A stretch of 64,000 bases of DNA from an uncultured Chloroflexia bacterium (GTDB lineage: Bacteria > Chloroflexota > Chloroflexia > Thermomicrobiales > UBA6265), in assembly GCA_963724285.1 (NCBI GenBank), contig CAVRUD010000008.1, positions 6,302-70,301 on the forward strand. The letters are read 5' to 3'. This document shows, piece by piece, positions 1-64,000 of the stretch. The notes beneath the pieces are model-generated. The model was not told the origin of the DNA, did no database searches, and worked only from the letters and a program-made list of their open reading frames with translations. Made by a program: the position numbers and the translations under genes. Each line of letters opens with the position of its first letter. Positions within the stretch are counted from its first letter, which is position 1.

Positions 1-94
1 CGGCGCCCCCGCAAACACCCGATCCTTTTCTCCACCTTCATCAACCCGAGGCTGAGAACGACGACGTCTGCCCGGACGGTGTTGACAGGCGCCC

Positions 95-1426
95 TTAGGA
101 CGGTTGGTCCAATGGGAGGGTGACCGTCACCACGGTGCCACGCCCTTCCTCGCTGGCGATCGCAATCGATCCGCCGTGCTGATCGACGATCTGTCGAGCA
201 CCTGCCAGGCCGATTCCGGTGCCGCGAATCCTCCCTGCCACGTTCGAGCCTCGCCGAAACCGCTCGAAGATTCGGTCCAGGTCAGCAGCCGGGATGCCGA
301 CGCCCTCGTCCCGCACATCAATCCTGGCCCAGGCGCCGTCCGGTCGCTCCTGCCTGGTGACGGCAACCGTCACTCGTCCGCCGTTTGGGCTGAACTTCAC
401 CGCATTGCCCAAAATATTGTCGAGCACCCGGCGAAGGCGGAACCGGTCCCAGAGCCCGATCAGTTCCGGGACATCGGCTTCGACCGCGACCTCGTGCCTG
501 GCGGAGAGCTGCCGGGCGATCGCCGCCGTGTCGTTGATCAAGGCGACGAGGTCCATCGGCTCGGTTGCCAGCGCCAACGGCTGGCCGGAGCGCAACCGGG
601 CGACATCCTGCAACTCGGCGATCTGGGCCGTCATCTGCTCGACACCGACTTCGATGCCGTCCAACCCGGAGCGCAATCGCTCCGGCGCGATGGAGCCCTT
701 CCGGTCGAGCTGGCGGAGCATCAACTGGGCCTGCCCTTTGACGGCCGCCAGGGGGTTGCGCAGATCGTGGGCGATGTCGTCGAGGAATTCTTGCTGCCGT
801 TGCTCGTCCGCCTGGCGTGCACTCGCTTCGGTCCGTCGGGCCTGCTCCAGGGCCGTCTCCGCCGCTTCCCGGGCGGCCAGCTCTGCCTGGACCTCCGCGA
901 CGGCCAGCCGCAGGCGGATCTCCGTCGACGCCGCCGCGGCAAGGTCGGCGAGGCTCTCCAGTTCGACTTCGGTCCACGCCCGCGGCTTGTCGTCGATCGC
1001 GCAGAACGTGCCGAGGACGTGGCCATCGGCGGTCACCAGTGGGATGCCCGCATAGCCGACCACCGGCAACCCCTCGATCACCGGGATCTCGCGCACCCTG
1101 GGGTCGTTCCGGGAATCGGTGACGATCAGAGGCTCGCGGGAGATGACGACGTGCTGGCAGAAGGAGTGGGCAATGGGGGTCTCCCGGACCGTGGCATACG
1201 GCTCCGGCAGACCGGCCGCCCCCGCGAAATACTGGCGCTCGGCCGCGACCAGGGAGACCAGCGCGACCGGGATGCCGAGGACGCGGGTCGCGAGACGGGT
1301 GAGGCGGTCCAGGGTGTCATCTGGACCCGCATCGAGCAGGCCTGTCCGGGTGAGCACGGCAAGGCGGTCGGCCTCCTGGACCTCGGCGGGGATCGCGGCG
1401 TCTATCTCAACATCTCCGGTCGTCAT
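95..1426 (-). CDS. GAF-domain sensor histidine kinase
   Basis: 443-aa ORF. N-terminal GAF-like region, coiled-coil linker, H-box 'FLDDIAHDLRNPL', N-box 'LGNAVKFS', G-boxes 'DEGVGI' and 'GTGIGL'. Confidence 0.9.
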   Translation of the reverse strand: MTTGDVEIDAAIPAEVQEADRLAVLTRTGLLDAGPDDTLDRLTRLATRVLGIPVALVSLVAAERQYFAGAAGLPEPYATVRETPIAHSFCQHVVISREPLIVTDSRNDPRVREIPVIEGLPVVGYAGIPLVTADGHVLGTFCAIDDKPRAWTEVELESLADLAAAASTEIRLRLAVAEVQAELAAREAAETALEQARRTEASARQADEQRQQEFLDDIAHDLRNPLAAVKGQAQLMLRQLDRKGSIAPERLRSGLDGIEVGVEQMTAQIAELQDVARLRSGQPLALATEPMDLVALINDTAAIARQLSARHEVAVEADVPELIGLWDRFRLRRVLDNILGNAVKFSPNGGRVTVAVTRQERPDGAWARIDVRDEGVGIPAADLDRIFERFRRGSNVAGRIRGTGIGLAGARQIVDQHGGSIAIASEEGRGTVVTVTLPLDQPS

Positions 1427-1624
1427 GGCGTCGGGCGCGGGATCATCCCATCACGGCCCCGCGTGAGCGTAGTCGATTGCGCGGCAGGACGCATCATCCG
1501 CCGCTCGCGTCGGTATCAGGTGCAACAGATGGCCGCGGCTTGCGCGGGCGGTCCGGGCTGACTACGCTCGATCCCGGCCGAACACCCGGTTGCCGGAGCA
1601 CCACACGCCGGGTGAGCGGCGCCG

Positions 1625-2462
1625 GTGGTATGGTGTGAGCGACATGTCAGATACGCGAACGCGTTGAGGGACTGCCCAGTGGAGCCACCAATCGAGCCGA
1701 ATAGCCCGGAGCATGTGCAACAGAATCTGGAAGCCTGGCAGCGCTGGGCGCCCGGTTACGCCGAGTGGGCGCCGCGGGCGTGGAGCCAGGAGGAGCCGAG
1801 TTGGGGCATCTTCTCGATCCCCGACTCCCAGGTGGGTGCGCTGCCCGCATCGCTCGCCGGGCTGGACGTGATCGAGCTCGGCTGCGGCACGGCCTATTTC
1901 TCGGCCTGGATGGCGAAGAAGGGCGCCCGCCCGGTCGGGGTCGATATCTCCCCGGCCCAGCTCGAAACGGCCCGAGCGATGCAGGCCCGGTTCGGTCTGG
2001 ATTTCCCGCTCCACCTCGGCAACGCCGAAGAGACGCCCTTCCCCGACGCAATCCTTCGATCTGGTCATCAGCGAATACGGCGCCTCGATCTGGTGCGACC
2101 CCTACCGCTGGATCCCGGAAGCGGCCCGCCTGCTCCGCCCCGGCGGCACGCTCGCCTTCCTGGTCAACGGCGTCCTCTTGACGGTCTGCACGCCCCCGGA
2201 CGCCGCCGAGGACACCCCCGCCACGGAATGCTTGCAACGGCCCTACTTCGGCCTCCACCGCACCCCATGGCCGGACGGCTCCGTCAACTTCTACCTGGAG
2301 CACGGCGCCTGGATCCGCCTCCTGCGCGCCAACGGCTTCGAGGTCGTCACCCTGTACGAGGTCCAGGCCCCCGAAGGAACCACCAAGACCGCCCCGATCT
2401 TCACGACCGAGTGGGCCCGGCAGTGGCCCAGCGAAGAGATCTGGGTCGCGCGGAAGCGTTAG
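1625..2462 (+). pseudogene. class I SAM-dependent methyltransferase, disrupted by a 1-nt frameshift near 2050
   Basis: ORF 1625.. carries 'VIELGCGTAYF...VDISPAQL...ETPFPDA'. The expected continuation 'SFDLVISEYGASIWCDPYRW...RPGGTLAFLV' is in the frame of ORF 2178..2462. The junction is 'gacgca-a-tccttc'. Confidence 0.8.
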
Positions 2463-2767
2463 CGGGGTACAGGTCAGGTCGCGCAGGGAGGTGTGGTCCT
2501 TTGAGTGCTGAAAATGGCACTGGACTACCTCGCGCATGCTGACGGTTCGATGGCGGCCGGTTAGTCGGCCTCACATCATTCGGCGGGCTAGACGCAAAAC
2601 GGCCCGCCCACAATCGTAAGCGCTGCGATTGTGCGACTTACGGTGTGAAAGGGGATTTCTGGGAATACTGCGTCATGAGCGGGGTTACGTGGTTTCCGGA
2701 CGGCTGTGGTTGGCGTCCAGTATTTCTTGTCCGCATTTCAGTGAGGAGACCCGTTGTCATCACCCCG

Positions 2768-3682
2768 TTATTCCTCGCCGAAGTAGTCGGCATCGATCCG
2801 TTTGACGTGGTAGGTCACAACGTCGCTAACCCCCACGCTGTGATCGATCATGAGGTTCGTCAACTGGGACCCATCAACAAGGACGATACGCTTCTCGATG
2901 CGGGTGACGTAGTCGAACGCCTCGCGAGTGAATGTTGAGGTCGTGATGAGGACGCCCTTGCGCGCGCGTTGCCCTTCCAGACTTCCTGCGAACGCCTGAA
3001 CCGTGGGCCGGCCGACGGGTCCGTTCCACCGCTTGGCCTGCACGTAGACGAAATCGAGACCGAGCTTGTCTTCCTTGATGATACCGTCGATCCCGTCGTC
3101 GCCGGTCCCTCCTACGGCCTGGGCTGCGTCTTGCTGTGACCCGCCGTAACCCATCGCCACGAGCAGATCAACAACAACGCGTTCGAAGAACACGGGCGGA
3201 GCGCGCTTGATTCGCTCGAGCAGGTCCAAGGCGAGCGATTGGCGAATGGTTTGATAACTCGCGTCGAGGAGTTCATCCGGTGTTTGGGCTGGCTCCGGTG
3301 CGTCGTGTCCGTCGACCGTCACGGCGGGAAGCGACCCGCGCCGAAACTCGACGTACTCCGGGTAGCGTTTGAGGTAGGCCGCGTCAATGCGCGAGGGGTT
3401 CGCCGCCAGGGCCTCCCTCCCTCGGTCGGTGATGAGTATCCGTCCTCGCCCTGTTCGCTCGACCAGACCCGCCTTACCCAAGTGCGTTACTGCCCATGCG
3501 ATGCGATTGATGTAGAGGGGTTGCCTCCCGCTCGGGATGAGGATCCGGCGCTCCTCGACGGTCACACCGCAGGCGTCAGCAATGGACGAAAGGTAGGCAG
3601 CGCTTCTATGCTCCTCGCCATCTGCGAGCAAGCGGAGGATCGGCAGCATCGCAGACTGGAAATCGGGGATGCCCATCCACAC
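2768..3682 (-). CDS. mrr: Mrr-family restriction endonuclease (Mrr_N winged helix plus Mrr catalytic domain)
   Basis: N-terminus 'GIPDFQSAMLPILRLLADG', C-terminal 'GGTGDDGIDGII...VYVQAKRW...VLITTSTFT'. The start may be the second Met (3676). Confidence 0.9.
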   Translation of the reverse strand: MWMGIPDFQSAMLPILRLLADGEEHRSAAYLSSIADACGVTVEERRILIPSGRQPLYINRIAWAVTHLGKAGLVERTGRGRILITDRGREALAANPSRIDAAYLKRYPEYVEFRRGSLPAVTVDGHDAPEPAQTPDELLDASYQTIRQSLALDLLERIKRAPPVFFERVVVDLLVAMGYGGSQQDAAQAVGGTGDDGIDGIIKEDKLGLDFVYVQAKRWNGPVGRPTVQAFAGSLEGQRARKGVLITTSTFTREAFDYVTRIEKRIVLVDGSQLTNLMIDHSVGVSDVVTYHVKRIDADYFGEE

Positions 3683-3982
3683 CAGCGTTTCGTAAGCGGC
3701 GCTCCAGTAAGCGATGGTATCTGCTGAAAGAAGACCTGTCTATCGAGGCCTCAAGAACGCCCCAGCCTGTTGCAAAAGCCTGCATTGGATTCGATTGGCG
3801 CTGCCGCACGGAGGCGGACACCCCGTTTGACGTCGATTGGAGGGGTTCTGGGCCATCCGAAGGATGCCAAAACGACCCCAGTCGTGGTGCCCGATGGCTT
3901 TTACAACAGGCTGGAGCGTTCCTGCGACGGCTTGTTGCTGCCTGACCCCTGCGGCCCCAGGCCATTCATAGCGGAACGGGTA

Positions 3983-4954
3983 TCAGCCCTTGGTGGGGGC
4001 GCCGCGCTGCCGGCGCCAGCGGCGGTAGCTCGCGTTCACGTGCGTCCCGAACAGCAGCACGTGGGCCAGCGCCAGCAACCAGACCACGAGCAACGACACG
4101 AAGCCGAAGACCGCCCCGTAGCGGTTGCCGCCACCCACAAGGCGGACGTAGACCGGAAATGCCTGCGCGATCCCGACGAAGAGCGCCGCCGCCGTCAGAG
4201 TCCCCGGCCACACGTCGCCCAGGCGCTGGCCCGCGTTCGGGACCACGCGGTAGAGCATGCCGAAGAGCGCCACCGTCGCCAGGACCGCCAACACGTAGCC
4301 GAGGACCTGGACTCGCCCGGCTGCCAGCGCCCACTCCTCGAGGTAGAACGGCAGGTCGCGGCCGACGAAGAGCGTCGGCACCGTCGCCGACACCAGCGCC
4401 AGCACGAACAGCGCGGCGAAGGCGAGCACGACGAAGAATCCACGCCGCCGCTCGCACATGTAGCCGCAGCCGGGCACGCCGTAGACGCGGTTCATGCTCC
4501 GGGCCAGGCAACTCACGAAGCCCGCCCCGGTCCAGGCAAACCCGACGAGCGCCAGCGCCCCCAGCCAGTTGGTGTTGCGGCGCGCGGTGAGGATCGCCGC
4601 GAACGCGTCGCCGGACGACTCCCGCGGCAGACCCCAGAAACTCGTACTGAGCGCGGTGTCCAGAATCTCGTCGCGCTGCAAGAACTGGCCGGCCACCGCC
4701 AGGCAGAGCAGGAAGGTCGGCACCAGCGCGACCAAGGCGTTGAAGGCGATCGACGATGCCAGATCGCCCGCGTTGGCCTGCCGGTACCCGCGATAGCCCC
4801 AGTGGACCACCGCCCAAGGCGCCCCCAGTATGCGCCGCACCGGCCCCCGCGCGGGCGCGGTTCGCTCGGCGCGGCTCGCGGCGACCGGGCCAAGACGCGA
4901 CCCGGCTCGCACCCCGGCACGGCCGCCGGCGACGCCCTCGATGCGCAGCACCAT
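3983..4954 (-). CDS. YihY/BrkB-family integral membrane protein
   Basis: 'ASSIAFNALVALVPTFLL', multiple TM segments, 'LYRVVPN...WPG'. Start placed at internal 'MVLRIEG'; the upstream part of the 386-aa ORF is Arg/Gly-rich junk. Confidence 0.8.
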   Translation of the reverse strand: MVLRIEGVAGGRAGVRAGSRLGPVAASRAERTAPARGPVRRILGAPWAVVHWGYRGYRQANAGDLASSIAFNALVALVPTFLLCLAVAGQFLQRDEILDTALSTSFWGLPRESSGDAFAAILTARRNTNWLGALALVGFAWTGAGFVSCLARSMNRVYGVPGCGYMCERRRGFFVVLAFAALFVLALVSATVPTLFVGRDLPFYLEEWALAAGRVQVLGYVLAVLATVALFGMLYRVVPNAGQRLGDVWPGTLTAAALFVGIAQAFPVYVRLVGGGNRYGAVFGFVSLLVVWLLALAHVLLFGTHVNASYRRWRRQRGAPTKG

Positions 4955-5058
4955 GGATAGCCCCCCCGGCGGCCCACCGCCACCACGTGGCCGAGCGTGT
5001 TCCGTCTGCCACCGCCCCGGCCGCCAAGCGCGGGAGGCTGTCCTCGCGACCGCCCGGA

Positions 5059-6429
5059 TCAGCCGCCCTGGCGTCCTGCCGCGTCTCCCGGCTCGGGCTC
5101 GGTCACGCCATCCAAAGGCACGAGCGGGCCGAGGCGGCTCCAACCTTCGGCGATCTTACCGCCCGCGATGCGATACGTCTCGACCCCCTCGGCGGTCATC
5201 GCCTGGCCGGTCGGGTCCACGCCGACGAACGCGCCCGCCTGGGTCCCCCGCAGCCGCACACGGGCCACGACCTTGTCGCCCTCGGCGATCAGCTCCTCGA
5301 CCGCCAGGCGGCCGTCGGGGAAGGCGGCCCGAAACAGGCCGACCGCCTGCTTCATCCCGACCAGACCAGGCATCTGCCCGGGCAAGGGATCGTGATCGAC
5401 GAAGTCGGACGCCACCACCTCATCGAGGGGATCGACGCCGCCGGTCTCGAACGCATCGTACAACCGGCGTACGAGCGCCTTGTTGGCGTCGAGGTCCCGC
5501 CGCACGAGCAGATCCGCGCCGACCCACGCCGCGACCAACACCAGCGTCGCGACCAGCCCCAACCGCGTCAGGCTGTCGCTGAAGGCGCGTTCGGCCGGCG
5601 CCACCGCCACCGCGCGCGGGATGGCAACGCTGACGTAGGCGCTCCCGGCCGCCCCACCCGCGAGCGGCTCGAACGCGTACAGATAGGATCGACCGTCTTC
5701 GCCGGGAGCCTCGGTCGTGCCCGCCCCCCGGCTCAGGATCGTCTCGACCACCGGGGTCCCGGCCAGCGAGCGCCCGATCCAGCTCTCCTCGGCCGGGTCA
5801 GGGTGGTGGACCAGCACCGTGCCGGTCCGGTCGACCACGGTCAGGACCGAACCCTCCGGCAGCCCCGCCTCGGCCGCGAACTCATTGAGCCAGATCAGGT
5901 CCAGCGCGGCGTAGACGACCGCCAGGATCTGCCCCGCCTCGTCGACGACGGGGTAGCCGCAGTTGAGGGTGGGCAGGCCGGTGACGCGCCCGATCTGGTA
6001 TTCGCCGACCGCGAAGTCGCCGGTCTCGATGGCGCGCCGAAAGTAGACCCGATCGGCGAGGTTGGTCGGCCCCGGAGGGGGCACGGCGCTGCAGGCGAGG
6101 TCACCGTCCAGCTCGATCACCCCGAGGTTGGCGTAGAGCGGGACCTCGCCCCGCAGGGTCGAGAGGAGCGCGCTGCACACCTCCGGATCGCCTCCCCGCA
6201 CCTCGGGCAAGACTGCCAGCGCGACCAGGAGTTGGCGCGTGCTGTCGAGCAGCCGTTTCTGGTCGGCCGCGGCGAGCATGGCGAAGCGGCGGGCGTCCTC
6301 CTGGGCGTCCTCCACCGCTTGATCTCGCTGGCCATCGGCCACGTAGACAAGCAACCCCAGGGCCGGGAGGAGGGCGATCAGGACCAGGAGCATGAAGCGA
6401 ACCCGCAAGCTCCCCAGTAAGGACATCAC
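5059..6429 (-). CDS. membrane sensor: N-terminal TM, Cache/PDC-like periplasmic domain, second TM, C-terminal SnoaL-like 'ester cyclase' domain
   Basis: 'NLADRVYFRRAIETGDFAVGEY...PVVDEAGQILAVVYAALDL' is Cache-like. TM 'LGLVATLVLVAAWVGADLLV'. C-terminus 'NKALVRRLYDAFETG...VDHDPLPGQ...GKIAEGW' is SnoaL/ester-cyclase-like. Confidence 0.75.
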   Translation of the reverse strand: MMSLLGSLRVRFMLLVLIALLPALGLLVYVADGQRDQAVEDAQEDARRFAMLAAADQKRLLDSTRQLLVALAVLPEVRGGDPEVCSALLSTLRGEVPLYANLGVIELDGDLACSAVPPPGPTNLADRVYFRRAIETGDFAVGEYQIGRVTGLPTLNCGYPVVDEAGQILAVVYAALDLIWLNEFAAEAGLPEGSVLTVVDRTGTVLVHHPDPAEESWIGRSLAGTPVVETILSRGAGTTEAPGEDGRSYLYAFEPLAGGAAGSAYVSVAIPRAVAVAPAERAFSDSLTRLGLVATLVLVAAWVGADLLVRRDLDANKALVRRLYDAFETGGVDPLDEVVASDFVDHDPLPGQMPGLVGMKQAVGLFRAAFPDGRLAVEELIAEGDKVVARVRLRGTQAGAFVGVDPTGQAMTAEGVETYRIAGGKIAEGWSRLGPLVPLDGVTEPEPGDAAGRQGG

Positions 6430-6826
6430 CGGCGGACACCCCCTCTCGGCCGAGGCGGCGCACGGAGGGTGCCACGGCCCGAGAGGGGACGCGGGGCTCC
6501 CTGCTCACGAGCTCACCCGCCACGCGTCCGTCCGAGTCGAGGACCCGGAACAACGATCCCCGTGGCGGCCGACCGATCCGCCATTCCGCGCCGATTGCGT
6601 CGAGCCGCGCCTTCAAATCGGCCACCGGCGGGGCCGCGGAGCGGTAGACGATCAGCAGATCCACGTCCGAGTGCGCATCGACGGCTCCATGCGCGTCCGA
6701 CCCGAACACCAGGATCGCCGAGACGGTCGCCTGTTGGGCAACGGCGTCCCCGACCTGGCGAGCGACGGCCCGGAGATGGACGAGGCGTGGAGACGTGGGG
6801 CTGCTTGCCGTCATCGCTGTGTGCAT
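6101..6826 (-). CDS. nucleotidyltransferase-domain protein (MNT-like); 3' end uncertain, possibly truncated
   Basis: 'ILVFGSDAHGAVDAHSDVDLLIV' is the GS-X-D-X-D NTase motif. Only about the first 110-130 aa look protein-like. The last ~330 nt overlap the Cache gene out of frame and translate to Arg/Gly/Pro junk. Confidence 0.45.
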   Translation of the reverse strand: MHTAMTASSPTSPRLVHLRAVARQVGDAVAQQATVSAILVFGSDAHGAVDAHSDVDLLIVYRSAAPPVADLKARLDAIGAEWRIGRPPRGSLFRVLDSDGRVAGELVSREPRVPSRAVAPSVRRLGREGVSAGDVLTGELAGSLHAPGPDRPPPGPGVACLRGRWPARSSGGGRPGGRPPLRHARRGRPETAARQHAPTPGRAGSLARGAGRRSGGVQRAPLDPAGRGPALRQPRGDRAGR

Positions 6827-7564
6827 CCGCTCCTGCGCGCTCCGGCCGCCCAGCCGCCTTTTTCAACGGGCTGGCCCGTTTCTCAGATCTTTCCCGAATG
6901 CCATTCGGTTGCAAGCCTTTGCCAAAATTCGCGTGTCTCAAAACCCGTTCCTTTATCATCGTCTCATCACTTACTCGCCCTAACGAGTTTTGATCACTGC
7001 TTGTCGGTCAAACGTCATATGGCGAACCGGCCCTGACAGCGCAGTCTCCTCGACCGCTTACGCGCTTCGTTGCCCTCGGCGGGGTACATGTCTCCAACCT
7101 CCTTGAGGATGGGGTTGACATCACCTTTCAGCAGATCGCGGCCGAGCAGCGAGTACTCGCCCTCGCCTGCCTGCCACCAAGTCGCTTAACCACGCCCAAG
7201 CGGCGAGCCCCGAACAGATCCTAGGCGCCTTTGCCGACCTCACGACGATGCAACAGCGTCCGGAAGGCCGAAGACATCCCCCAACGGGGCGCCGCAGCCA
7301 CCTCATGCACCGCAACTCCCGCCACTGCATTACCCAACGCAACGCACCAGTATTCGACCATCCTGCTGGGGGATCTTCGGCAAAGAACACGATGATTAGG
7401 GGCTATGTAACCACAACCGCCAGCCCAGCAGGCCAACGCTTCAACCCAAAGATGAGGCCCGCTAAGAAAATGAGGGGGAACAGCATGGAAGGCCTGCTTC
7501 ACAGGTTAAGGAGAAAGTCCTGACCGCGCTGCCGAATCGGTCAATTCTCCACCCATGGCTGAAA

Positions 7565-8233
7565 TCACGCCAGCCCAAGCTGGGCAAGCCGCGTCAGGTT
7601 GTCCTCGATCCCCCATGCCTCGATGATTTGGCCGTCGCGGAATCGGAAGATCGACACCTCATCGATCCGCTCGAAGCGCCGGCCGGTCGGCGGGTGGCCC
7701 AACCACTCCCCGGTGTGTGTCGCCGAGCAGATGAACCTGCCCACAACCGTCTCCCGCTCCGCGATCAGGTCGATCACCTCCATCCGCACGTCGGGGAACG
7801 ACGCCCGGAACGGCGCGATCCACACTCGCGCCGCTGCCGCAATGTTCGGTGCATACAGCTCCGGGATCACGTCCAGGCGTCCATCATTGAGCACTTCGGC
7901 CACCAGCCGGCGCACGACCGCCTTGTTCTTCTCCCCGGGCTCGGCCGCCACGGAGATCGGCACCGCGACGATGTCCTTCAGGTCGGTGCGGACGAACGCC
8001 TTGATCTCGTCCGAGCCGCGCAGGCGCAGCCACAGCGGGCCGCCGTCCGGCTCGAAGGCAAGCTCGAAGGTGAAGAAGGGGCAGCACTCCTTCTCGACGT
8101 CGATGAACTCCAGCGCCTTCGCCGCCCAGGGGTCGGCGGCGGGAAAACGGAAGCCGAAGCCGTCGGGCAGTTCCTCCACCCGATCGACGTGGGCGAACAG
8201 GTCGCGGGCGATTGCTTCTTTGCGGGCGGCCAA
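7565..8233 (-). CDS. two-domain protein: Cys-rich 'CCPFF' domain fused to a SnoaL-like ester cyclase
   Basis: 'VEKECCPFFTFELAFEPDGGPLWLRLRG', then 'NKAVVRRLVAEVLNDGRLD...GQIIEAWGIEDN'. Divergent from the MerR gene. The protein-like reading 'CLACKLIGPE' continues upstream of the TTG at 8233 with no ATG/GTG/TTG in frame. Confidence 0.7.
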   Translation of the reverse strand: MAARKEAIARDLFAHVDRVEELPDGFGFRFPAADPWAAKALEFIDVEKECCPFFTFELAFEPDGGPLWLRLRGSDEIKAFVRTDLKDIVAVPISVAAEPGEKNKAVVRRLVAEVLNDGRLDVIPELYAPNIAAAARVWIAPFRASFPDVRMEVIDLIAERETVVGRFICSATHTGEWLGHPPTGRRFERIDEVSIFRFRDGQIIEAWGIEDNLTRLAQLGLA

Positions 8234-8401
8234 CTCGGGCCCGATCAGCTTGCACGCCAGGCAGGGCGCGTCGTTCGTTGTCTCAGGCCGGGACGTCCAT
8301 GGATCGCTCCTGTACCGCTCCGCGACGCCACACGCCGGCGCCGCACCGTCGTACGATGGGCACGATACAGGTTGAAGTCGACTTCAAGTCAAGAGGGCAG
8401 C

Positions 8402-8830
8402 ATGGAGCGCATGACGATCGGCGACGTCGCCCGGCAGACAGGATTGAACACCTCGGCGATCCGCTACTACGAGCGGCTCGGCCTGCTACCGGAGCCGGCC
8501 CGGCAGGGCGGCCAGCGCCGGTATGATCGGGAGGTCCTGACCCGTCTGGCCGTGGTGCGGATGGCCCAGGAGGCCGGGTTCAGTCTGGACGAGGTGCGCA
8601 CGCTCGTGGGCGGCTATCCGGAGGGGACACCAGCCGGGGAGCGCTGGGCGGATCTGGCCCGGCGCAAGATCCCCGAGGTGGATGCCCTCATCACCCGGCT
8701 GCAGGCCGTCCGCGCCACCTTGGAAGAAAGCCTCCGTTGCGGCTGCCCGACACTCGATGCCTGCGCGGCGATCGGCTGGGGGAAGGGGGGACAAAGCTGG
8801 CGCTTTGAGGGGGACAGCCCTGCGGGCTGA
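8402..8830 (+). CDS. MerR-family transcriptional regulator
   Basis: 'MTIGDVARQTGLNTSAIRYYERLGLL...RRYD' HTH, dimerisation helix, C-terminal Cys cluster 'CGCPTLDAC'. ATG at 8402 inside the long spurious ORF 7628..8830. Confidence 0.9.
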   Translation: MERMTIGDVARQTGLNTSAIRYYERLGLLPEPARQGGQRRYDREVLTRLAVVRMAQEAGFSLDEVRTLVGGYPEGTPAGERWADLARRKIPEVDALITRLQAVRATLEESLRCGCPTLDACAAIGWGKGGQSWRFEGDSPAG

Positions 8831-8968
8831 GGGGGAGAGGGGGAGCGATGTCGTTGCGCCTGGATGGCGGCAGGGCGCATGCCATGCGCCCCTACAGCGA
8901 TGGCCCCGGCCCGCTCCCTCCTCACGGCGACAGCCGTGTCCCCCTCAAAGCGCCAGCTTTGTCCCCCT
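8785..8968. repeat. 32-bp inverted repeat (31/32 match), arms 8785-8816 and 8937-8968
   Basis: 'ggggggacaaagctggcgctttgagggggaca' and its reverse complement. The arms overlap the 3' ends of the convergent MerR and cupredoxin genes. Confidence 0.85.
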
Positions 8969-9997
8969 CTACTCGACCGTGATCGTCCCCTGCATGTCGG
9001 GGTGGAACTCGCACCGGTAGGCAAACGTTCCCGCCTGGTCGAACGTGGCGCTGCCGCTGGCGTCCTGGTCGATGCGGCCGGTATCGAAGCTGCCGTCCTC
9101 GGCCGTGGCGGTGTGCGGGGCGGTGTCGGTGTTCTCCCAGGTGACCGTCGTGCCGACCGGGACCGTCAACTCCGCCGGATCGAAGGCGAAATTGGCGATC
9201 GAGACCGTCTCGCCGCCCGCATCCGCTCCCGTAGCTTCGACCGCCCGGGGCGTCGCCCCCGGCACCTCGCCGCTCTCGTCGCGCACGAAAATCGTGCCGG
9301 TCATCTCCGGGTGGAACGCACAGGCGTAGAAGTGGGAGCCGGGCTCGTCGAGGGTGACCGTGGCCGACTCGCCCGGCGCGATCGTCCCCGTGTCGAAACT
9401 CGCGCTTGTCGCGGTATGGTCGTCGTCGTCGTCGTTGAAGAAGGTCACCTCGGCGCCAAGATCGACCGTGATCATTTGCGGCTCGAAGGCGTCGGCATCG
9501 TCGTCGGTAATCCGGACCTCGGTTACCCCGGCAGCCGGCGTGCCCGCGATGCGGTCATCGTCGTCGTCGCCATGCCCTCCGTGGTCATCGTCATCATCGT
9601 CGTCGTCGTCATCATCGCCGCCATGGCCTGAGTTGTCATCGTCGTCGTGGTCGTCGTCGTGCGAATCGTCGTCACCGCCGCCAGAGCCGGAGCCGCTGTT
9701 GTCGCTGCCGGACCCGCTGTTATCGCTGCCGCTGTTATCGTCGTCGCCCCCTCCGCCGCCGGAACCGCTGTTGTCATCGTCGTCGTCATCGTCGTCTTTG
9801 GCATCGGCCTGGCGGAGGGCGACTGCTCCCGACGCCGACAGTGCCAGGACACCAGCCCCGCCGATGGCCTGGCGGAGGAATCGCCGCCGGCTGCGGCGAT
9901 CGGCCGTCGTCTCCTCGACCAGGGGCGCGTCCAGGATGTCGATCTCCTGGGCGTCGTCGCGCTCTGGACCGTGCTCGGCGGCCTGTGTCGTGCTCAC
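8969..9997 (-). CDS. Tat-exported protein with a poly-acidic D/N/S/G/H linker and two cupredoxin (plastocyanin/amicyanin-like) domains
   Basis: Twin-arginine motif 'SRRRFLRQAIGGAG'. About 90 aa of 'DDDDDDDDNSGSGGGGGDDDNSG...HDDDHDDDD...DDDDDDDDDDDHGGHGDDDDD'. Type-1 Cu ligand patterns 'HFYACAFHPEM' and 'FAYRCEFHPDM'. Confidence 0.85.
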   Translation of the reverse strand: MSTTQAAEHGPERDDAQEIDILDAPLVEETTADRRSRRRFLRQAIGGAGVLALSASGAVALRQADAKDDDDDDDDNSGSGGGGGDDDNSGSDNSGSGSDNSGSGSGGGDDDSHDDDHDDDDNSGHGGDDDDDDDDDDDHGGHGDDDDDRIAGTPAAGVTEVRITDDDADAFEPQMITVDLGAEVTFFNDDDDDHTATSASFDTGTIAPGESATVTLDEPGSHFYACAFHPEMTGTIFVRDESGEVPGATPRAVEATGADAGGETVSIANFAFDPAELTVPVGTTVTWENTDTAPHTATAEDGSFDTGRIDQDASGSATFDQAGTFAYRCEFHPDMQGTITVE

Positions 9998-10087
9998 GCC
10001 GAGATTCCTCCTTGTGAAGACGGCCGGTCACCGGGATGTGCGCCCTTGCCACGACCGAACGTTCGGCTTATGCATCGGCACTACTAA

Positions 10088-10132
10088 GGCGACGGTTGCC
10101 GGTCTCCGGCCATGAGACCGGCAACCGTCGCC
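10088..10132. repeat. perfect 19-bp stem / 7-nt loop palindrome
   Basis: 'ggcgacggttgccggtctc-cggccat-gagaccggcaaccgtcgcc', in the divergent region between the cupredoxin gene and arsR. Confidence 0.8.
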
Positions 10133-10299
10133 CTCGACTCTAGCGGCCACCGGCGGCGGACGAAACCGCCCATGGTTGGTGCTGAAACTCGGACTTTGGT
10201 CGGATACCGATACCGGACGGTCGACCGGTCCCCATCGGACCTCTCGCCCGACCACCGCATTTTCCGCAAGCCCTATGCCGGTCAGGCGCCTCTCCATGC

Positions 10300-10354
10300 A
10301 AAAATCGACATTCATCGATATATCTATTGACAAACGTCGATAGAGTCCGTATTG
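10300..10354 (+). promoter_or_regulatory. candidate arsR promoter with overlapping operator-like dyads
   Basis: TTGACA (10326-10331), 17-nt spacer, TATTGT (10349-10354). AT-rich 'atcgacattcatcgatatatctattgac' with TCGA-centred dyads. Confidence 0.4.
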
Positions 10355-10705
10355 TCGGGTCATTGGAGGTACGTGCTCGTGGCAACGGTTCTGGACAACG
10401 ACATAACCGCCGGAGTGAACGAGGCCGACGCCGTCGAGTACGCCTCCTGGTTCAAGACCCTGGCCGACCCGACCAGGATCAGGATCCTCAATCTGCTGGC
10501 CCAGGCCGGCGAGTCCGTCTGCGTCTGCGACATCACCGACCACTTTGCCCTGGGGCAGCCGACGATCTCCCATCACCTGAAGATTCTGCGCGATGCCCGC
10601 TTCGTCACGGCCGAGCGTCGCGGCACCTACATGTACTACCGCGTCAACACCAACTGTCTGGCCGAATTCCCGGAAGCCGCCCGCCGGATCATGGCGATCG
10701 GCTAG
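10352..10705 (+). CDS. arsR: ArsR/SmtB-family metalloregulator
   Basis: 'LADPTRIRILNLLAQAGESVCVCDI...LGQPTISHHLKILRDARFV'. The true start is probably GTG at 10373 or 10379, after GGAGG at 10364. Confidence 0.85.
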   Translation: MSGHWRYVLVATVLDNDITAGVNEADAVEYASWFKTLADPTRIRILNLLAQAGESVCVCDITDHFALGQPTISHHLKILRDARFVTAERRGTYMYYRVNTNCLAEFPEAARRIMAIG

Positions 10706-10765
10706 CCAGACATCGTCCCGACCAACCCGTAACGACGCACCAAACCGGCCGGAATCTCGCCCAAT

Positions 10766-10794
10766 TCATCGAACGTTGACGATATTCGATGAAT
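10766..10794. promoter_or_regulatory. operator-like dyad TTCATCGAA-N11-TTCGATGAA
   Basis: Perfect 9-bp inverted arms. Shares 'TTCATCGA' with the site upstream of arsR. Lies upstream of ORF 10862 and arsM. Confidence 0.35.
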
Positions 10795-10861
10795 CTAATA
10801 CCCAGCTTTTCCTCTCGGCTATCGGCGCCTCTCTCACCTCTCACCCCTCCTGGAGACCACC

Positions 10862-11170
10862 ATGCACACCGATGACAGTCTCTACCACGCGATCATCGCG
10901 GCCCACCACGACCGCGATCCCAAAGCCGCTCGGCACCTCGGGCTCCGCGGGTCCGGAAGGATGCTCCGTCAGGGCTTCTCCCCGTTGCCGCGCTCTGGGC
11001 GAGGCTCCTCGGCCCGGCTGGGCATCGTCAGTCCGATTCCCCTCGACGTTGCCACACCGATCCCGCGCCCATTCGCCGCCCTGGCCTCGCTGGCGGCCGC
11101 TGTGGGGCGCCCCGTCGCGTTCATGCGTGTTCGCTCAACCGCACCATGCTGCGCCGCCAACCGCGGCTAA
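10862..11170 (+). CDS. hypothetical protein (weak call)
   Basis: ATG preceded by 'ggaga' 5 nt upstream and by the dyad at 10766. The product has no recognisable motif and is low-complexity toward the C-terminus. Confidence 0.3.
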   Translation: MHTDDSLYHAIIAAHHDRDPKAARHLGLRGSGRMLRQGFSPLPRSGRGSSARLGIVSPIPLDVATPIPRPFAALASLAAAVGRPVAFMRVRSTAPCCAANRG

Positions 11171-11233
11171 CCAACCCTTTGCCGCCGGTCAAGCGTCGGA
11201 CCGTCGCTCGCCCCACACCGGAGGAGGATTTCG

Positions 11234-12184
11234 ATGGCCAGTGAACCCACGCCCACCATAGACTCCACCGACGATGCCCTGCGCGCGACCGTCCGCGCCA
11301 GGTACGCCGCCCAGGCGATCCGCGTGGCCGATGCAACCCAGGCCGCCTGCTGCGGAGACACCCCGGCATCGTCGTGTTGCGGGGCGACGGCGACGCAACC
11401 CTGTTGCGAGCCGGTTGGGGCGACCGATCCGATCACCTCCAACCTCTACGCCGTCACCGAAACCGGCTCCCTGCCCCCGGCGGCGGTCTTGGCCTCCCTC
11501 GGCTGCGGCAACCCGACCGCCCTGGCCGACCTCGCCCCGGGCGAGACGGTGCTCGATCTCGGATCGGGCGGCGGCATCGATGTCCTCCTCTCCGCCCGTC
11601 GGGTCGGACCGACCGGCTTTGCCTACGGCCTCGATATGACCGACGAGATGCTCGCCCTGGCAGAGCGCAACAAGGCGGAGGCCGGGGCAGAGAACGTCGC
11701 CTTCCTCAAGGGCCAGATCGAGGCCATCCCGCTGCCGGATGCCAGCGTCGACGTGATCATCTCCAACTGCGTCATCAATCTGGCGGCCGACAAGGGCCAG
11801 GTCTTGCGCGAGGCCTTCCGCGTGCTCCGGCCCGGCGGTCGCTTCGCCGTCTCCGATGTCGTCGCCCAGGGCGACCTCCCCGACGACCTCCGCCGGGACA
11901 TGGATGCCTGGGTAGGGTGCGTAGCCGGGGCGCTGGAAGAGACCGAGTACCGTCGCCTCCTCGCCGAATCGGGGTTTTCCGACGTCGGCATCGAGGTCAC
12001 CCGCGTCTACGAGCCCGCGGCCCTCGGGGCCAGCGCCCGCGGCGGTTCCTCCTGCTGTGGCGGGACCGGCCCCGCCTCCGAGTGGGGCGAGTCCGCCTAT
12101 GCCCGCTACGCCGCTAGCGGCGGCCGCCTGGTCGGTGCTTTCATCCGCGCCACCAAACCTGAAGATCCGGCCTGGTTGCTCTGA
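11234..12184 (+). CDS. arsM: arsenite S-adenosylmethionine methyltransferase
   Basis: '[32 protein letters not shown]', 'ISNCVINL', N- and C-terminal Cys pairs ('ACCGD..SSCCG', 'SSCCGG'). GGAGG RBS. Confidence 0.9.
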
Positions 12185-12228
12185 TTGCTGGTGCATGGCC
12201 CCGGCAATGGCGGAGCGCCGTCTCGGCG

Positions 12229-12369
12229 TCGCCCGGGGCTAAAGACCCCGGGCGACATCCACAAATCCGGCTAAAGCCGGCTGGAAATGGGAGGCGGGAA
12301 CACCGCACCCGTTCCCAGCCCCTTTAGTGGGCTTATCTCACTCAGCCCGGGGTCTTTAGCCCCGGGCGA
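12229..12369. repeat. REP/MITE-like nested palindromic element ('inner' type)
   Basis: Terminal inverted 'cgcccggggctaaagaccccgggc' and 'gcccggggtctttagccccgggcg'. Internal hairpins 'ccggctaaagccgg' and 'gggaac..gttccc'. Confidence 0.85.
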
Positions 12370-12568
12370 CGCGGAGACGGTGTCCGATTGCCCCCAACGT
12401 TCCCTCGGCCCACACGGCACGCCTCAGGAGCGGGATCCCCCCTCTCCTTCTCGACCCCGCACGCTGGTTATCCACTCCCGATGGTGGTAGCGTCTCCAAT
12501 CGATAACGGGCCGCCCTTCGCGGCGGCGGCAGGCCCAATAGCACGGTAGCCAGGTACACCCCGCATCC

Positions 12569-13849
12569 ATGAGCGACGAGCACCCATCCCACGATGCCGC
12601 ACTGTCCCACCCGTGGCGGACGGTCGACGAAGCGCGTGACCAGATCCTGGCCGCCTTCGCGCCTCTGGCTCCCGAGCGGTTCCCGTTGGAGGCGGCCTTG
12701 GGGTTGGTGCTGGCCGAAGCGATCGTTGCCCGGGAGAACGTGCCGCCCTTCACCAACGCCGCCATGGATGGGTATGCCCTACGGGCCGCGGACATCGCCG
12801 GGGCGACGGCGGATCGTCCCGCCCGGCTGCGCGTCGCCGGCGAGGCGGCGGCGGGGACGGCCGCGACCGTCCCGGTCCAGGCGGGAACGGCGGTCAGGAT
12901 CATGACCGGAGCGCCCCTGCCGGCCGGCGCCGATACGGTTGTCCGCTTCGAGGAGACGGACGACGGCCGGAGCGATCCCGGCGAGGTCTTGATCCGGAAA
13001 GCGGCCAACCGGGGGAGCAACGTCCGCCCGGCGGGCGAGGACGTCGCCGCCGGTACAACCGTCCTTGCTGCCGGCACCCGCCTGCGCCCGGCCGAGATCG
13101 GGATACTGGCCGCGCTCGGGCGGGACTCGGTACCCATCCACCGGCGGCCCAGGGTCGCGATTCTCGCCACCGGCGACGAACTCGTCCCGGCCGGTACCAG
13201 GCTCGGCCCGGGCCAGATTCACGACAGCAACGGCCCGGCCCTGGCGGCCATGGTCCACCAGGCCGGCGGCGAGCCGATCCAGCTCGGGATCGCCCGCGAC
13301 GCCCAGGACGACCTCCGCGCCCACTTCGCCGGCGCGCTCGCGGCCGGGGTCGACCTGATCGTTACCGCCGGCGGGGTCTCCGTCGGGGATTTCGATCTTG
13401 TCAAAGAGGTGCTTCGGGCCGACGGCCGGATCGACTTCTGGCGGGTGCGGATCAAGCCCGGCAAGCCCCTCGCCTTCGGCCACCTCGGCGACCGCCCGCT
13501 CATCGGCCTGCCCGGCAACCCGGTGGCCGCCATCGTCGCCTTTACCCAGTTCGTCCGCCCCGCGATCCTGACCATGTTGGGCCGCACAGACATCGCCCTG
13601 CCGGCGATCTCTGCTCGCCTGCTGAGCAGGATCGACAACCCCGGCGGCCGGCGGCACTTCGTCCGCGTTCACGTCCGTCAGGACCCGGCCTCCGGCGATT
13701 ACACCGCCCGGCCAGCCGGGCCCCACGGGGCAGGGCGCATCTCCTCATTGGTCGCCAGCAACGGTCTCCTGGTCATCCCCGAAGACCGGGCCGTCGCCGA
13801 GACCGGCGAGCGATTCCAAGTCCAGATGCCGGACTGGGAGTTGGGATAG
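12569..13849 (+). CDS. moeA: molybdopterin molybdotransferase
   Basis: 'PPFTNAAMDGYALRAAD', 'IMTGAPLPAGADTVV', 'GGVSVGDFDLVKEVL', 'IKPGKPLAFG', 'GLPGNPVAA'. Confidence 0.9.
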   Translation: MSDEHPSHDAALSHPWRTVDEARDQILAAFAPLAPERFPLEAALGLVLAEAIVARENVPPFTNAAMDGYALRAADIAGATADRPARLRVAGEAAAGTAATVPVQAGTAVRIMTGAPLPAGADTVVRFEETDDGRSDPGEVLIRKAANRGSNVRPAGEDVAAGTTVLAAGTRLRPAEIGILAALGRDSVPIHRRPRVAILATGDELVPAGTRLGPGQIHDSNGPALAAMVHQAGGEPIQLGIARDAQDDLRAHFAGALAAGVDLIVTAGGVSVGDFDLVKEVLRADGRIDFWRVRIKPGKPLAFGHLGDRPLIGLPGNPVAAIVAFTQFVRPAILTMLGRTDIALPAISARLLSRIDNPGGRRHFVRVHVRQDPASGDYTARPAGPHGAGRISSLVASNGLLVIPEDRAVAETGERFQVQMPDWELG

Positions 13850-13910
13850 GAGAGAAATCGAGGCGCCGTGTTGGCGGCGCCCGGGGCATAGCGAGACCCC
13901 GACCCGACCA

Positions 13911-14975
13911 CGCCCGGGGCTAAAACGCCTGGAAGGCCTGGAGGGCGACGGTTCCGAGGGAGTACGGTGGGGGTGCTTATCCCCCCGCTGTGCGCCAGGA
14001 GCCCCGCCCGATGCTCCTCCCGGAGGCCGTCGTGATCGCCGTGTATGCCATGGTCGACGAGTTCCAAGCCACCCACCTGCCGCCGGTGCGGCGGCGGGGT
14101 GGCCAGCAACCGGCCCTGACGCGCAGCGAGGTCCTGACGCTGGCCCTGCTCGGCCAACTCGGCTGCTTCGCCAGCGAGCGCGCCTTGTATCGCGTCGTGG
14201 ACACGGAATGGCGCCACCGCTTCCCCCGCCTGCCCGCGCGGGTGCAGCTGCATGCCACCATCCGCGCCCAGGCCGCGGCCCTGGTCGCCTTCGGCCGGTG
14301 CCGCGCCCGCCCCCTCGACGCCCTCACCGCCGAGGACGAGGTCCTCGCCTGCCCGGCGGTGCCGCTGCGCACCGCCAACCGGCGCGGGGTCGGCGCTATG
14401 CCGGCGGTGGTGGCCCGGGGCACGGCGGGGCGCCTCGGCTGGTTCGTCGGGGTGCGGCGGCTGGTCGCCACGACCCCGACGGGGGCGATCACCGGGCTGG
14501 GGGATCGCCCCGGGCACCGAGCGGGAGCGCGTCCCTGGCCGACGCCCTCCTGGCCGAACGGGCGGCCCTGGAGCCGGCCCTGCCCAGCGTCGGCCGCCCG
14601 GCCAGCGGGGTCGACCTGGCCGATTCCGGCTTCGCGGGGCGGGCGGCGCGGGCACGCCGGCTGGCGCTGGACGCCGACGTGCTCGCCCCGCCCCAGCGCG
14701 GCAGCGCCGAGCGCTGGGCCAAACCGGTCCGCGCCCAGCACCGCACCAAGCGCCGGATCGTGGAGACCGTCGTCGCACGGCTGCACGGGGCGTTCCGGCT
14801 GGAGCGGGACCGGCCGCGCTCCCTGGGCGGCCTCCTGGCGCGGATCGCGGCCACGATCGCGCGCTCCAACGCCCCGATCCGCCGCAACCGCGGCGCGGGT
14901 CGCCCCGGCCCCACCCTGGCGGGGGTGGTCAGGTGAGCCCATTCCCATGCCTTCCAGGCGTTTTAGCCCCCGGGC
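13911..14975 (+). mobile_element. IS982-like insertion sequence (~1.06 kb) with 22-bp perfect terminal inverted repeats
   Basis: IRs 'ggggctaaaacgcctggaaggc' (13916-13937) and its reverse complement (14949-14970) bracket a single DDE transposase reading frame. Confidence 0.7.
13990..14936 (+). pseudogene. DDE transposase (IS982/IS4-like), broken by two frameshifts near 14495 and 14530
   Basis: 'LLPEAVVIAVYAMVDEF...ALTRSEVLTLALLGQL' (frame 1), then 'WGIAPGTERERV' (frame 2), then 'LADALLAERA...VDLADSGFAG...KRRIVETVVARLHGAFRLERDRPRSLGGLLARIAA' (frame 0). Confidence 0.7.
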
Positions 14976-15099
14976 TCTGCGAGCGAGCGAGATAAGCCCA
15001 CTAAAGGGGCTGAGCACGGGATTGGCGTCCCAAAGCCCGGCGTGACAGCCCCCTTCAGGGGGGTTATCCGGTTCAGCCCGGGGTCTTCAGCCCCGGGCG
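14976..15099. repeat. partial REP/MITE-like element adjoining the IS
   Basis: 'gataagcccactaaaggggctg', 'cagcccccttcaggggggttatc', 'agcccggggtcttcagccccgggcg'. These are the same modules as at 12229, 57643 and 63014. Confidence 0.8.
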
Positions 15100-15183
15100 A
15101 AAAGGGCACGGCTCTACGCTTTTCCCACGACCGTCCCATCAGGAGAGGCCGCAGCGCGGCGCCTGTGTCCTCCGGGGCATACC

Positions 15184-16233
15184 CTACGCGGCCCTGTCGA
15201 GTTCCGCCAGAACCTCGCCGAAGCCCTCCAGGCCCTCGACCGTGTCCGGGTCGAGGAAGACGATGATGTGGGTGATACCGGCATCGGCGTAGGCCCGGAG
15301 CTGGCCGGCGATGTGGGCGGGGTCGCCGCGGAGAATGGCGCCCTCCGCCGCCTCCTGGACCCGGGAGCGGCCGTAGGCGGTGGAGGGCGGGTGCTGCCGG
15401 GGGAGGTCAAGGTCGATGGAGAGGAGCAGGGTACGGCCCAGGGTGGCCGGGTCGCGCCCGATCGCCGCGCAGGCGTCGTCGAGCGGGGCCATCGCCTCGC
15501 GGACGTTCTCGGGCTTGAGATCGAGGAAGGTGTTCCACTGGTCGGCGTAGCGGGCGGTCAGGTCGAGCATCCGAGGGCCGAGCTGGGAGCCGATCAGGAT
15601 CGGCGGACCGCCGGGCCGGGGTCCGCGCGGCCGCAACTCCGCCTCCCGCACCCGGTAGTACGCCCCGGAGAAGTCGAGGCGGCCTTCCCGCAGCAAGCCG
15701 GTGATGATCTGGATCGCCTCGGCGAAGCGGCCGACCCGGTTGGTGGTCTCGAACCCGAACCTGTCCGCGTCGCCGCCGCCGTCGCCCGCGCCGAGGGAGA
15801 GGATCAGGCGGCCGCCGCTGATCTCGTCCACGGTATCGGCCATCTTGGCGAGGAGGGCGGGGTTGCGGAAGAGGTTGTTGGTGACGATCTGGCCGAGCTC
15901 GACCCGGTCCGTCACGGCGGCCAGGGCCGCCATCAGCGACCAGCATTCCCAGCCGCCGCTGGATTCGGCTTGGGCGGGATCGGGCGGGGCGATGCCCAGC
16001 GAAGCGTTCAGCTCCGGGGCATACTCCTCCCCGACCGGGAAGAGCAGGCGGTCGACCGCCCAGAGCGAGTCGAACCCGACCGCCTCGGCCTGGATCGCCA
16101 ACTCCTTCAGCTCGCGCCAGCGGGCGACATCGGGGCCGCGGCGGCCTTCGGTCTCGGGCAGGGAGTAGCCGACCTTGAGCGGTCGGTTCGGGCGGGCGTT
16201 CGAGATTGCGGTCATTGTCGTGGCGGTCATCAT
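15184..16233 (-). CDS. LLM-class (luciferase-like) flavin/F420-dependent oxidoreductase
   Basis: 'GFDSLWAVDRLLF', 'VTNNLFRNPALLAKMADTVDEISGGRLILSLGAG', 'YADAGITHIIV'. Start taken at ATGATG 16233; the upstream part of the ORF is junk. Confidence 0.85.
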   Translation of the reverse strand: MMTATTMTAISNARPNRPLKVGYSLPETEGRRGPDVARWRELKELAIQAEAVGFDSLWAVDRLLFPVGEEYAPELNASLGIAPPDPAQAESSGGWECWSLMAALAAVTDRVELGQIVTNNLFRNPALLAKMADTVDEISGGRLILSLGAGDGGGDADRFGFETTNRVGRFAEAIQIITGLLREGRLDFSGAYYRVREAELRPRGPRPGGPPILIGSQLGPRMLDLTARYADQWNTFLDLKPENVREAMAPLDDACAAIGRDPATLGRTLLLSIDLDLPRQHPPSTAYGRSRVQEAAEGAILRGDPAHIAGQLRAYADAGITHIIVFLDPDTVEGLEGFGEVLAELDRAA

Positions 16234-16505
16234 CGGTCCCCCAGGTGCGTTGAGCGGCTGGATGTGCAACGGCCGTGTCCTCTCGGGCGAGCGCCGGATT
16301 CGGCCTGAGGTCGGCCAAATCCATCCTAGGATTTTGGCTATACTTTGGGAAGGAGGCACGCAAAAGTGGGGTAGGCACCCAAACGTGCCCTGTCCTTCTG
16401 CGTTCGATCGGGGAACGAGGATGACGAGCGCGATGACGGAGCGGGTAACGCTGGACGAGCGGGCGCCCGGGGCGGACCACGGGGCTGACCGACCGGCTGG
16501 AGAAG

Positions 16506-16898
16506 GTGCGCGTGTCGCGCGGGGGCACGGTGCGGGAGGCCAGTCCCGCGAGCCCACGGCAGGCCCTGGCCCTGATCGCCGACAAATGGGCCGTCCTGAT
16601 CATCACGACGCTGGCACGCGGCCCCTACCGCTACAACGCCCTGCGCCGCGAGATCGACGGCGTCTCGCAGAAGATGCTGACCCAATCACTGCGCGACCTG
16701 GAGTGCAACGGGCTGGTGGGGCGGACGGTCTTCCCCGACACCCCGCCCCGGGTGGAATACCGCCTCACCCCGCTGGGCGAGACCCTGGTCGATGCCCTGG
16801 GGGTGCTGCGCGAGTGGGCCGACGCCCACTACCACGAGGTCGAAGCCGCTCGCCACGCATACTGTGGGGCGGAGCCCGGCGAGTGCGACGCGGCGTAA
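16506..16898 (+). CDS. HxlR-family transcriptional regulator
   Basis: 'ALALIADKWAVLIITTLARGPYRYNALRREIDGVSQKMLTQSLRDLECNGLV...PPRVEYRLTPLG'. Divergent from the LLM oxidoreductase. Confidence 0.9.
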   Translation: MRVSRGGTVREASPASPRQALALIADKWAVLIITTLARGPYRYNALRREIDGVSQKMLTQSLRDLECNGLVGRTVFPDTPPRVEYRLTPLGETLVDALGVLREWADAHYHEVEAARHAYCGAEPGECDAA

Positions 16899-16998
16899 GG
16901 TAGGGCGAACTCACCACGGGACAGCGCTGCCCCTGGTGGCAGTCACGGTTCCCCTCAATGTCGCCATAGACGAGATCACACGAAAGGCACCCTCGGGT

Positions 16999-17355
16999 TC
17001 AGCCATGAGGTTTGACTAAGACGCTATCCCGAAAGTGAGCGTCATGGCGGACCTTGCGGTAGATGATGAGGCAGGCGGCGAGCTGGACGAAGCCGAGGTC
17101 GTGGCGAGCCCGCTTCTCGGTGCGGGTCAGCAACCGCCGGAAGCGGTTGAACCAGCTGTGGGCGACCTCGACCACCCAGCGCCGGGGCGGGTGGCGGTCC
17201 GGGTCGCCGGGCGGCGGCAGCGGGCGCTCGGCGCTCGCCTTCGGCGGGATGTGCGGGGTGTAGCCCCGCGCGACCGACTCGTCACGACAACTCTGGTAGT
17301 CGTAGCCCCGATCCAGGACGAGGTGGGGCGGCCCGGTCGGTCCGGGCTCGACCAC
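16999..17355 (-). pseudogene. IS5-family transposase, C-terminal fragment only
   Basis: 'LVLDRGYDY...RRWVVEVAHSWFNRFRRLLTRTEKR...FVQLAACLIIYRK'. The 5' part is missing; the neighbouring gene's stop is at 17365. Confidence 0.75.
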
Positions 17356-17364
17356 CTCGGCCTC

Positions 17365-19947
17365 TTACACGCAGCGGGCGACGTCCCAGAGTAACACCGT
17401 CGTGTCACTGAAGGCGGCCAGCATCGCGCCGTCCGGACTGAATACCACCTCCTGCACTGTATCCTCGAGGCCGGCGAGGGGCTCGCCGAGCGACTGGCCG
17501 GTCGCGGCGTCCCAGAGGACGACCGTCCCGTCGCCGTAGCCCGAGGCCAGCACGCGCCCGTCCGGGCTGAAGGCCGCCACGGGGAGCCCCTGACGAACCA
17601 AGAGGGGCTCGCCGAGGGGCTCGCCGGTGGCCACGTCCCAGAGGATGACCCTCCCGTCCGAGGAGGCCGAGGCCAGCGTGGCCCCGTCCGGGCTGAAGAT
17701 CAGAGCGGACACGCTGTCCGCAGGGTCGGCGGACGGCTCGTTGACCGGCTCGCCGGTGGCCACGTCCCAGAGGACGACCGTCCCGTCGGAGTAGCCCGAG
17801 GCCAGTGTCGCCCCGTCTGGGCTGAATACCACGGAGTACACCGCATCGGTGTGGCCGGCGAGCGGATCGCCCCGCTGCTGGCCCGTGGCCACGTCCCAGA
17901 GGACGACCGTCCCGTCGGAGTAGCCCGAGGCCAGCGTCGCCCCGTCCGGGCTGAATACCACCTGCAGCACCGCATCCCAACGACCGGCGAGGGGCTCGCC
18001 GAGCGGCTCGCCGGCGGCCACGTCCCAGAGGACGACCGTCCCGTCGTAGCCGCCCGAGGCCAGCACGCGCCCGTCCGGGCTGAAGGCTACGGTGTTCGCC
18101 CGGCTCTTCGCATAGCCGGTCGCCCGATCGCCAACACCGTGTCCGTCCAGGAACGGACGGTCCCATTGCTCCTGGCTGGCGACGTCCCAAAGGATGACCC
18201 CGGTGTTGGCGCCCGCGGCCAACGTCGCGCCGTCTGGGCTGAAGGCTACCTCTGCGAAGATGTCTTCGAAGCCCCCGTAGTCCGCGGTGTCGACCAGTAC
18301 CGCGGTTGGTGTCGACGAACCGCACCCGGTGGGTTCTTGCGTGGCCGACGTCGTGTTTGCCGAATCGGTGTCGCCTGAGGCGCCGGGCACTTCGGCCGCT
18401 TCGCTGACGAAGGTCGCCTCGCCGGTCCCCTCCGGCGCGACGGTGACGTCCTGCTCCCGCACCTCCGCCAGCTCGTGCCCCTCGGGAACGCTCTCCTGCC
18501 GGACGACGTAGTCGCCGGCCGGGACGTCGAAGAGGGTCATGTCCCCATCGCCGTTCGTGTCGCAGGCGCGCTCGTCGTAGCCGATGACGGCGTAGCAGGC
18601 GCCGGGGACCGGGTTCCCGTCCGGGTCCGTCGTGGAGGCGACCAGCGCGCCGGGCTCGGGCGCGTTCTCGACGTCGACGCGGGTGGTCTCGCCCGGCTCG
18701 ACGGCGATCGGCTGGTCCGGCCCGGCCTGGTGCCCGTCGGGCGCCTCGGTCTCGACGACGGCGTACTCGCCGGCCAGGACGCGGGTGAAGCGGACCTGAC
18801 CGTCGTCGTCGTCCGCGTCGGCGTCGTCGTCGTCGCAGATCGGCCCGTAGGCGGTCGGACCATCGAGGGCGAAGCACGCCCCGGAGAGCAGCTCGCCCGC
18901 CGGGTCGCGCGTGTTGACCAGGACGCTGCCGGTGGGCGGTTCGGGCGTCTCGGTGGGGGGCGGGGCCGTCGTCGCGGTCGCGGTGGGCGTCTCGGTCGGC
19001 GGCACGGGGGTCTCGGTCGGCGGCACTGTCGCGGTTGGCGTTGCGGTGGGCGGCACGGGCGTCTCGGTGGGCGGGACGGGCGTCGAAAGATCCTCGACCT
19101 CCCCCGGAACCACACCGTTCAGGAAGGGCCGGATCAGGTTGGCAGGGATCAGCCTCGCCCATTGACCGCCAAGGTCGCCCTGCTCGACGCTTCTCACGAT
19201 CCCGACGAGCCCGCCGCCCTCGGCGACCGCCGGCCCCCCGCTGCTGCCGAAGTCGGCCCCGATTCTGACCTGGATCTCTCCAATCTGGGAGCCGTCCTCC
19301 CGACGCGGAAAGCTGGTCACCCCGCCCTCGTCGTTCACCACCGGCCTCGCAAGCAGCTCCTCGGCGTCGTCGGTGCCAAGCCCGGGGAAGCCACTAATCC
19401 GTATCGCGTCGAACTGCCGGACGTCGTCCGAATCGCCGAGTTGGAGGTAATCCAACGTCGGCGTTTCGTCCAAGCGACCGCCGCTGGGACCTCCGACGAC
19501 GCGCAGCAGCGCGACGTCAAGGCGGCAATCCGACCCGTTTGCGACCTCCACGGCCGTGTAGAGCCGGATCGGTGGATCGAAGAGGCTGATCGGGACGTAC
19601 ACGAGGAATCCTGGCTGGATCGTGTAGGTGACAGTCCGGCCTTCGTCGGCAAGAAGTTCGTTCTGCTCGGTGTCGAGCCTGCTTCTCAGGTCGCCCAGGT
19701 CGAGGACGTGGCAGTTGGTCAGGATCAGCCCGCCGGAGCTGACCACGGCGCCGCTGCCCAACGGCACGGTCTCATGGGCGCGCTGAACCCCGTTCTCCTC
19801 GACGTAGACCTGGGCCGCGAGGAGGACCGTTGCCTTCCAGGCGTCGCCGAACGTCACGACCTCCTGCCCCAGAGCCGGTCTCGCGAGGGACCAAGCGAGG
19901 ACGACGAAGACAAGCACCATTCGTCTGCCAAGGTACGTCAACGGCAT
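17365..19947 (-). CDS. secreted multidomain protein: signal peptide, trypsin-like serine protease, Pro/Thr linker, two SpaA/Cna-B-like (prealbumin-fold) domains, WD40 beta-propeller
   Basis: Signal 'VLVFVVLAWSLARPALG'. Triad motifs 'TNCHV', 'DVALL', 'GSSGGP'. 'PPTETPVPPTATPTA...'. 'FTRVLAGEYAVVETEAPDGH' and 'FDVPAGDYVVRQESVPEGH'. Seven or more 'FSPDG..LASG..DGTVVLWDV' repeats. Confidence 0.85.
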   Translation of the reverse strand: MPLTYLGRRMVLVFVVLAWSLARPALGQEVVTFGDAWKATVLLAAQVYVEENGVQRAHETVPLGSGAVVSSGGLILTNCHVLDLGDLRSRLDTEQNELLADEGRTVTYTIQPGFLVYVPISLFDPPIRLYTAVEVANGSDCRLDVALLRVVGGPSGGRLDETPTLDYLQLGDSDDVRQFDAIRISGFPGLGTDDAEELLARPVVNDEGGVTSFPRREDGSQIGEIQVRIGADFGSSGGPAVAEGGGLVGIVRSVEQGDLGGQWARLIPANLIRPFLNGVVPGEVEDLSTPVPPTETPVPPTATPTATVPPTETPVPPTETPTATATTAPPPTETPEPPTGSVLVNTRDPAGELLSGACFALDGPTAYGPICDDDDADADDDDGQVRFTRVLAGEYAVVETEAPDGHQAGPDQPIAVEPGETTRVDVENAPEPGALVASTTDPDGNPVPGACYAVIGYDERACDTNGDGDMTLFDVPAGDYVVRQESVPEGHELAEVREQDVTVAPEGTGEATFVSEAAEVPGASGDTDSANTTSATQEPTGCGSSTPTAVLVDTADYGGFEDIFAEVAFSPDGATLAAGANTGVILWDVASQEQWDRPFLDGHGVGDRATGYAKSRANTVAFSPDGRVLASGGYDGTVVLWDVAAGEPLGEPLAGRWDAVLQVVFSPDGATLASGYSDGTVVLWDVATGQQRGDPLAGHTDAVYSVVFSPDGATLASGYSDGTVVLWDVATGEPVNEPSADPADSVSALIFSPDGATLASASSDGRVILWDVATGEPLGEPLLVRQGLPVAAFSPDGRVLASGYGDGTVVLWDAATGQSLGEPLAGLEDTVQEVVFSPDGAMLAAFSDTTVLLWDVARCV

Positions 19948-19956
19948 GGTCGCCCC

Positions 19957-22162
19957 CTACTCGTCGACGACCTCGAAGCGGAGGAACTCCCCGCCGACCT
20001 GGGCGTAGATGACGGTTACGTTCGGGAATGGCTCGTCCGCCGCGAAAAACACCGGGAATCCGTCGATGCATCGTGAATCGGACAAGCGAGCCGGCGTCGA
20101 CCTCGGTGTCGGATCCCGAAAACCGCAGCTGGATCGGCGTCCCGTTAGGGAGCGTGGTAGAGAGATCCTCCGGGAGCGAGTCGGGTAGCCCGGCGTCGTC
20201 GAGGAGGACATAGCGCTGCAAACCGTCCGGACTTTCAATGAACAGCTCCGGGAAGGGCTGTTCGTCCGTGTTGGTATAGACTGGCTCTCCCTCTCCGGTG
20301 GTCCCGACCTCGAGCAAGTCGGCCGGCGTTCGCTCCGTCTCGATGCCGGCGAACGCGTAGTTTGCTTCCCCCGCCGTCAACTGCCCGAGATCCAAGGACT
20401 CGGCATCGCACGGGGCGATGCCAATTTGGTTATCCGGGCTCTCTGAGGCGGGTGAGGTCACGTCGGCCTCCCCGGTCGTGCTGGGCGTGGCGAATATGCT
20501 GAGGTCGGTCAGGAGTTGGGACAGCGCGGCATCCAGTTCCTCGGCGTTCTGGGCGCCGAGGAGCACGCCGCCGCCGTTGTCGGCGATGCACTGCAGGATC
20601 GCCAGCTCGTCCTGGGCCAGGCCCAGTCCAACGACGTTTACCTGGACGCCCTTGTCGCCCTCGAAGAGCTCGGTGGCAGCGTCGCACGGAGCCTGAACAT
20701 CGTCGTCGCAGGTCTCGAGGCCGTCCGTCACGAGGATGATCGCGTTGGTGATGTCTTCGGCGTCGTCCGGAAAGTCCTCGACCGCGCGCTCCAGAGAGAG
20801 CGCCATGGGTGTCCAACCGACCGGCTCGTAGGAATCAACCTGACTCTGGAGCGCCTCCTTGTCGACGCCTTCGATCGGCACGAGGAGCTCGCTGCTCTGG
20901 CAGCTCTCGGCGCGGCCGGCTGCGGTGTTGTCCGCTTCGTGGCCGAAGACCCGGAAGCCGACGTTGATGTTCGGCTGGTCGTCTGGGATCTGCGTGATGA
21001 CATCCGTCAGGACGCGCTTGGCGGCGTCGATCCTCGGCTCGCCCGTGGTCGTTTCTTCGGCCATCGAGCCAGAGGAATCGAGGATCAGCTCGACGTTGAC
21101 GGTATCCGTAGCGATCGCCTCCGGCTGCGGTGTCTCGGTGGGCGGTTCGGGCGCCTCGGTGGGCGGGGCGGGGGTATCGGTCGGCGGCGGTTCGGGCGTC
21201 TCGGTCGGTGGAGGGGCCGTCGTCGCGGTCGCGGTTGGCGTTGCGGCGGGCGGGGCGGGCGTCTCGGTGGGCGGGGTTGCGAACGGAGTGGCGTACAGGT
21301 CGGGCCGGACCCGCTCAAGCAGCGGGCGTGCCGAGTCGATGGGGATGACCTTCGTCCAGCGACTCCCGAGATCCCCCTCCTCGACGCCCCGGACGACGCC
21401 CACTAGCTCGCCCGAGGCGTCCACCGCCGGGCCGCCGCTGCTGCCATGGTCGGACTGGGCATCCACCCACATGACGCCGCCTTCGAACCGGTTGACTTCT
21501 CCCTCGTCGAACGTGACGGAGCGACCGAACGCGGTCGCGGTTCCGACGTCCGGGTAGCCATAGACGCGGAGGTCGTCGAGGGGGTTGACCGTCTCCGAAT
21601 CCCCGATCGGTAGGAAGGCCATGTCGGGCGCTGCGTTTAGACGACCGCCGAACGGGCCGCCCGTCACCTCGAGCACCGCCAGGTCCTGTGCGCAGTCGCG
21701 GTCAAGGACGGTCGCCGTGTACCGCAGTTGCGGGGGATCCTCGAAACTGACCGGCACGTAGACCTGGAAGATCGCGTCCGGCTCGAAGACCACCTCCCGG
21801 CCCTCTAACTCCTTGAGGCCGCCGGCTTCGGTCGCGAGTTCGCTCTCTAGTTCCGTCAGGTCGACGACGTGGCAGTTAGTCAAGATCAGGCCGTCGGCGG
21901 TGATCACCGCGCCGCTACCCAGCGGCTCCTGCCGGCCCGGCGCCGGCTGCCCGGACTCGGTGACGGAGATGTTGACCGCGAGCAGCACTGTCGCCGTCCA
22001 GGCGCTGTCGACCGTTGCCGCCTCCTGGCCGCCAACAGGGCGGCCGGCCGGGCTGGCGAGGAGCAGCGTAATCATGGGGATCAACAGCGCCATGGCGCCC
22101 AGTTGCAGAAGGCGGGGTTTCGGTCTTTTCAGCGATAAGAACGACGTGTCGCCTGCAGCCAT
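19957..22162 (-). pseudogene. secreted trypsin-like protease, Pro/Thr linker, vWA domain and C-terminal domain; one frameshift near 20080 (or an assembly indel)
   Basis: 'TNCHV', 'DLAVL', 'GSSGGP'. vWA MIDAS 'DSSGSM...GWTPMA...LVTDGLETC'. Frame A turns into Arg-rich junk after 'EVDAGSLV'. Frame B gives 'CIDGFPVFFAADEPFPNVTVIYAQVGGEFLRFEVVDE*', stopping 7 nt before the next gene's ATG. Confidence 0.8.
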
Positions 22163-23109
22163 CACTCCCCCTCGCACTGCGCCCGGGGCACGCCAGCGTC
22201 CGGGACCGCGGGCGACGGCGTCGCCGACGAGGCCGAGAGCCACAACGGTCGCCCCTCCGGCAGTGCGCCGGCCACCAAGACCACCGTGGCCGGTTCCGCC
22301 GCTTGGACCGAGTGGGTTTCGAAGGCCGGGAACAGCCGGCAGCTTCCCTCGCGCAACTCGGCGAGTTCGTCAACCCGGAGCCGCCCGTGCAGCACCGACA
22401 CGGCCACCGGTCCGGGAGAACGGTAGTGCCCCGCGTCGGCCTGGACGTCTGTCCACGACGCGCACGCGAAGAAAAGGCTGAGGCCGGTCGTCGGGAGTGT
22501 ACCGACCTGACCGCTCACGTACACGCGACTATCGAGGCTGCCCTCCGGTGCCGCCGATTCCATCAGGTTGACGTCCGCCTGCCCGCCGGAGTAACCGACC
22601 TCGCTTTCGCGGTCCGACGGCACCAATGCGAGTCGGAGCAGGACCAGCGGCTCCGCCGCCGGGTTCTGGTACCGGTAGAACTGACCGGTCTGCACGAACG
22701 GCGACCCACCGGCGGCGTGCTCGGACGGCTCCCCGTTGACCGAGAACCGGACCGCCCCGCTGACGACGTGGTAGAGCAAAGGGCCGGCGGCGAGCAGTTG
22801 CTCAGTCACGGCTCCAGGCGTCAAGCGGACGTGGCGGACGGTCAGGACCAGGGGCGACCCTTGGCGCGGCAAGTCGTCGACGGCGCCGGAGCCGAGGAGC
22901 ACGACGTCGCTCCCGTCCGGTTTGCCCGTGACCAAGTCTGGTTCCTTTGCCCCCGCGGCTGGTGCGCTCGACGGCGGCGCGGCGGGCGCGCATGCGCCGA
23001 GGAGATCGGTGGGCAGCAAGCCGCTGGCCTCTTCCTGACCCAGCGCGAACGCCCCGTTGAGCAGCGCCAAAGCGAACGAAAGGACGACGGCTCGTGCCGG
23101 CATGATCAT
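22162..23109 (-). CDS. secreted hypothetical protein with two cupin-like halves
   Basis: Signal 'AVVLSFALALLNGAFALG'. 'LTVRHVRLTPGAV...YHVVSGAVRFSVNG' and 'VAVSVLHGRLRV'. Its TGA overlaps the downstream ATG by 1 nt (22162). Confidence 0.6.
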   Translation of the reverse strand: MIMPARAVVLSFALALLNGAFALGQEEASGLLPTDLLGACAPAAPPSSAPAAGAKEPDLVTGKPDGSDVVLLGSGAVDDLPRQGSPLVLTVRHVRLTPGAVTEQLLAAGPLLYHVVSGAVRFSVNGEPSEHAAGGSPFVQTGQFYRYQNPAAEPLVLLRLALVPSDRESEVGYSGGQADVNLMESAAPEGSLDSRVYVSGQVGTLPTTGLSLFFACASWTDVQADAGHYRSPGPVAVSVLHGRLRVDELAELREGSCRLFPAFETHSVQAAEPATVVLVAGALPEGRPLWLSASSATPSPAVPDAGVPRAQCEGE

Positions 23110-23154
23110 CCTCCCCGGTGGCGTCCCACCCTCGTCGGATTGCGTCCCCCGGGG

Positions 23155-23790
23155 CTACCGGTCGACGGCGGTCGCCGACGGTGCCGGTATCCCGAGGCAG
23201 GCCGGGTTGCCCGGGTCGTCGGGGTCGAACGGGGCGGTGTCGGCGAGGTCGAGCACGTGGGTGCCTTCCAGCCCCGCCGCGTCTGCCTCGTCGCCCCCTC
23301 GGTCGGGGACAGCCACCACCCGGACGATCACGCACTCCGGGTATTCCATCGGCGCCTCGGTGGATACCAGCGCGGTGATGCGGTCCGACCGGGTGTCGAA
23401 GTCGATGGTTCCCCACCGGACTGGCGTATCCAGCCGGCGCCGGGTCAGCGGGTCCAGTGTCATCCACTCCAGCGCGACCGGCTGCTCGCCGTCGTCGTAG
23501 CCCTTCGCCTCCACCTCCACGGCGACGACGTTGCTGACGACCTGGTCGGCGCCGATCCGCTGTTCGACGAAGGCGGCGTCGGTGATTTGGACACTCCGTT
23601 CCAAGGCCGGCCCCAGGCCCTTCAGTTCCGGGTAGAGCAGAAAAACGACGGTCAGGAGCGTCGCGAGGGGCGTGACCAACCCCAGCCCCTCCCTGATCAC
23701 CGGCCACATCTTTGGTCCGACGGAGGGCGCGCCGTCCGCATCGGCTCCACCCTGGCGAGGAGACCCGGAACCGCCCGCGCCAGCAGCCAC
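23155..23790 (-). CDS. hypothetical single-pass membrane protein (first gene of the protease operon?)
   Basis: TM 'GLGLVTPLATLLTVVFLLY'. The likely start is 'MWPVIREG' at 23709. No recognisable domain. Confidence 0.45.
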   Translation of the reverse strand: MAAGAGGSGSPRQGGADADGAPSVGPKMWPVIREGLGLVTPLATLLTVVFLLYPELKGLGPALERSVQITDAAFVEQRIGADQVVSNVVAVEVEAKGYDDGEQPVALEWMTLDPLTRRRLDTPVRWGTIDFDTRSDRITALVSTEAPMEYPECVIVRVVAVPDRGGDEADAAGLEGTHVLDLADTAPFDPDDPGNPACLGIPAPSATAVDR

Positions 23791-24565
23791 GCGCCGATCA
23801 CCCCCTGCACGATGGCCTCACGAATAGATTTGATGCTTGTTCGTATCCTACTACAGCGCACCGTCGTCAACAGCCGTACGGGCCATTGTTTGGTGGGCAA
23901 TCGCGTTTGGCGGAATGATGTCAGCGGAGCGGGGCAGGACCGCGGGCCGGGGTGCCGCCTGCCACCCGCGTCCGGCGGTCCCACCCCGCCAAATGCGATT
24001 GCCCTCGCCATGATTGCTGGGCCGGCTCGGGACGAAGAGGCAAACCCACCTTCAACTGCAACGAACGCAACCGCGAGACCGGGCGAGGCGGGTAACGCTT
24101 CAGATAACCAGCCGCCGAGGCATCCCAACTTGGGCAGTTCCGCCATCTTCTATCGCGAGTGGACAGGAAAGGCTGGGCAGTCCGCCGTCGCGACCGGGGG
24201 TACGGTAAACGCGGTGGGCTGCCAAGCTTCTGCTCAATCGTTATTCCCGCGGGGACGCTCCAGATACCTCGGTCGCTAACGCAGACCATGAGATAGAAAA
24301 CAGCATCGAGAAGTGAAGCACGATGCTTTCTCCATCAAACATACATAGTACTTTTGGCATAGTTGACTTTTATGGCAAGAGGACTACCATCGGGGAACCA
24401 GTATCTCAATAAGGAGGGTCCACGAAGCGAGCGAACGGTCGTCCCCGCCCGCTCCTCGTTTGCATGAACGTGTTAAGGAGACTCGTTGCTTGTGCTGTTC
24501 GCGCGACGGCGAGCAGGATGATGCCCGATTGTGCCCGCATGTGAGGCAGGTAAAGGAGATACCTT

Positions 24566-25355
24566 GTGGCGAAGCGAGCGCTGTGCGCCGGGATCAACGA
24601 CTACCCGTATGAGGACAGTGATCTCAACGGCTGCGTCAACGACGCCCAGGCCTGGGCGGAGATGCTGACGCAGCACTTCGACTTTCCGATCGACGACGTC
24701 CGCGATCATCACCGACGCCGAGGCGACGAAAAAAGGAATCCTGACCGAACTGAAAGCGCTGCTCAAGGGGGCAAAGAAGGGCGACGTCCTCGTCTTTACC
24801 AACTCCTCGCACGGGTCGTATCTGCTCGACCGGAGCGGGGACGAGATGAAGTACGACCAGGTCCTCTGCCCGCACGACATCGCCGACAACGTGATCCTCG
24901 ACGACGAGCTGCGCGAGCTCTTCGCCGCGACACCGAGCGGCGTCCAGCTCGTCGCGCTCCTGGACAATTGCCATTCCGGTGGTGGAACGCGGCTGCCGAC
25001 AAAGACAAGGCGGCGCCGTTTCCTCGATCCCGAGAAACGCGGTGACCCGACGCTTCCCGACGACGCTGTTGGCTCGCCCACCACGGGCGCCGAGAACTAC
25101 CCGGAGTCGGGCATGCGGGAGATCTTGCTGAGCGGCTGCATGGCCCACGAGTCCTCCTACGACGACCTGATCGGTGGCCGCTACCACGGTGCTATGACCT
25201 ACTACGCGCTCGAGACGATCCGGAACGCCGACTATAGGCTGACCTATACGCAACTGCACAATCGACTGGGCAGAGTGCTGACCGATGAGCGCTACGACCA
25301 GCATCCCCAGTTGGAAGGAACGGACGAGAATAAGGCGCGGCAGGTCTTCGCCTGA
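24566..25355 (+). pseudogene. peptidase C14 caspase-like protease, 1-nt frameshift near 24704
   Basis: 'KRALCAGINDYPYEDSDLNGCVNDAQAWAEML' (frame of 24566). Then 'IITDAEATKKGI...GDVLVFTNSSHGS...VALLDNCHSGG' (frame of 24846), which carries the His/Cys dyad. AGGAG RBS 8 nt before the GTG. Confidence 0.8.
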
Positions 25356-25387
25356 CGAGTGGGATCCGACGGCTGGCCTGACGCTGA

Positions 25388-28300
25388 TTGGATGAAGGCA
25401 TGACCCGCGATCGGGGGATCATCGACCGCCTCGAGGAGGCGGACGCGGACGAGTTAGCGGAGATCCTGCTCGGGGCCGGGCGCGCCGAGCAATCGGATCT
25501 GTCTGCTCACCTCGGCAAGGAACGCTTCCACCGGATGCGCTCCCTGGCGTTGCAGCGGCCGAGGTCACGATCGGCCGCGACTGCCGTTTGGGGGAACGTG
25601 GTCGTCCTGCACGGTTTCTTGGGCAGTTCGCTGACTGCCTACGACCGACCGGAGGGCGACGAGCAGATCTGGATCGATGTCCGGCGGATTGGGCTGGGGC
25701 AGCTCTCGCTGCTGCGGCTCGGGCCGGACGGTCGTTCGCCCTACCACCCGGGCACCGATATCCGCGCAAGCGGCATCATGAAACGCACCTACGGGGAGCA
25801 GCTCCTCGCCCTCGCGAAGAATTGGACGGTCCGCGCATTCCCGTTCGATTGGCGCAGGGACGTGGACTCGGCCGCGGACGAGTTGAACTCCCAGCTCAAT
25901 GACTGGTTCGCGGCCGGTGACCCTGTCCACCTGATCGCGCACGGCATGGGTGGGTTGGTCGCCAGGGCATTCATCCGCAAGTACCCGGCTCGGTGGCGAT
26001 CGATGTGGGACCATCCGGGCGCCGGGAAGCGGGGCGGGCGCCTCATCATGCTCGGGACGCCCAACCACGGGTCATTCGCGATCCCCCAGACGATCGTGGG
26101 GATCGAACCGATCGTCATCAAGCTCGCCGTTCTTGACCGGCGCAACGATCTCAACGGCCTGCTCACCATCATTAACTCCTTCGTCGGGATCTATCAGATG
26201 CTCCCGTCGCCGCTGGTGCTGCCGGCGATGGAACGTCTCTATCAGGCTGAGACCTACGGCAATCTCGGTGTGCCCCAGGTGCCCCAGGCGCACCTGTCCG
26301 CGGCTCTCCGTCACCACGAGCGACTCGCCGACGTTATCGAGCCAGACCGGATGATCAACGTTTTGGGGAACGATCAGCCCACCTTCTCGAACATCACCCG
26401 ATTCGAGGGTCTTAAAGACGTGGCATCGTACGGCGTCACCCCCATGGGTGATGGCCGCGTGACGCATCAGCTTGCCCAATTGACGGGCGTGAGCGCCTAC
26501 TTCGTCGACGACGACAGCGGCGACCTACCCTCGAATGGCAGGGTCATCGCCGCTCTCGACGACCTGCTCACGACCGGCAAGACAGGTCGGTTACGGCCTG
26601 GATCAACCACGATCCGTTCGCGCTGGGGTTCCCAGTTGGAGCGTGAGGCCCGCGAACGGCTCGTGCAAGAGGTGGGGACGCACCGAACGAAGCTGGGATC
26701 GCTCCTCGATTACTCCAGGGCGTGGCGCACGATCGTCGAGGATCGTCCCTCGACACGCCGAAGGGCCGGCGATCGTAGTGGTCCGGGGCTGGATGAACCG
26801 GACGACGCGTTCGCGGAGGAGCCGGAGATCGTCGAGGTGCTGACGCATGGGGTCCTCGCCTCTCGGGGCGGGCCCAAAGTCGATTTCGCGAACCCGCGAA
26901 GTACCTCTGAGCCGCCGACGATCGAGTTCCAAATCTTTGGAGGCAGCATCGACGAGCTGGACCTGGTCAATACCGGGCCCGTCGGACCCTCCGAGCGATC
27001 ACTCGAAGAGATCCGCCAGTTGGAAGCGCAAGGGGGAGTGCCAGAGTGCCCCATCGACGTGATCGCCGTGGGTCACTACGAGAGAACCCGGCCCGAGGGG
27101 GCCGAGCTCGTGCTCGACAGGGCCATCAGCGGCGTCGTTCCCGGCAGACCCGATGATCTACGCGGCCGGTCGTCGGATTCCAATTTGCTTCTGACGCTCT
27201 TCGCCGAGCGGGGCACCATCCGCGGTGAACTTGGCCAGGTTTTCCTGCTGCCCGATCCGCGACGCGCGTCGACGCGCGGAGCCGTAGCGCGCTGCAATCG
27301 TGATATCGCCGTTGTCGGACTGGGCGTCCCCGGCCGGTTCGGCGCTCCGGAGCTGAAGGTCCTTGCGCGTGAGCTCTGCTGGACACTAGGCAGGATGGGG
27401 AAGCGGCACCTGGCTACGGTCTTGATCGGGTCCGGTGTCGGGAATATCGATGCCGGCGAAGCGACTTCGGCATGGATCGCCGGGATCAAGAATGCGTTGA
27501 CCGGATCGACCATGGACGACGACCGAAAGCTGCGCCGGGTGACGTTCGTCGAACGCGACCCGGACAAGATCCTCGCCATGGCGGCCGCAATCGTGAACGA
27601 ACAGGAACAGTTGCGCACGCGAGATCGCATGAGAATATCCTTCGCGCAACCCCCCGCCGAACGGATGAAACGCATTCGCAGGTGGTGGACATCCACGAAG
27701 CAGCAGGAGGAGAAGGAACGAGATGAGCTCCTTTCAATGATCCATCCCAGCTGCCTCCGACCTGGCTGACGGTCACGGTCGGAAAGGAAGGGTATCGGTA
27801 CGGCGCCATCACCGATACCGCGTCGATTCCTGAGCGAGAAGTCCCCCTCAACGTGGCGCGGATTCACAAGGCTAACGACAACCTGGCGGCGGCGCCGGAT
27901 CTCGGCCTCCAACTGGAGCACGGGCTCTTCCTCAAGAAGCTGGCGCTACCGAGGGACCTGACCGGTCATCTTGCGACCGCGGCGCCGCTCGTCTTGATGC
28001 TTGACGCGGCAACGGCGCGGGTCCACTGGGAAATGATGGCGCAACCTGACCCGTTCGATCGTTCGGACGGATTCGACGTTCCGGACGATGACATGGTTGA
28101 CGGGGCTGGAGACGCCCACGCAGAGGAGACCATCGAGCGGTTCCTCGGGATCACGCGCGGAGTTACGCGCCAGTTGCGCACGGCGTTTGCTCCGCCTCCG
28201 GACCCACCCCCACCCCCGCGGCGGCGACTGCGGGTCCTGATCGTGGCCGATCCGGCCGAGGACGACCCGTTGGAAGGAGCCCAGGAAGAAGGAGCCGCGG

Positions 28301-29039
28301 TCGCCGCTCTCTTCGAACAGTTCAACGCCCTCCACGGTGCGTTCGGCGATTCCGAACCGAATGGAAACAACGTGGACCGGGGAAAAGCGAGAACCGGGTC
28401 GAGGTCGTAGGCCTTTTCGGGCCGTACGAGGCGACCTTGGACGAGGTCCTCCGGCATCTCGTCCAACGCTCGTACGACGTTCTTCACTTCGCTGGGCATT
28501 GCATCTACGACAAGAAGCGGCCGTCGGCATCTGGATGGATCTTCTCCAACGGTGAACGGCTGACCGCGAACGAACTCGACCGGATCGATCGTATCCCGAA
28601 GTTCGTCTTCTCGAACGCCTGCGAATCCGGGATCACGCCGGATCGTTCCGGGAGCCGATCGGTGGAGTTGGCTCCGAGCTTCGCGGAGGCGTTCTTCGCA
28701 CGTGGGGTTTCGAACTTCGTCTGCACCGCGTGGCCCGTGGACGACGGCGCGGCGCGCAATTTCGCCCTCACGCTCTATCGAGGCCTCCTCGGGCTCAAGC
28801 CCGTGGACGGTCAGCCGAACGCCTACGAACCGACGACGCCGTTGCACATGCACCGCGCGATGCAGCAGGCACGGCGCGCCGTCGCGGCGCAGCCGCGTGG
28901 CTACCGAACCTGGGGCGCCTACCAGCATTACGGCAGCCCGTACCTGCGGTTCTTCGAGCCATCGCCTACGGCGGAGAGGAGGCGATCGGCCAAAACGAAC
29001 CGGGATGCGATTGGCGTTTCACCGATCGCCGAGGGCTAG
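25388..29039 (+). pseudogene. ~1,210-aa LCAT/lipase-like alpha/beta-hydrolase, macro-like (M17-N-like) domain and CHAT protease; two frameshifts (near 27730 and 28380)
   Basis: 'VVVLHGFLGS', 'FPFDWRRD', 'LIAHGMGGLV'. 'IDVIAVGHYE...LDRAISG...RGELGQVFLLP...IAVVGLG'. 'TWLTVTVGKEGYRYGAI...' continues in the frame of 27853. 'ENRVEVVGLFGPYEATLDEVL...LHFAGHC...FSNACESG' is in the frame of 28437. Confidence 0.8.
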
Positions 29040-29073
29040 GGCCTGTTTGCACAGCGCGGAGCGGCGGCGGAAA

Positions 29074-29192
29074 CCCGGGGTTGATGGAGGTTGCGGAATT
29101 GATCGGTGGTTTTTAGGGGGCGGTGAACGGATGGGAAACGGCGGCGCTCCAAGAAACCCGCGATCAATTCCGCAACCTCCATGAACCCCGGG
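29074..29192. repeat. 32-bp inverted repeat (31/32) with a 55-bp spacer
   Basis: 'cccggggttgatggaggttgcggaattgatcg' and 'cgatcaattccgcaacctccatgaaccccggg'. The spacer contains 'gggaaacggcggcgc', related to the outer repeat family. Confidence 0.85.
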
Positions 29193-29383
29193 CTGAGCAT
29201 GACGAAGCCCTTCCCGGGCTGAGCACGCTGGGAGGGACCGTGCCCACCGGCAACATCGCCTGTCCAAACCGCCCTAGTGCGGTCGATAGGGACGCCACGG
29301 TCGGACGCACCGACCGCGAGCGATGACTGATCTTGGCCTGTCCCGAACCATACTGTCGCGAATGACCAGGAAAGGGCGGTTCA

Positions 29384-30211
29384 ATGGCTGAGCAAACTCC
29401 AGGAACAACCGTTATCGATCCATCTGGGAACTACGGGCCGACCGAGCACGGTGACATCCATCCGGACGAAGGGTCGCGGCGGATGCTCACGAGCGCCGTC
29501 TGGGGGAACGTCCCCATGTTCGTCTCCTCCGAGAACGGCATGGACGTTACCCCATGGAATCCGGACTGCTCCTGGTACCAGTACGGGACGCACTACTGCC
29601 TGAACGGCTGCCAGCACCCGGGGATGGACATCAGCATGGTGGAGGGCACCGCGCTCTTCGCGGCGGCCGGTGGACAGGTGGTTTTCTCCGGGAATGATGG
29701 ATTCTACGCGCCGCTCCACGTCAACATCCTCGCGGCGAACGGCGAGGTCCACATCTACGGCCACCTGTCGAGCATCGACCCGAACGTCTTTGCCGGCGCC
29801 CACGTGCAGGCCGGCCAGTTCCTCGGCGGATCGGGCTCGATGAACGGCGGTCACCTCCACTTCGAGCGGCGCGTGCCGAACGGCAACTGCGGCTCCGGGT
29901 TCAGCGCCGACGATCCCACCTCCGTCCTGACCGACGCCCCCCAAGCCGGGGACCAGCCGGTACCCCAGGCCGGCTTTGCGGCAGGCGATCGCATCAACGT
30001 CGTCGACCCACCGCTGCGCTTCCGGGACGGGCCTGGAACAGGGAGCAACGTCATCGAGGAGCTCCCGCTCGGCACAGAGCTCTGCGTGGTGGGCGGACCC
30101 CAGCAGGCCGACGGGTACGACTGGTACCAGGTCTCCCGTCCCGAGAGCGGGGCGCAGGGCTGGGTGGCGGGGAGCTTCTGCGGCCTCGTCGCGGCGCAGG
30201 GCTGCCAATAA
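29384..30211 (+). CDS. M23 (LytM-type) metallopeptidase with C-terminal SH3b-like domain; no signal peptide seen
   Basis: 'HPGMDI' (HxxxD), 'GHLHFE' (HxH), C-terminal 'VVDPPLRFRDGPGTGSNVIEELPLGTELCVVGGP...YDWYQV'. Confidence 0.85.
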   Translation: MAEQTPGTTVIDPSGNYGPTEHGDIHPDEGSRRMLTSAVWGNVPMFVSSENGMDVTPWNPDCSWYQYGTHYCLNGCQHPGMDISMVEGTALFAAAGGQVVFSGNDGFYAPLHVNILAANGEVHIYGHLSSIDPNVFAGAHVQAGQFLGGSGSMNGGHLHFERRVPNGNCGSGFSADDPTSVLTDAPQAGDQPVPQAGFAAGDRINVVDPPLRFRDGPGTGSNVIEELPLGTELCVVGGPQQADGYDWYQVSRPESGAQGWVAGSFCGLVAAQGCQ

Positions 30212-30365
30212 GCGCTGTTCAGGTTCCGCGAATAGGCCGATCACCGGTCGTCGCCGGGGCCACGGAGGGATGCATGAGCGCTCGGATCCAATCCGTCGGT
30301 GCGTTGGCCGGTTTGCTCGAGCCGTCGCCGGGAGGGACGGCCAACGGCTGCTATCCTGGCTGGCT

Positions 30366-30490
30366 AGCCCGGATTGTTCGTGTGCGCCGTGGGAACGGCG
30401 GCGCCGTGTTGGCGGCGCCCCGCATCGGCCCCGGGCGACGCCCAGACAGCGCCGCCGTTCCCACGCGGTACCCGTGAAGAATCCAGGCTA
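30366..30490. repeat. 'outer'-type palindromic element, copy without a nested insert
   Basis: 'agcccggattgttcgtgtgcgccgtgggaacggcggcgc' and 'gcgccgccgttcccacgcggtacccgtgaagaatccaggcta'. Same arms as 57594-57885. Confidence 0.8.
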
Positions 30491-30535
30491 GGCAGCAATC
30501 GTCTACCCATTTAAGAGGGGAACAGGGGGCACTTC

Positions 30536-32321
30536 ATGATTTCGCGTCTGCTCTCCGCCGTGGCAACGGCGGTCGACCACCGCATCGGCTGGCATCGGCT
30601 GCCGACGCCGCTCGGCCTGCTCGCGTTGATGGGCATCCGGGGTAGGCTGCGAGAACGCAATCTGGTCGACACGGCTTCGGCAACCCAACGCCAGCAACCC
30701 GAGCCCGCCCCTTGGCCCGGCCACCGAACCACGCGCGCGCCGGACGGAACGTTCAACGATCTCGGGCAGCCGCGCATGGGCGCCGCGGGCACCCGGTTTG
30801 GCCGCAACGTTCCCCTCAGAGAAACGTCCCCGGATCGCGCCCGGATGCTCCAACCCAACCCGCGTACCGTGAGCCGCGAGTTGCTGACCCGGGACGAGTT
30901 CGTCCCGGCCACGACGCTGAACGTGCTCGCCGCGTCCTGGCTCCAGTTCATGATCCGCGACTGGTTCAGCCACGGGAAGAGCCCAAAGGAGAACCCCTGG
31001 GAGATCCCGCTCGCGCCAGACGACCCCTGGCCAGAGCGGCCGATGCGGGTCATGCGGACCCGGCCCGATCCGACCCGCAGCCCCGAGGAGGACGCGGCGG
31101 GCCTGCCGCCCACCTACGTCAACGTCGAGACCCACTGGTGGGACGGGTCACAGCTCTACGGCAGCGACGCCGAGACCCAGGCCCGGGTCCGCACCGGGAG
31201 CGGCGGCACGCTGAAGATCGGCGCCGACGGGCTGATCCCGGTCGACCCGCGGAGCGAGAAACATCCGGCAGACGAGCCCGGCTTCTGGGTCGGGCATCGC
31301 GATGATGCACACCCTGTTCACCCGCGAACACAACGCCATCTGCGACCGTCTCCGCGCCGAATACCCGACCTGGACGGACGACGAACTCTTCGAGCACGCG
31401 CGCCTCGTCAATGCCGCGCTGCTGGCCAAGATCCACACCGTTGAATGGACGACGGCGATCCTCGGGCACCCTGCCCTTCAGATCGGGATGCGCGCGAACT
31501 GGTGGGGCCTGGCCGGGGAGCGCATCAACCGGCTCGTCGGGCGCCTCAGCGACAGCGAAGCGATCAGCGGCATCGTCGGCGGGCCAACCCACCACTTCGA
31601 CGTCCCGTACTCGTTGACCGAGGAATTCGTCGCGGTCTACCGGATGCATCCCCTCATCCCCGACGACTACACCTTCCGTTCGTCGGCCACGGACGATCTG
31701 CTGCAAAACCGGCAGTTTGCCGAGATCTCCGGTCGGAAGGCCCTGGAGCTTATCGGCGCCGTCCCGATGGCAGACCTCTTCTATTCCTTTGGCATCGCCC
31801 ATCCAGGCGCGGTGACGCTCCACAACTTCCCACGCGGTTTGCAGTTCCTGGAGCGGGAGGACGGCATCGTCCAGGATCTGGCGGCCGTCGACATCCTGCG
31901 CAGCCGCGAGCTCGGCGTGCCGCGCTACAACCGATTCCGCCGGCTGTTGCACCTCACGCCGATCGAAAGCTTCGACGAGTTGACCGACAACCCGCGCTGG
32001 CGGGAGGAACTGCGCCGCGTCTACGACAACGACGTCGAGCTGCTCGACCTGACGGTCGGAATGTTCGCCGAGCGAGTGCCGAAGGGGTTCGGTTTCAGTG
32101 ACACCGCCTTCCGGATCTTCGTCCTGATGGCCTCGCGCCGGCTCAACAGCGACCGCTTCTTCACGACGGATTTCACCGCCGACGTCTATACCCAGGTGGG
32201 ATTGGACTGGATCGCCAACAACGACATGTCGACCGTCTTGAGGCGGCACTACCCTGGGTTGGCCCCGGCCCTGCGCGGTGTCCGTAACGCGTTCGCGCCG
32301 TGGACACGGGTGACGGCCTAA
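30536..32321 (+). pseudogene. haem peroxidase-superfamily enzyme (cyclooxygenase / alpha-dioxygenase-like), frameshift near 31295
   Basis: 'LAASWLQFMIRDWFSHG', then 'GFWVG' | 'IAMMHTLFTREHNAICDRL' across two frames. 'TEEFVAVYRMHPLIPD', 'DLAAVDILRSRELGVPRYNRFRR'. Confidence 0.85.
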
Positions 32322-32361
32322 GACCGCGGGCCGGACGCCGGACGCCGGACGCCGGCCATCG

Positions 32362-33105
32362 GTGGCAAAGTGGAAGGACAACGAAGCGATGGAGATCGCC
32401 CCGGGGATCCACAGCCTCGGCCAGAAAATGGGCGGGAATGTCCACGCCTTCCTGCTCGACGACGGCGAGGGCCTGACGCTGATCGACACCCTCTACGACA
32501 CGGACGGCAAGCGGGTGCTGGACGCGATCGCGCGGCTCGGGCGGACGCCGCAGGATCTGCGACGGATCGTGCTGACCCACGGCCACCGCTCCCACCTCGG
32601 CGGCCTGGCGGCGCTCAAGCGCGCCAGCGGGGCCACCGTCTACGCCCACGAGTGGGAGGCGGACATCATCGCTGGGGAGCGCACGGCCCAACCCGTCACA
32701 CCGATCCCGATGCGACCGCTCGGCACCTACCTGAGGGTCTACCACCTTCAGCTCGGGGCCGCGCTCGGCATTGGCAAGCACCCGCCCTGCGCGGTGGATC
32801 GGAGCCTGAAGGACGGGGATCGGGTGGGGCCGCTCGAGGTGCTGCACACGCCGGGGCACTCGCCCGGGCACCTGGCCTTCTGGTGGCCGGAGCGGCGGAC
32901 GCTCGTTGCCGGCGACGCCATCGTGACCTACCCCGCGTTCGCGCCCGGGTGGCCGGCCTTCACCTTGAACGAGCGCCAGCACCGGGAGTCGCTGGGGCGG
33001 ATGGCGGCGCTCGACGCGGAGATCCTCGCGGTTGGCCACGGGGACCCGCTCACGACGGATGTCGCCGCCCGTGTCCGCGCCCTGGCGGCGGAGGCGAGCC
33101 GGTAG
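32362..33105 (+). CDS. MBL-fold metallo-hydrolase
   Basis: 'LTLIDTLYD', 'VLTHGHRSHLGG', 'HTPGHSPGH', 'VAGDAIV', 'GHGDP'. Confidence 0.85.
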   Translation: MAKWKDNEAMEIAPGIHSLGQKMGGNVHAFLLDDGEGLTLIDTLYDTDGKRVLDAIARLGRTPQDLRRIVLTHGHRSHLGGLAALKRASGATVYAHEWEADIIAGERTAQPVTPIPMRPLGTYLRVYHLQLGAALGIGKHPPCAVDRSLKDGDRVGPLEVLHTPGHSPGHLAFWWPERRTLVAGDAIVTYPAFAPGWPAFTLNERQHRESLGRMAALDAEILAVGHGDPLTTDVAARVRALAAEASR

Positions 33106-33138
33106 ACCGCCGGCCGGGGAAGACAGGAGGTACGGCAC

Positions 33139-33800
33139 GTGAGCGAGCGCCAGAGCCAGCATCGCGAGGACCAGGAGTCCGACCTGGAGAAGTTGTCCGG
33201 ATCCGACCTTCCCGGGGTTCCGGCGGAACGCGGCGACGATTCCTCCGGCCGCGAGACGTCGACCGCGAAGGCGGCGGATTTCGTAGCCCGGCGGGCACGG
33301 TCGCTCGCGGGTCCGATCCGGACGGCCGCTCCGTGGGGCTCGTTCGACACGGAGTGGCAGCAGATCAACCGGTGGGACGACGAGATCCGCGCGGCGGCGG
33401 CGGTTCGGCGTCGCGTTCGAGCGGATCAAGGCCCACATCGTCATCGAGTCTCAGGGCAACGCGGGGGCCGTTCAGAACAACCTGTCGAACGGTCCGAGCT
33501 ACGGCCTGATGCAGGTCGTCCCGTTCGGGGTCGGGTGGGACGGGTGGCACCGGGACGTCTTCCGTCTCGCGGGAGCCAGCCACAGGCGACGCCGCGCGGA
33601 CGCTCCTCGCCGACCCCGGGCTCAACGTTCGGGTTGGGACCTACATCCTCAAGGTCCAGCACGACAACCACCGCGATTGGGACAAGGCGTCGAGTTCCTT
33701 TTTCCTCGGGAATCCAGACTGGATCGGCAGCGACGGGATCAACGGGATCCAAGGACGCCAGTACCGGGCAGGCGTTGCGCGGTCTGAACGAGGAATCGGC
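33139..33800 (+). pseudogene. lytic transglycosylase (SLT-like) gene fragmented by at least 3 frameshifts (near 33398, 33575, 33760)
   Basis: Reading across frames gives 'INRWDDEIRAAAA|RFGVAFERIKAHIVIESQGNAGAVQNN..SYGLMQVVP...|DPGLNVRVGTYILKVQHDNH'. AGGAGG RBS before the GTG at 33139. The 3' limit is uncertain. Confidence 0.6.
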
Positions 33801-33965
33801 CAACGCCGGACCAGAATCCGATTTCGATGCCGGCGACCGCAGCCCTTGTCAGGACAACTGGGACACATACTGGTCAGATTGCCGGCCGATCTTGCCCTGT
33901 ACCCGTCGGCGGCCTAGCTCGGCGGCCACTGCCTATACTGGGCCCGCTCAGGGGAGGGATCAGCG

Positions 33966-34601
33966 ATGACAGACGGATCCGTTCCGGTTGTGCCGCTCGG
34001 CGAGGATCGGGCCGACGAGGCGGCGGCCCTCATAGCGCGGGCCTTCCAGGACGACCCGTGGGCCGTCCACAGCTGCCCGGATCCCGGCGAGCGCGCGCGG
34101 TGGCTGTCCTGGGTCTTCCGCCCGAACGCCTGGCAGGGCTGCCTGTTCGGCGAGCTTCTTGGCACGGCGGGACGGCTCGACGGGGTGGCGGCCGCCATCG
34201 GTCCCGACGAAGGCGCGCCCACCGATGAGCAGCTGGCACGGTTCGGCTACGAGCGCGGCCGCGAGGTCGTCGGGGTCGAGACCTGGGACCGGATCATGGC
34301 GGCGGCGCGCGAGGCATACCGGCCCGCCGACGCGGTGCTCCGCCGGGCGGTGCCCGAGCCGCATTGGTACCTGGACGTGCTCGCCGTCGAGCCGGCACGG
34401 CAGGGCAGCGGCATCGGGAGCCACCTGCTCCGCGCCGTCCACGCGCGCGTCGACGACGACGGGATCCCCGTCGTGCTGCTCACCTACCAGCCGAAGAGCC
34501 TGGCACTCTACCGACGCCACAGGTACGTGGTCGTCTGCGGGGAGGAGGCACCGGCGAGTCGTCCGCAGTGGTGGGGCCTGCGCCGGAACCCGGGCGCGTG
34601 A
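33966..34601 (+). CDS. GNAT-family N-acetyltransferase
   Basis: 'WYLDVLAVEPARQGSGIGSHLLRAV...PVVLLTYQPKSLALYRRHRY'. Confidence 0.85.
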   Translation: MTDGSVPVVPLGEDRADEAAALIARAFQDDPWAVHSCPDPGERARWLSWVFRPNAWQGCLFGELLGTAGRLDGVAAAIGPDEGAPTDEQLARFGYERGREVVGVETWDRIMAAAREAYRPADAVLRRAVPEPHWYLDVLAVEPARQGSGIGSHLLRAVHARVDDDGIPVVLLTYQPKSLALYRRHRYVVVCGEEAPASRPQWWGLRRNPGA

Positions 34602-34940
34602 GCCGGTTATCCCGTCCGGAGTTCGGATCGCCCGCGCCACGTACGAAGCAACCGAGTCCGGTCCTGAGTCGGCGTACCGGCGCGACGCACCTGGTCACGC
34701 CGACTCGGGGTCGCAGCGTCGAGGTTCGAAGATCGGCTCCTGCTGGCCCTCGCCGGCGGGCGCCCGTCCGCGCCCGAGAGGGTGCTAGCCGCTGCGCGGG
34801 GTGCCTCGCCACTTCGTCGAGCGGCGGCAGGAACGGCTGGGGGATGGGTGGCGCATCGGGAACAGACGCCGCATTCGGTCGTCGGATCGATGGGAACTCC
34901 AGATACATAGTTGACCGGCGCGGCAATCTCCGCCCCGGCG

Positions 34941-35202
34941 CTAGTCCGCGGTGATATCGACCCCGTGCTTCTTCGCCGCCCGTTTGATCCGGTTCTTGAT
35001 CGTCGTCGACCTCGTCCTTGTCGTACTTGGCGGCGTTGTCCTTGTGGTTGATGTAGCTCCAGGCCGCGCGGATGTGCTCCGGCGTGTCGATCGGGTACTT
35101 CTTGTTGGTCGGATCGGCGAACGTCACGTCGCCGTACTCGCGCTCGCCCTCCGTCGGGTTCACGTCGTCCCGGCGCTCGATGTAGGTCGATTCAGACGCC
35201 AT
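34941..35202 (-). pseudogene. small conserved protein (DUF6582-like, from memory), frameshift near 35000
   Basis: 'YGDVTFADPTNKKYPIDTPEHIRAAWSYINHKDNAAKYDKDEVD', then in another frame 'IKNRIKRAAKKHGVDITAD*'. Confidence 0.65.
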
Positions 35203-35487
35203 GTGGCACCTCCTTGCGTGCACAGGCGGGATGTACGTCCCGCCCTCACCGCTGGTTGTTGCAAGGATGATGCCGAAGCCAACCACACCAGGCCATGGTG
35301 AATCTCAAGAACTAAAATCTCGAAGGTTCCAATTAGGTTGTTCAGGAAGGGCCACTATTCGTTCAGGGTCGCGGGAATAGTCACAAGAGACAAGACGTAT
35401 TCCGCCAAGGGAACAAGAGAACCGCAAAGGATGGCGATCGCCGAGGGATCTGACCCGCCTTCCTGCCAGCATGACGATGACAGCGGG

Positions 35488-38274
35488 TCAAGAGGACGAG
35501 TAGGAGGCACTTGGCGCCGCCTCGTCTGCCCAGGCGAGCGCTTCGGCCAGAGCGACCTCTTCGGGGAGACCTCGACCGATCGCCCACGCCTCCGCGAAGG
35601 CCGCCTCCCCGAGTCGCTCGCGCAATTCGTTCTGAAACAGGTCGTAGTCCTCGCGTTGCTCGATCGCAACCGGCTCGCCGATGGCCTCGCGGATGGCGGT
35701 GGCCGCGGCCAACCATCGGGCCGCCGCGCCCGGATCCCCCGCCCGGCTCGCCAGCTGCCCCAGCCCTTCCAGCCCGAAGGCGACGCCAGACCGGTCCCCC
35801 AGGTCCCGGAACGCGACCAGCGCCTCCGCGAACAGACCCACGCCCCGCCCGTCCTCCCCCCGATCCCGGGCGACGCAGCCCAGGTTGTTCAACGCGACCG
35901 CCGTGTTTTCCGGGTCGCCCGCGCCGCGGAAGAGTCCCAGGGCCTCCTCGAAGCGGGCGGCGGCAAGCGGGAGATCCCGTTCGGTGAGGGCCATGCTTCC
36001 CAGCATGTTGAGGCAGACGCCCGCGCCGACCGCGTCGCCGGCGGCCCGCTTCAGTGCCAGTCCCTCCTCCACCAACTCGACCGCTCGCGCGCGGTCACCT
36101 CGTGCGTACGTCGCGTCGCCGAGGACGTTGAGGATCGATCCGACCTGCGGGCCGTCGCCCGCGGCGCGCGCCAGCAGCAACGCCTCATCGAGGACCTCCG
36201 CCGCGCCGTCGGCATCCCCGAGGAACTGGCGCACCACCCCGAACGTGTAGAGGGCCCGCGCCGTGGTCCGCTGGTCGCCGGCCTCCCGCGCCGCCGCGAC
36301 GGCCGCCTCGGCGTGCACGGCCGCGACGCGGTGGTCGCCCTGGGCGCGGGCCAGCATCGCCGCCCCCGTGCGCGCCGCCGCCACGCCACCGGCCGGTGCG
36401 CCGGTGCTGACGGCGAGCGCACGGTCGAGCCAGCGGCGACCCTCGGCGAAGTGGCCCCGGGTGTACCAGAACTGGCTGAGGTTGGTCGCGAGCCGCAGCG
36501 CCGTCTCGTCCCCGTCCCGGTCGACGGCCCAGCCGAGCGCCGCGCGGAGGTTGTCGTGGTCGGACTCCAAACGGTCGAGCCAGACGTGCAGCTCGTCGCC
36601 GTAGCGGCGCCGCGGGACGTCGCCGCCGGACAGCTCCAGGAAGAACCGGGCGTGGCGCCCCCGGATCGCCTCGCCCTCGCCGCTGGCCGCCAGCCGCTCG
36701 GCGGCGTACTCCCGGATCGTCTCCAGCATCGCGAAGCGGGGCTCGCCCTCGGTCCGCTCCTGCCGCAGCAGGCTCTGCCGGACCAGCGCCGCCAGCGCCT
36801 CGTAGGGGTCAACCTCCCCATCCCCGGCGGCCACCGCCTCGACCGCCTCGAACGAGCACCCCCCGGCGAAGACGGCCAGGCGGCGGAAGGCGACCTGCTC
36901 CGCCGGCGCCAGCAGGTCGTGGGACCAGGCGATCGCCCCCCGCAGGGTCCGCTGCCGCTCGGGCAGGTCGCGCGCCCCGCCGGTCAGCACGGGGAGGCGC
37001 TGCTCCAGGCGGCGCAGCAGCGCCTCCGGCGGGAAGAGTTTCGCTCGCGCCGCCGCCAGCTCGATCGCCAGCGGCAGCCCGTCCAGGCGCCGCGCGATCC
37101 CGGCGAGCGTTCCGGCGTTGGCCTCCGTCAACGCGACGTCCGCCCCGGCCGCCCGCGCCCGCGCCAGGAAGAGCGCCACGGCCGGCGCGGCGGCGACCTG
37201 CTCGGCCGTCCCGGCGGCGGGGGGTACCGGCAGCGGGCCGACGGCGACCTCCTCCTCGGCCCGCACCCCCAGCGGCGCCCGGCTCGTGGCGAGCACCGCC
37301 AGGTCCGGGGCGGACGCCAGCAGGCCGGCGAGCTCCCCGGCGGCGCCGAGGACCTGCTCCAGGTTGTCCAGGACCAGCAGCAGCCGGCGCGGGCGCAGGT
37401 ACGCCTGCAGCTCCTCGGCCAGGGGCCGATCGCCCCCCTCCCGCACGCCGAGCGCGGTGGCCACGGCCGGCAGCACCAGCGCCGGGTCGGTCACCGGCGC
37501 CAGGTCGACGAACACCGCGCCGTGCGGGAAGTCCCCGGCCGCCGCTCGGGCCGCCTCCAGCGCCAGGCGCGTCTTGCCCGCGCCGCCCGGGCCCGTGAGC
37601 GTCAGCAGCCGCGCGCCGCCCGCCAGGCGGCGCGCGATGTCGGCGAGCTCGGCCTCCCGGCCGAGGAGGGCGGTCGGCGGGACGGGCAGGTCGGCCCGGG
37701 CGGAGCCGGTCACATCGGCCGTCGCGTGCGGGGTCCCCCGCCCCGGGATGGCGCCGACGCGGTCCAGCGCCCGCAGCGCCGCCGGCAGCCATTCCCTCTC
37801 CGGGCGGTCGAGGACGTCGATCCACTGCGCCCCCTCCAGCCAGTAGGCCAGGGCGTCCGGGAACGCGACCGCTTCCAGGCGCAGCGGCAGGACGGGGCGG
37901 CCGAAGCGCCAGGCGAGGGCGATCTCCTGACGCACGTTGCGTGAGGCCAGCGAGGTGGCCGAGCACAGCAGCACCAGCGCGCCGCACCCCCGGATCCCGT
38001 CGACGATCTCCGGCCCGTAGCTCTGCCCGCCGGCGATGCCGGCGACGTCGATCCAGGCGGGCACCCCGGCGCCCTCCAGCGCCCGCGTCACGGCCAAGGC
38101 GTGCGGCCGGTCGGCGCTGGCGTAGCTCACGAAGACGTGGGGAGGCGGGTCGGCGCCCAAGGAGGGTTCGTCGGCTGCGATGGGGTCTGGCGGCAGCGGC
38201 TCGGACACGGCTGCGTCCTTTGGCGGCGACAGAATGCGTGCTGCCATTTTGTGGAACCCAATCGTCCCCGTCAA
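35488..38274 (-). CDS. TIR-domain / STAND (NB-ARC-like) NTPase / TPR-repeat protein, apparently intact
   Basis: TIR 'HVFVSYASADR...LLCSATSLASRNVRQEIALAW'. Walker A 'GPGGAGKTRLA', Walker B 'LLLVLDNLEQ'. Long C-terminal TPR array ('NLGCVARDRGE..', 'NMLGSMALTE..', 'NVLGDATYARGD..'). Confidence 0.9.
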   Translation of the reverse strand: MTGTIGFHKMAARILSPPKDAAVSEPLPPDPIAADEPSLGADPPPHVFVSYASADRPHALAVTRALEGAGVPAWIDVAGIAGGQSYGPEIVDGIRGCGALVLLCSATSLASRNVRQEIALAWRFGRPVLPLRLEAVAFPDALAYWLEGAQWIDVLDRPEREWLPAALRALDRVGAIPGRGTPHATADVTGSARADLPVPPTALLGREAELADIARRLAGGARLLTLTGPGGAGKTRLALEAARAAAGDFPHGAVFVDLAPVTDPALVLPAVATALGVREGGDRPLAEELQAYLRPRRLLLVLDNLEQVLGAAGELAGLLASAPDLAVLATSRAPLGVRAEEEVAVGPLPVPPAAGTAEQVAAAPAVALFLARARAAGADVALTEANAGTLAGIARRLDGLPLAIELAAARAKLFPPEALLRRLEQRLPVLTGGARDLPERQRTLRGAIAWSHDLLAPAEQVAFRRLAVFAGGCSFEAVEAVAAGDGEVDPYEALAALVRQSLLRQERTEGEPRFAMLETIREYAAERLAASGEGEAIRGRHARFFLELSGGDVPRRRYGDELHVWLDRLESDHDNLRAALGWAVDRDGDETALRLATNLSQFWYTRGHFAEGRRWLDRALAVSTGAPAGGVAAARTGAAMLARAQGDHRVAAVHAEAAVAAAREAGDQRTTARALYTFGVVRQFLGDADGAAEVLDEALLLARAAGDGPQVGSILNVLGDATYARGDRARAVELVEEGLALKRAAGDAVGAGVCLNMLGSMALTERDLPLAAARFEEALGLFRGAGDPENTAVALNNLGCVARDRGEDGRGVGLFAEALVAFRDLGDRSGVAFGLEGLGQLASRAGDPGAAARWLAAATAIREAIGEPVAIEQREDYDLFQNELRERLGEAAFAEAWAIGRGLPEEVALAEALAWADEAAPSASYSSS

Positions 38275-38646
38275 CCTGTGGCCGATGATCGACCTACGAC
38301 ACGCGCCGCAACGACTTAATACACAGCGCGGGCTGGGAAGTGATTCCCGGCCCGCGTTGATTGCGTCAGTTCGCGCCGCCTAGAGGTTGTCGCCTCCACC
38401 CCCGCGACATTGTTAGAGACTCCGTTGTTGATCGCCCCGTCCGTGTTGTTGAAGTATGCGAGGTCCACCTCGATCATGCTGCCGATGACAAGCACAAAGC
38501 GGGTGTTGTCCAGCGTCGCGTTGCCCCGCACCGTCGCGAAGCTGAGCACAGCGCCCTCCGCCGTTCTGGTGAACGCATCTGTATCGACCGCGCGATATGA
38601 TAGGATCGCGTACTGTCCGTACACCCCGAGCCGCGAGGTTAATGCT

Positions 38647-38886
38647 GTGTCGGTAACCCCCAAGAAATCAGACGTGATTGACGGAATTACCATAAAGTAC
38701 CATGCCAATGGAAAGACGGTTTGGTCAAAAGGCAAGGTAGTTGACGGTCAGGCGGAGGGATACTGGGAATGGTATCGCCTGGATGGGACGCGCAAACGCT
38801 CAGGAACGTTCAACAAAGGAGTCCCAGTAGGACGGTGGACAACGTATGATGCACACGGTGAGGTCTATAAGGTGACCGAAAAGTAA
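38647..38886 (+). CDS. short MORN-repeat (YwqK-like) protein or fragment
   Basis: 'ITIKYHANGKTVWSKGKVVDGQAEGYWEWYRLDGTRKRSGTFNKGVPVGRWTTYDAHGEVYKV'. Start uncertain (GTG at 38647 or 38674). Lies in a lower-G+C patch. Confidence 0.5.
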   Translation: MSVTPKKSDVIDGITIKYHANGKTVWSKGKVVDGQAEGYWEWYRLDGTRKRSGTFNKGVPVGRWTTYDAHGEVYKVTEK

Positions 38887-39001
38887 CCTCCATAGCAGGC
38901 GTCGCCTTACGAGCACTGGCAACCGGTGTTCCTGTTGTTCCCGACGATTCAAACCAGCTTCGTTGATACCCTACCGTCCACTCAGAAGTCTGGGAACCGG
39001 C

Positions 39002-39048
39002 GCGGACCGGGGAGCGCCCCCGGTCCGCTTCGTTGCGATTTGTTGTTG
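39002..39048 (+). terminator. intrinsic-terminator-like hairpin with T-rich tail
   Basis: 'gcggaccgggg-agcgc-ccccggtccgc' followed by 'ttcgttgcgatttgttgtt'. Confidence 0.45.
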
Positions 39049-39120
39049 GCGTTGTGCCTACGGGAACTCGCTAGCCCCCCACGCACGGTATCGGCGTGAT
39101 TCGGCGGCGCGACGCGGCAT

Positions 39121-39768
39121 CTAGAGCGACAGGATCACCAGCACCGCGTCCAGGCCTTCCGCCCGGGTGGCGCGGAGGTCGGTGAACGCCTCGTCGATCT
39201 GCTGCGGGTCGTAGAGCACGGTGGTGGCCGGCGATGTGCCCAGCCGACGCACGAACGCGTCGTACTGCGTCCAGCCTGAGGCGGTATTTGCCGCGACGAC
39301 GACGTAGCGGGTGTCGTCGTTGGCCGTGCGGGTACCTGGGGACGGGACCGGGAGGGACGGGGCGGGCGCGTCCAGATCGCGGCAGGCGGCAGGCGGCGAC
39401 CCGGCGTCGCGGGTTCGCGCCGGGCGGTCGGGCGCGATCGTTGCGCTCGCCGCGGCGTACTCGGCGGCCAGGACCTCGGCCTCGGCGTAGGCGGCGGCGT
39501 CCCAGTCGGCCGGCTTCAAGTCCCAGCCCTGGCTGACGACCTCGTCTATGGGGACGGTGAGGTGGATCTCGCGGTCGCCGACCGCCGCGATCGCGCTGGT
39601 CGGGGCGTAGTAGTCGGTCGTGACGAAGAAGCCCTTCTCGACCGTGATGTAGGCGGGGCCCACCTCGGTGACCTTGCCGACCTTGTCGCCGTCGGCGCCG
39701 TAGACGGTCATCCCCCCGCGGATCTGCCGGTGGCAGGCCGTGGTGTCCATGGTAGTTGTGGTGTCCAT
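39121..39768 (-). CDS. DUF2171/PRC-barrel-like protein with unknown C-terminal domain
   Basis: 'IRGGMTVYGADGDKVGKVTEVGPAYITVEKGFFVTTDYYAPTSAIAAVGDREIHLTVPIDEVVSQGWD'. Start at ATG 39768 inside the 510-aa composite ORF. Confidence 0.7.
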   Translation of the reverse strand: MDTTTTMDTTACHRQIRGGMTVYGADGDKVGKVTEVGPAYITVEKGFFVTTDYYAPTSAIAAVGDREIHLTVPIDEVVSQGWDLKPADWDAAAYAEAEVLAAEYAAASATIAPDRPARTRDAGSPPAACRDLDAPAPSLPVPSPGTRTANDDTRYVVVAANTASGWTQYDAFVRRLGTSPATTVLYDPQQIDEAFTDLRATRAEGLDAVLVILSL

Positions 39769-39950
39769 CGGTCTGTCTCGTGCTTTCTCTGGATGCGGTA
39801 AACGAACCGCGTCGTGGCGTCCCGGCCTCCCGGAGGCCGAGGAGCTGGATGAACAGGGAAGCGATGGCGGGGCCGGCGACGCGAGACGAGCGGATGCGCG
39901 CCAGCAGCTGGCCACGCGACACGATCGCCGTCTCGGTCGGCGGCGTCGGG

Positions 39951-40653
39951 CTAGGTCGCGGGGCCGTCGTCCTCGTCGGGCCGCTCGGCCGGGTCCTGGC
40001 CGTCCGCGCCGCCCCCCGTGGGCCGGAGGCGCGAGCGCTCGACGAACGCCTCGAGGTCGGCGCGCGCGAACCGGTAGGCGGCGGGGCCGCCGGGGGCGGC
40101 GTCCCTGACCGCCGGGAACGCCCCGCGGTTGGCCCACCTGAGCACGGTCCCCCGGGTCACCCCGAGGATGCACGCGGCCTCGGCGGAGTCGACGTACCGG
40201 TCGCCCCGCGCGGGCGCCAGGGCGAGGACGTCCGAGCGGCGGAAGCGGTAGCGGACGACGCGGCCGACGTCCGCGCGGACGTGCGGGACGCGGCCCCGGG
40301 CCGCCCGCCGGCGCAAGGCGAGCGCGGAGATGCCGAGGATGGCCGCCGCCTCGGCGGTGCCGATCAGGTCGTCGTCCGCGGCGGGGTCCGGGCCGCCGCC
40401 GCGCGGCGGGGACCCGGCCCCCCGGCTCGCGGTCCCAGCCCCGGGCGACGGCCGCGTCCTGGGTCACGCCCAGGCGGACCTCGCCCCCGCCGACGGCGGC
40501 GACCGCGCTGATGGGGACGTGGAGGTCGGCGGGCAGGAAGGCGCCCTTCGCGACGATGACGTACCGGCCGTCGAAGCCGACGACCGTGCCGACCGTGGCG
40601 CCGTCCGCCCCGCGGACGGTCATGCCGGTCTGGATCTGATGCTGGATGTCCAA
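39951..40653 (-). pseudogene. DUF2171/PRC-barrel domain followed by two excisionase-type HTH domains; frame change at a C6 run (40418-40423)
   Basis: 'IQTGMTVRGADGATVGTVVGFDGRYVIVAKG...RLGVTQDAAVARGWD'. Then in another frame 'LIGTAEAAAILGISALALRRRAARGRVPH...YVDSAEAACILGVTRGTVLRWANRGAFP'. The first frame has no stop before 39121. Confidence 0.6.
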
Positions 40654-40877
40654 TGTCCGTTCCTCTTATAGGTGCTACGTGTGGTCGGCGGTCTGCGTCG
40701 CGCGTGTAAGGCGCGGCCTATGCGCCGGCCGCGACGACACGGCAACGGCCCCGAGCCGAAGCCCGGGGCCGCCACCGATCCGCGGATCGCGGAACCCCTT
40801 ATTTGCAGCCGTTGGCGGTCGGCCTTCCAGGTCTGGAGCCACTGCCCGTAGCCCGGTTCTTCACCGTCCACCTGCAC

Positions 40878-41069
40878 CTAAGCCACTTGCACCGGTCCGA
40901 ACCCGCCGTGGTCGCGGTCGCCGCCGTCGCTGTTGCGCGTGGCGCGCTCGATCCCCATGCAGTTGGCGTTCTCCGAGGGCTGGCCGGCGCTCGTATCGGC
41001 GCTCGCCGCACCCACGGCCGACGCCGCCACCAGTCCGGCGACACCGAACGCCATCATTAGCCGTTTCAT
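40878..41069 (-). CDS. small secreted protein (weak call); ends at a TAG that is followed in frame by more protein-like sequence
   Basis: Signal 'MKRLMMAFGVAGLVAASAVGAASA'. '...DRDHGGFGPVQVA*VQVDGEEPGYGQWLQTWK'. Confidence 0.4.
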   Translation of the reverse strand: MKRLMMAFGVAGLVAASAVGAASADTSAGQPSENANCMGIERATRNSDGGDRDHGGFGPVQVA

Positions 41070-41222
41070 CCGCGTTTCTCTTTCCTGCCCACCGGGCCCT
41101 ACGCATCCCGGCGACCGGACCACCCAGTCGCCCACCGATGTCGTGTCTCCATCATCGGGGAAGGACGGCGGGGGCGCAGCCACAACGGTGACGCCGCGGC
41201 GTCACTCGTGGGCGCCGGACTG

Positions 41223-41936
41223 TCACCGGTGTGACACGGCCCCCGCCCAGGTGTGGCCGTGGAGGCCCTCGGCGTCGAGGATCGCGATGCCGGGCGACGC
41301 CGTGGCGACCAGGCCCAGCGCGCGGAGCTCGGCCACGACCCGCGCGACCGCCGGGCGGGCGGAGCCGACCGCCTCGGCCAGCGCCTGCTGCGTGACCACC
41401 GCGACGAGGCGTCCGTCGCGCTGCGCGGTCGCGAGGTCGAGGAGGTGGCGCGCCACCCGCTGGCGCAGGGACCCGAAGCCGGTATCGGCGACCGCGTCGA
41501 TGGTGTCGTACAGCCGCCGCGCGGTCTCCCGTGCCAGCATCCACCCCACCGCGGGCTCCGTCTGGCCCAGGGAGGCGAGCGTCCGGGCGCCGAGCATGAG
41601 GAGCCGGGCGTCGGTGACCATCTGGGCGCTGACGGGGGCCGGCCCGCCGACGACGGTCGCGGCGCCAAGGAGTTCGCCGGCGCGGCCGTAGGCGACGGTC
41701 AGGGTGCGACCATCGGGGGCCGATAAGACGAGGCGGACCAGCCCGGCGACGACGAGCAGGCAGCGCGGGTCGTCCTCGTCGCGGTAGATCGTGCTCCCGG
41801 CCGGCACGTCGACGAGGAGGGCGTCGGCCAGCACCCGCTGGCGCAGCGGCGGCGGGAGCCCGGCGAGCGCGCTCGCGGCGACGGCGCGCGCCGCCGGGCC
41901 GTCGGCGGCAACAAACGAAGCATCGGCGCCGGTCAT
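41223..41936 (-). CDS. Crp/Fnr-family transcriptional regulator
   Basis: cNMP-binding-like 'VPAGSTIYRDEDDPRCLLVVAGLVRLVLSAPDGRTLTV'. C-terminal HTH 'TQQALAEAVGSARPAVARVVAELRALGLV'. Start at 'MTGADAS'. Confidence 0.85.
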   Translation of the reverse strand: MTGADASFVAADGPAARAVAASALAGLPPPLRQRVLADALLVDVPAGSTIYRDEDDPRCLLVVAGLVRLVLSAPDGRTLTVAYGRAGELLGAATVVGGPAPVSAQMVTDARLLMLGARTLASLGQTEPAVGWMLARETARRLYDTIDAVADTGFGSLRQRVARHLLDLATAQRDGRLVAVVTQQALAEAVGSARPAVARVVAELRALGLVATASPGIAILDAEGLHGHTWAGAVSHR

Positions 41937-42471
41937 GCTGTCCTCCGGGTCGAGCGCGGGAACGCGACGGGGTGCGCCGCACAGCGTACAGGACGCCGAC
42001 CCCGCCGCTCCGCCGGTGATCATCGCCGGGCGGCTCGTTGACGGGGTCATAACGGGGACGAGCCACCGGCCCCGGGATCGATGGCCGCGCCACCGGACGT
42101 GCCAGCACCCAGGAACGGAGCGCGGCGCCTCCACCGGCGGCAACGTAGGCGATGGGTCACGATGCGGCTCTAGGTGCCGGAGCACGACGCACAGGATCTG
42201 GTCGACGCATGGCCCGCGCTGCTCCATCGTCAGGTTCCCGCGGACTCAACATGTTGCACACCCCACGACCACCGATCGCTCGCACGCGAGACAACGATCG
42301 ATTTCCCGGACGATGAACGAGCAGGCGGCTCCTTCGACGATGGGCTGATCGGCGCTATTCCTGGCGCGGATCTTACCCAGGTTCACCCGTATACTCCTCC
42401 CGGTCGCGCCACCGGGCGTGCCAACATCCAGGAGCGGAGGGCGGCGCCGGTGTTGGCCGCGCGGAGGTGCG

Positions 42472-43188
42472 ATGCGGTTGCGGGTGCTGGAGCAAGGGGT
42501 TATCGAGGCGAAGGACGCCGGCTTCGTCACGGAGCACGGCGAGCGCGAGCTGGTCAACGCCACCTGGCCCGTGCGCTGCTACCTGATCGAGCACCCCCGC
42601 GGGCTGCTGCTCTGGGATGCCGGTCTCCCCGAGGGGTCGCCAGACAACCCACCACCAACGGGGAAATTCCCCAGGGGCATCCTCGCGCCCCTGGTTCCGT
42701 GGCTGGCTGAACTCGGGCTCGCCCCGGCCGACATCACCTTCATGGGCTTCTCTCACCTGCATAACGACCACGCCGGCAACGCCAACCACTTCGCCGCCTC
42801 GACCGTGGTCGTCGCCGCCCGCGAGTGGTCCCACGCCTTCGGGCCGGACGCCGGCAGCGTCTACCGCCCCCAGGACTACGCCGCCCTGCGCGACAGCCGC
42901 ACGATCCTGGTCGACGAGACCCACGACCTCTTCGGCGACGGCACCGCCGTCATCCACGCCGCCCCGGGCCACACCCCCGGCCATCAGATCCTCCTCCTGA
43001 CCATCCCGGGCCAGGAACCCCTCCTCCTGGTCGGGGACGCCTTCTACGCGCCCGAGGACCGGATCCACCGCCGCGTCCCCGCGTGGAACGTCGATACGGC
43101 CCAATCCTTCCGCTCCATCGACCGCATCGAGCAGCTCGCCGCGGAGACCGGCGCCCGCCTTTTGGTCCACCACGACCCGAACGCCTAG
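42472..43188 (+). CDS. MBL-fold hydrolase (N-acyl-homoserine-lactonase-like)
   Basis: 'CYLIEHPRGLLLWDAG', 'FSHLHNDHAGN', 'HAAPGHTPGH', 'LVGDAFY', 'HHDP'. Confidence 0.85.
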   Translation: MRLRVLEQGVIEAKDAGFVTEHGERELVNATWPVRCYLIEHPRGLLLWDAGLPEGSPDNPPPTGKFPRGILAPLVPWLAELGLAPADITFMGFSHLHNDHAGNANHFAASTVVVAAREWSHAFGPDAGSVYRPQDYAALRDSRTILVDETHDLFGDGTAVIHAAPGHTPGHQILLLTIPGQEPLLLVGDAFYAPEDRIHRRVPAWNVDTAQSFRSIDRIEQLAAETGARLLVHHDPNA

Positions 43189-43299
43189 GCAGTTTCACAG
43201 AAGGCTTGGACCGGTGCGCGCGGCGGTGGGGGCGGAGGTGGGGCGCTGGTCCCCGCCCTTGCCCCGTACGCCGACGAACCCCGGGACCTGTTCGCGACG

Positions 43300-43535
43300 G
43301 GCGCCAATTGCGTCCGCGCGTGGCGAGCCGGTCCTGGCGGGTGGCCGCCGGGCCTCGCCGACGAGCCGCGGGGCGGGCGACCGGACCGCGGCGCGGGCGT
43401 TCCTGGCGGAGGCGCTGGAGGCGAGCCCCGGTCCTCCGGGCGCCCCGTCACGATCTGGAGCAGCCGCGACCTGTGCGCGGTGCTGGCGATGCGCCTGGAC
43501 GTCTGGATCTGCGCCGCGACCGTGTACCGCGCTAG
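43300..43535 (+). pseudogene. IS630-like transposase N-terminal (HTH) fragment, multiply frameshifted
   Basis: Across frames: 'GLADEPRGGRPDR | AARAFLAEALEASPGPPG | VTIWSSRDLCAVLAMRLDVWICAATVYRA*'. Confidence 0.5.
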
Positions 43536-43557
43536 GCGACCGGTGCCGCCGCCCCAC

Positions 43558-43683
43558 GGGCCTCAGGCGGCGCGCCCGGTCGACCTGCTCGGCCGCTCGT
43601 CCAGACATCCCAACCGTGCGGCACTCCGGGGCCTCGGCGACCACCGCCCAGGCGTGGTCGTGACGCAATCGCGCGAGCGACCC
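43558..43683. repeat. copy 1 of a dispersed ~125-220-bp homologous segment
   Basis: '...ctgctcggccgctcgtcc...cggcactccgg.gcctcggcgaccacc.cccaggcgtggtcgtgacgcaa.cgcgcgagcga'. Same orientation as copies 2 and 3. Confidence 0.8.
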
Positions 43684-43950
43684 CCCACGCCCTCGCCACG
43701 CGAGCTCGGATCGCGGGCAGGCGGTCCGATTCGTGTTGGCCGGGGCTGCTCAGCCGCCGGCGCTTTCATACCGCGATGCCGTGGTGACCTGATTGGATGA
43801 CCGAAGGTCGGCGACAACGGGTGCGGTTGGTTGCAGGAGCGGCGTTGCTGACCGACGCCGAGCTCGTCGAGAACCAGCGGCTCGTGAGCTTGGGCGAGCC
43901 GGGTGTTCCGTCGCCGGTCCCGAGATCATGAGCACCCGGCGGGCCAGACC

Positions 43951-44022
43951 GCGATCCGTCGGCTACCGCCGCGATCCGTCGGCTACCGCCGCGATCCGGC
44001 GGCTACCGCCGCGATCCGTCGC
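43951..44022. repeat. 20-bp tandem repeat, about 3.6 copies
   Basis: 'gcgatccgtcggctaccgcc' x3 (one g/t variant) plus a partial unit. Overlaps the stop region of the SDR pseudogene. Confidence 0.9.
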
Positions 44023-45472
44023 AACATCCCGGCGAAGATGAGCCGGTGAATGGGATACGTGACGTACCAATACGCGAGACCGCCGAGGCCCACCGGGTCG
44101 AAGATCGCCGTCTGCCTTATCGTCGACCCGGCGCCGTCCGGCGCGATTTCGAATTCCAGCCAGGCGCGCCCGGGCACCTTCATTTCCGCGAACAGGCGCA
44201 GGCGCCGGTTCGGCTCGATCGCCTCGACCCGCCACCAATCGACCGCGTCGTCCACCCGAAGCCCCACGGGATCGCGTCGCCCGCGCCGCATCCCGACCCC
44301 GCCGACGAGCAAATCGAGGAATCCGCGCAGACGCCAGAGCCAGGTGGCGTAGTACCAGCCCGCTTCGGCCGCCGATGCGCGCGATCGGCGCAAACGCGTC
44401 GGCGGGCGCGACCGGAACCGTCACCGTCCGCGAATCGACCAGACGACTCCCGAACCGGACCCCGCCCCAGTCACGGCGCTCGCCGTTCGCCGAGAACGCA
44501 TCGGACCAGCGGGTGACGGCATATTCCCGGTCCTCGTTCGCAATCGCCTGCGCCATCGCCTCGTCCACGCCGCGCGGAGTAATGGGGAACGCGTGTCGCG
44601 CGGACTCGTCACGCACCACGGTGGGAACCGTGATGCTGTCGATCAGCTTCCGTCCGACGCGGGCGTACAGCGGCGTGACCAGCCGAGCCAGAGACTGGAA
44701 AGCCGGGGGGTCAACACCGGGACGGGAATCATCAGCCGCCGCAGCCCGCGTTGGCGCGCATACGCCCGCATGAGATCGCCAAACGAGACGCGATCGGCGC
44801 CGCCGATTTCGTACATCGCGGCTCCCTCCGACGGAGGTCCACCGCGGCTACCAGGTACGCCAGCAGGTCGGCGATCCCAATCGGTTGCGTCTTCACGGCG
44901 ACCCACCGGGGCGTGATCATCACGGGCAGGCGCTCGACCAGGGCGCGGATCATCTCGAACGACAGACTGCCCGAGCCAAGGACGACCGACGCCCGGAACT
45001 CGATCACCTCGACGCCCGAAGCGCGCAACAGGTCGCCGACCTCCTGCCGGCTGCGCAGGTGCGGTGAGGCGGCGCTACCGGCATCACCCAGCCCGCCCAG
45101 GTAGATGATGCGCCGGACGCCGGCGGCGCGCGCGGCGGCTCCGAAATGGCGCGCGGCCGCGCGGTCGTGCTCTTCGAACCCCTCCGCCAGTCCCATGCTG
45201 TGGACGAGGTAGTAGGCGATATCGCCGCCCGCCATCGCCCCCGAGAGGCTCGCGGGGTCCGACACGTCGGCGAACGCGACCTCGGTGCTCGGCCCGACAC
45301 GAGAGCGCAGCGCCTCGGGCCGCCGCGTCAGGCAGCGCACGCGCTGCCCCGCCGCTTCCAATTGCGTCAGCAACCGGCCACCGACGTACCCGGTCGCCCC
45401 GGTCAGGAGGATCAACGGTGGGGCGGAGGCCGCCCCCGGCGGGTCGACCGGCGGGCCGGTGTGGGTCATCAT
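43983..45472 (-). pseudogene. NAD(P)H-binding SDR-family / DUF2867 protein broken by about 3 frameshifts (near 44835, 44685, 44360)
   Basis: 'ILLTGATGYVGGRL' ... 'MYEIGGADRVSFGDLMRAYARQRGLRRLMIPVP' ... 'LVTPLYARVGRKLIDS...' ... 'GWYYATWLWRLRGFLDLLVGGVGMRRGRR...AWLEFEI' across four ORF-track frames. Confidence 0.75.
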
Positions 45473-45661
45473 CGGGTCCCTCCGCGACCGTGCGCGGCCG
45501 CCAAGATGGCGCGGCCGCTGGTGTGTGGGCGAGTCCTTGATCGTGCCGGTGCCCCCCGAGCCCATTGGTCAGACCGTCCTTCCCCTGCGCCACGTCGGAG
45601 GAGAGCGGGGTACAGTGACGCAGCGGACGTGCCACGCGTCGCCGCCAGAGGGAGGATGTCG

Positions 45662-46454
45662 ATGGACCGGGACGCATCGATGGGGGCGGCGGGCCCGCTC
45701 CGGGTCCGGGACACCGGGGCGGGGCCGCCGCTGCTCCTGCTGCACGGGGTGCTGGTCAGCGGGGGGCGTTCGACCTCCTGACGCCCCGGCTCGCGGGCCG
45801 CTTCCGGGTGCTGGCCCCGACCTGCGCGGGCACGGCCGCGGCGCTACGCTGCCCGGCCCCCTCGACGCCGCGGCGGTCGCCTCCGACCTCGCGCCGGCCC
45901 TGGACGCCCTCGGCCTGGGCCGCGTCCATGTCCTGGGGCATTCGCACGGCGGGGCGACGGCGCAGGCCTTCGCCCGCGCCCACCCGGAGCGGGTGCGGTC
46001 CCTGGTCCTGGTGGGGACCTAGGCCGTGCACCGCCTGACCCTCCGGGAGCGGCTGCTGGGACTGGCGGCGCCACTGATCGTCGCGGCCGCCGGAACCGAC
46101 CGCCTGGCGCGGCTGGCGCGGCCGGGCGGCGGGGGTCGGAAGCTGGGGCCCGAGGCGGCCGAGGCGCTCGCCGCGGCGGTGGCGTCGAACGACGCCGGGC
46201 GGATGGCGGAGGCCTTGCGGCCGGTGCGGCCCTTCGACAGCCGGGGGTGGTTGGGGGAGCTGCGGGCGCCGGCCCTCGTGGTGGCCGGGGACTCGGACCT
46301 CGTCGTCTCCCCGGGCCAGGCGCCGCTGCTCGCGTCTGGGATCCCCGACGCCCGGCTGCGCCTCGTGTCCGGCGGGGGACACCAGCTGCCACTCTCGCAC
46401 CCGGAGGAGCTGGCGCGGCTGGTCGACGAGTGGCTGGCCCCGGATCCGCCCTAG
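45662..46454 (+). pseudogene. alpha/beta-hydrolase with two frameshifts (G6 run 45761-45766; near 45812) and an in-frame TAG (46020-46022)
   Basis: 'PPLLLLHGVLVSGG | AFDLLTPRLAGRFRVLAP | DLRGHGRG...VLGHSHGGATAQ...LVLVGT*AVHRLT...GGGHQLPLSHPEE'. Confidence 0.75.
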
Positions 46455-46704
46455 TCGCGGGGAGCCGACCGCCAGCGCAGACGCGCGTGACGAGGGGCCG
46501 GGGGAGCGCCGAGCTGCGCCGGCAGAGACCGCTCCGTACTTCCACTAATCACCCATGGCGGAAGGAACCCACGGCGCAGGGACTTGGGGCTTCCATCTAA
46601 GGGGTAACTGCCTCTCGATTAGTGGGAGATGCCCTGCCTCGTCGACATCGACGGGCAGAGAGTTTGGTGGCTGGCCGCCGTACGAAGGCATCGGCGTCTG
46701 AGCA

Positions 46705-46925
46705 GGGACCGGATCGCCTCGTGGCTGACCCCAAACGTTGCCGCCGGCTCACGCAGCGACCGCGCCGCGGCGAGTGATCAGATTGTCTCGCAGACTTGGA
46801 ACGTCAGGCGGCGCCCCCGATCAACCTGCTCTGCCGCTCGTCCTGAGGCCCCAACCGCGCGGCACTCCGGCGCCTCGGCGACCACCACCCAGGCGTGGTC
46901 GTGACGCAACCGCGCGAGCGACTTG
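46705..46925. repeat. copy 2 of the dispersed homologous segment (longer form)
   Basis: Aligns by eye with 52003-52222 over ~220 bp and with 43558-43683 over its right half. The minus strand encodes a 'FGVSHEAIRSLLRR'-type HTH remnant. Confidence 0.75.
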
Positions 46926-47018
46926 GGAGGCCTATATTGGCCTCGAGGCGATTTCAGACTTCGGACGTCGCGTCGAGTGATTGCGCTGCAGCCGAACCTA
47001 GGCGATGCTACCCGTGCT

Positions 47019-57281: not shown

Positions 57282-57593
57282 TCTCCCCGGCGATCCGATC
57301 GGCTCCTCCGGCGGCACTGAAGCCGCCGCGGAGACGGGCGAGTCCGAATCCGACTCCCCGCTCCAGTCCTTCCTCGCTCAGAGCCGGGATTTCTTCGCAT
57401 TCATGAGCGACGCGGTCCCCCGCCTCAACGAGCCCGCTCCCGGCGGCGTCGACACCTGCTAATGCGCTCACCGCAAACCGTGGCCGCCGTCGCCGCTCGC
57501 CTCGGAGCGGCTGTAATGGTGAGCCCGGGCCAACCCTGGACCGTGAGCCCCGGGCGGCAGGGGACACGCGGCCAACCGTTCCGACGAGCGCTT

Positions 57594-57885
57594 TAGCCCG
57601 GATGATTCATGGGCGCCGTGGGAACGGCGGCGCCGCGTTGGCGTCGCCCGGGGCTAAAGACCCCGGGCTGACCCCGATAACCCGGCTGAAGCCGGCTGCC
57701 GCCCGTCTCGAAAGGCGGAGAGATCCGAACAGAGCCTCGGCGTTCCAGCCCCCTTCAGGGGGGTTATCGGGGTCAGCCCGGGGTCTTTAGCCCCGGGCGA
57801 GGCCAGGGCGGCGCCGCGCATCGCCCCGGGCGACAAGGGCGCGGCGCCGCCGTTCCCACGCGGTACCCGTGAATCATCCGGGCTA
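57594..57885. repeat. composite palindromic element: 'outer' arms with an 'inner' REP/MITE-like element nested inside
   Basis: Outer arms 57594-57633 and 57844-57885 match 30366-30490. The inner part 57643-57806 matches 12229-12369 and 63014-63168. Confidence 0.85.
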
Positions 57886-58529
57886 GCCGCCCACGCTGCC
57901 TCGGGCGAAGACAGCCCGGTCGGCATCGATCGGGTCTCACGCGTGAGCACCCCATTCGGTTATGACGATGCGGGCCAACACGGGCAATCCCCTGCGAACC
58001 TCTCCAGAGGATAGGGGCTCGTCCGCGCGTCGGGTGACGCTCGGCTCCGAACTGTCATAGGTTGAGGTCGATCGCTGACCGCTCCGACCGTGGTGGGCCG
58101 CCAGCACCAGATGAGCGGAAGACCCCGGAAGTTCCGGCGAGGTGTGGCGGGCCAATACGCCATTGGACCGAAACGGCTACGACCTCGGCTCCGGCAGAAT
58201 CGGACCTTATCCACGAATAGGCCCTTAGACGGATGCCCCTACGACCGCGCTCAGCCTATGATTGAGGCGTGGTGAGACCGCCAATAGCCTCAGGAGGGTC
58301 GCCTCCGGGTGGCTTCGTCGTCCCGCGGGGAGCGAACCGCCGCCGTGCGGCCGGTTCTTCCCCATTCCAGCGGGCCGGGTTGCGAGACGAAGCGCCGCCG
58401 AGAAGGACCGTCGAGGCCGAGCCGCGATCTCGCCAGGCGATGGAGGTGCCGAGAGCACGGGGCACAACGGAGACGAAGCGAGCGTCAGTTGCTCGTCGTC
58501 GGTTCGCAGGAGCAGGAGGAGCAGGTCCG

Positions 58530-59252
58530 ATGGCAGCCACGATTCCGGCCCACGCGGTGGTCGCGAGCTTTCGCTTCGAGGTCGGGGCGAGCAACGCGCT
58601 GGACAAACTCAAGGCCATCAGCCAGGAGCAGGGGCTCGGCGTCCAGAACGCGGCGGTGCTCAAGGTGGGCGACGACGGCAAGCTGCGCGTCCACGAGACC
58701 GCCGACATGAGCGGCGGCAAGGGCATGGTCCTCGGCGGGGTGGTCGGCGGCGTCGTCGGTCTCCTCGGCAGCACGGTGCTCTTGCCGCTCGGGATTGGCG
58801 CGGTCGCCGGCGGGCTGGCGGCCCGGCTGCGCGACTCCGGGTTCCCGAACGAGCGGCTCCGGGAGGTCGGGGCCAAGCTGCAACCGGGCAACTCGCTGCT
58901 GATCGTCGCCGTCGACGACGCGGCCGTCGATCCGGTGGCGGCGATCCTGAAGGATGCCGGCGCCGATGTCGTTCGCGAGGCGGTCGACGGCAAGGTCGTC
59001 GAGGAGTTGGAGACGGCGGCAGCGGCAACGGAGGCGCCCGCGGACGTGGCTCCCGCAGCCACCGGCTCGGTCGAGGTGAGCGGCGTGCAGGACTGCCCGG
59101 ACGGTTACCCGATCAAGGGCAACGCCGACTCGCTTATCTACCACGTCCCCGCCAGCCCCGTCTACGCCGCCACCCAACCCGAGGTCTGCTTCGCCACCGA
59201 GGACGCCGCCCTGGCCGCCGGCTACCGCGCTCCCCTCCACCAACCTCGCTAG
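58530..59252 (+). CDS. DUF1269-like Gly-zipper membrane protein with a short conserved C-terminal domain
   Basis: 'GGKGMVLGGVVGGVVGLLGSTVLLPLGIGAVAGGLAA'. C-terminus 'YPIKGNADSLIYHVPASPVYAATQPEVCFATEDAALAAGYRAP'. Confidence 0.7.
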   Translation: MAATIPAHAVVASFRFEVGASNALDKLKAISQEQGLGVQNAAVLKVGDDGKLRVHETADMSGGKGMVLGGVVGGVVGLLGSTVLLPLGIGAVAGGLAARLRDSGFPNERLREVGAKLQPGNSLLIVAVDDAAVDPVAAILKDAGADVVREAVDGKVVEELETAAAATEAPADVAPAATGSVEVSGVQDCPDGYPIKGNADSLIYHVPASPVYAATQPEVCFATEDAALAAGYRAPLHQPR

Positions 59253-59438
59253 GGACTCCTTGACGCCAAGCGGTAACGGCGACGGCCGAAACGGTCGCGG
59301 ACCGGGGACAACGTTCTCTGTCTGCGCGGTAGGAGTGCCGAATCAGGCGCGTGTTCTGGTCGTCAACGACGCCTCGCCACGACATCCGTCGCCACCCGCC
59401 CGCGACGCGCGCGGGTCGATGAACGAAAGGAAGCAACG

Positions 59439-59765
59439 ATGCCGCTCTATCTCACCAGGTTCAGCTACACGCCGGAGACGTGGGCCAGGCTGATCGCCAA
59501 CCCCGAGGACCGCCGCCCGGCGGCGCAGGAGTACATCGAGTCGGTCGGCGGCAAGCTCCACGGGTTCTGGTACGGCTTCGGCACCTACGACGGCTACAAC
59601 TTGTGGGAGGCCCCCGACAACGTGTCGATAGCCGCGGTGGTGCTGGCTATCAGCAGCGGCGGCGCGCTGAGTTCGTGCGAAACGACGGTGCTCCTGACCG
59701 TCGACGAGACGCTGGAGGCCCTGCGCAAGGCCGGGCAAGTCCGGTACCGCGCGCCCGGCGCGTAG
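59439..59765 (+). CDS. GYD-domain protein
   Basis: 'MPLYLTRFSYTPETWARLIANPEDR...GKLHGFWYGFGTYDGYNLWEAPDNVSIAAV'. Confidence 0.85.
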   Translation: MPLYLTRFSYTPETWARLIANPEDRRPAAQEYIESVGGKLHGFWYGFGTYDGYNLWEAPDNVSIAAVVLAISSGGALSSCETTVLLTVDETLEALRKAGQVRYRAPGA

Positions 59766-59927
59766 CGGCCGGCGCCTCGCTCCCGTGCCAAGCGGGCCGC
59801 GCCTCGACATCGCTGCCACGACCGTGTGCAACCATGTGCCAAGCATCTCGGGTCTTCCGCTCTTTTGGTGAAGCGTCCCAGGACTGGGGACGAGTCCACC
59901 GGTTGACCCCTACCTCTTGTGGGTCGC

Positions 59928-60005
59928 GACCGCCTTTCACCTGATGTGCGGGAGAGCCGACATGCTTGACACCTGCGTGCCGTCAGCCATGGCAGCCGAC
60001 GTCTA
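59928..60005. repeat. left arm of a ~75-bp imperfect inverted repeat flanking the methyltransferase gene
   Basis: Core 'gtgcgggagagccgacatgcttgacacctgcgtgcc', matched in reverse complement at 60975-61055. Confidence 0.7.
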
Positions 60006-60102
60006 TACTCCGTCCTCTTGGCATCGCGCTGCTCATGGGATCGGGCACCGCGCAGCCGTGGTGGTCGCTGCGCCGACGGGAGCACGAGGGAGCACGGTGG
60101 AG

Positions 60103-60927
60103 ATGGCCGGACGCGGAGCCCGCGAAACCTACACCCACGACTACGGCGCGGACTATCGGCGCCTGCACGGCGGGCGGACCGCCGCGCGCGACGCCGCCTT
60201 CTTCCTGCCCCACCTGCGCCCGGGCATGCGCCTGCTCGACTGCGGATGCGGGCCGGGCTCGATTACCGTCGGCCTCGCCCACGCGGTCGCGCCGGGCGAG
60301 GTGGTCGCCCTCGACGTCGCCCAGGCCCAGCTCGACGCCGCGCGGGCGCTCGCGGAGGAGCGCGGCGCGCGCAACATCCGGTTCCAGCTCGGCAGCATCT
60401 ACGACCTGCCCCTGCCCGACGCCTCCGTCGACGCCGCCTTCGCCCACAACGTCCTAGAGCACCTGCGCGCCCCCGACGCGGCGCTGGCGGAGCTGCGCCG
60501 GGTGCTCACGCCCGGCGGGGTCGTGGGGATCCGCGACGATGACTGGGGCGCCTACGTGCTGGAGCCGACCACCCCGCTGCGCGAACTGGGGATCGAACTG
60601 ATCCTCCGGGTGGTCGAGCACAACGGGGGGAACTTCCGCTCGGCCCGCCACCACGTCCGGCGGCTGCGCGAGGCGGGGTTCGTGACCGTCGCGGGGTACG
60701 CGAGCGCGGGCGGCAGCGGCACGACCGAGCCGGTGGAGGAATTCGCCGGCGTCCTGGTCCGCCAGGTGCAAGACCCGGCGTTCGCGGCGGTCGTCCTCGG
60801 GGAGGGGTGGGCGGACCGGTCGACGCTCGAGGCGATCGCCGCCGACTTCCGCGCCTGGGCCGAATCACCGGACGCGTTCCTGGCATTCGTCAAGTGCGCC
60901 GCCGTCGGCCGGCGCCCGGAGGGGTGA
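60103..60927 (+). CDS. class I SAM-dependent methyltransferase
   Basis: 'RLLDCGCGPGSITVGLA', 'VVALDVAQAQLDAAR', 'FAHNVLEHL', 'LTPGGVVGI'. Start at 'MAGRGA'. Confidence 0.85.
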   Translation: MAGRGARETYTHDYGADYRRLHGGRTAARDAAFFLPHLRPGMRLLDCGCGPGSITVGLAHAVAPGEVVALDVAQAQLDAARALAEERGARNIRFQLGSIYDLPLPDASVDAAFAHNVLEHLRAPDAALAELRRVLTPGGVVGIRDDDWGAYVLEPTTPLRELGIELILRVVEHNGGNFRSARHHVRRLREAGFVTVAGYASAGGSGTTEPVEEFAGVLVRQVQDPAFAAVVLGEGWADRSTLEAIAADFRAWAESPDAFLAFVKCAAVGRRPEG

Positions 60928-60974
60928 CCCGCCGCGCCCGGCCTGCGCGACGGGGCAGCATCGCATCGCCGACC

Positions 60975-61055
60975 GCACCGTCCGCTGCCACGGGCGAGTG
61001 CACGCATGTTTCAAGTATGTCGGCTCTCCCGCACTTCGGGTGAAGCACGGTTTCG
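60975..61055. repeat. right arm of the ~75-bp imperfect inverted repeat
   Basis: Its reverse complement reads 'gtgcgggagagccgacatacttgaaacatgcgtgcac'. Confidence 0.7.
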
Positions 61056-61083
61056 CAACAGTGTGGCAGGTGGGGATCTGCCG

Positions 61084-61953
61084 CTACCTTCCGAGCAACT
61101 CTTTCGCTCGTCGCAGCGCGTCGATGTGCGCTTGGGGCGAGGCGAACCCGGCGCCGATCGTGCTGACCCCCAGGTGCGTCGCCCCGATGGCGCGCCAGGC
61201 CGCGGCGTGCGCCGCCCACCGCTCCTCCGGCATGGCGCGCAGGCTCAGGAACGCCTCGACGCCGACCGCTTCCGGCGCCCGGCCCGCCGCCCGGGCGTAG
61301 CCACGCAGCCGCTCGACCATGCCCCGCGCCGCGTCGTCGGGCGGGACGTCGAGCGGGAACCAGCCGTCGCCCAGCCGTCCGGTCCGCTTGAGCGTCGCCT
61401 CCGCCATCCCGCCGATCCAGAGCGGGATGGGCCGCCGGACCGGCAGCGGGTCGATCCCCGCCCCGTCCACCCGGTGCCACCGCCCGGCAAAATCGACCAC
61501 CGGTTCGGTCCACAGCGCCCGCATGAGCGCGATCTGCTCCTCGCTCCGGGCGCCACGGTCGCCGTAGTCGGCCCCGAGTGCCGCGAACTCCTCCGGGATC
61601 CAGCCGACGCCGACGCCGAGGCGCAGCCGCCCCCCGCTCAGGACGTCGACCTCGGCCGCCTGCTTGGCCACCAGGACGGTCTGCCGCTGGGGCAGGACCA
61701 GCACCCCCGTCACCAGCTCGACGCGCCGGGTCAGCGCGGCCAGGTAGCCGAAGAGGACGAGCGGCTCGTGGAAGGGCTGGCCAGTGGTAGCGTCGCCGGT
61801 GTAACCGACGTGTCCCGGGCGGGACGGGAGGATCACGTGGTCGAAGGCCAGGAGGTGGGCATAGCCGAGCTCCTCGGCGGCTTGGGCGATGTCCCGGATC
61901 GCGACCGGATCGGCCCCGATTTCGCTCTGAGGAAAGACCGCCCCGATCTGCAC
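61084..61953 (-). CDS. LLM-class F420/flavin-dependent oxidoreductase
   Basis: 'VQIGAVFPQSEIGADPVAIRDIAQAAEELGYAHLLAFDHV', 'VLVLPQRQTVLVAKQAAEVDVLSGGRLRLGVGVGW'. GTG start at 61953 assumed. Confidence 0.8.
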   Translation of the reverse strand: MQIGAVFPQSEIGADPVAIRDIAQAAEELGYAHLLAFDHVILPSRPGHVGYTGDATTGQPFHEPLVLFGYLAALTRRVELVTGVLVLPQRQTVLVAKQAAEVDVLSGGRLRLGVGVGWIPEEFAALGADYGDRGARSEEQIALMRALWTEPVVDFAGRWHRVDGAGIDPLPVRRPIPLWIGGMAEATLKRTGRLGDGWFPLDVPPDDAARGMVERLRGYARAAGRAPEAVGVEAFLSLRAMPEERWAAHAAAWRAIGATHLGVSTIGAGFASPQAHIDALRRAKELLGR

Positions 61954-62116
61954 GGCTCGACCCTCCTGCGGCCCGCCTTCGTCGTCGCGGCCCGTGCGGC
62001 ATCCTACCGCAAGGCCGGCGGGCTGCGGGAGTACCCGCGCGATGGCAACGCGCAACCGGCCGATCGCATCGGGGAGCATGCCCCGGTCCGACCGCCCGCG
62101 CCGGAGGAGGTGTCCC

Positions 62117-62870
62117 GTGGTTCCCGCCCGCCTCCCCATCCCGCCGTCGCTCCACGTCGAGTCGCTGCTCCTCGAAGGGGACGGGCTGACGATCCTGGCC
62201 TCAGCCGAAGCACCCTCCGCCCGCTGCCCCGACTGCGGCGAACCGGCTCAGCGGGTCCAAAGCCGCTACCACCATACCTTTGCAGACCTGCCGTGGGCGG
62301 CATGGCGGCGAGCGGGTGCAGATCCACGCGCGCAAGTTCTCCTGCGACAACTCCGCTTACCCGCTGCCCGCGCACGGTCTTCGCCGAGCGGCTGGCGGGG
62401 GTCGCCCGGACGGTCGGTATCGCCCCGATGACGGTCTACACGTACCTGCGCCAGGGACCGCCCCGGCGCAAGCGCCACCGTGTGCATGGTCGGCCGCGCG
62501 TGCTCGAACCCAACGAGCCGTGCCGTGCCTCCTCAGGCGGTGGAACGAAGGCTGCCAAACCGCGACGCGGCTGTGGCGGGAGATCCAGGAGCAAGGCTTC
62601 ACCAACTCGGCGACCAACGTCCAGCGCTCCGTCGTCCGGCAGCGCCGGGAAGGGCCGCCCCCGACCGACCGGCCGCGGACGGCGCTGACCAAACCCGAGG
62701 GACCGCCGCCCCGGCAGGTCGCTGCGCTCCTCCTGTGGCGGCCCGAGCAGCGCGCCTACCTGACGCACCTGCCGGTCGAGGATCTCGCGATTGCCACGGC
62801 GGTCGCCCTGGCGAGGACTTCCTCGTCATGCTGCGCCAGCGGGTGCTCCAGGCGGCCTGACCGACGCCGC
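62117..62870 (+). pseudogene. ISL3-like transposase remnant (zinc-finger N-terminus and later segments), multiply frameshifted and lacking an intact DDE domain
   Basis: 'RCPDCGEPAQRVQSRYHHTFADLPW | ERVQIHARKFSCDN | RTVFAERLAGVA ... | RRWNEGCQTATRLWREIQEQGFTNSATNVQR'. Confidence 0.65.
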
Positions 62871-63013
62871 CATGCCCGAGCGCCCGACTCGATCCTACCC
62901 GCCGGTCACCAACACTGCGGGAGAGTCGGGATTGGGTACGCAAGGCGGTCGCATCGGTGGCCGCTACCCCGACGCTCGAGCGCGTTGCAAGAATCTTGGC
63001 GCCGTCCTGGCAT

Positions 63014-63168
63014 CGCCCGGGGCTAAAGACCCCGGGCTGAGCAAGATAACCCGGCTGAAGCCGGCTGCCACCCGTCTCGATATTCAGAGAGCTCCGATCA
63101 CCGCCCCGGCGTGGCAGCCCCCTTCAGGGGGGTTATCAGATTTAGCCCGGGGTCTTTAGCCCCGGGCG
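63014..63168. repeat. REP/MITE-like nested palindromic element ('inner' type)
   Basis: 'cgcccggggctaaagaccccgggctgagcaagataacccggctgaagccggctgcc...cagcccccttcaggggggttatc...agcccggggtctttagccccgggcg'. Confidence 0.85.
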
Positions 63169-63455
63169 GGCAGGGGACACGCGGTCAACCGTTCCGACGG
63201 GCGCACTGGCGGTTGATATCTGGGCATGGGGCATGGCTCGGCACCGATACCCCGCGCACAATCCCGGCCAGAATCTCACGGCGCATCCGTCCGTGTTCGG
63301 CCGACGTTGGGAGTCGTTCAACGATGCGGTGGCCGAAACCCGCGCGGCGTCGGCTCGGATGGCCCCTGCCTCGCCCGGCGTCGGGTGTCCATCCCGGCGA
63401 CGCGGACCAACTGGGGCCTTGATGGATCGCCTCGCGCTATATATACTCGATATCT

Positions 63456-63971
63456 ATGCGGGAGTTCTTCCTTACACTTTTGGCCGGCGGGAGTGCGTAT
63501 GGCTACGAGCTTCGGCAGACGCTCGAACGCGAGTTCGGCGATCTCCTGCCGACGCTGAATGCCGGTCAGATCTACACCACGCTCGCGCGGCTTGAGCGAG
63601 ATGGCCTGATCGTCGGTCGAGACGTCTTGGAAGACACCCGCGGCAAGCGCGTCTACACCCTCACGGATGCGGGGAGAGCGGTCCTCTCGGAGTGGATCGA
63701 GGCCCCAATTCCGGGAACGCGGCTGAAGGACGAGTTCTTCATGAAGCTTGTGCTCGTTGCGGGAGCTGGTCTCGCCGAGCCACGGAAACTGCTCGACGGG
63801 CAGCGACGTGAGTACTTACAGTCGCTGCGCGACCTCGACGCGTTACTGGAGACTCGGGCGACTGGTGCGACGGCCGAGCTGCTTGTGGAGGGCGCGATTC
63901 TTCATCTCAAAGCCGATCTGGAATGGCTCGACCTGATCGAGCAACGCATCCCGGAGGTCCCATCCACATGA
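63456..63971 (+). CDS. PadR-family transcriptional regulator
   Basis: 'LLAGGSAYGYELRQTLEREFG...NAGQIYTTLARLERDGLI...KRVYTLTDAGR'. Confidence 0.9.
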   Translation: MREFFLTLLAGGSAYGYELRQTLEREFGDLLPTLNAGQIYTTLARLERDGLIVGRDVLEDTRGKRVYTLTDAGRAVLSEWIEAPIPGTRLKDEFFMKLVLVAGAGLAEPRKLLDGQRREYLQSLRDLDALLETRATGATAELLVEGAILHLKADLEWLDLIEQRIPEVPST

Positions 63972-64000
63972 CGAACGTCATCGAAGCACGAGGGCTCTCA
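63968..64000 (+). CDS. 5' end of a downstream gene (possibly an ABC-transporter ATPase), truncated by the window edge
   Basis: ATGA overlap with the PadR stop. 'MTNVIEARGLS' resembles ABC ATPase N-termini. Only 11 codons are visible. Confidence 0.35.
   Translation, partial: MTNVIEARGLS

Follow-up and report, generated by a model that had tools for sequence, protein, structure and literature searches.

A predicted extracytoplasmic operon of modular trypsin-fold proteases in a soil Chloroflexota genome

Does a bacterial operon that joins trypsin-like peptidases to vWA and WD40 domains belong with the conflict systems in which such modules recur, or does it act outside the cytoplasm in another capacity? 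The NTP-dependent conflict systems described by Kaur, Burroughs, Iyer and Aravind (2020; PMC7159879), whose modules include caspase, trypsin, repeat sensors and vWA, are cytoplasmic and centre on an NTPase of the MoxR, STAND or GAP1 type, accompanied by EAD or Trypco domains. We analyzed a 64,000-nucleotide stretch of DNA (hereafter the window) from a Thermomicrobiales-like soil Chloroflexota of ~70% GC, carrying an operon, g4-g3-g2-g1, that draws on a similar set of domains (vWA, WD40-type repeats and a trypsin-like peptidase) and, like those systems, encodes multiple peptidases. It differs from them in having no NTPase, EAD or Trypco domain and in encoding proteins with predicted export signals.

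Gene organization of the operon

All four genes described in the initial annotation exist as co-directional ORFs on the minus strand, with a strong codon-position GC signal in their frames (Table 1). The TGA of g3 (22164-22162) and the ATG of g2 (22162-22160) share one base within TGATG (GAGTGATGG), as had been noted at 22162; GGGGGAG precedes this overlap, which is also present in the closely related locus L001. Between the corrected TAG of g2 (19959-19957) and the ATG of g1 (19947-19945), direct reading of the junction gave a spacer of 9 nt (GGGGCGACC) in place of the 7 nt first reported. The g4 stop (23157-23155) is separated by 45-51 nt from the g3 ATG, upstream of which lies GGAGG, and a G-rich SD-like sequence occurs at each of the three junctions (1-nt overlap, 9-nt spacer and ~45-nt spacer). 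This tight packing agrees with the operon proposed earlier, and its geometry is compatible with translational coupling, which may operate at these junctions. The intergenic region upstream of g4 lacks a coding signal or Rfam match; its one weak sigma-70-like site is on the + strand. At the other end, a transposase fragment, 10 nt beyond the g1 stop, forms the downstream edge of the operon.

Table 1 Features of the operon and its borders, in window coordinates.
Feature	Coordinates	Strand	Basis or remark
g4, 184-aa bitopic membrane protein	23155..23709	-	ORF; single hydrophobic segment; independent Logan contig call
g3, 313-aa predicted secreted bicupin-like protein	22162..23103	-	Cupin_2; N-terminal signal-like segment; conserved Cys
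g2, ~734 aa once corrected	19957..22162	-	Pfam; start overlaps g3 stop
Frameshift site in g2	20068..20075	-	Translations; codon-GC frame switch at ~20072
g1, 860 aa	17365..19947	-	Pfam; blade count; solved-structure matches
Pro/Thr linker DNA of g1	18935..19023	-	87% identical to g2 linker 21186-21274 (repeat search)
Intergenic region, ~850 bp upstream of g4	23710..24565	.	Presumed promoter region, common to divergent caspase gene
IS5-type DDE transposase, C-terminal fragment	16999..17355	-	DDE_Tnp_1_2 1.2e-8

Two paralogous proteases with different C-terminal heads

The catalytic domains of g1 and g2 are paralogous and 46% identical. Sequence alignment located the residues H80/D144/S236 in g1 and H98/D160/S242 in g2, within TNxHV, DxAxL and GxSGGP motifs. 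His and Ser align to HtrA2 structures, and all three residues are invariant in a 13-sequence alignment of the protease family. An AlphaFold2 model of the protease built from a 2-sequence alignment had a mean pLDDT of 44.6. At the level of sequence alignment, both triads are intact and of the S1 (PA clan) Trypsin_2/S1C-like type, in line with the two trypsin-fold, H-D-S-bearing proteins of the initial annotation. Pro/Thr linkers, likewise anticipated, follow in both proteins, and the similarity of their DNA (Table 1) marks protease plus linker as a shared duplication unit, beyond which the C-terminal heads diverge.

The g2 protein comprises a signal or anchor segment (1-44), the S1 protease (45-290), the linker (291-352), a vWA domain (353-556) and an orphan C-terminal domain (557-734) that found no relatives in sequence searches. 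Pfam profiles matched Trypsin_2 (4.2e-20; 73.4 bits, cut-off 27.6) and VWA (6.6e-8; 33.4 bits, cut-off 23.8), and the MIDAS is complete (D362-S-S-G-S366, T451 in GWTP and D481 in TDG), confirming the vWA fusion proposed earlier. Standalone vWA proteins found across the clade match this domain at 65-82% identity, MIDAS residues and four Cys included. These standalone proteins of Thermomicrobiales/Chloroflexota (such as P0159 and P0180, ~404 aa) have a signal peptide and no protease, and differ from g2 in carrying a different conserved C-terminal domain; in the one genomic context read (L051), the gene is monocistronic amid housekeeping genes.

A frameshift in g2, suspected near 20080, is present in the assembly as one extra base at ~20071. 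According to the codon-GC signal and the translations, frame A (...GSLVRFT) is coding down to ~20072, followed by the frame that ends at the TAG at 19957 (CIDGFPVFF...VVDE); with the frame-B Cys kept, g2 has an even 8 Cys. The public gene calls on this contig read g2 past the frameshift, to 796 aa, and therefore start g1 at Leu63, so that its putative signal peptide is lost and the predicted exported nature of the WD40 protein is hidden. The frameshifted g2 may be a pseudogene.

The g1 protein consists of a predicted signal peptide (1-27), the S1 protease (28-285), the linker (286-340), two SpaA/Cna-B domains (~341-525) and a canonical WD40 propeller of seven blades (~556-860). Pfam matches were Trypsin_2 (1.1e-14; 55.9 bits, cut-off 27.6), two stretches of SpaA (9.7e-15; 55 bits, cut-off 23.1) and WD40 (PF00400; 5.6e-53). 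Exactly seven FSPDG-type blades were counted, with a period of 129 nt (a WD40 repeat being ~43 aa), and the best solved-structure matches of the propeller are the bacterial WD40 proteins 2YMU (1.6e-134) and PkwA (2.4e-85). The WD40/Cna-B fusion recognized earlier is thus borne out by Pfam and the blade count. Neither g1 nor g2 contains an LPXTG sorting signal or C-terminal anchor in its sequence.

Predicted export and cysteine pairing

A single hydrophobic segment at the N-terminus was found in each of the four proteins, and no membrane segment elsewhere. The N-terminal segments have an n-h-c organization in which the -3/-1 positions are occupied by small residues and the Gln at +1 is conserved family-wide; nearly all protease relatives start with a signal-peptide-like segment ending A-x-A↓Q(L/I)D. 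Candidate cleavage sites are ALG↓QE in g1, VGG↓QE in g2 and AFALG↓QEE in g3, and the g1 N-terminus includes GRRMVL, a possible Tat motif. The cysteines are paired per module (8 in g1, as 79/141, 358/371, 451/462 and 542/859, two per module; 4 in g3; 2 in g4) and conserved in homologues. The family-shared segments and the exactly two Cys per module support export, as the initial annotation predicted for both large proteins, and we infer from the sequences that the operon products are exported, with signal-peptide cleavage, and form intradomain disulfides.

The accessory proteins g3 and g4

The g4 protein has no Pfam family match. A TM helix at the N-terminus is followed by ~140 aa of acidic ectodomain, in which two Cys are conserved (Cys126/171). 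Its likely start is the ATG at 23709 and not the GTG at 23790; the same 184 aa were called on the independent Logan contig. In g3, Cupin_2 matched residues 93-158, its N-terminal half (8.6e-8; 32.2 bits, cut-off 27.2), while the C-terminal half and a profile-versus-PDB search yielded weak cupin matches only. The metal His motif (HxH...E, ...H) is absent from a 4-sequence alignment, and four Cys are conserved. An AlphaFold model of g3 had a pLDDT of 27.4. Comparison with an 88%-identical homologue showed codon changes that were synonymous in 50 cases and non-synonymous in 38. These features point to a disulfide-bonded, non-catalytic bicupin-like protein that is predicted to be secreted. The lone N-terminal hydrophobic segments of g3 and g4 fit the two secreted or membrane accessory proteins originally predicted.

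A conserved cassette with variable heads

The protease is immediately preceded by a g3-like gene in all four of the closest loci with readable DNA (L131-L134): in L131 this gene is 39% identical to g3 (E=3e-40) and stands before protease P0009, and in L133 and L134 the 3' ends of g3-like genes were found. One of the four, L132, preserves the complete g4-g3-protease order; there, a g4 homologue (42% identity, E=2e-20) is likewise upstream of the g3-like gene. Two close relatives, L001 and the Logan contig, have the order g4-g3-g2 as in the window. Co-conservation elsewhere, named beforehand as a test of the operon, therefore holds for g4, g3 and the protease within a narrow clade, on a base of six loci besides the window, two of which are fragments of 41-59 aa; at 128 more distant protease loci, no g3- or g4-like gene occurs. 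The three genes form a conserved cassette, real but narrow, and the recurrence of this anchor/cupin/protease core in few related genomes indicates a small undescribed family and not an immune-type system.

The protease family itself is large (4990 matches with E<1e-3) and common in soil Chloroflexota, with relatives labeled S1-C proteases at JGI. The low-complexity linker may have dominated the results of the initial protein search. Among 79 top representatives, the heads include PQQ propellers (9), PD40 (2), SH3_3 (4), CarboxypepD_reg (4) and the lectin-like DUF1080 (3), and orphan C-terminal heads also occur; no WD40, vWA or SpaA head was found in the other relatives examined. The initial annotation had called an exported protease fused to WD40 unusual. 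This is true of the canonical WD40 type, but exported proteases with a beta-propeller (PQQ, PD40) recur in the family.

Comparison with known systems

Small beta-barrel-type proteins encoded next to a co-oriented secreted protease are found in AprA/AprI and staphopain/staphostatin. The present operon differs in that g3 is bicupin-like and unrelated in sequence, so that inhibition would be an analogy, and in having the additional membrane component g4.

The best solved-structure matches of the protease domain are HtrA2, HtrA1 and DegP. The HtrA/DegP/MarP-type S1C proteases have in common with g1 and g2 the chymotrypsin fold, the TNxHV/DxAxL/GxSGGP motifs and a predicted extracytoplasmic site, whereas g1 and g2 are distinguished from HtrA/DegP by a long acidic insertion separating the His from the Asp, a lineage-specific pair of Cys flanking these two residues, and vWA or SpaA plus WD40 as C-terminal heads. 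Membership of the HtrA/DegP family proper was rejected, as no PDZ domain matched and the degP_htrA_DO scores of 22-36 bits fall far short of the cut-off of 416; all NCBIfam scores for g1 and g2 are far under the family cut-offs.

The closest sequence relatives are uncharacterised secreted Chloroflexota proteins combining Trypsin_2 with a beta-propeller (E=1e-34 and weaker), which is PQQ/BamB-like in P0009, P0019 and P0026 and PD40 in P0020. They resemble g1 and g2 in their signal peptide, mature N-terminus and linker-plus-head design, P0009 also having the g3-like gene upstream, and differ in using propeller types usual outside the cytoplasm and in having a single protease gene instead of a tandem pair. 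With Gram-positive Cna-B/SpaA adhesins and pilins, g1 shares two prealbumin-fold SpaA domains that follow a Pro/Thr linker and would project a distal binding domain; in contrast to those proteins, g1 joins this stalk to a protease and WD40 and lacks LPXTG.

An Aravind-type conflict system was rejected, since no MoxR AAA+, STAND, GAP1, EAD or Trypco domain is present in g1-g4, and the kinship with Aravind-type conflict or "multicellularity" systems that had been suggested is accordingly unsupported. The NTPase closest to the operon is encoded by a TIR-STAND-TPR gene at a distance of 12 kb, with unrelated genes in between.

Discussion

We consider it on balance probable, if narrowly so, that the locus is a lineage-restricted extracytoplasmic modular protease operon built on the three-gene cassette, whose heads target the catalytic domain. 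The third cassette gene would encode a secreted HtrA-like (Trypsin_2) serine endopeptidase with a Pro/Thr linker and a C-terminal binding head that can be interchanged. In the present genome, the protease-plus-linker unit would have been duplicated in tandem and the two copies given different heads: in g2, a MIDAS vWA copied from the clade-wide standalone secreted protein, plus the orphan domain; in g1, a two-domain SpaA/Cna-B stalk tipped by a seven-blade WD40 propeller of a usually cytoplasmic bacterial type. Export of all four products would proceed through Sec, or in the case of g1 possibly Tat, and intradomain disulfides would form on folding. By binding particular extracellular protein ligands, the heads may direct the active protease to its substrates, with g3 and g4 as obligate partners. 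By analogy with the protease partners above, g3 would most plausibly be a cognate inhibitor, chaperone or adaptor, and g4 most plausibly a membrane tether.

The locus could instead encode ordinary nutrient-scavenging or envelope-housekeeping proteases, akin to HtrA/DegP quality control or extracellular proteolysis, with the extra domains as generic adhesion or stability modules and with g3 and g4 as unrelated neighbours, syntenic by chance in a narrow clade. The HtrA-family proteases as nearest solved relatives, the S1-C names and the size of the family in soil Chloroflexota speak for this explanation, which we nevertheless regard as unlikely: there is no PDZ domain, the flanking genes differ among L131-L134, and a g3-like gene adjoins the protease in 4/4 readable loci at only ~33-39% protein identity, which argues for more than residual synteny. 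We likewise give little credence to a decaying locus in which g2 is a true pseudogene and the cluster a non-functional remnant in an IS-affected degenerating region. The frameshift, two more split genes within 12 kb (caspase and haem peroxidase) and the truncated transposase abutting g1 are what decay would leave; yet the coding signal persists in the shifted g2 frame until the stop 9 nt before the g1 start, and g1, g3 and g4 are intact. In the related assembly L132, a GH127 gene is also split, into four pieces, which points to indel-prone assemblies rather than decay. It is very improbable that the hydrophobic N-termini are not export signals and that the proteins remain in the cytoplasm, in the manner of other bacterial trypsin/vWA/WD40 combinations, as the highly repetitive WD40 of g1, of a type typical of cytoplasmic proteins, might suggest. 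Against this stand the n-h-c segments with small -3/-1 residues and family-wide Gln at +1, the SpaA/Cna-B domains and Pro/Thr linkers typical of surface proteins, the Cys paired per module, and the signal peptide borne by the donor vWA family itself.

More doubtful than housekeeping or decay is an outward-facing conflict or recognition system, in which interchangeable heads such as the WD40, the PQQ propeller and a vWA copied from a surface protein of the whole clade would aim the protease at surface proteins of neighbour cells, epibionts or phage, while g3 would act as its cognate inhibitor or as an immunity protein and g4 would serve as anchor. Variable heads on a constant catalytic core with conserved partner genes would suit such a role, as would a vWA that is a diverged copy (~80%) of a protein found across the clade, a neighbourhood containing a caspase, an LCAT-like hydrolase and the TIR-STAND-TPR gene, and the adjoining IS remnant. 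However, the operon encodes neither an NTPase nor an EAD, Trypco or toxin domain, its PADLOC matches reflect generic protease or WD40 similarity only, the caspase and LCAT-like genes are not beside the cassette in L131-L134, and no sign of rapid diversification inside a head was obtained. Its most specific form is a speculation to which we assign a low probability: an NTPase-independent, outward-facing targeted protease, re-armed by head swaps, that would cleave surface proteins of competing or attached cells. In that speculation, g3 could restrain or position the protease and g4 tether it, the WD40 head could come from the cytoplasmic repertoire and the vWA could be a decoy-like copy.

Under the preferred reading, a modular extracytoplasmic protease operon, the locus represents a small, apparently undescribed cassette of soil Chloroflexota, consisting of a membrane protein, a metal-less bicupin and a predicted secreted S1 protease, in which a constant catalytic core is paired with binding heads that are exchanged across relatives. 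It offers a clean natural case of domain shuffling at a Pro/Thr linker, and places a bacterial WD40 propeller of a normally cytoplasmic type behind a predicted signal peptide. It also corrects a database artefact, in which a 1-nt frameshift stretches the g2 calls and removes the predicted signal peptide of g1. If g3 is a cognate inhibitor or adaptor, it would be a new fold among protease partners.

Organization of the operon

An ORF scan of the window, which has a GC content of ~70%, located four long ORFs within 17365-23790 on the minus strand, designated g4, g3, g2 and g1 in order of transcription, and GC at the third codon position tracks exactly these four frames. Direct reading of the g3/g2 junction confirmed the TGA/ATG overlap at 22162 described in the initial annotation: the g3 stop and g2 start have one base in common (GAGTGATGG at 22164-22160) and are preceded by GGGGGAG. 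The short spacer between g2 and g1 was also recovered, although it measures 9 nt (GGGGCGACC, between the TAG at 19959-19957 and the ATG at 19947) and not the 7 nt given earlier; apart from such small coordinate details, the initial description was correct. The interval from the end of g4 to the start of g3 is 45-51 nt, with GGAGG ahead of g3. Promoter and terminator scans performed no better than shuffles, yielding no convincing element inside the operon. Rfam gave zero matches across the whole window, and PADLOC and NCBIfam provided neither a system-level nor a family-level assignment.

The transposase fragment listed in the table begins 10 nt past the g1 stop, and a mobile element has reshaped this end of the operon. 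A pair of overlapping ORFs occupies a 1-kb stretch between moeA and a luciferase-like gene.

Features of the operon, its surroundings and related loci
Feature	Location (strand)	Length	Description
g4	ATG 23709 (-)	184 aa	One N-terminal membrane helix and acidic ectodomain; no known family
g3	(-)	313 aa	Predicted signal peptide ...AFALG↓QEE; bicupin-like
g2	(-)	~734 aa, corrected	N-terminal hydrophobic segment, Trypsin_2, Pro/Thr linker, vWA, ~175-aa C-terminal region
g1	(-)	860 aa	27-aa signal-like N-terminus, Trypsin_2, Pro/Thr linker, two SpaA/Cna-B prealbumin-fold domains, seven WD40 blades
g1 signal segment	19947-19867 (-)		GRRMVL; c-region SLARPALG with basic residue
P0007 and P0008	17365-22243		Public gene calls
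Transposase fragment	16999-17355 (-)	118 aa	C-terminal fragment, IS5-type DDE transposase
Overlapping ORF pair	13977-15045 (both)	~350 aa each	Arg/Pro/Ala-rich, no Pfam match; putative coding
Caspase gene	24566-25355 (+)		Peptidase_C14; divergent from the operon
LCAT/PGAP1-like gene	25388-27769 (+)	793 aa	Alpha/beta-hydrolase N-terminus; long C-terminal region without family match
Haem peroxidase ORFs	30515-31444 and 31236-32321 (+)		An_peroxidase, animal-type
TIR-STAND-TPR gene	35488-38379 (-)	963 aa	TIR, STAND-type NTPase (AAA_16/AAA_22), TPR
Standalone vWA family	L051, 10001-11227	~404 aa	Proteins P0157-P0276
Regulator-type gene	L132, 3681-5642 (-)		Guanylate-cyclase, AAA_22, HTH_77

A frameshift in g2

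The coding signal of g2 in frame A (...GSLVRFT) fades at ~20072 and resumes in the next frame (CIDGFPVFFAADEPFPNVTVIYAQVGGEFLRFEVVDE-stop), reaching a stop just ahead of g1. The frameshift suspected near 20080 is thus real in the assembly and was placed at ~20071; an intact frame across the site would read ...VRFTCIDGFPVFF.... We consider an assembly indel the probable cause, because other genes nearby are also split, the coding signal is preserved and the shifted frame ends at a well-placed stop. Two further split genes lie within 12 kb: the caspase gene, with a +1 frameshift near 24700 (FPIDDVR / IITDAEATKKG), and the haem peroxidase gene, whose two ORFs overlap with a frameshift near 31290. 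The latter is the third disrupted gene in this interval, suggesting either an indel-prone assembly or local decay, and a GH127 gene is broken in four pieces in a related assembly (L132). g2 encodes 7 Cys, or 8 if the junction retains the frame-B Cys, and the even count is a small argument for an extra base at ~20071. That g2 is a genuine pseudogene is distinctly less likely. A systematic basecalling error at CGAT, common to the three frameshifts, was considered and rejected, as CGAT/ATCG occurs ~13 times per kb.

The public gene calls are affected by the frameshift. P0007 (796 aa) is g2 read through it to 19772, and P0008 (798 aa) is g1 begun at Leu63, a truncated start that is an annotation artefact of the g2 frameshift and removes the predicted signal peptide. 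Database searches would consequently class the WD40 protein as cytoplasmic. Exact look-ups with g1, g3 (315-aa form), P0007 and P0008 matched no contig.

Architecture and predicted export of the encoded proteins

The catalytic domains of g1 and g2 are 46% identical. The His and Ser of both align to HtrA2, the aspartate of the DxAxL motif is in position in both, and H, D and S are invariant in an alignment of 13 family members. Because the AlphaFold2 model of the protease pair was unusable (pLDDT 44.6), as was that of g3 (27.4), the predicted intact placement of both triads is read from this alignment. The WD40 blades of g1 form a canonical bacterial propeller of highly repetitive sequence, with Nostoc 2YMU (1.6e-134) and PkwA (2.4e-85) as its best solved-structure matches. 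In g2, the MIDAS site of the vWA domain is complete (D362xSxS, T451, D481); no relatives of the C-terminal ~175 aa were detected, including in a metagenome scan.

The first half of g3 matches Cupin_2 above the Pfam cut-off, and the weak matches of the second half are all to cupins; no similarity was detectable between the halves. The usual metal-binding His is absent from all four g3 family members, and g3 is therefore probably not an enzyme. An internal LPTTG in g3 was rejected as a sorting signal and taken as chance, since it is not C-terminal and not kept at L131 or L132. Comparison of the g2 C-terminus, g3, g4 and the C-terminus of the standalone vWA protein revealed no mutual similarity.

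We infer export of all four proteins from their N-terminal segments, paired cysteines and surface-type domains. Each has one hydrophobic segment, located at the N-terminus; the signal-like N-terminus of g1 reads MPLTYLGRRMVLVFVVLAWSLARPALG↓QE. Nearly all of the 40 closest protease relatives start with a similar segment ending A-x-A↓Q-(L/I)-D, and the conserved mature N-terminus that follows is present in g1 and g2 too. Cysteines are strictly paired per module, consistent with disulfides: in g1, the protease contains 79/141, the SpaA domains contain 358/371 and 451/462, and the pair 542/859 brackets the propeller, whose blades contain zero internal Cys. The vWA domain has 4, g3 has 4 and g4 has 2, all kept in homologues. 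SpaA domains and Pro/Thr linkers, being typical of surface proteins, were also counted toward export. The GRRMVL and basic c-region residue of the g1 signal segment resemble a Tat signal, and its h-region is very hydrophobic and Sec-like. GRRMVL could be a Tat motif; if so, the Tat route would permit export of a pre-folded propeller.

Protease relatives and origin of the fusions

An initial search for homologues, made with residues 1-300 of g1, gave only 4 weak matches, probably because Pro/Thr linker words swamped it. An exhaustive profile search with both catalytic domains as the query returned 4990 proteins at E<1e-3 and just 5 below 1e-30, two of which, P0007 and P0008, are the public gene calls for the window itself. 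The next relatives, at E=1e-34 and weaker with ~35% identity, are metagenomic and labelled S1-C proteases by JGI. In genome and metagenome scans, members of the wider family came chiefly from Chloroflexota (Anaerolineae, Dehalococcoidia, Chloroflexia), and some occurred in Nocardioides and others.

The C-terminal modules behind the protease linker, here called heads, were diverse among 79 representatives: PQQ/BamB-like propellers (9), PD40 propellers (2), SH3_3 (4), CarboxypepD_reg (4), pYEATS (3), lectin-like DUF1080 (3) and FHA (2), with many lacking a Pfam match. None of the relatives shares the WD40, SpaA, vWA or g2 tail with the window. A protease-propeller fusion outside the cytoplasm appears to be a recurrent design of this family, with the canonical WD40 version the unusual one; the rarity initially ascribed to exported WD40-protease fusions holds for canonical WD40 but not for propeller fusions generally. 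In a more distant subfamily, secreted Trypsin_2 proteins of ~750 aa are encoded in tandem, by two co-directional genes, at five loci (L064, L079, L089, L095, L119). Each of these proteins combines Pro/Thr linkers with repeated domains at the C-terminus and has a Cys-rich insertion (CRxxDTNGDGxxDxxDxC) that is Ca-binding-like.

At the DNA level the linkers of g1 and g2 are 87% identical across 89 nt, a higher value than for the catalytic domains, which suggests tandem duplication of protease plus linker followed by the gain of differing C-terminal parts. The vWA domain of g2 has counterparts of 65-82% identity in a widely distributed, highly conserved standalone secreted protein of Thermomicrobiales and Chloroflexota (651 matches). 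In this protein a signal peptide is followed by a MIDAS vWA domain that carries 4 Cys and then by a conserved ~165-aa C-terminal domain that differs from the g2 tail. In the single context read (L051), this gene stands alone amid housekeeping genes. The standalone family is the probable donor of the g2 vWA, which we take to be a diverged paralogous copy because its best match is 82% and not ~100%; an assembly chimera of g2 with a standalone gene was rejected on the same value.

Conservation of the g4-g3-protease cassette

The nearest g3 relative, 88% identical, lies on a 1.3-kb contig (L001) with the same g4-g3-g2 order and TGATG overlap, and a Logan contig has the identical g4-g3-g2' arrangement. 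The L001 and window g3 genes differ by 50 synonymous and 38 non-synonymous codon changes, mostly at third positions. Five of the closest protease relatives were looked up and DNA was returned for four; each of these four has a g3-like gene immediately upstream of the protease, in the same orientation. At L131 it precedes the PQQ-propeller protease P0009 (39% identity, E=3e-40); L132 has a g4-like gene (42%, E=2e-20), a g3-like gene (34%, E=1e-32) and then protease P0016; and L133 and L134 have g3-like 3' ends of 59 aa and 41 aa (HMM E=1e-8 and 4e-6). Flanking genes differ among the four loci. Neither tblastn nor family HMMs detected g3, g4, vWA or fused WD40 at 128 loci that carry more distantly related proteases. 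Because of the g3-like adjacency at close loci and its absence from these 128, the conserved unit appears to be g4, g3 and the protease, restricted to the closest protease subfamily. The co-conservation that the initial annotation asked to be checked therefore holds for g4, g3 and the protease.

The window and L132 both contain a luciferase-like gene; since order and orientation differ, plain synteny of the two was rejected. The regulator-type gene at L132 flanks the cassette divergently; no equivalent lies beside the window's operon.

Comparison with known systems and proposed function

NTP-dependent conflict systems, defined by a MoxR, STAND or GAP1 NTPase (Kaur et al. 2020, PMC7159879), have a domain vocabulary in common with the operon, but the operon contains neither such an NTPase nor an EAD/Trypco partner, so the link to these systems hinted at in the initial annotation is not sustained. 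Elsewhere in the window, the caspase gene and the LCAT/PGAP1-like gene 35 nt after it look like a conflict-type effector unit, and the TIR-STAND-TPR gene, of typical defence-type architecture, is separated from the operon by ~12 kb containing unrelated genes. None of these three neighbours is associated with the cassette at other loci.

The best-supported reading is a modular protease cassette that would act outside the cytoplasm. Its heads (the MIDAS vWA and the WD40 propeller with its SpaA stalk here, PQQ propellers in relatives) would bind particular extracellular or surface ligands, to which they would deliver the active S1 domain. The operon's proteases would work like HtrA-type secreted proteases, with added targeting modules; g1 and g2 are not HtrA members, however, because they lack PDZ and score far below the family cut-offs. 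g3 and g4 may be obligate partners of the protease. Protease-inhibitor operons are known, and by analogy g3 would most plausibly be a cognate inhibitor, chaperone or adaptor. g4 would most plausibly be a membrane tether.

Literature searches turned up neither a cassette that combines a cupin with a trypsin-like protein nor an exported protease with a canonical WD40 propeller. A published overview of WD40 proteins in prokaryotes (PMC5587647) is silent on secretion and on fusions to trypsin. The novelty is modest and twofold: g4, g3 and the protease form a conserved cassette, and a WD40 propeller of cytoplasmic type stands behind a predicted signal peptide.

Follow-up and report, generated by a model that had tools for sequence, protein, structure and literature searches.

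Does a caspase-like gene that is directly followed by the gene of a giant CHAT-domain protein encode a proteolytic cascade analogous to a known CRISPR-associated one, and which parts of such a pair would sense and which would act? The locus that raises this question consists of two neighbouring genes, a C14 protease and then a giant protein, at positions 24566-29039 on the plus strand of a 64,000-nt stretch of DNA from an uncultured Chloroflexia bacterium (GCA_963724285.1, CAVRUD010000008.1:6302-70301), hereafter the window; all features given with coordinates below lie on the same strand. The original prediction was of a cascade with a lipase-like and macro-like input module in place of SAVED. 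The motifs that it quoted (SSHGS and DNCHSGG in the C14 protein; FPFDWRRD, AHGMGG, LHFAGH and SNACESG in the giant) and their coordinates were all found in the sequence, and its C14, LCAT-like, macro/M17-N-like and CHAT assignments were upheld by profile and/or fold in Pfam, AlphaFold2 (AF2) and Foldseek checks. The C14 stop codon (25355) is separated from the TTG start of the giant (25388) by 32 nt, or by 44 nt using the giant's ATG that aligns with the start of its homologues, and a gene with Peptidase_M23 and SH3 domains (Pfam) lies further on at 29384-30211.

The reading frame of the C14 gene is not intact, being split at ~24704 by a surplus base into a 5' part with a GTG start (24566-24703, aa 1-46), which aligns with the N-termini of nine orthologues, and a 3' part (24705-25355) carrying the SSHGS histidine, the DNCHSGG cysteine, an RRxRFxxPxxxG linker and the stop codon. 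The frame-repaired protein of 262 aa is of a minimal metacaspase type, with neither extra domains nor a sensor domain. It matches Pfam Peptidase_C14 (PF00656) over aa 3-252 (4e-26, 92.6 bits against a cut-off of 21.4), and metacaspase structures at 3e-37 in a PDB profile search. The dyad motifs SSHG and DNCHSG show no variation among 10 orthologues; in a set of 80 C14 sequences both they and the RRxRF linker motif are conserved at 90% or more, and the window protein retains every residue that is invariant across its nine orthologues.

The giant gene is present as three pieces in different frames (25388-27730, 27727-28386 and 28386-29039) with a joined length of 1,218 aa. More than 100 intact proteins of 1,100-1,250 aa align with the joined sequence at 97-99% coverage and 45-53% identity, and because this alignment runs from end to end, the proposed read-through as a single protein is real and not a chance concatenation. 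An AF2 model of a full-length homologue, P0004, which is 50% identical to the window protein (pLDDT 86, pTM 0.77), shows low-confidence linkers at aa 461-486 and 751-766, between the hydrolase, macro and CHAT domains. The protein begins with a helical bundle of about 60 aa (25388-25573), folded as four helices at aa 4-59 in the same model, which has no Pfam match and is not common to the neighbouring genes.

The bundle is followed by an LCAT/LPLA2-like alpha/beta-hydrolase (25574-26602), detected by Pfam LCAT above the cut-off (aa 143-232; 1e-5, 25.4 bits against 21). Among the best Foldseek matches of the homologue model in this region are LPLA2 (4x92, about 5e-10 (4.8e-10), TMt 0.63), LCAT (6mvd, 7e-8) and the T6SS phospholipase effector Tle4 (4r1d). 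The family consensus comprises an AHSMGG nucleophile elbow and a GDG(R/T)V Asp motif, both typical of LCAT/LPLA2; the domain differs from LCAT, LPLA2 and Tle4 in being fused within a giant cytoplasmic protease. Across 119 family members the catalytic triad is largely kept (Ser in 110, Asp in 119, His in 117). The window copy retains Asp355 (GDGRV), whereas its nucleophile Ser186 is replaced by Gly (codon 25943-25945) and its catalytic His377 by Ser (codon 26516-26518), and with Ser and His lost its hydrolase is predicted to be a catalytically dead pseudo-enzyme. The same is predicted for a minority of its relatives, and since eight intact ones also have Gly at the nucleophile position, a dead hydrolase appears to be tolerated. 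The triad is nonetheless preserved in more than 90% of relatives, so in most members the LCAT-like domain seems to be an enzyme or effector, not a sensor. The part assigned to it in the original prediction, that of an input module, is therefore unlikely in general, given the widely kept triad and best folds that are phospholipases.

A long helix with the conserved motif SxEERxxEExLTRGFL and a disordered linker (26603-26908; low pLDDT at aa 461-486 in the homologue) lead to a macro/M17-aminopeptidase-N-like domain (26909-27661). The AF2 model of this domain from the window protein (aa 508-758; pLDDT 87.4, pTM 0.85) has a three-layer alpha/beta/alpha macro fold with 298 Foldseek matches in the PDB at E<=1e-3. 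Among the 50 of these that were listed, M17 N-domains and macrodomains predominate (probability 1.0, TMt 0.6-0.7), the others including a mitoribosomal chain, SPX-domain entries and a designed hydrolase. The N-domains of PepA and LAP match at 6e-8 and macrodomains at 4e-7, while the Pfam families Macro and Peptidase_M17_N have no sequence match to the giant even at E<=1. Its invariant features include VGHY, E573, D577, R608, D623, R625 and a GxGxGN loop; the canonical ADP-ribose-binding GGG/Nx6GG loop is not recognisable, and the domain may be a mere scaffold.

The C-terminal part is a CHAT protease composed of an N-terminal, pseudo-protease-like half (27727-28386), which resembles Csx29 and separase in the homologue model, and a catalytic half (28386-29039) that includes the stop codon. 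Pfam CHAT (PF12770) is matched at aa 862-1185 (6.8e-25, 88.5 bits against a cut-off of 24). The dyad of His1039 (28497-28499, LHFAGHC) and Cys1080 (28620-28622, SNACESG) is present in the window copy, and both residues are invariant in all 119 family members. For the C-terminal ~550 aa of the P0004 model the best Foldseek matches were Csx29 (8eex_B, 1.5e-9) and separase (9hn5, 2.8e-8), and the SAVED-CHAT filament (8tl0) was matched at 3.6e-4.

Three frameshifts interrupt the pair, and the state of this particular copy has to be weighed before any function is proposed. In the C14 gene, one surplus G lies at 24704 (context CGC-G-ATC, adjoining a GATC site), where all orthologues lack a residue; nine of them read DVR-(I/L)(I/L)T. 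In the giant, a 1-nt deletion within 27727-27757 shifts frame 2 to frame 1 (the frame-2 ORF continues to a stop at 27769, and the conserved PT(R/W)xT is in frame 1 from ~27757), and another within 28366-28390, amid GGGG/AAAA homopolymer runs, shifts frame 1 to frame 0, where the SENRVEVV motif of the homologues is found. Assembly error is favoured because at least four other window genes (a peroxidase, a methyltransferase, an NAD-binding/DUF2867 gene and a LuxR-type regulator) carry frameshifts too, and the three sites more probably reflect consensus errors in an assembly prone to indels than genuine decay. A decaying pseudogene pair, with genuine frameshifts, a dead hydrolase and nothing functional in this genome, is the less likely reading, yet one with substance. 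The frameshift density is higher at the locus (3 in 4.5 kb) than elsewhere (roughly 1 per 10-15 kb), and for three 1-nt indels in 4.47 kb against at least 4-6 in the other 59.5 kb the Poisson probability of three or more is ~0.004-0.02. The two hydrolase substitutions point the same way, the Ser lacking in only nine and the His in two of 119 members, as do a branch longer than that of the sister locus L001 and six deviations at 178 near-invariant columns (R794W, D823N and R1019L among them), tied second-highest of 119 where the family median is 1. Set against this are a demonstrably indel-prone contig in which every disruption seen is an indel, with no nonsense codons or deletions besides, the homopolymer and GATC contexts of two of the sites, the conserved C14 residues, the intact CHAT dyad and the toleration of a Gly nucleophile in intact relatives.

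The giant is a member of a large, phylogenetically broad cellular family that is unnamed and unannotated. Relatives were found in 475 species-representative genomes of at least eight phyla, forming at least 584 clusters, and none were found in viral contigs. Recurrence of the two genes as neighbours in other genomes, which the original prediction implied, was borne out from both directions. A C14 gene lies directly upstream of the giant in approximately 11 of 72 related genome loci: orthologues of 52-62% identity are directly adjacent in L001, L003, L004, L006, L007, L020, L026 and L028, an M23 gene intervenes in L030 and L032, and the C14 gene is at a contig edge in L052. These C14-linked giants form one main clade across Chloroflexota and Actinomycetota, plus scattered cases. 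In the reciprocal scan, a CHAT-type gene starts within 900 nt downstream in 30 of 62 eligible close C14 loci, rising to about 35 of 62 when more distant cases are counted. This downstream gene may be a full giant, a macro-CHAT or a short CHAT, with N-terminal modules ranging from none through macro and LCAT+macro to DUF7379+LCAT+macro with or without TPR-S, and the C14 sub-family is thus preferentially followed by CHAT-domain genes with varying N-terminal modules. Conversely, the C14 neighbour is absent in ~65% of sampled giants and the CHAT neighbour in about half of the C14 relatives, and a mirror-tree comparison of the two proteins was weak (Pearson 0.23, Mantel p ~0.05, Spearman ~0). The pairing is real yet clade-limited, and recurs in many soil bacteria. 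Most giants have no C14 gene, and a subset (12-13) instead head tight giant-SIR2_2-STAND operons, some with TIR genes alongside, in which the STAND protein is an nSTAND1-WD40 NTPase; C14 is therefore a clade-specific partner rather than an element that defines the family. An M23 orthologue adjoins the pair in L001, L030, L032 and L085, and the M23 and SH3 gene is tentatively regarded as an accessory gene of this sub-clade.

The closest precedent is in Haliangium ochraceum, where SAVED-CHAT cleaves and activates PCaspase in type III-B CRISPR/CBASS loci (Steens et al., bioRxiv 10.1101/2023.06.23.546230), a system reported from seven genomes in total (bioRxiv 10.1101/2023.06.23.546230). Both loci encode a small Peptidase_C14 protein next to a CHAT protease whose N-terminal module is not a protease. 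In the giant, however, the N-terminal modules are the LCAT-like hydrolase and the macro-like domain instead of SAVED, the PCc-sigma, PCi and PCk genes are absent from the locus, C14 is directly adjacent and upstream whereas PCaspase is three genes apart from CHAT, and the family has a much wider distribution (475 species-representative genomes versus seven genomes). SAVED had no match in the C14 or giant protein (Pfam, PADLOC), and neither Cas10 nor CD-NTase was present among the Pfam-annotated recurrent neighbour clusters (representatives of C1, C2, C4 and C5) of 82 related loci. No cas, cyclase or SAVED gene was found among ten window ORFs scanned with PADLOC or in the two proteins themselves, so the original description as a non-SAVED CHAT/C14 pair fits within what was scanned.

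Craspase Csx29 (TPR-CHAT, type III-E CRISPR) and separase share the catalytic motifs of the giant, with His in HxAGH and Cys in NACxSG. The giant has no TPR arm, gRAMP/Cas7-11 partner or Csx30/31 substrate genes, and its regulation must differ. Borvo (BovA), a single-gene CHAT anti-phage system, likewise has a C-terminal CHAT protease, to which the giant has a weak PADLOC match (4e-6) over only ~120 aa of the catalytic region, but its N-terminal architecture is unlike that of the giant and it lacks a C14 partner. In type II Thoeris, a Macro-domain effector senses His-ADPR. In type IV Thoeris, the TIR signal N7-cADPR activates a caspase-like protease (bioRxiv 10.1101/2024.10.24.620036). The likeness to both is conceptual, a macro-fold domain or caspase-family protease acting as receiver of an NAD-derived signal, and in sibling operons the giant is accompanied by SIR2_2, an enzyme predicted to consume NAD, and a STAND sensor. 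The C14/giant operon itself has no TIR gene, the TIR-NB-ARC-TPR gene of the window being 6.4 kb distant and not among the recurrent neighbour clusters of related loci, and the macro-like domain is nearer the M17-N type, without recognisable ADP-ribose-binding motifs.

From the recurrent, clade-limited C14/CHAT pairing, a proteolytic cascade resembling SAVED-CHAT/PCaspase is plausible, and we give an even chance to the two-gene operon encoding a predicted two-tier cysteine-protease module in which CHAT and C14 act as SAVED-CHAT does on PCaspase. The giant would be a cytoplasmic protein of ~1,200 aa whose CHAT protease is a regulated 'initiator', with the macro-like domain as the likeliest regulatory module, binding a ligand or a partner. 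CHAT would process the C14 zymogen, most likely within the RRxRF linker after the catalytic Cys, and processed C14 would become a promiscuous Arg/Lys-specific 'executioner' that drives the cell into dormancy or death, for instance upon phage infection. We infer C14 cleavage by CHAT, and its direction, purely from gene adjacency and the conserved linker motif. The LCAT-like domain, as a putative active lipase or acyltransferase in most members, would probably be a second effector attacking membranes.

A reverse or parallel wiring, in which C14 is upstream and cuts the disordered linkers of the giant to release the lipase and/or CHAT, or both proteases are parallel effectors of a shared trigger and do not cleave each other, is improbable in our estimate, although C14 is the first gene of the operon and two low-confidence linkers separate the hydrolase, macro and CHAT domains. 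C14 also retains 54-64% identity whatever its CHAT partner, the partners being either a short CHAT or proteins of 33-53% identity; this suggests a core enzyme that stays constant as its partners or substrates vary, and other effectors follow some C14 relatives (a patatin in L104, an EAD1-trypsin in L136). In the sole experimental precedent, nevertheless, CHAT acts on C14; the present C14 lacks a sensor domain, and its basic motif is strongly conserved in the classical inter-subunit linker, the normal site of zymogen processing. Still less probable is a non-immune module for regulatory or developmental proteolysis, like that of HetF, a CHAT protease of cyanobacterial cell division, or like metacaspase stress responses, in soil bacteria whose lifestyles are complex. 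It would accord with weak NCBIfam matches of short CHAT and macro-CHAT partners to HetF, the absence of giants from viral contigs, and mostly housekeeping neighbourhoods, which are conserved among Acidobacteria, with LpxD, LpxB and a radical SAM gene. Peptidoglycan enzymes also recur near C14 (M23 in the window, L001, L030, L032 and L085; an Amidase_2-C14 fusion in L116; a PBP in L153). No known defence-system model was matched, PADLOC giving domain-level hits only, to 'caspase' and BovA; no known defence system adjoins the locus among the ten window ORFs scanned, and a classical defence island was not seen among the window neighbours of the pair. The patchy, clade-crossing spread with variable partner genes is, however, typical of conflict systems, a phospholipase alongside two proteases of the caspase family makes a typical set of suicide effectors, and SIR2_2 and nSTAND1-WD40 operons headed by giants, some beside TIR genes, likewise argue against a non-immune role.

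The C14/giant pair is probably a two-protease cell-death or immunity module, so far uncharacterised. A more ambitious proposal, which we consider a long shot, is that LCAT-macro-CHAT proteins are signal-gated initiators of a widespread caspase cascade that operates without CRISPR or CBASS. A small nucleotide-derived messenger would be the ligand of the macro-like domain and switch on CHAT; in the giant-SIR2-STAND operons this messenger could be a SIR2-made NAD breakdown product formed after STAND-WD40 senses an invader. The activated CHAT would then cut the metacaspase at the RRxRF linker, yielding the promiscuous executioner, and would also free or activate the phospholipase domain for membrane attack. 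If true, this would constitute a three-armed suicide module mirroring the initiator and executioner caspases of animals.

The C14 protease gene, in a window with a G+C content of ~69%, starts at position 24566 on the forward strand, breaks after ...DFPIDDVR, continues in the next frame with IITDAEATKKG... and stops at 25355. The break is attributable to a single extra base at ~24704, because nine aligned orthologues read DVR-(I/L)(I/L)T without an extra residue at this point. After repair, the protein is 262 aa long and matches Pfam Peptidase_C14 (4e-26), and its family profile retrieved plant, yeast and trypanosome metacaspase structures from the PDB (1e-27 to 3e-37). It is a bare caspase domain containing SSHG and DNCHSG, with a basic motif, RRxRFxxPxxxG, ~13 residues past the catalytic Cys that close orthologues share without exception and that is ≥90% conserved across 80 sequences. 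Processing of caspases and metacaspases usually falls at this position, and the motif is a candidate cleavage site.

Beginning 32 nt downstream on the same strand, three ORFs in different frames (25388–27769, 27853–28410 and 28437–29039) give a protein of 1,218 aa, hereafter the giant, once joined at 27727–27730 and 28386. The original prediction of a C14 gene followed by a three-frame giant gene was correct throughout, since over 100 unbroken proteins of 1,100–1,250 aa align with the joined protein end to end (97–99% of its length, 45–53% identity). Pfam identified LCAT (aa 143–232, 25.4 bits against a cut-off of 21) and CHAT (aa 862–1185, 6.8e-25) domains, with no Pfam match at aa ~400–860. 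A structural model of aa 508–758 (pLDDT 87.4, pTM 0.85) was built on an alignment of 47 homologues trimmed to this region, used instead of full-length homologues, against which MAFFT stretched the ends of the short query. Foldseek returned 298 PDB matches to the model at E ≤ 1e-3, led by the N-domain of M17 leucine aminopeptidases (8pzm, 6e-8; PepA 1gyt, 8e-8) and closely followed by macrodomains, including those of T. cruzi (5fsz), PARP14, PARP9, macroH2A and Af1521 (probability 1.0, TMt 0.6–0.7). The predicted resemblance to the macro-like N-domain of M17 enzymes is hence borne out by fold and detected by no sequence profile; a profile of the giant had no match among PDB sequences, and only fold comparison succeeded. 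A full-length model (pLDDT 86, pTM 0.77) of P0004, an intact homologue 50% identical to the window protein whose gene adjoins a C14 gene, placed a bundle of four helices at the N-terminus, followed by the alpha/beta hydrolase, a long helix with a disordered linker, and then the macro-like domain, which another disordered linker separates from a bipartite CHAT domain. Its PDB fold matches comprised hydrolases (lysosomal phospholipase A2, 4.8e-10; LCAT; the T6SS phospholipase Tle4; bacterial lipases), CHAT-type proteases (Csx29/TPR-CHAT, 1.5e-9; separase; DdvA; the SAVED-CHAT filament 8tl0, 3.6e-4) and a third group of PepA and macrodomains. The N-terminal helical domain was also considered as a shared EAD-like adaptor and rejected, its HMM finding no counterpart in neighbouring genes and the Pfam EAD models remaining silent.

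Across 119 aligned family members, His1039 and Cys1080 of the CHAT domain and Y564 and N686 of the macro-like domain are invariant, and H563 is present in 117. The hydrolase residues Ser186, Asp355 and His377 are found in 110, 119 and 117 members, respectively. The original prediction had treated the lipase-like part as an input module, but because the triad is kept in >90% of members the LCAT/LPLA2-like domain is better read as an effector, attacking membrane lipids, than as a sensor. The window copy has Gly186 (AHGMGG, versus AHSMGG in the family) and Ser377 in place of His; its hydrolase therefore cannot be catalytic and can only have a structural role. Systematic loss of the triad in C14-linked giants was rejected, Ser-Asp-His being kept in 14 of 16.

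Three frameshifts within 4.5 kb could reflect either consensus error or decay of the locus. Frameshift candidates elsewhere in the window were counted only where one Pfam domain was split over two frames, GC3-based automatic detectors being too noisy when used alone. They comprise a methyltransferase (1616–2539, +; Methyltransf_11 positions 2–59 and 54–95), an animal-haem-peroxidase gene (30536–32321, +; An_peroxidase 2–213 in one frame and 222–522 in the next, with the shift near 31240–31440), an NAD_binding_10/DUF2867 gene spread over two to three frames (43986–45568, −) and, very probably, an HTH-AAA/NB-ARC + TPR-LuxR regulator (46905–49645, +). All disruptions are 1-nt indels, with no nonsense codons; the third site of the locus (28366–28390) lies within GGGG/AAAA runs and the first, in the C14 gene, next to GATC. 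Such a pattern is characteristic of a consensus prone to indels, as in long-read assemblies, and the contig is generally indel-prone. Pointing towards decay, indels are denser at the locus than elsewhere (3 in 4.5 kb versus ~1 per 10–15 kb; Poisson P ~0.004–0.02), and consensus error is an unlikely source of the substitutions at two catalytic hydrolase positions. The window giant also departs from the family at 6 of 178 near-invariant columns (median 1; tied second-highest of 119), and its branch is somewhat longer than its sister's. Gly186 variants are evidently tolerated, given that eight intact relatives carry this residue. That the window copy is truly dead is rather unlikely.

A scan in which each species was represented by a single genome found relatives of the giant in 475 genomes, spanning Acidobacteriota, Chloroflexota, Actinomycetota, Gemmatimonadota, Myxococcota, Planctomycetota, Verrucomicrobiota, Proteobacteria and others, and none were found in the viral contigs searched. 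We examined 82 loci, consisting of the best 80 of the species-level scan and two reached by contig look-up. In eight of these the gene immediately upstream, on the same strand, encodes a C14 orthologue (52–62% identity to the window C14); in two more an M23 peptidase gene stands between such an upstream C14 gene and the giant, and in one the C14 gene is at a contig edge. Apart from scattered and distant cases, the C14-linked giants form one main clade in which Chloroflexota and Actinomycetota are mixed. At 12–13 loci from four phyla (L002, L009, L024, L033, L050, L057, L058, L060, L068, L070, L072, L074 and L080) the giant heads a tight operon, followed by SIR2_2 (~316 aa) and then an nSTAND1-WD40 NTPase (~890 aa), with gaps of 4–45 nt and no C14 gene. 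Loci with neither C14 nor SIR2-STAND genes showed no conserved partner among the 82. Radical SAM, LpxD and LpxB genes adjoin many giants and were rejected as system genes, their clusters being confined to acidobacterial loci (Pyrinomonadaceae, Blastocatellia); this adjacency was judged to be phylogenetic synteny. A Peptidase_M23 + SH3 gene without an obvious signal peptide (window 29384–30211, +) recurs beside the C14/giant pair in one sub-clade, either past the giant or between the two genes (L001 11599–12405, L030 5569–6321, L032 5505–6251 and L085 1437–2222), and its product may be a third component, a peptidoglycan hydrolase.

In the window, a ~960-aa, NLR-like TIR_2-AAA/NB-ARC-TPR protein is encoded 6.4 kb downstream of the locus (35488–38379, −), and its gene does not belong to the neighbour clusters that recur at related loci. 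Two adjacent large trypsin-domain genes, Trypsin_2-SpaA-WD40 and Trypsin_2-VWA with a Pro/Thr-rich linker, occupy 17365–19956 and 19772–22243 (both −), their stop-to-stop ORFs overlapping by 185 nt. Coding-like ORFs at 22162–23154 and 23155–23817 (−), one encoding a cupin-domain protein and the other 211 aa without a Pfam match, share a frame with one stop codon between them and may be two genes or one with an in-frame stop.

The reciprocal search, using the C14 alignment, recovered at least 588 C14 relatives in metagenomes, of which the best 80 were retained (49–60% identity); 62 of their loci had at least 400 nt downstream. A CHAT-type gene starts within 900 nt downstream in 30 of the 62, or ~35 with farther or Pfam-only cases. 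The co-occurrence of CHAT and C14 genes, proposed earlier as a neighbourhood check, is thus recurrent, with CHAT next door at about half of assessable C14 loci. The 30 comprise 13 LCAT-like giants, including DUF7379-LCAT-macro-CHAT(-TPR-S) forms of 1,475–1,863 aa, four macro-CHAT genes (~600 aa) and 13 short or otherwise unclassified CHAT genes (385–490 aa where complete). Among the larger relatives, those at L118 (2093–6517, ≥1,475 aa) and L132 (5779–11367, 1,863 aa) have an extra DUF7379 hydrolase-like domain at the N-terminus, and the latter also a C-terminal TPR-S sensor repeat. At other C14 loci the downstream gene is a housekeeping gene or encodes an effector-like partner of another type than CHAT; those lying directly after close C14 relatives are an Amidase_2-C14 fusion (L116, 6888–9707), a patatin phospholipase (L104, 1442–2692) and an EAD1-trypsin protein (L136, 3051–4829). 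An intact peroxidase of the same family as the window gene at 30536–32321 also follows a C14 orthologue, at metagenome locus L160. CHAT genes are rare in genomes, so C14-CHAT adjacency is far above chance. C14 identity is 54–64% regardless of partner, and the mirror-tree correlation between C14 and giant is weak (Pearson 0.23, Spearman ~0). The conserved unit is C14 + CHAT, and the N-terminal modules of the CHAT protein vary. Intact orthologue pairs are available at L001, L004, L007 and L131.

The domain set, operon structure and recurrent pairing suggest that C14 and CHAT would act as a two-tier cysteine-protease module. The sole experimental precedent is SAVED-CHAT/PCaspase, in which SAVED-CHAT polymerises upon cA3 binding and cleaves PCaspase, activating a promiscuous protease that leads to abortive infection; this rare system, so far the one documented case of CHAT activating a caspase-like protease, is reported from seven genomes in total (bioRxiv 10.1101/2023.06.23.546230). 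The C14/giant pair would work alike, yet it is not a member of that system, lacking a SAVED domain and having other accessory genes, with no signal-generating enzyme among the genes scanned. Of the giant's domains, the macro-like one is the most likely candidate for regulation or ligand binding: it directly precedes CHAT, its GxGxGN loop and several of its charged residues are invariant, and the minimal macro-CHAT forms keep it. Macro domains of type II Thoeris sense His-ADPR, and in type IV an NAD-derived signal activates a caspase-like protease (bioRxiv 10.1101/2024.10.24.620036); by analogy, and given the sibling SIR2-STAND operons, an NAD-derived signal for the giant is conceivable. The giant belongs to no curated family: NCBIfam gave no match to it, with only weak, domain-level matches to HetF for the short CHAT and macro-CHAT partners, and PADLOC gave it only a partial match to BovA. 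No system-level PADLOC model fits the locus, 'caspase' and BovA being matched at domain level only. Its relatives are annotated at source as 'CHAT domain-containing protein' or 'pimeloyl-ACP methyl ester carboxylesterase', and no description of the LCAT-macro-CHAT architecture was found in the literature searched.

The C14 association of the giant is clade-limited and the window copy is damaged. The C14-CHAT pairing is common and modular, extending from CHAT alone through macro-CHAT and lipase-macro-CHAT to larger forms, and the C14/giant pair is a widespread, modular candidate for an initiator/executioner cascade of proteases general among bacteria. If the cascade is true, the macro/M17-N-like domain would be a new sensor candidate and the protease-lipase fusion an effector to study, and the division of proteases into initiators and executioners would be a strategy of bacteria at large, not a peculiarity of CRISPR.

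Follow-up and report, generated by a model that had tools for sequence, protein, structure and literature searches.

The 64,000-nucleotide stretch of Chloroflexota (Thermomicrobiales-like) DNA analyzed here (the window) holds a real, intact gene on its minus strand, whose product is predicted to be a single-polypeptide, NLR-like molecular switch. An N-terminal TIR domain is followed by a STAND NTPase and a long C-terminal TPR array. TIR-STAND-TPR proteins of this kind correspond in bacteria to the TIR-NLR immune receptors of plants. Clean and full-length, the gene lends itself to asking whether such proteins are NADases, which ligand their TPR arrays recognize, and whether they serve phage defense or physiological signaling. 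Its features, in window coordinates, are as follows:

35488..38274, minus strand: whole open reading frame of the TIR-NOD-TPR protein (stop codon at 35488-35490)
38206..38208, minus strand: GTG, the probable true start codon (V23; product of 906 aa; AAGGA motif 7 nt upstream; equivalent to the P0006 start)
37759..38136, minus strand: TIR domain, aa 47-172 (Pfam TIR_2; alternating beta/alpha fold in the AF2 model)
38047..38049, minus strand: D76 codon, within the WID motif; residue predicted to belong to the NAD pocket (invariant; aligned to Cat1 D33)
37924..37926, minus strand: E117 codon, for the alphaC-helix glutamate that is predicted to be catalytic (invariant in 53 homologs; aligned to Cat1 E74)
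36628..37659, minus strand: STAND NTPase, aa 206-549, with nucleotide-binding domain, helical domain and winged helix (AAA_22, NB-ARC, AfsR profile, Foldseek)
37570..37593, minus strand: Walker A, GPGGAGKT, aa 228-235 (G228-T235 invariant)
37357..37383, minus strand: Walker B, LLLVLDNLE, aa 298-306 (D303 and E306 invariant)
37279..37287, minus strand: sensor-1, TSR, aa 330-332 (invariant)
37066..37080, minus strand: GLPLA of the ARC-type helical domain, aa 399-403 (invariant)
35518..36600, minus strand: C-terminal TPR-type helical array of 19 helices, aa 559-919 (TPR_12; AF2; matches to LGN/Pins and AfsR TPRs)
36523..36564, minus strand: conserved junction motif SDHDNLRAALGWAV, aa 571-584, with similarity to the syntenic ortholog collapsing just 3' of it, at ~36535

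Reading frame and domain architecture

How secure is the reading frame? Counted from a TTG codon, it runs for 928 aa with no internal stop, as the initial annotation had described. Length alone is weak evidence here, because the DNA is 78% GC and an 868-aa shadow frame lies antisense to it (35338-37944). Codon-position GC (GC3 0.92, GC2 0.56) identifies the minus strand as the coding one, and homology—at least 7,976 database matches to the protein—also supports this strand. Translation probably begins at GTG 38208 rather than at the TTG; the gene call of the closest ortholog (P0006) starts at the equivalent codon. In the AF2 model, which has a pLDDT of 88.7 and a pTM of 0.76, aa 1-41 are disordered (pLDDT below 50).

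The three-part reading of the initial annotation is borne out by TIR_2, AAA_22 and TPR_12 matches above their Pfam cutoffs, and the motifs that it quoted—FVSYASAD (TIR betaA), RQEIALAW (which contains E117), GPGGAGKT and LLLVLDNLE—all lie where it had placed them. For the TIR domain, TIR_2 (PF13676) scores 74 bits against a cutoff of 28 (E = 1.9e-20) over aa 47-157. W74, D76 and E117 show no variation across 53 homologs, so that the conserved Glu that had been noticed from the sequence is indeed retained. In an alignment with the CRISPR-associated enzyme Cat1, the pocket residues S7, D33, S68 and E74 pair with S50, D76, S111 and E117, the first three of which either never vary among homologs or are at least 90% conserved; the Cat1 residues H8, N9 and N10 are not conserved, Y51, A52 and S53 standing in their places. 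Cat1 E74 lines the NAD pocket, and its substitution by alanine abolishes toxicity in vivo (PMC12162218). The TIR domain thus carries a complete NAD-pocket signature (S50, D76, S111 and E117) and is predicted to belong to the NADase-competent subgroup. Its profile matches proven NADases, namely Cat1 (1.3e-10), AbTIR, SARM1 and TIR-APAZ. Profiles were needed for comparison with the PDB because the single-sequence search with the whole protein returned only TPR matches, and that with the TIR alone returned marginal TIR matches (E 0.14 or worse).

The NTPase scores 34.2 bits with AAA_22 (cutoff 27), while Pfam NB-ARC, at 21.4 bits, falls just under its cutoff of 23.5; PF00931 (NB-ARC) is annotated in many homologs. 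Together with the TPR array, the module matches the AfsR profile (8k60/8jke) over ~600 residues at E = 1e-37, and Foldseek relates it to PH0952 (3e-12) and RPP1 (2e-11) and also to Apaf-1 and CED-4. It is an NB-ARC/AfsR-type STAND of the AP-ATPase clade, with its motifs intact. Of the comparisons proposed in the initial annotation, the one with NB-ARC proteins holds for the AfsR/AP-ATPase profile and fold but not at the Pfam NB-ARC cutoff, and none of the Avs/AVAST models matches at E<=0.1 (PADLOC-DB v2.0.0, 2023; without Avs7-21). In Walker B, N304 occupies the position of the second acidic residue found in many STANDs; this and the NB-ARC score count against the switch reading set out below.

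The TPR array, presumed to be the ligand sensor, scores 72 bits with TPR_12 against a cutoff of 30, in four stretches, and is modeled with pLDDT mostly above 90. Assignment to the HaaT, AfsR or FimS families was dropped, as the NCBIfam matches were partial, confined to the TPRs and far below cutoffs.

Family, predicted mechanism and alternative functions

What kind of family does this protein represent? Among the best 120 of at least 7,976 homologs, ~54 carry a TIR domain, at least 32 a class-3 cyclase, 12 an XRE HTH and 3 a SARP; kinase heads occur too. TIR heads and the other heads taken together (adenylate cyclase, XRE-HTH, SARP or kinase) are thus about equally common on the chassis in this set, and in three of the TIR-bearing members a LuxR HTH forms the C-terminal end. 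Named homologs are Chloroflexota/Thermomicrobiales proteins called "TIR domain-containing protein" or "predicted ATPase". Because the family is very large and already described, the protein is a good but ordinary example of it, and the gene reveals no new kind of system. The literature searched holds no experimentally characterized TIR member of the AfsR/AP-ATPase-type clade, which is abundant in Chloroflexota and Actinobacteria.

We lean, with moderate confidence, toward an NLR-like switch in which a ligand bound by the TPR array would open the STAND module and the TIR domain would cleave NAD+, probably to the point of depletion. Apaf-1, plant TNLs, Avs proteins and Cat1 serve as the models here: at rest the protein would be a closed, ADP-bound monomer. 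Once the TPR array has bound its specific ligand, which is probably a peptide or protein, nucleotide exchange would open the NOD and drive oligomerization. TIR domains would thereby meet and build composite active sites that cleave NAD+. The most likely output would be direct NAD+ depletion that stops growth or kills the cell, as part of a response to conflict, abortive infection or stress; since no downstream effector gene is conserved, this is likelier than a signal to a dedicated partner. Stand-alone and Avs-fused TIRs have likewise been treated as likely NAD+-depleting effectors (bioRxiv 10.64898/2025.12.03.692087). We consider a ligand-triggered NADase mechanism likely and a defense role plausible.

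Does genomic context speak for defense? The initial annotation had counted TIR-STAND proteins among known anti-phage sensors, a status not established for this clade. The suggested PADLOC check gave weak domain-level TIR and TPR matches but no defense family for the protein, and no defense system among ten neighbors. No SIR2, SLOG or Macro neighbor stands beside the gene, and none of 17 window neighbors recurs as a conserved partner in the 79 related loci other than the syntenic relative (80 in all). In a small sample of 56 ORFs neighboring 10 TIR-bearing homologs, we found only single matches to mad3, mad8, a phospholipase and PtuB; most of these neighbors are housekeeping genes. Thoeris was rejected (ThsB_TIR at 18 bits against a cutoff of 21.2, with no adjoining effector gene). 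No meaningful relative of the protein was found in phages and no full-length relative on plasmids, where the matches are PknK-type kinases. A search for tRNA genes, as signs of a mobile-element context, found none in the window.

The housekeeping contexts, and a chassis closest to AfsR/PknK-type regulators, weaken the anti-phage claim and lend weight to a possible, though distinctly less probable, alternative. The protein could be a physiological regulator rather than an immune sensor, responding to an endogenous metabolite or protein, with a TIR domain that makes an ADPR-derived messenger or modulates NAD+ locally. It would then act in development, stress or secondary metabolism, and its TIR would parallel the cyclase heads of sister proteins. 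The strong AfsR profile match and the plasmid kinases fit such a role, as do the non-TIR heads and TIR-plus-LuxR members among the best 120 homologs and the presence in the window of a LuxR-type paralog and a Crp-like cNMP-binding regulator. AfsR-type proteins, moreover, stand among the non-immune STANDs in a 2026 survey of 589 clades (Lee et al. 2026, PMC13581612). However, no conserved gene in the vicinity codes for a receptor of a TIR product, characterized bacterial TIR enzymes all act in defense, and the whole-array TPR swap and paralog presence/absence described below are more typical of conflict genes. Membership among the SARP/LAL-type STAND transcription regulators (AfsR, MalT, LuxR family), which have a BTAD/OmpR-type or LuxR HTH DNA-binding domain, was rejected, as no HTH family matches the protein at E<=0.1.

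Some TIR domains act solely as adaptors. A noncatalytic scaffold of this kind, which would work through TIR-TIR interactions like animal TLR adaptors and recruit a partner on oligomerization without cleaving NAD+, is improbable here. The TIRs of TLR1 and TLR6 do appear among the weaker profile matches, but the best ones are all enzymes; the family keeps the catalytic Glu and three more NAD-pocket positions either unchanged or with at least 90% conservation, and no candidate TIR partner is encoded nearby.

Broken neighbors, selection and sensor exchange

To what extent is the neighborhood decaying, as the initial annotation had it? Between 24.5 and 49.7 kb, six genes are broken; together they have at least nine frameshifts, and an in-frame TAG interrupts one of them. 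However, the majority of the ~45 ORFs with Pfam support in the window are intact, and the lesions are mostly indels of a single base, standing alone in genes that are well preserved apart from them. Two of the affected genes lie at these positions:

34945..35202, minus strand: truncated DUF6582 gene, downstream of the TIR-STAND gene (1-nt insertion at 35005 relative to the intact copy in the syntenic relative)
46905..49642, plus strand: HTH_17-NB-ARC-TPR-LuxR gene, the second STAND paralog, broken into two frames near 48611-48641

In the paralog, NB-ARC scores 26.8 bits, above its cutoff, and HTH_17 and GerE are both present. Long-read assembly errors were considered as a source of all the frameshifts; this is plausible for the syntenic relative but not for the whole window, because the alpha/beta-hydrolase gene carries the in-frame TAG in addition to frameshift damage and two genes carry three lesions each.

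The initial annotation had also argued for ongoing selection from the intactness of the gene. At the observed density (ten lesions in 25 kb, or 0.4 per kb), a 2.8-kb gene escapes with p ~0.33, so intactness alone says little about selection. Better evidence comes from the ortholog in the closest relative, a syntenic locus (L001) in a Chloroflexia MAG, comparison with which yields dN/dS values of 0.28 (TIR) and 0.34 (NTPase). Together with the invariant catalytic residues, these values support purifying selection on both modules. The claim of selection stands on these grounds, while the argument first offered for it is weak: in the relative the pattern is reversed, its TIR-STAND ortholog having at least five single-base indels while its neighbors are intact. 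Those indels may be assembly errors, because removing five of them restores the full protein with exact invariant motifs and no stops; the naming of the contig suggests a long-read MAG. Synteny is seen with one close relative only, and the gene does not belong to a syntenic core; none of the refuting outcomes named in the initial annotation was thus observed. The least probable reading of the locus, that chance has kept the ORF intact while the gene itself is dispensable or being lost like its broken neighbors and the syntenic ortholog, fits the escape probability and the ortholog's indels, but the latter may be artifacts, and the low dN/dS, the lack of stops even in the repaired copy, the intact catalytic motifs and the GC3 of 0.92 all count against it.

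The same comparison points to a different history for the sensor. DNA identity to the syntenic ortholog is 78-97%, mostly 86-97%, as far as aa ~580; beyond this point and across the TPR array it drops to 0.54, against a shuffled background of 0.50. The fall to a nearly random level indicates that the sensor module has been exchanged. The N terminus is nearest the syntenic ortholog, while the TPR array is nearest another homolog (P0001, 56% aa identity), and mean identity within the family is 33% for the TPRs against 56-60% for the NOD and TIR. The TPR sensor thus appears to evolve as an exchangeable cassette while the TIR and NTPase are constrained, and this engine/sensor mosaicism relative to a syntenic ortholog provides a concrete case of sensor-module exchange. 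The STAND paralogs also differ in presence or absence between the two loci. Tentatively, Chloroflexota NLR-like receptors might diversify in general by whole-cassette TPR exchange at SDHDNLRAALGWAV, syntenic orthologs keeping one TIR-NTPase engine but bearing unrelated sensors, and the engine family also swapping its output head (TIR, cyclase, HTH or kinase); such a combinatorial, recombination-driven repertoire on an AfsR-type chassis, in which TIR-NAD chemistry might serve nondefense signaling, is a speculative possibility that we rate as somewhat unlikely.

Comparison with known systems

At the level of the TIR domain, the closest likeness is to Cat1 (CRISPR-associated TIR 1, 9mud), the best match, and to AbTIR and TIR-APAZ, which have the pocket residues S, D, S and E in common with the protein. 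Cat1 forms filaments and is activated by cA4 at its CARF domain, whereas here the STAND NTPase would take over activation.

The Avs/AVAST proteins (Gao et al. 2022; Lee et al. 2026, PMC13581612) have the same single-gene layout of N-terminal effector, STAND and C-terminal TPR-like array, with the sensor as the variable part. The NTPase here is instead of the AP-ATPase/AfsR type, no PADLOC Avs model matches, and the neighborhoods sampled showed no defense-island context. For AfsR, the Streptomyces SARP regulator (8k60, 8jke), the NOD and TPR chassis is homologous, but its N-terminal SARP/BTAD DNA-binding head activates transcription, whereas our protein has a TIR head and no HTH.

Plant TIR-NLRs (RPP1, 7dfv/7crc; Roq1, 7jlv) have the TIR-then-NB-ARC order and fold in common with the protein (Foldseek E = 1.8e-11 over ~554 columns; profile match to the Roq1 TIR). 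The catalytic Glu is found in both, and an oligomerization-dependent NADase logic would be expected by analogy. The plant sensor, however, is an LRR plus C-JID rather than a TPR array, identity is only ~16-17%, and there is no EDS1-type pathway here.

The nearest relatives overall are the TIR-AP-ATPase(NB-ARC)-TPR proteins of Actinobacteria, Cyanobacteria and Chloroflexi (Leipe et al. 2004 in Kaur et al. 2020, eLife, PMC7159879), which have the same three modules, come from the same phyla and, as here, have paralogs that are expanded and clustered within genomes. TIR fused to an AP-ATPase with TPRs is described there as a conflict-system component in multicellular bacteria. There is no essential difference between these proteins and ours, and the gene belongs to their family.

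Reading frame, domains and predicted catalytic pocket

Which strand encodes the TIR-STAND protein, and from which start? A 928-aa ORF runs without interruption from a TTG start across window positions 35488-38274 on the minus strand. Its length is weak evidence of a gene here, because GC is 78% across 36-38 kb and an 868-aa shadow ORF lies on the opposite strand. Two lines of evidence point to the minus strand as the coding one: codon-position GC (GC3 0.92, GC2 0.56) and a protein homology search, which gave at least 7,976 matches; the best full-length match among those listed has 63% identity. The true start is likely the GTG at 38208 (V23, giving 906 aa), which has an AAGGA motif 7 nt on its 5' side and is equivalent to the codon at which the gene call of the closest ortholog (P0006) opens; residues 1-41 of the 928-aa ORF, numbered throughout from TTG, are disordered in the AlphaFold2 model.

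Pfam searches bore out the initial annotation's reading of TIR, STAND NTPase and TPR parts, with TIR_2, AAA_22 and TPR_12 all above their cutoffs.

Pfam matches of the TIR-STAND protein
TIR_2: aa 47-157; 74 bits, E=1.9e-20; cutoff 28
AAA_22: aa 220-308; 34.2 bits; cutoff 27
NB-ARC: 21.4 bits, slightly below its cutoff of 23.5
TPR_12: four stretches; 72 bits; cutoff 30.1

When the protein is aligned with 52 TIR-bearing homologs, the invariant positions are W74, D76 and E117 of the TIR, Walker A (G228-T235), Walker B D303 together with E306, the sensor-1 residues T330, S331 and R332, and GLPLA (aa 399-403). AlphaFold2 gave a confident model (mean pLDDT 88.7, pTM 0.76) in which a TIR-like beta/alpha domain precedes an NTPase module (NOD) containing a helical and a winged-helix part, followed by 19 TPR-type helices. 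In the PDB, Foldseek matched the model to the archaeal STAND-TPR protein PH0952 (3e-12), to the plant TIR-NLR RPP1 (1.8e-11, spanning TIR and NB-ARC), and further to Apaf-1, CED-4 and NRC proteins; the family profile matched AfsR (8k60, 8jke) across NOD and TPR at E=1e-37.

Does the TIR retain an NAD-cleaving pocket? A TIR-only profile matched proven NAD-cleaving TIRs, Cat1 first (1.3e-10), then AbTIR, SARM1 and SPARTA TIR-APAZ. The Cat1 alignment is gap-free from position 4 to 84 and pairs E117 with E74, D76 with D33, S111 with S68 and S50 with S7. The NAD pocket of Cat1 is lined by S7, H8, N9, N10, D33, S68 and E74, and N10A, D33A, S68A and E74A each abolish toxicity in vivo (PMC12162218). 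Judged by this alignment together with the Cat1 report, the Glu singled out initially as conserved was correctly chosen, and the predicted Cat1-type pocket is largely retained.

Broken neighbours and purifying selection

How intact is the surrounding sequence? Breaks were located by scanning the neighbouring ORFs with Pfam, by reading all three frames and by comparing the window with L001, an uncultured Chloroflexia MAG locus and the one locus syntenic with the window (blocks 86-95% identical in DNA to 34945-43189).

Interrupted genes in the window
24554-25352: caspase-like Peptidase_C14 gene; one frame change near 24700
30515-31441 and 31236-32318 (+): animal-type haem peroxidase in two frames (profile 2-213 and 222-522); switch at ~31290 beside a GGG run
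34945-35202: DUF6582; one extra nt at 35005 compared with the L001 copy, which is intact
43986-45568 (-): NAD(P)-binding and DUF2867 gene; three frame changes needed for read-through
~45650-46451 (+): alpha/beta-hydrolase; two frame changes and an in-frame TAG at 46020-46022
46905-49642 (+): HTH_17-NB-ARC-TPR-LuxR STAND paralog in two reading frames; the probable cause of the split near 48611-48641 is the loss of 1 nt around GAGGCGAACC

The decaying neighbourhood described in the initial annotation holds for these six genes, with 10 lesions in 25 kb, and not for most other window genes, which are complete single ORFs (a histidine kinase, BrkB, MoeA, methyltransferases, multicopper oxidases, two metallo-beta-lactamase-fold proteins, GNAT, a Crp-like regulator, trypsin-vWA and trypsin-WD40 proteins, and an M23 peptidase). 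Since most breaks are single-base indels flanked on either side by strong coding signal, assembly error could explain some of them. That at least part of the decay is real is argued by the TAG codon and by the genes hit more than once; the best evidence is the damage cluster at 43986-46451, where the hydrolase and the NAD(P)-binding gene diverge. With lesions at 0.4 per kb, the chance that a gene of 2.8 kb escapes all of them is exp(-1.1), ~0.33. By itself, then, an intact ORF is no evidence of selection, and the earlier argument from it is weak.

The damage pattern in L001 is the opposite: its TIR-STAND ortholog (L001 10001-12913) carries five single-base indels in the first 1.7 kb and its TPR part reads in three frames, and the Crp-like, MBL, MORN and DUF6582 neighbours are intact. 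Because removing the five indels yields a stop-free protein with all invariant motifs back, they are either very recent or long-read assembly errors; we infer long-read origin of this MAG solely from its contig naming.

Nei-Gojobori dN/dS, window against L001 (repaired copy for the TIR-STAND gene)
TIR (aa 40-180): dN/dS 0.28; dS 0.30
NTPase (aa 206-560): dN/dS 0.34; dS 0.26
Neighbour DUF6582: dN/dS 0.14; dS 0.36
Neighbour MBL-fold gene: dN/dS 0.20; dS 0.43
Neighbour Crp-like gene: dN/dS 0.56; dS 0.04, with very few changes behind the value

The TIR and NTPase ratios support purifying selection better than the intact ORF does.

Along the syntenic block, divergence is very uneven. The Crp-like cNMP-binding regulator (41226-42245, -) is 95% identical to L001 6914-8331 (dS 0.04) and the genes flanking it have dS of 0.27-0.43, a pattern that suggests recent recombination between lineages. 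A segment of ~670 bp (39883-40682, -) is missing from L001; it resembles a short insertion or a remnant and contains an additional DUF2171 copy as well as an ORF (39954-40463) that encodes two HTH_17 (excisionase/MerR-like) domains. Divergent from the TIR-STAND gene, in a locally lower-GC spacer, lies a MORN-repeat-variant ORF with a YwqK-like C terminus (38410-38886, +). Its final 78 residues share 94% identity with L001, and its start and N-terminal half are putative; a 139-aa minus-strand ORF overlaps it.

Turnover of the TPR sensor

Is the whole gene orthologous to its syntenic counterpart? DNA identity to L001 is 78-97% as far as aa ~580, beyond which it falls within ~30 nt to 0.46-0.63, just 3' of the family-wide motif SDHDNLRAALGWAV (window ~36535). 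Over gene nt 1801-2700 identity is 0.54 vs 0.50 ± 0.01 in codon-shuffled controls, and apparent dS past the break rises to 0.79; on these near-shuffled values we rejected faster protein evolution alone as the cause of the TPR divergence. The segment past the break is non-orthologous to L001.

The window TPR array is nearest to that of P0001, a homolog from locus L081 (56% aa and 66% nt identity across 763 nt), then to that of P0002 (44%), and matches the L001 array at 35-45%, in pieces only. The N-terminal ranking is the opposite, with L001 at 77% (indels uncorrected), P0001 at about 70% and the related locus L002 at 69%. Averaged over the family, identity to the query reaches 60% in the TIR, 56% in the NOD and 33% in the TPR part. 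By these comparisons the TPR sensor appears to be a fast, exchangeable module, as the sensor likewise is in NLRs. The clean engine/sensor breakpoint relative to the syntenic ortholog is the sole mildly unusual result.

Family, genomic setting and proposed mechanism

What accompanies this NOD-TPR chassis elsewhere? Of the best 120 among at least 7,976 matches, TIR_2 is present in roughly 54, a class-3 adenylate cyclase in at least 32, an XRE HTH in 12, a SARP domain in three and a kinase in one. Three of the 120 (P0016, P0035, P0056) join a TIR and a C-terminal LuxR/GerE HTH on one NOD-TPR protein, an unusual pairing that hints that some family members may use the TIR for regulation. Several genomes contain more than one copy. 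There are two in the window and three within 22 kb in L001, whose two further STAND-TPR paralogs (1851-4112 and 19186-21322, one TIR-bearing, P0013) are absent at the matching window positions, so paralog content varies between close relatives. The window paralog at 46905-49642 (+) has a different output: HTH_17, NB-ARC/AAA_22 and TPR, then a C-terminal LuxR (GerE) HTH.

No neighbour of the gene recurs among the 79 other loci. P0001 adjoins PIN/MazE toxin-antitoxin pairs and a transposase; around P0002 there are transporter and housekeeping genes, and a LuxR-type STAND paralog is 9 kb away. The 56 neighbour ORFs from 10 TIR-bearing loci are mostly housekeeping (histidine biosynthesis, Mg-chelatase, RF-1, UvrA), with single, never repeated PADLOC matches, and PADLOC assigned no defence family to the TIR-STAND protein or its neighbours. 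The window contains no tRNA genes, plasmid matches are PknK-type kinase-NOD-TPR proteins without a TIR, and phage matches to the protein are negligible.

Window 17365-30208 includes a lower-GC stretch (62-65% at 24-30 kb) with the caspase-like Peptidase_C14, a 793-aa LCAT/lipase-like ORF (25388-27766) and an M23-SH3 peptidase; trypsin-vWA (19775-22369) and trypsin-SpaA-WD40 (17365-19956) genes lie directly upstream. The encoded proteins resemble protease/vWA conflict-system components described for multicellular bacteria, and PADLOC gave domain-level matches only.

How might the protein act? It combines a catalytically equipped TIR and a complete STAND NTPase, both under purifying selection, with a TPR array that shows cassette-like turnover. 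By analogy with Apaf-1, plant TNLs, Avs and Cat1, ligand binding by the TPRs would release autoinhibition, nucleotide exchange and oligomerisation would follow, and apposed TIR domains would form composite active sites that cleave NAD+. Direct NAD+ depletion is a more likely output than Thoeris-like signalling, because there is no conserved partner gene; stand-alone and Avs-fused TIRs are likewise treated as probable NAD+-depleting effectors (bioRxiv 10.64898/2025.12.03.692087). The trigger may be a phage protein. The chief competing explanation is that an AfsR/PknK/cyclase-type chassis serves physiological signalling; in its favour, the 2026 STAND survey (Lee et al. 2026, PMC13581612) places AfsR-type proteins among non-immune STANDs, and the same source describes defence and non-defence clades as interspersed.

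TIR-AP-ATPases with TPRs were known earlier from actinobacteria, cyanobacteria and related multicellular bacteria, according to a statement in PMC7159879 citing Leipe et al. 2004. Since the architecture is already described and homologs number in the thousands, the gene is a further member of a described type. By the available PADLOC models the protein falls outside Avs, and it belongs neither to Thoeris nor to the SARP/LAL regulators; it would work like a TIR-NLR, but with a TPR sensor.
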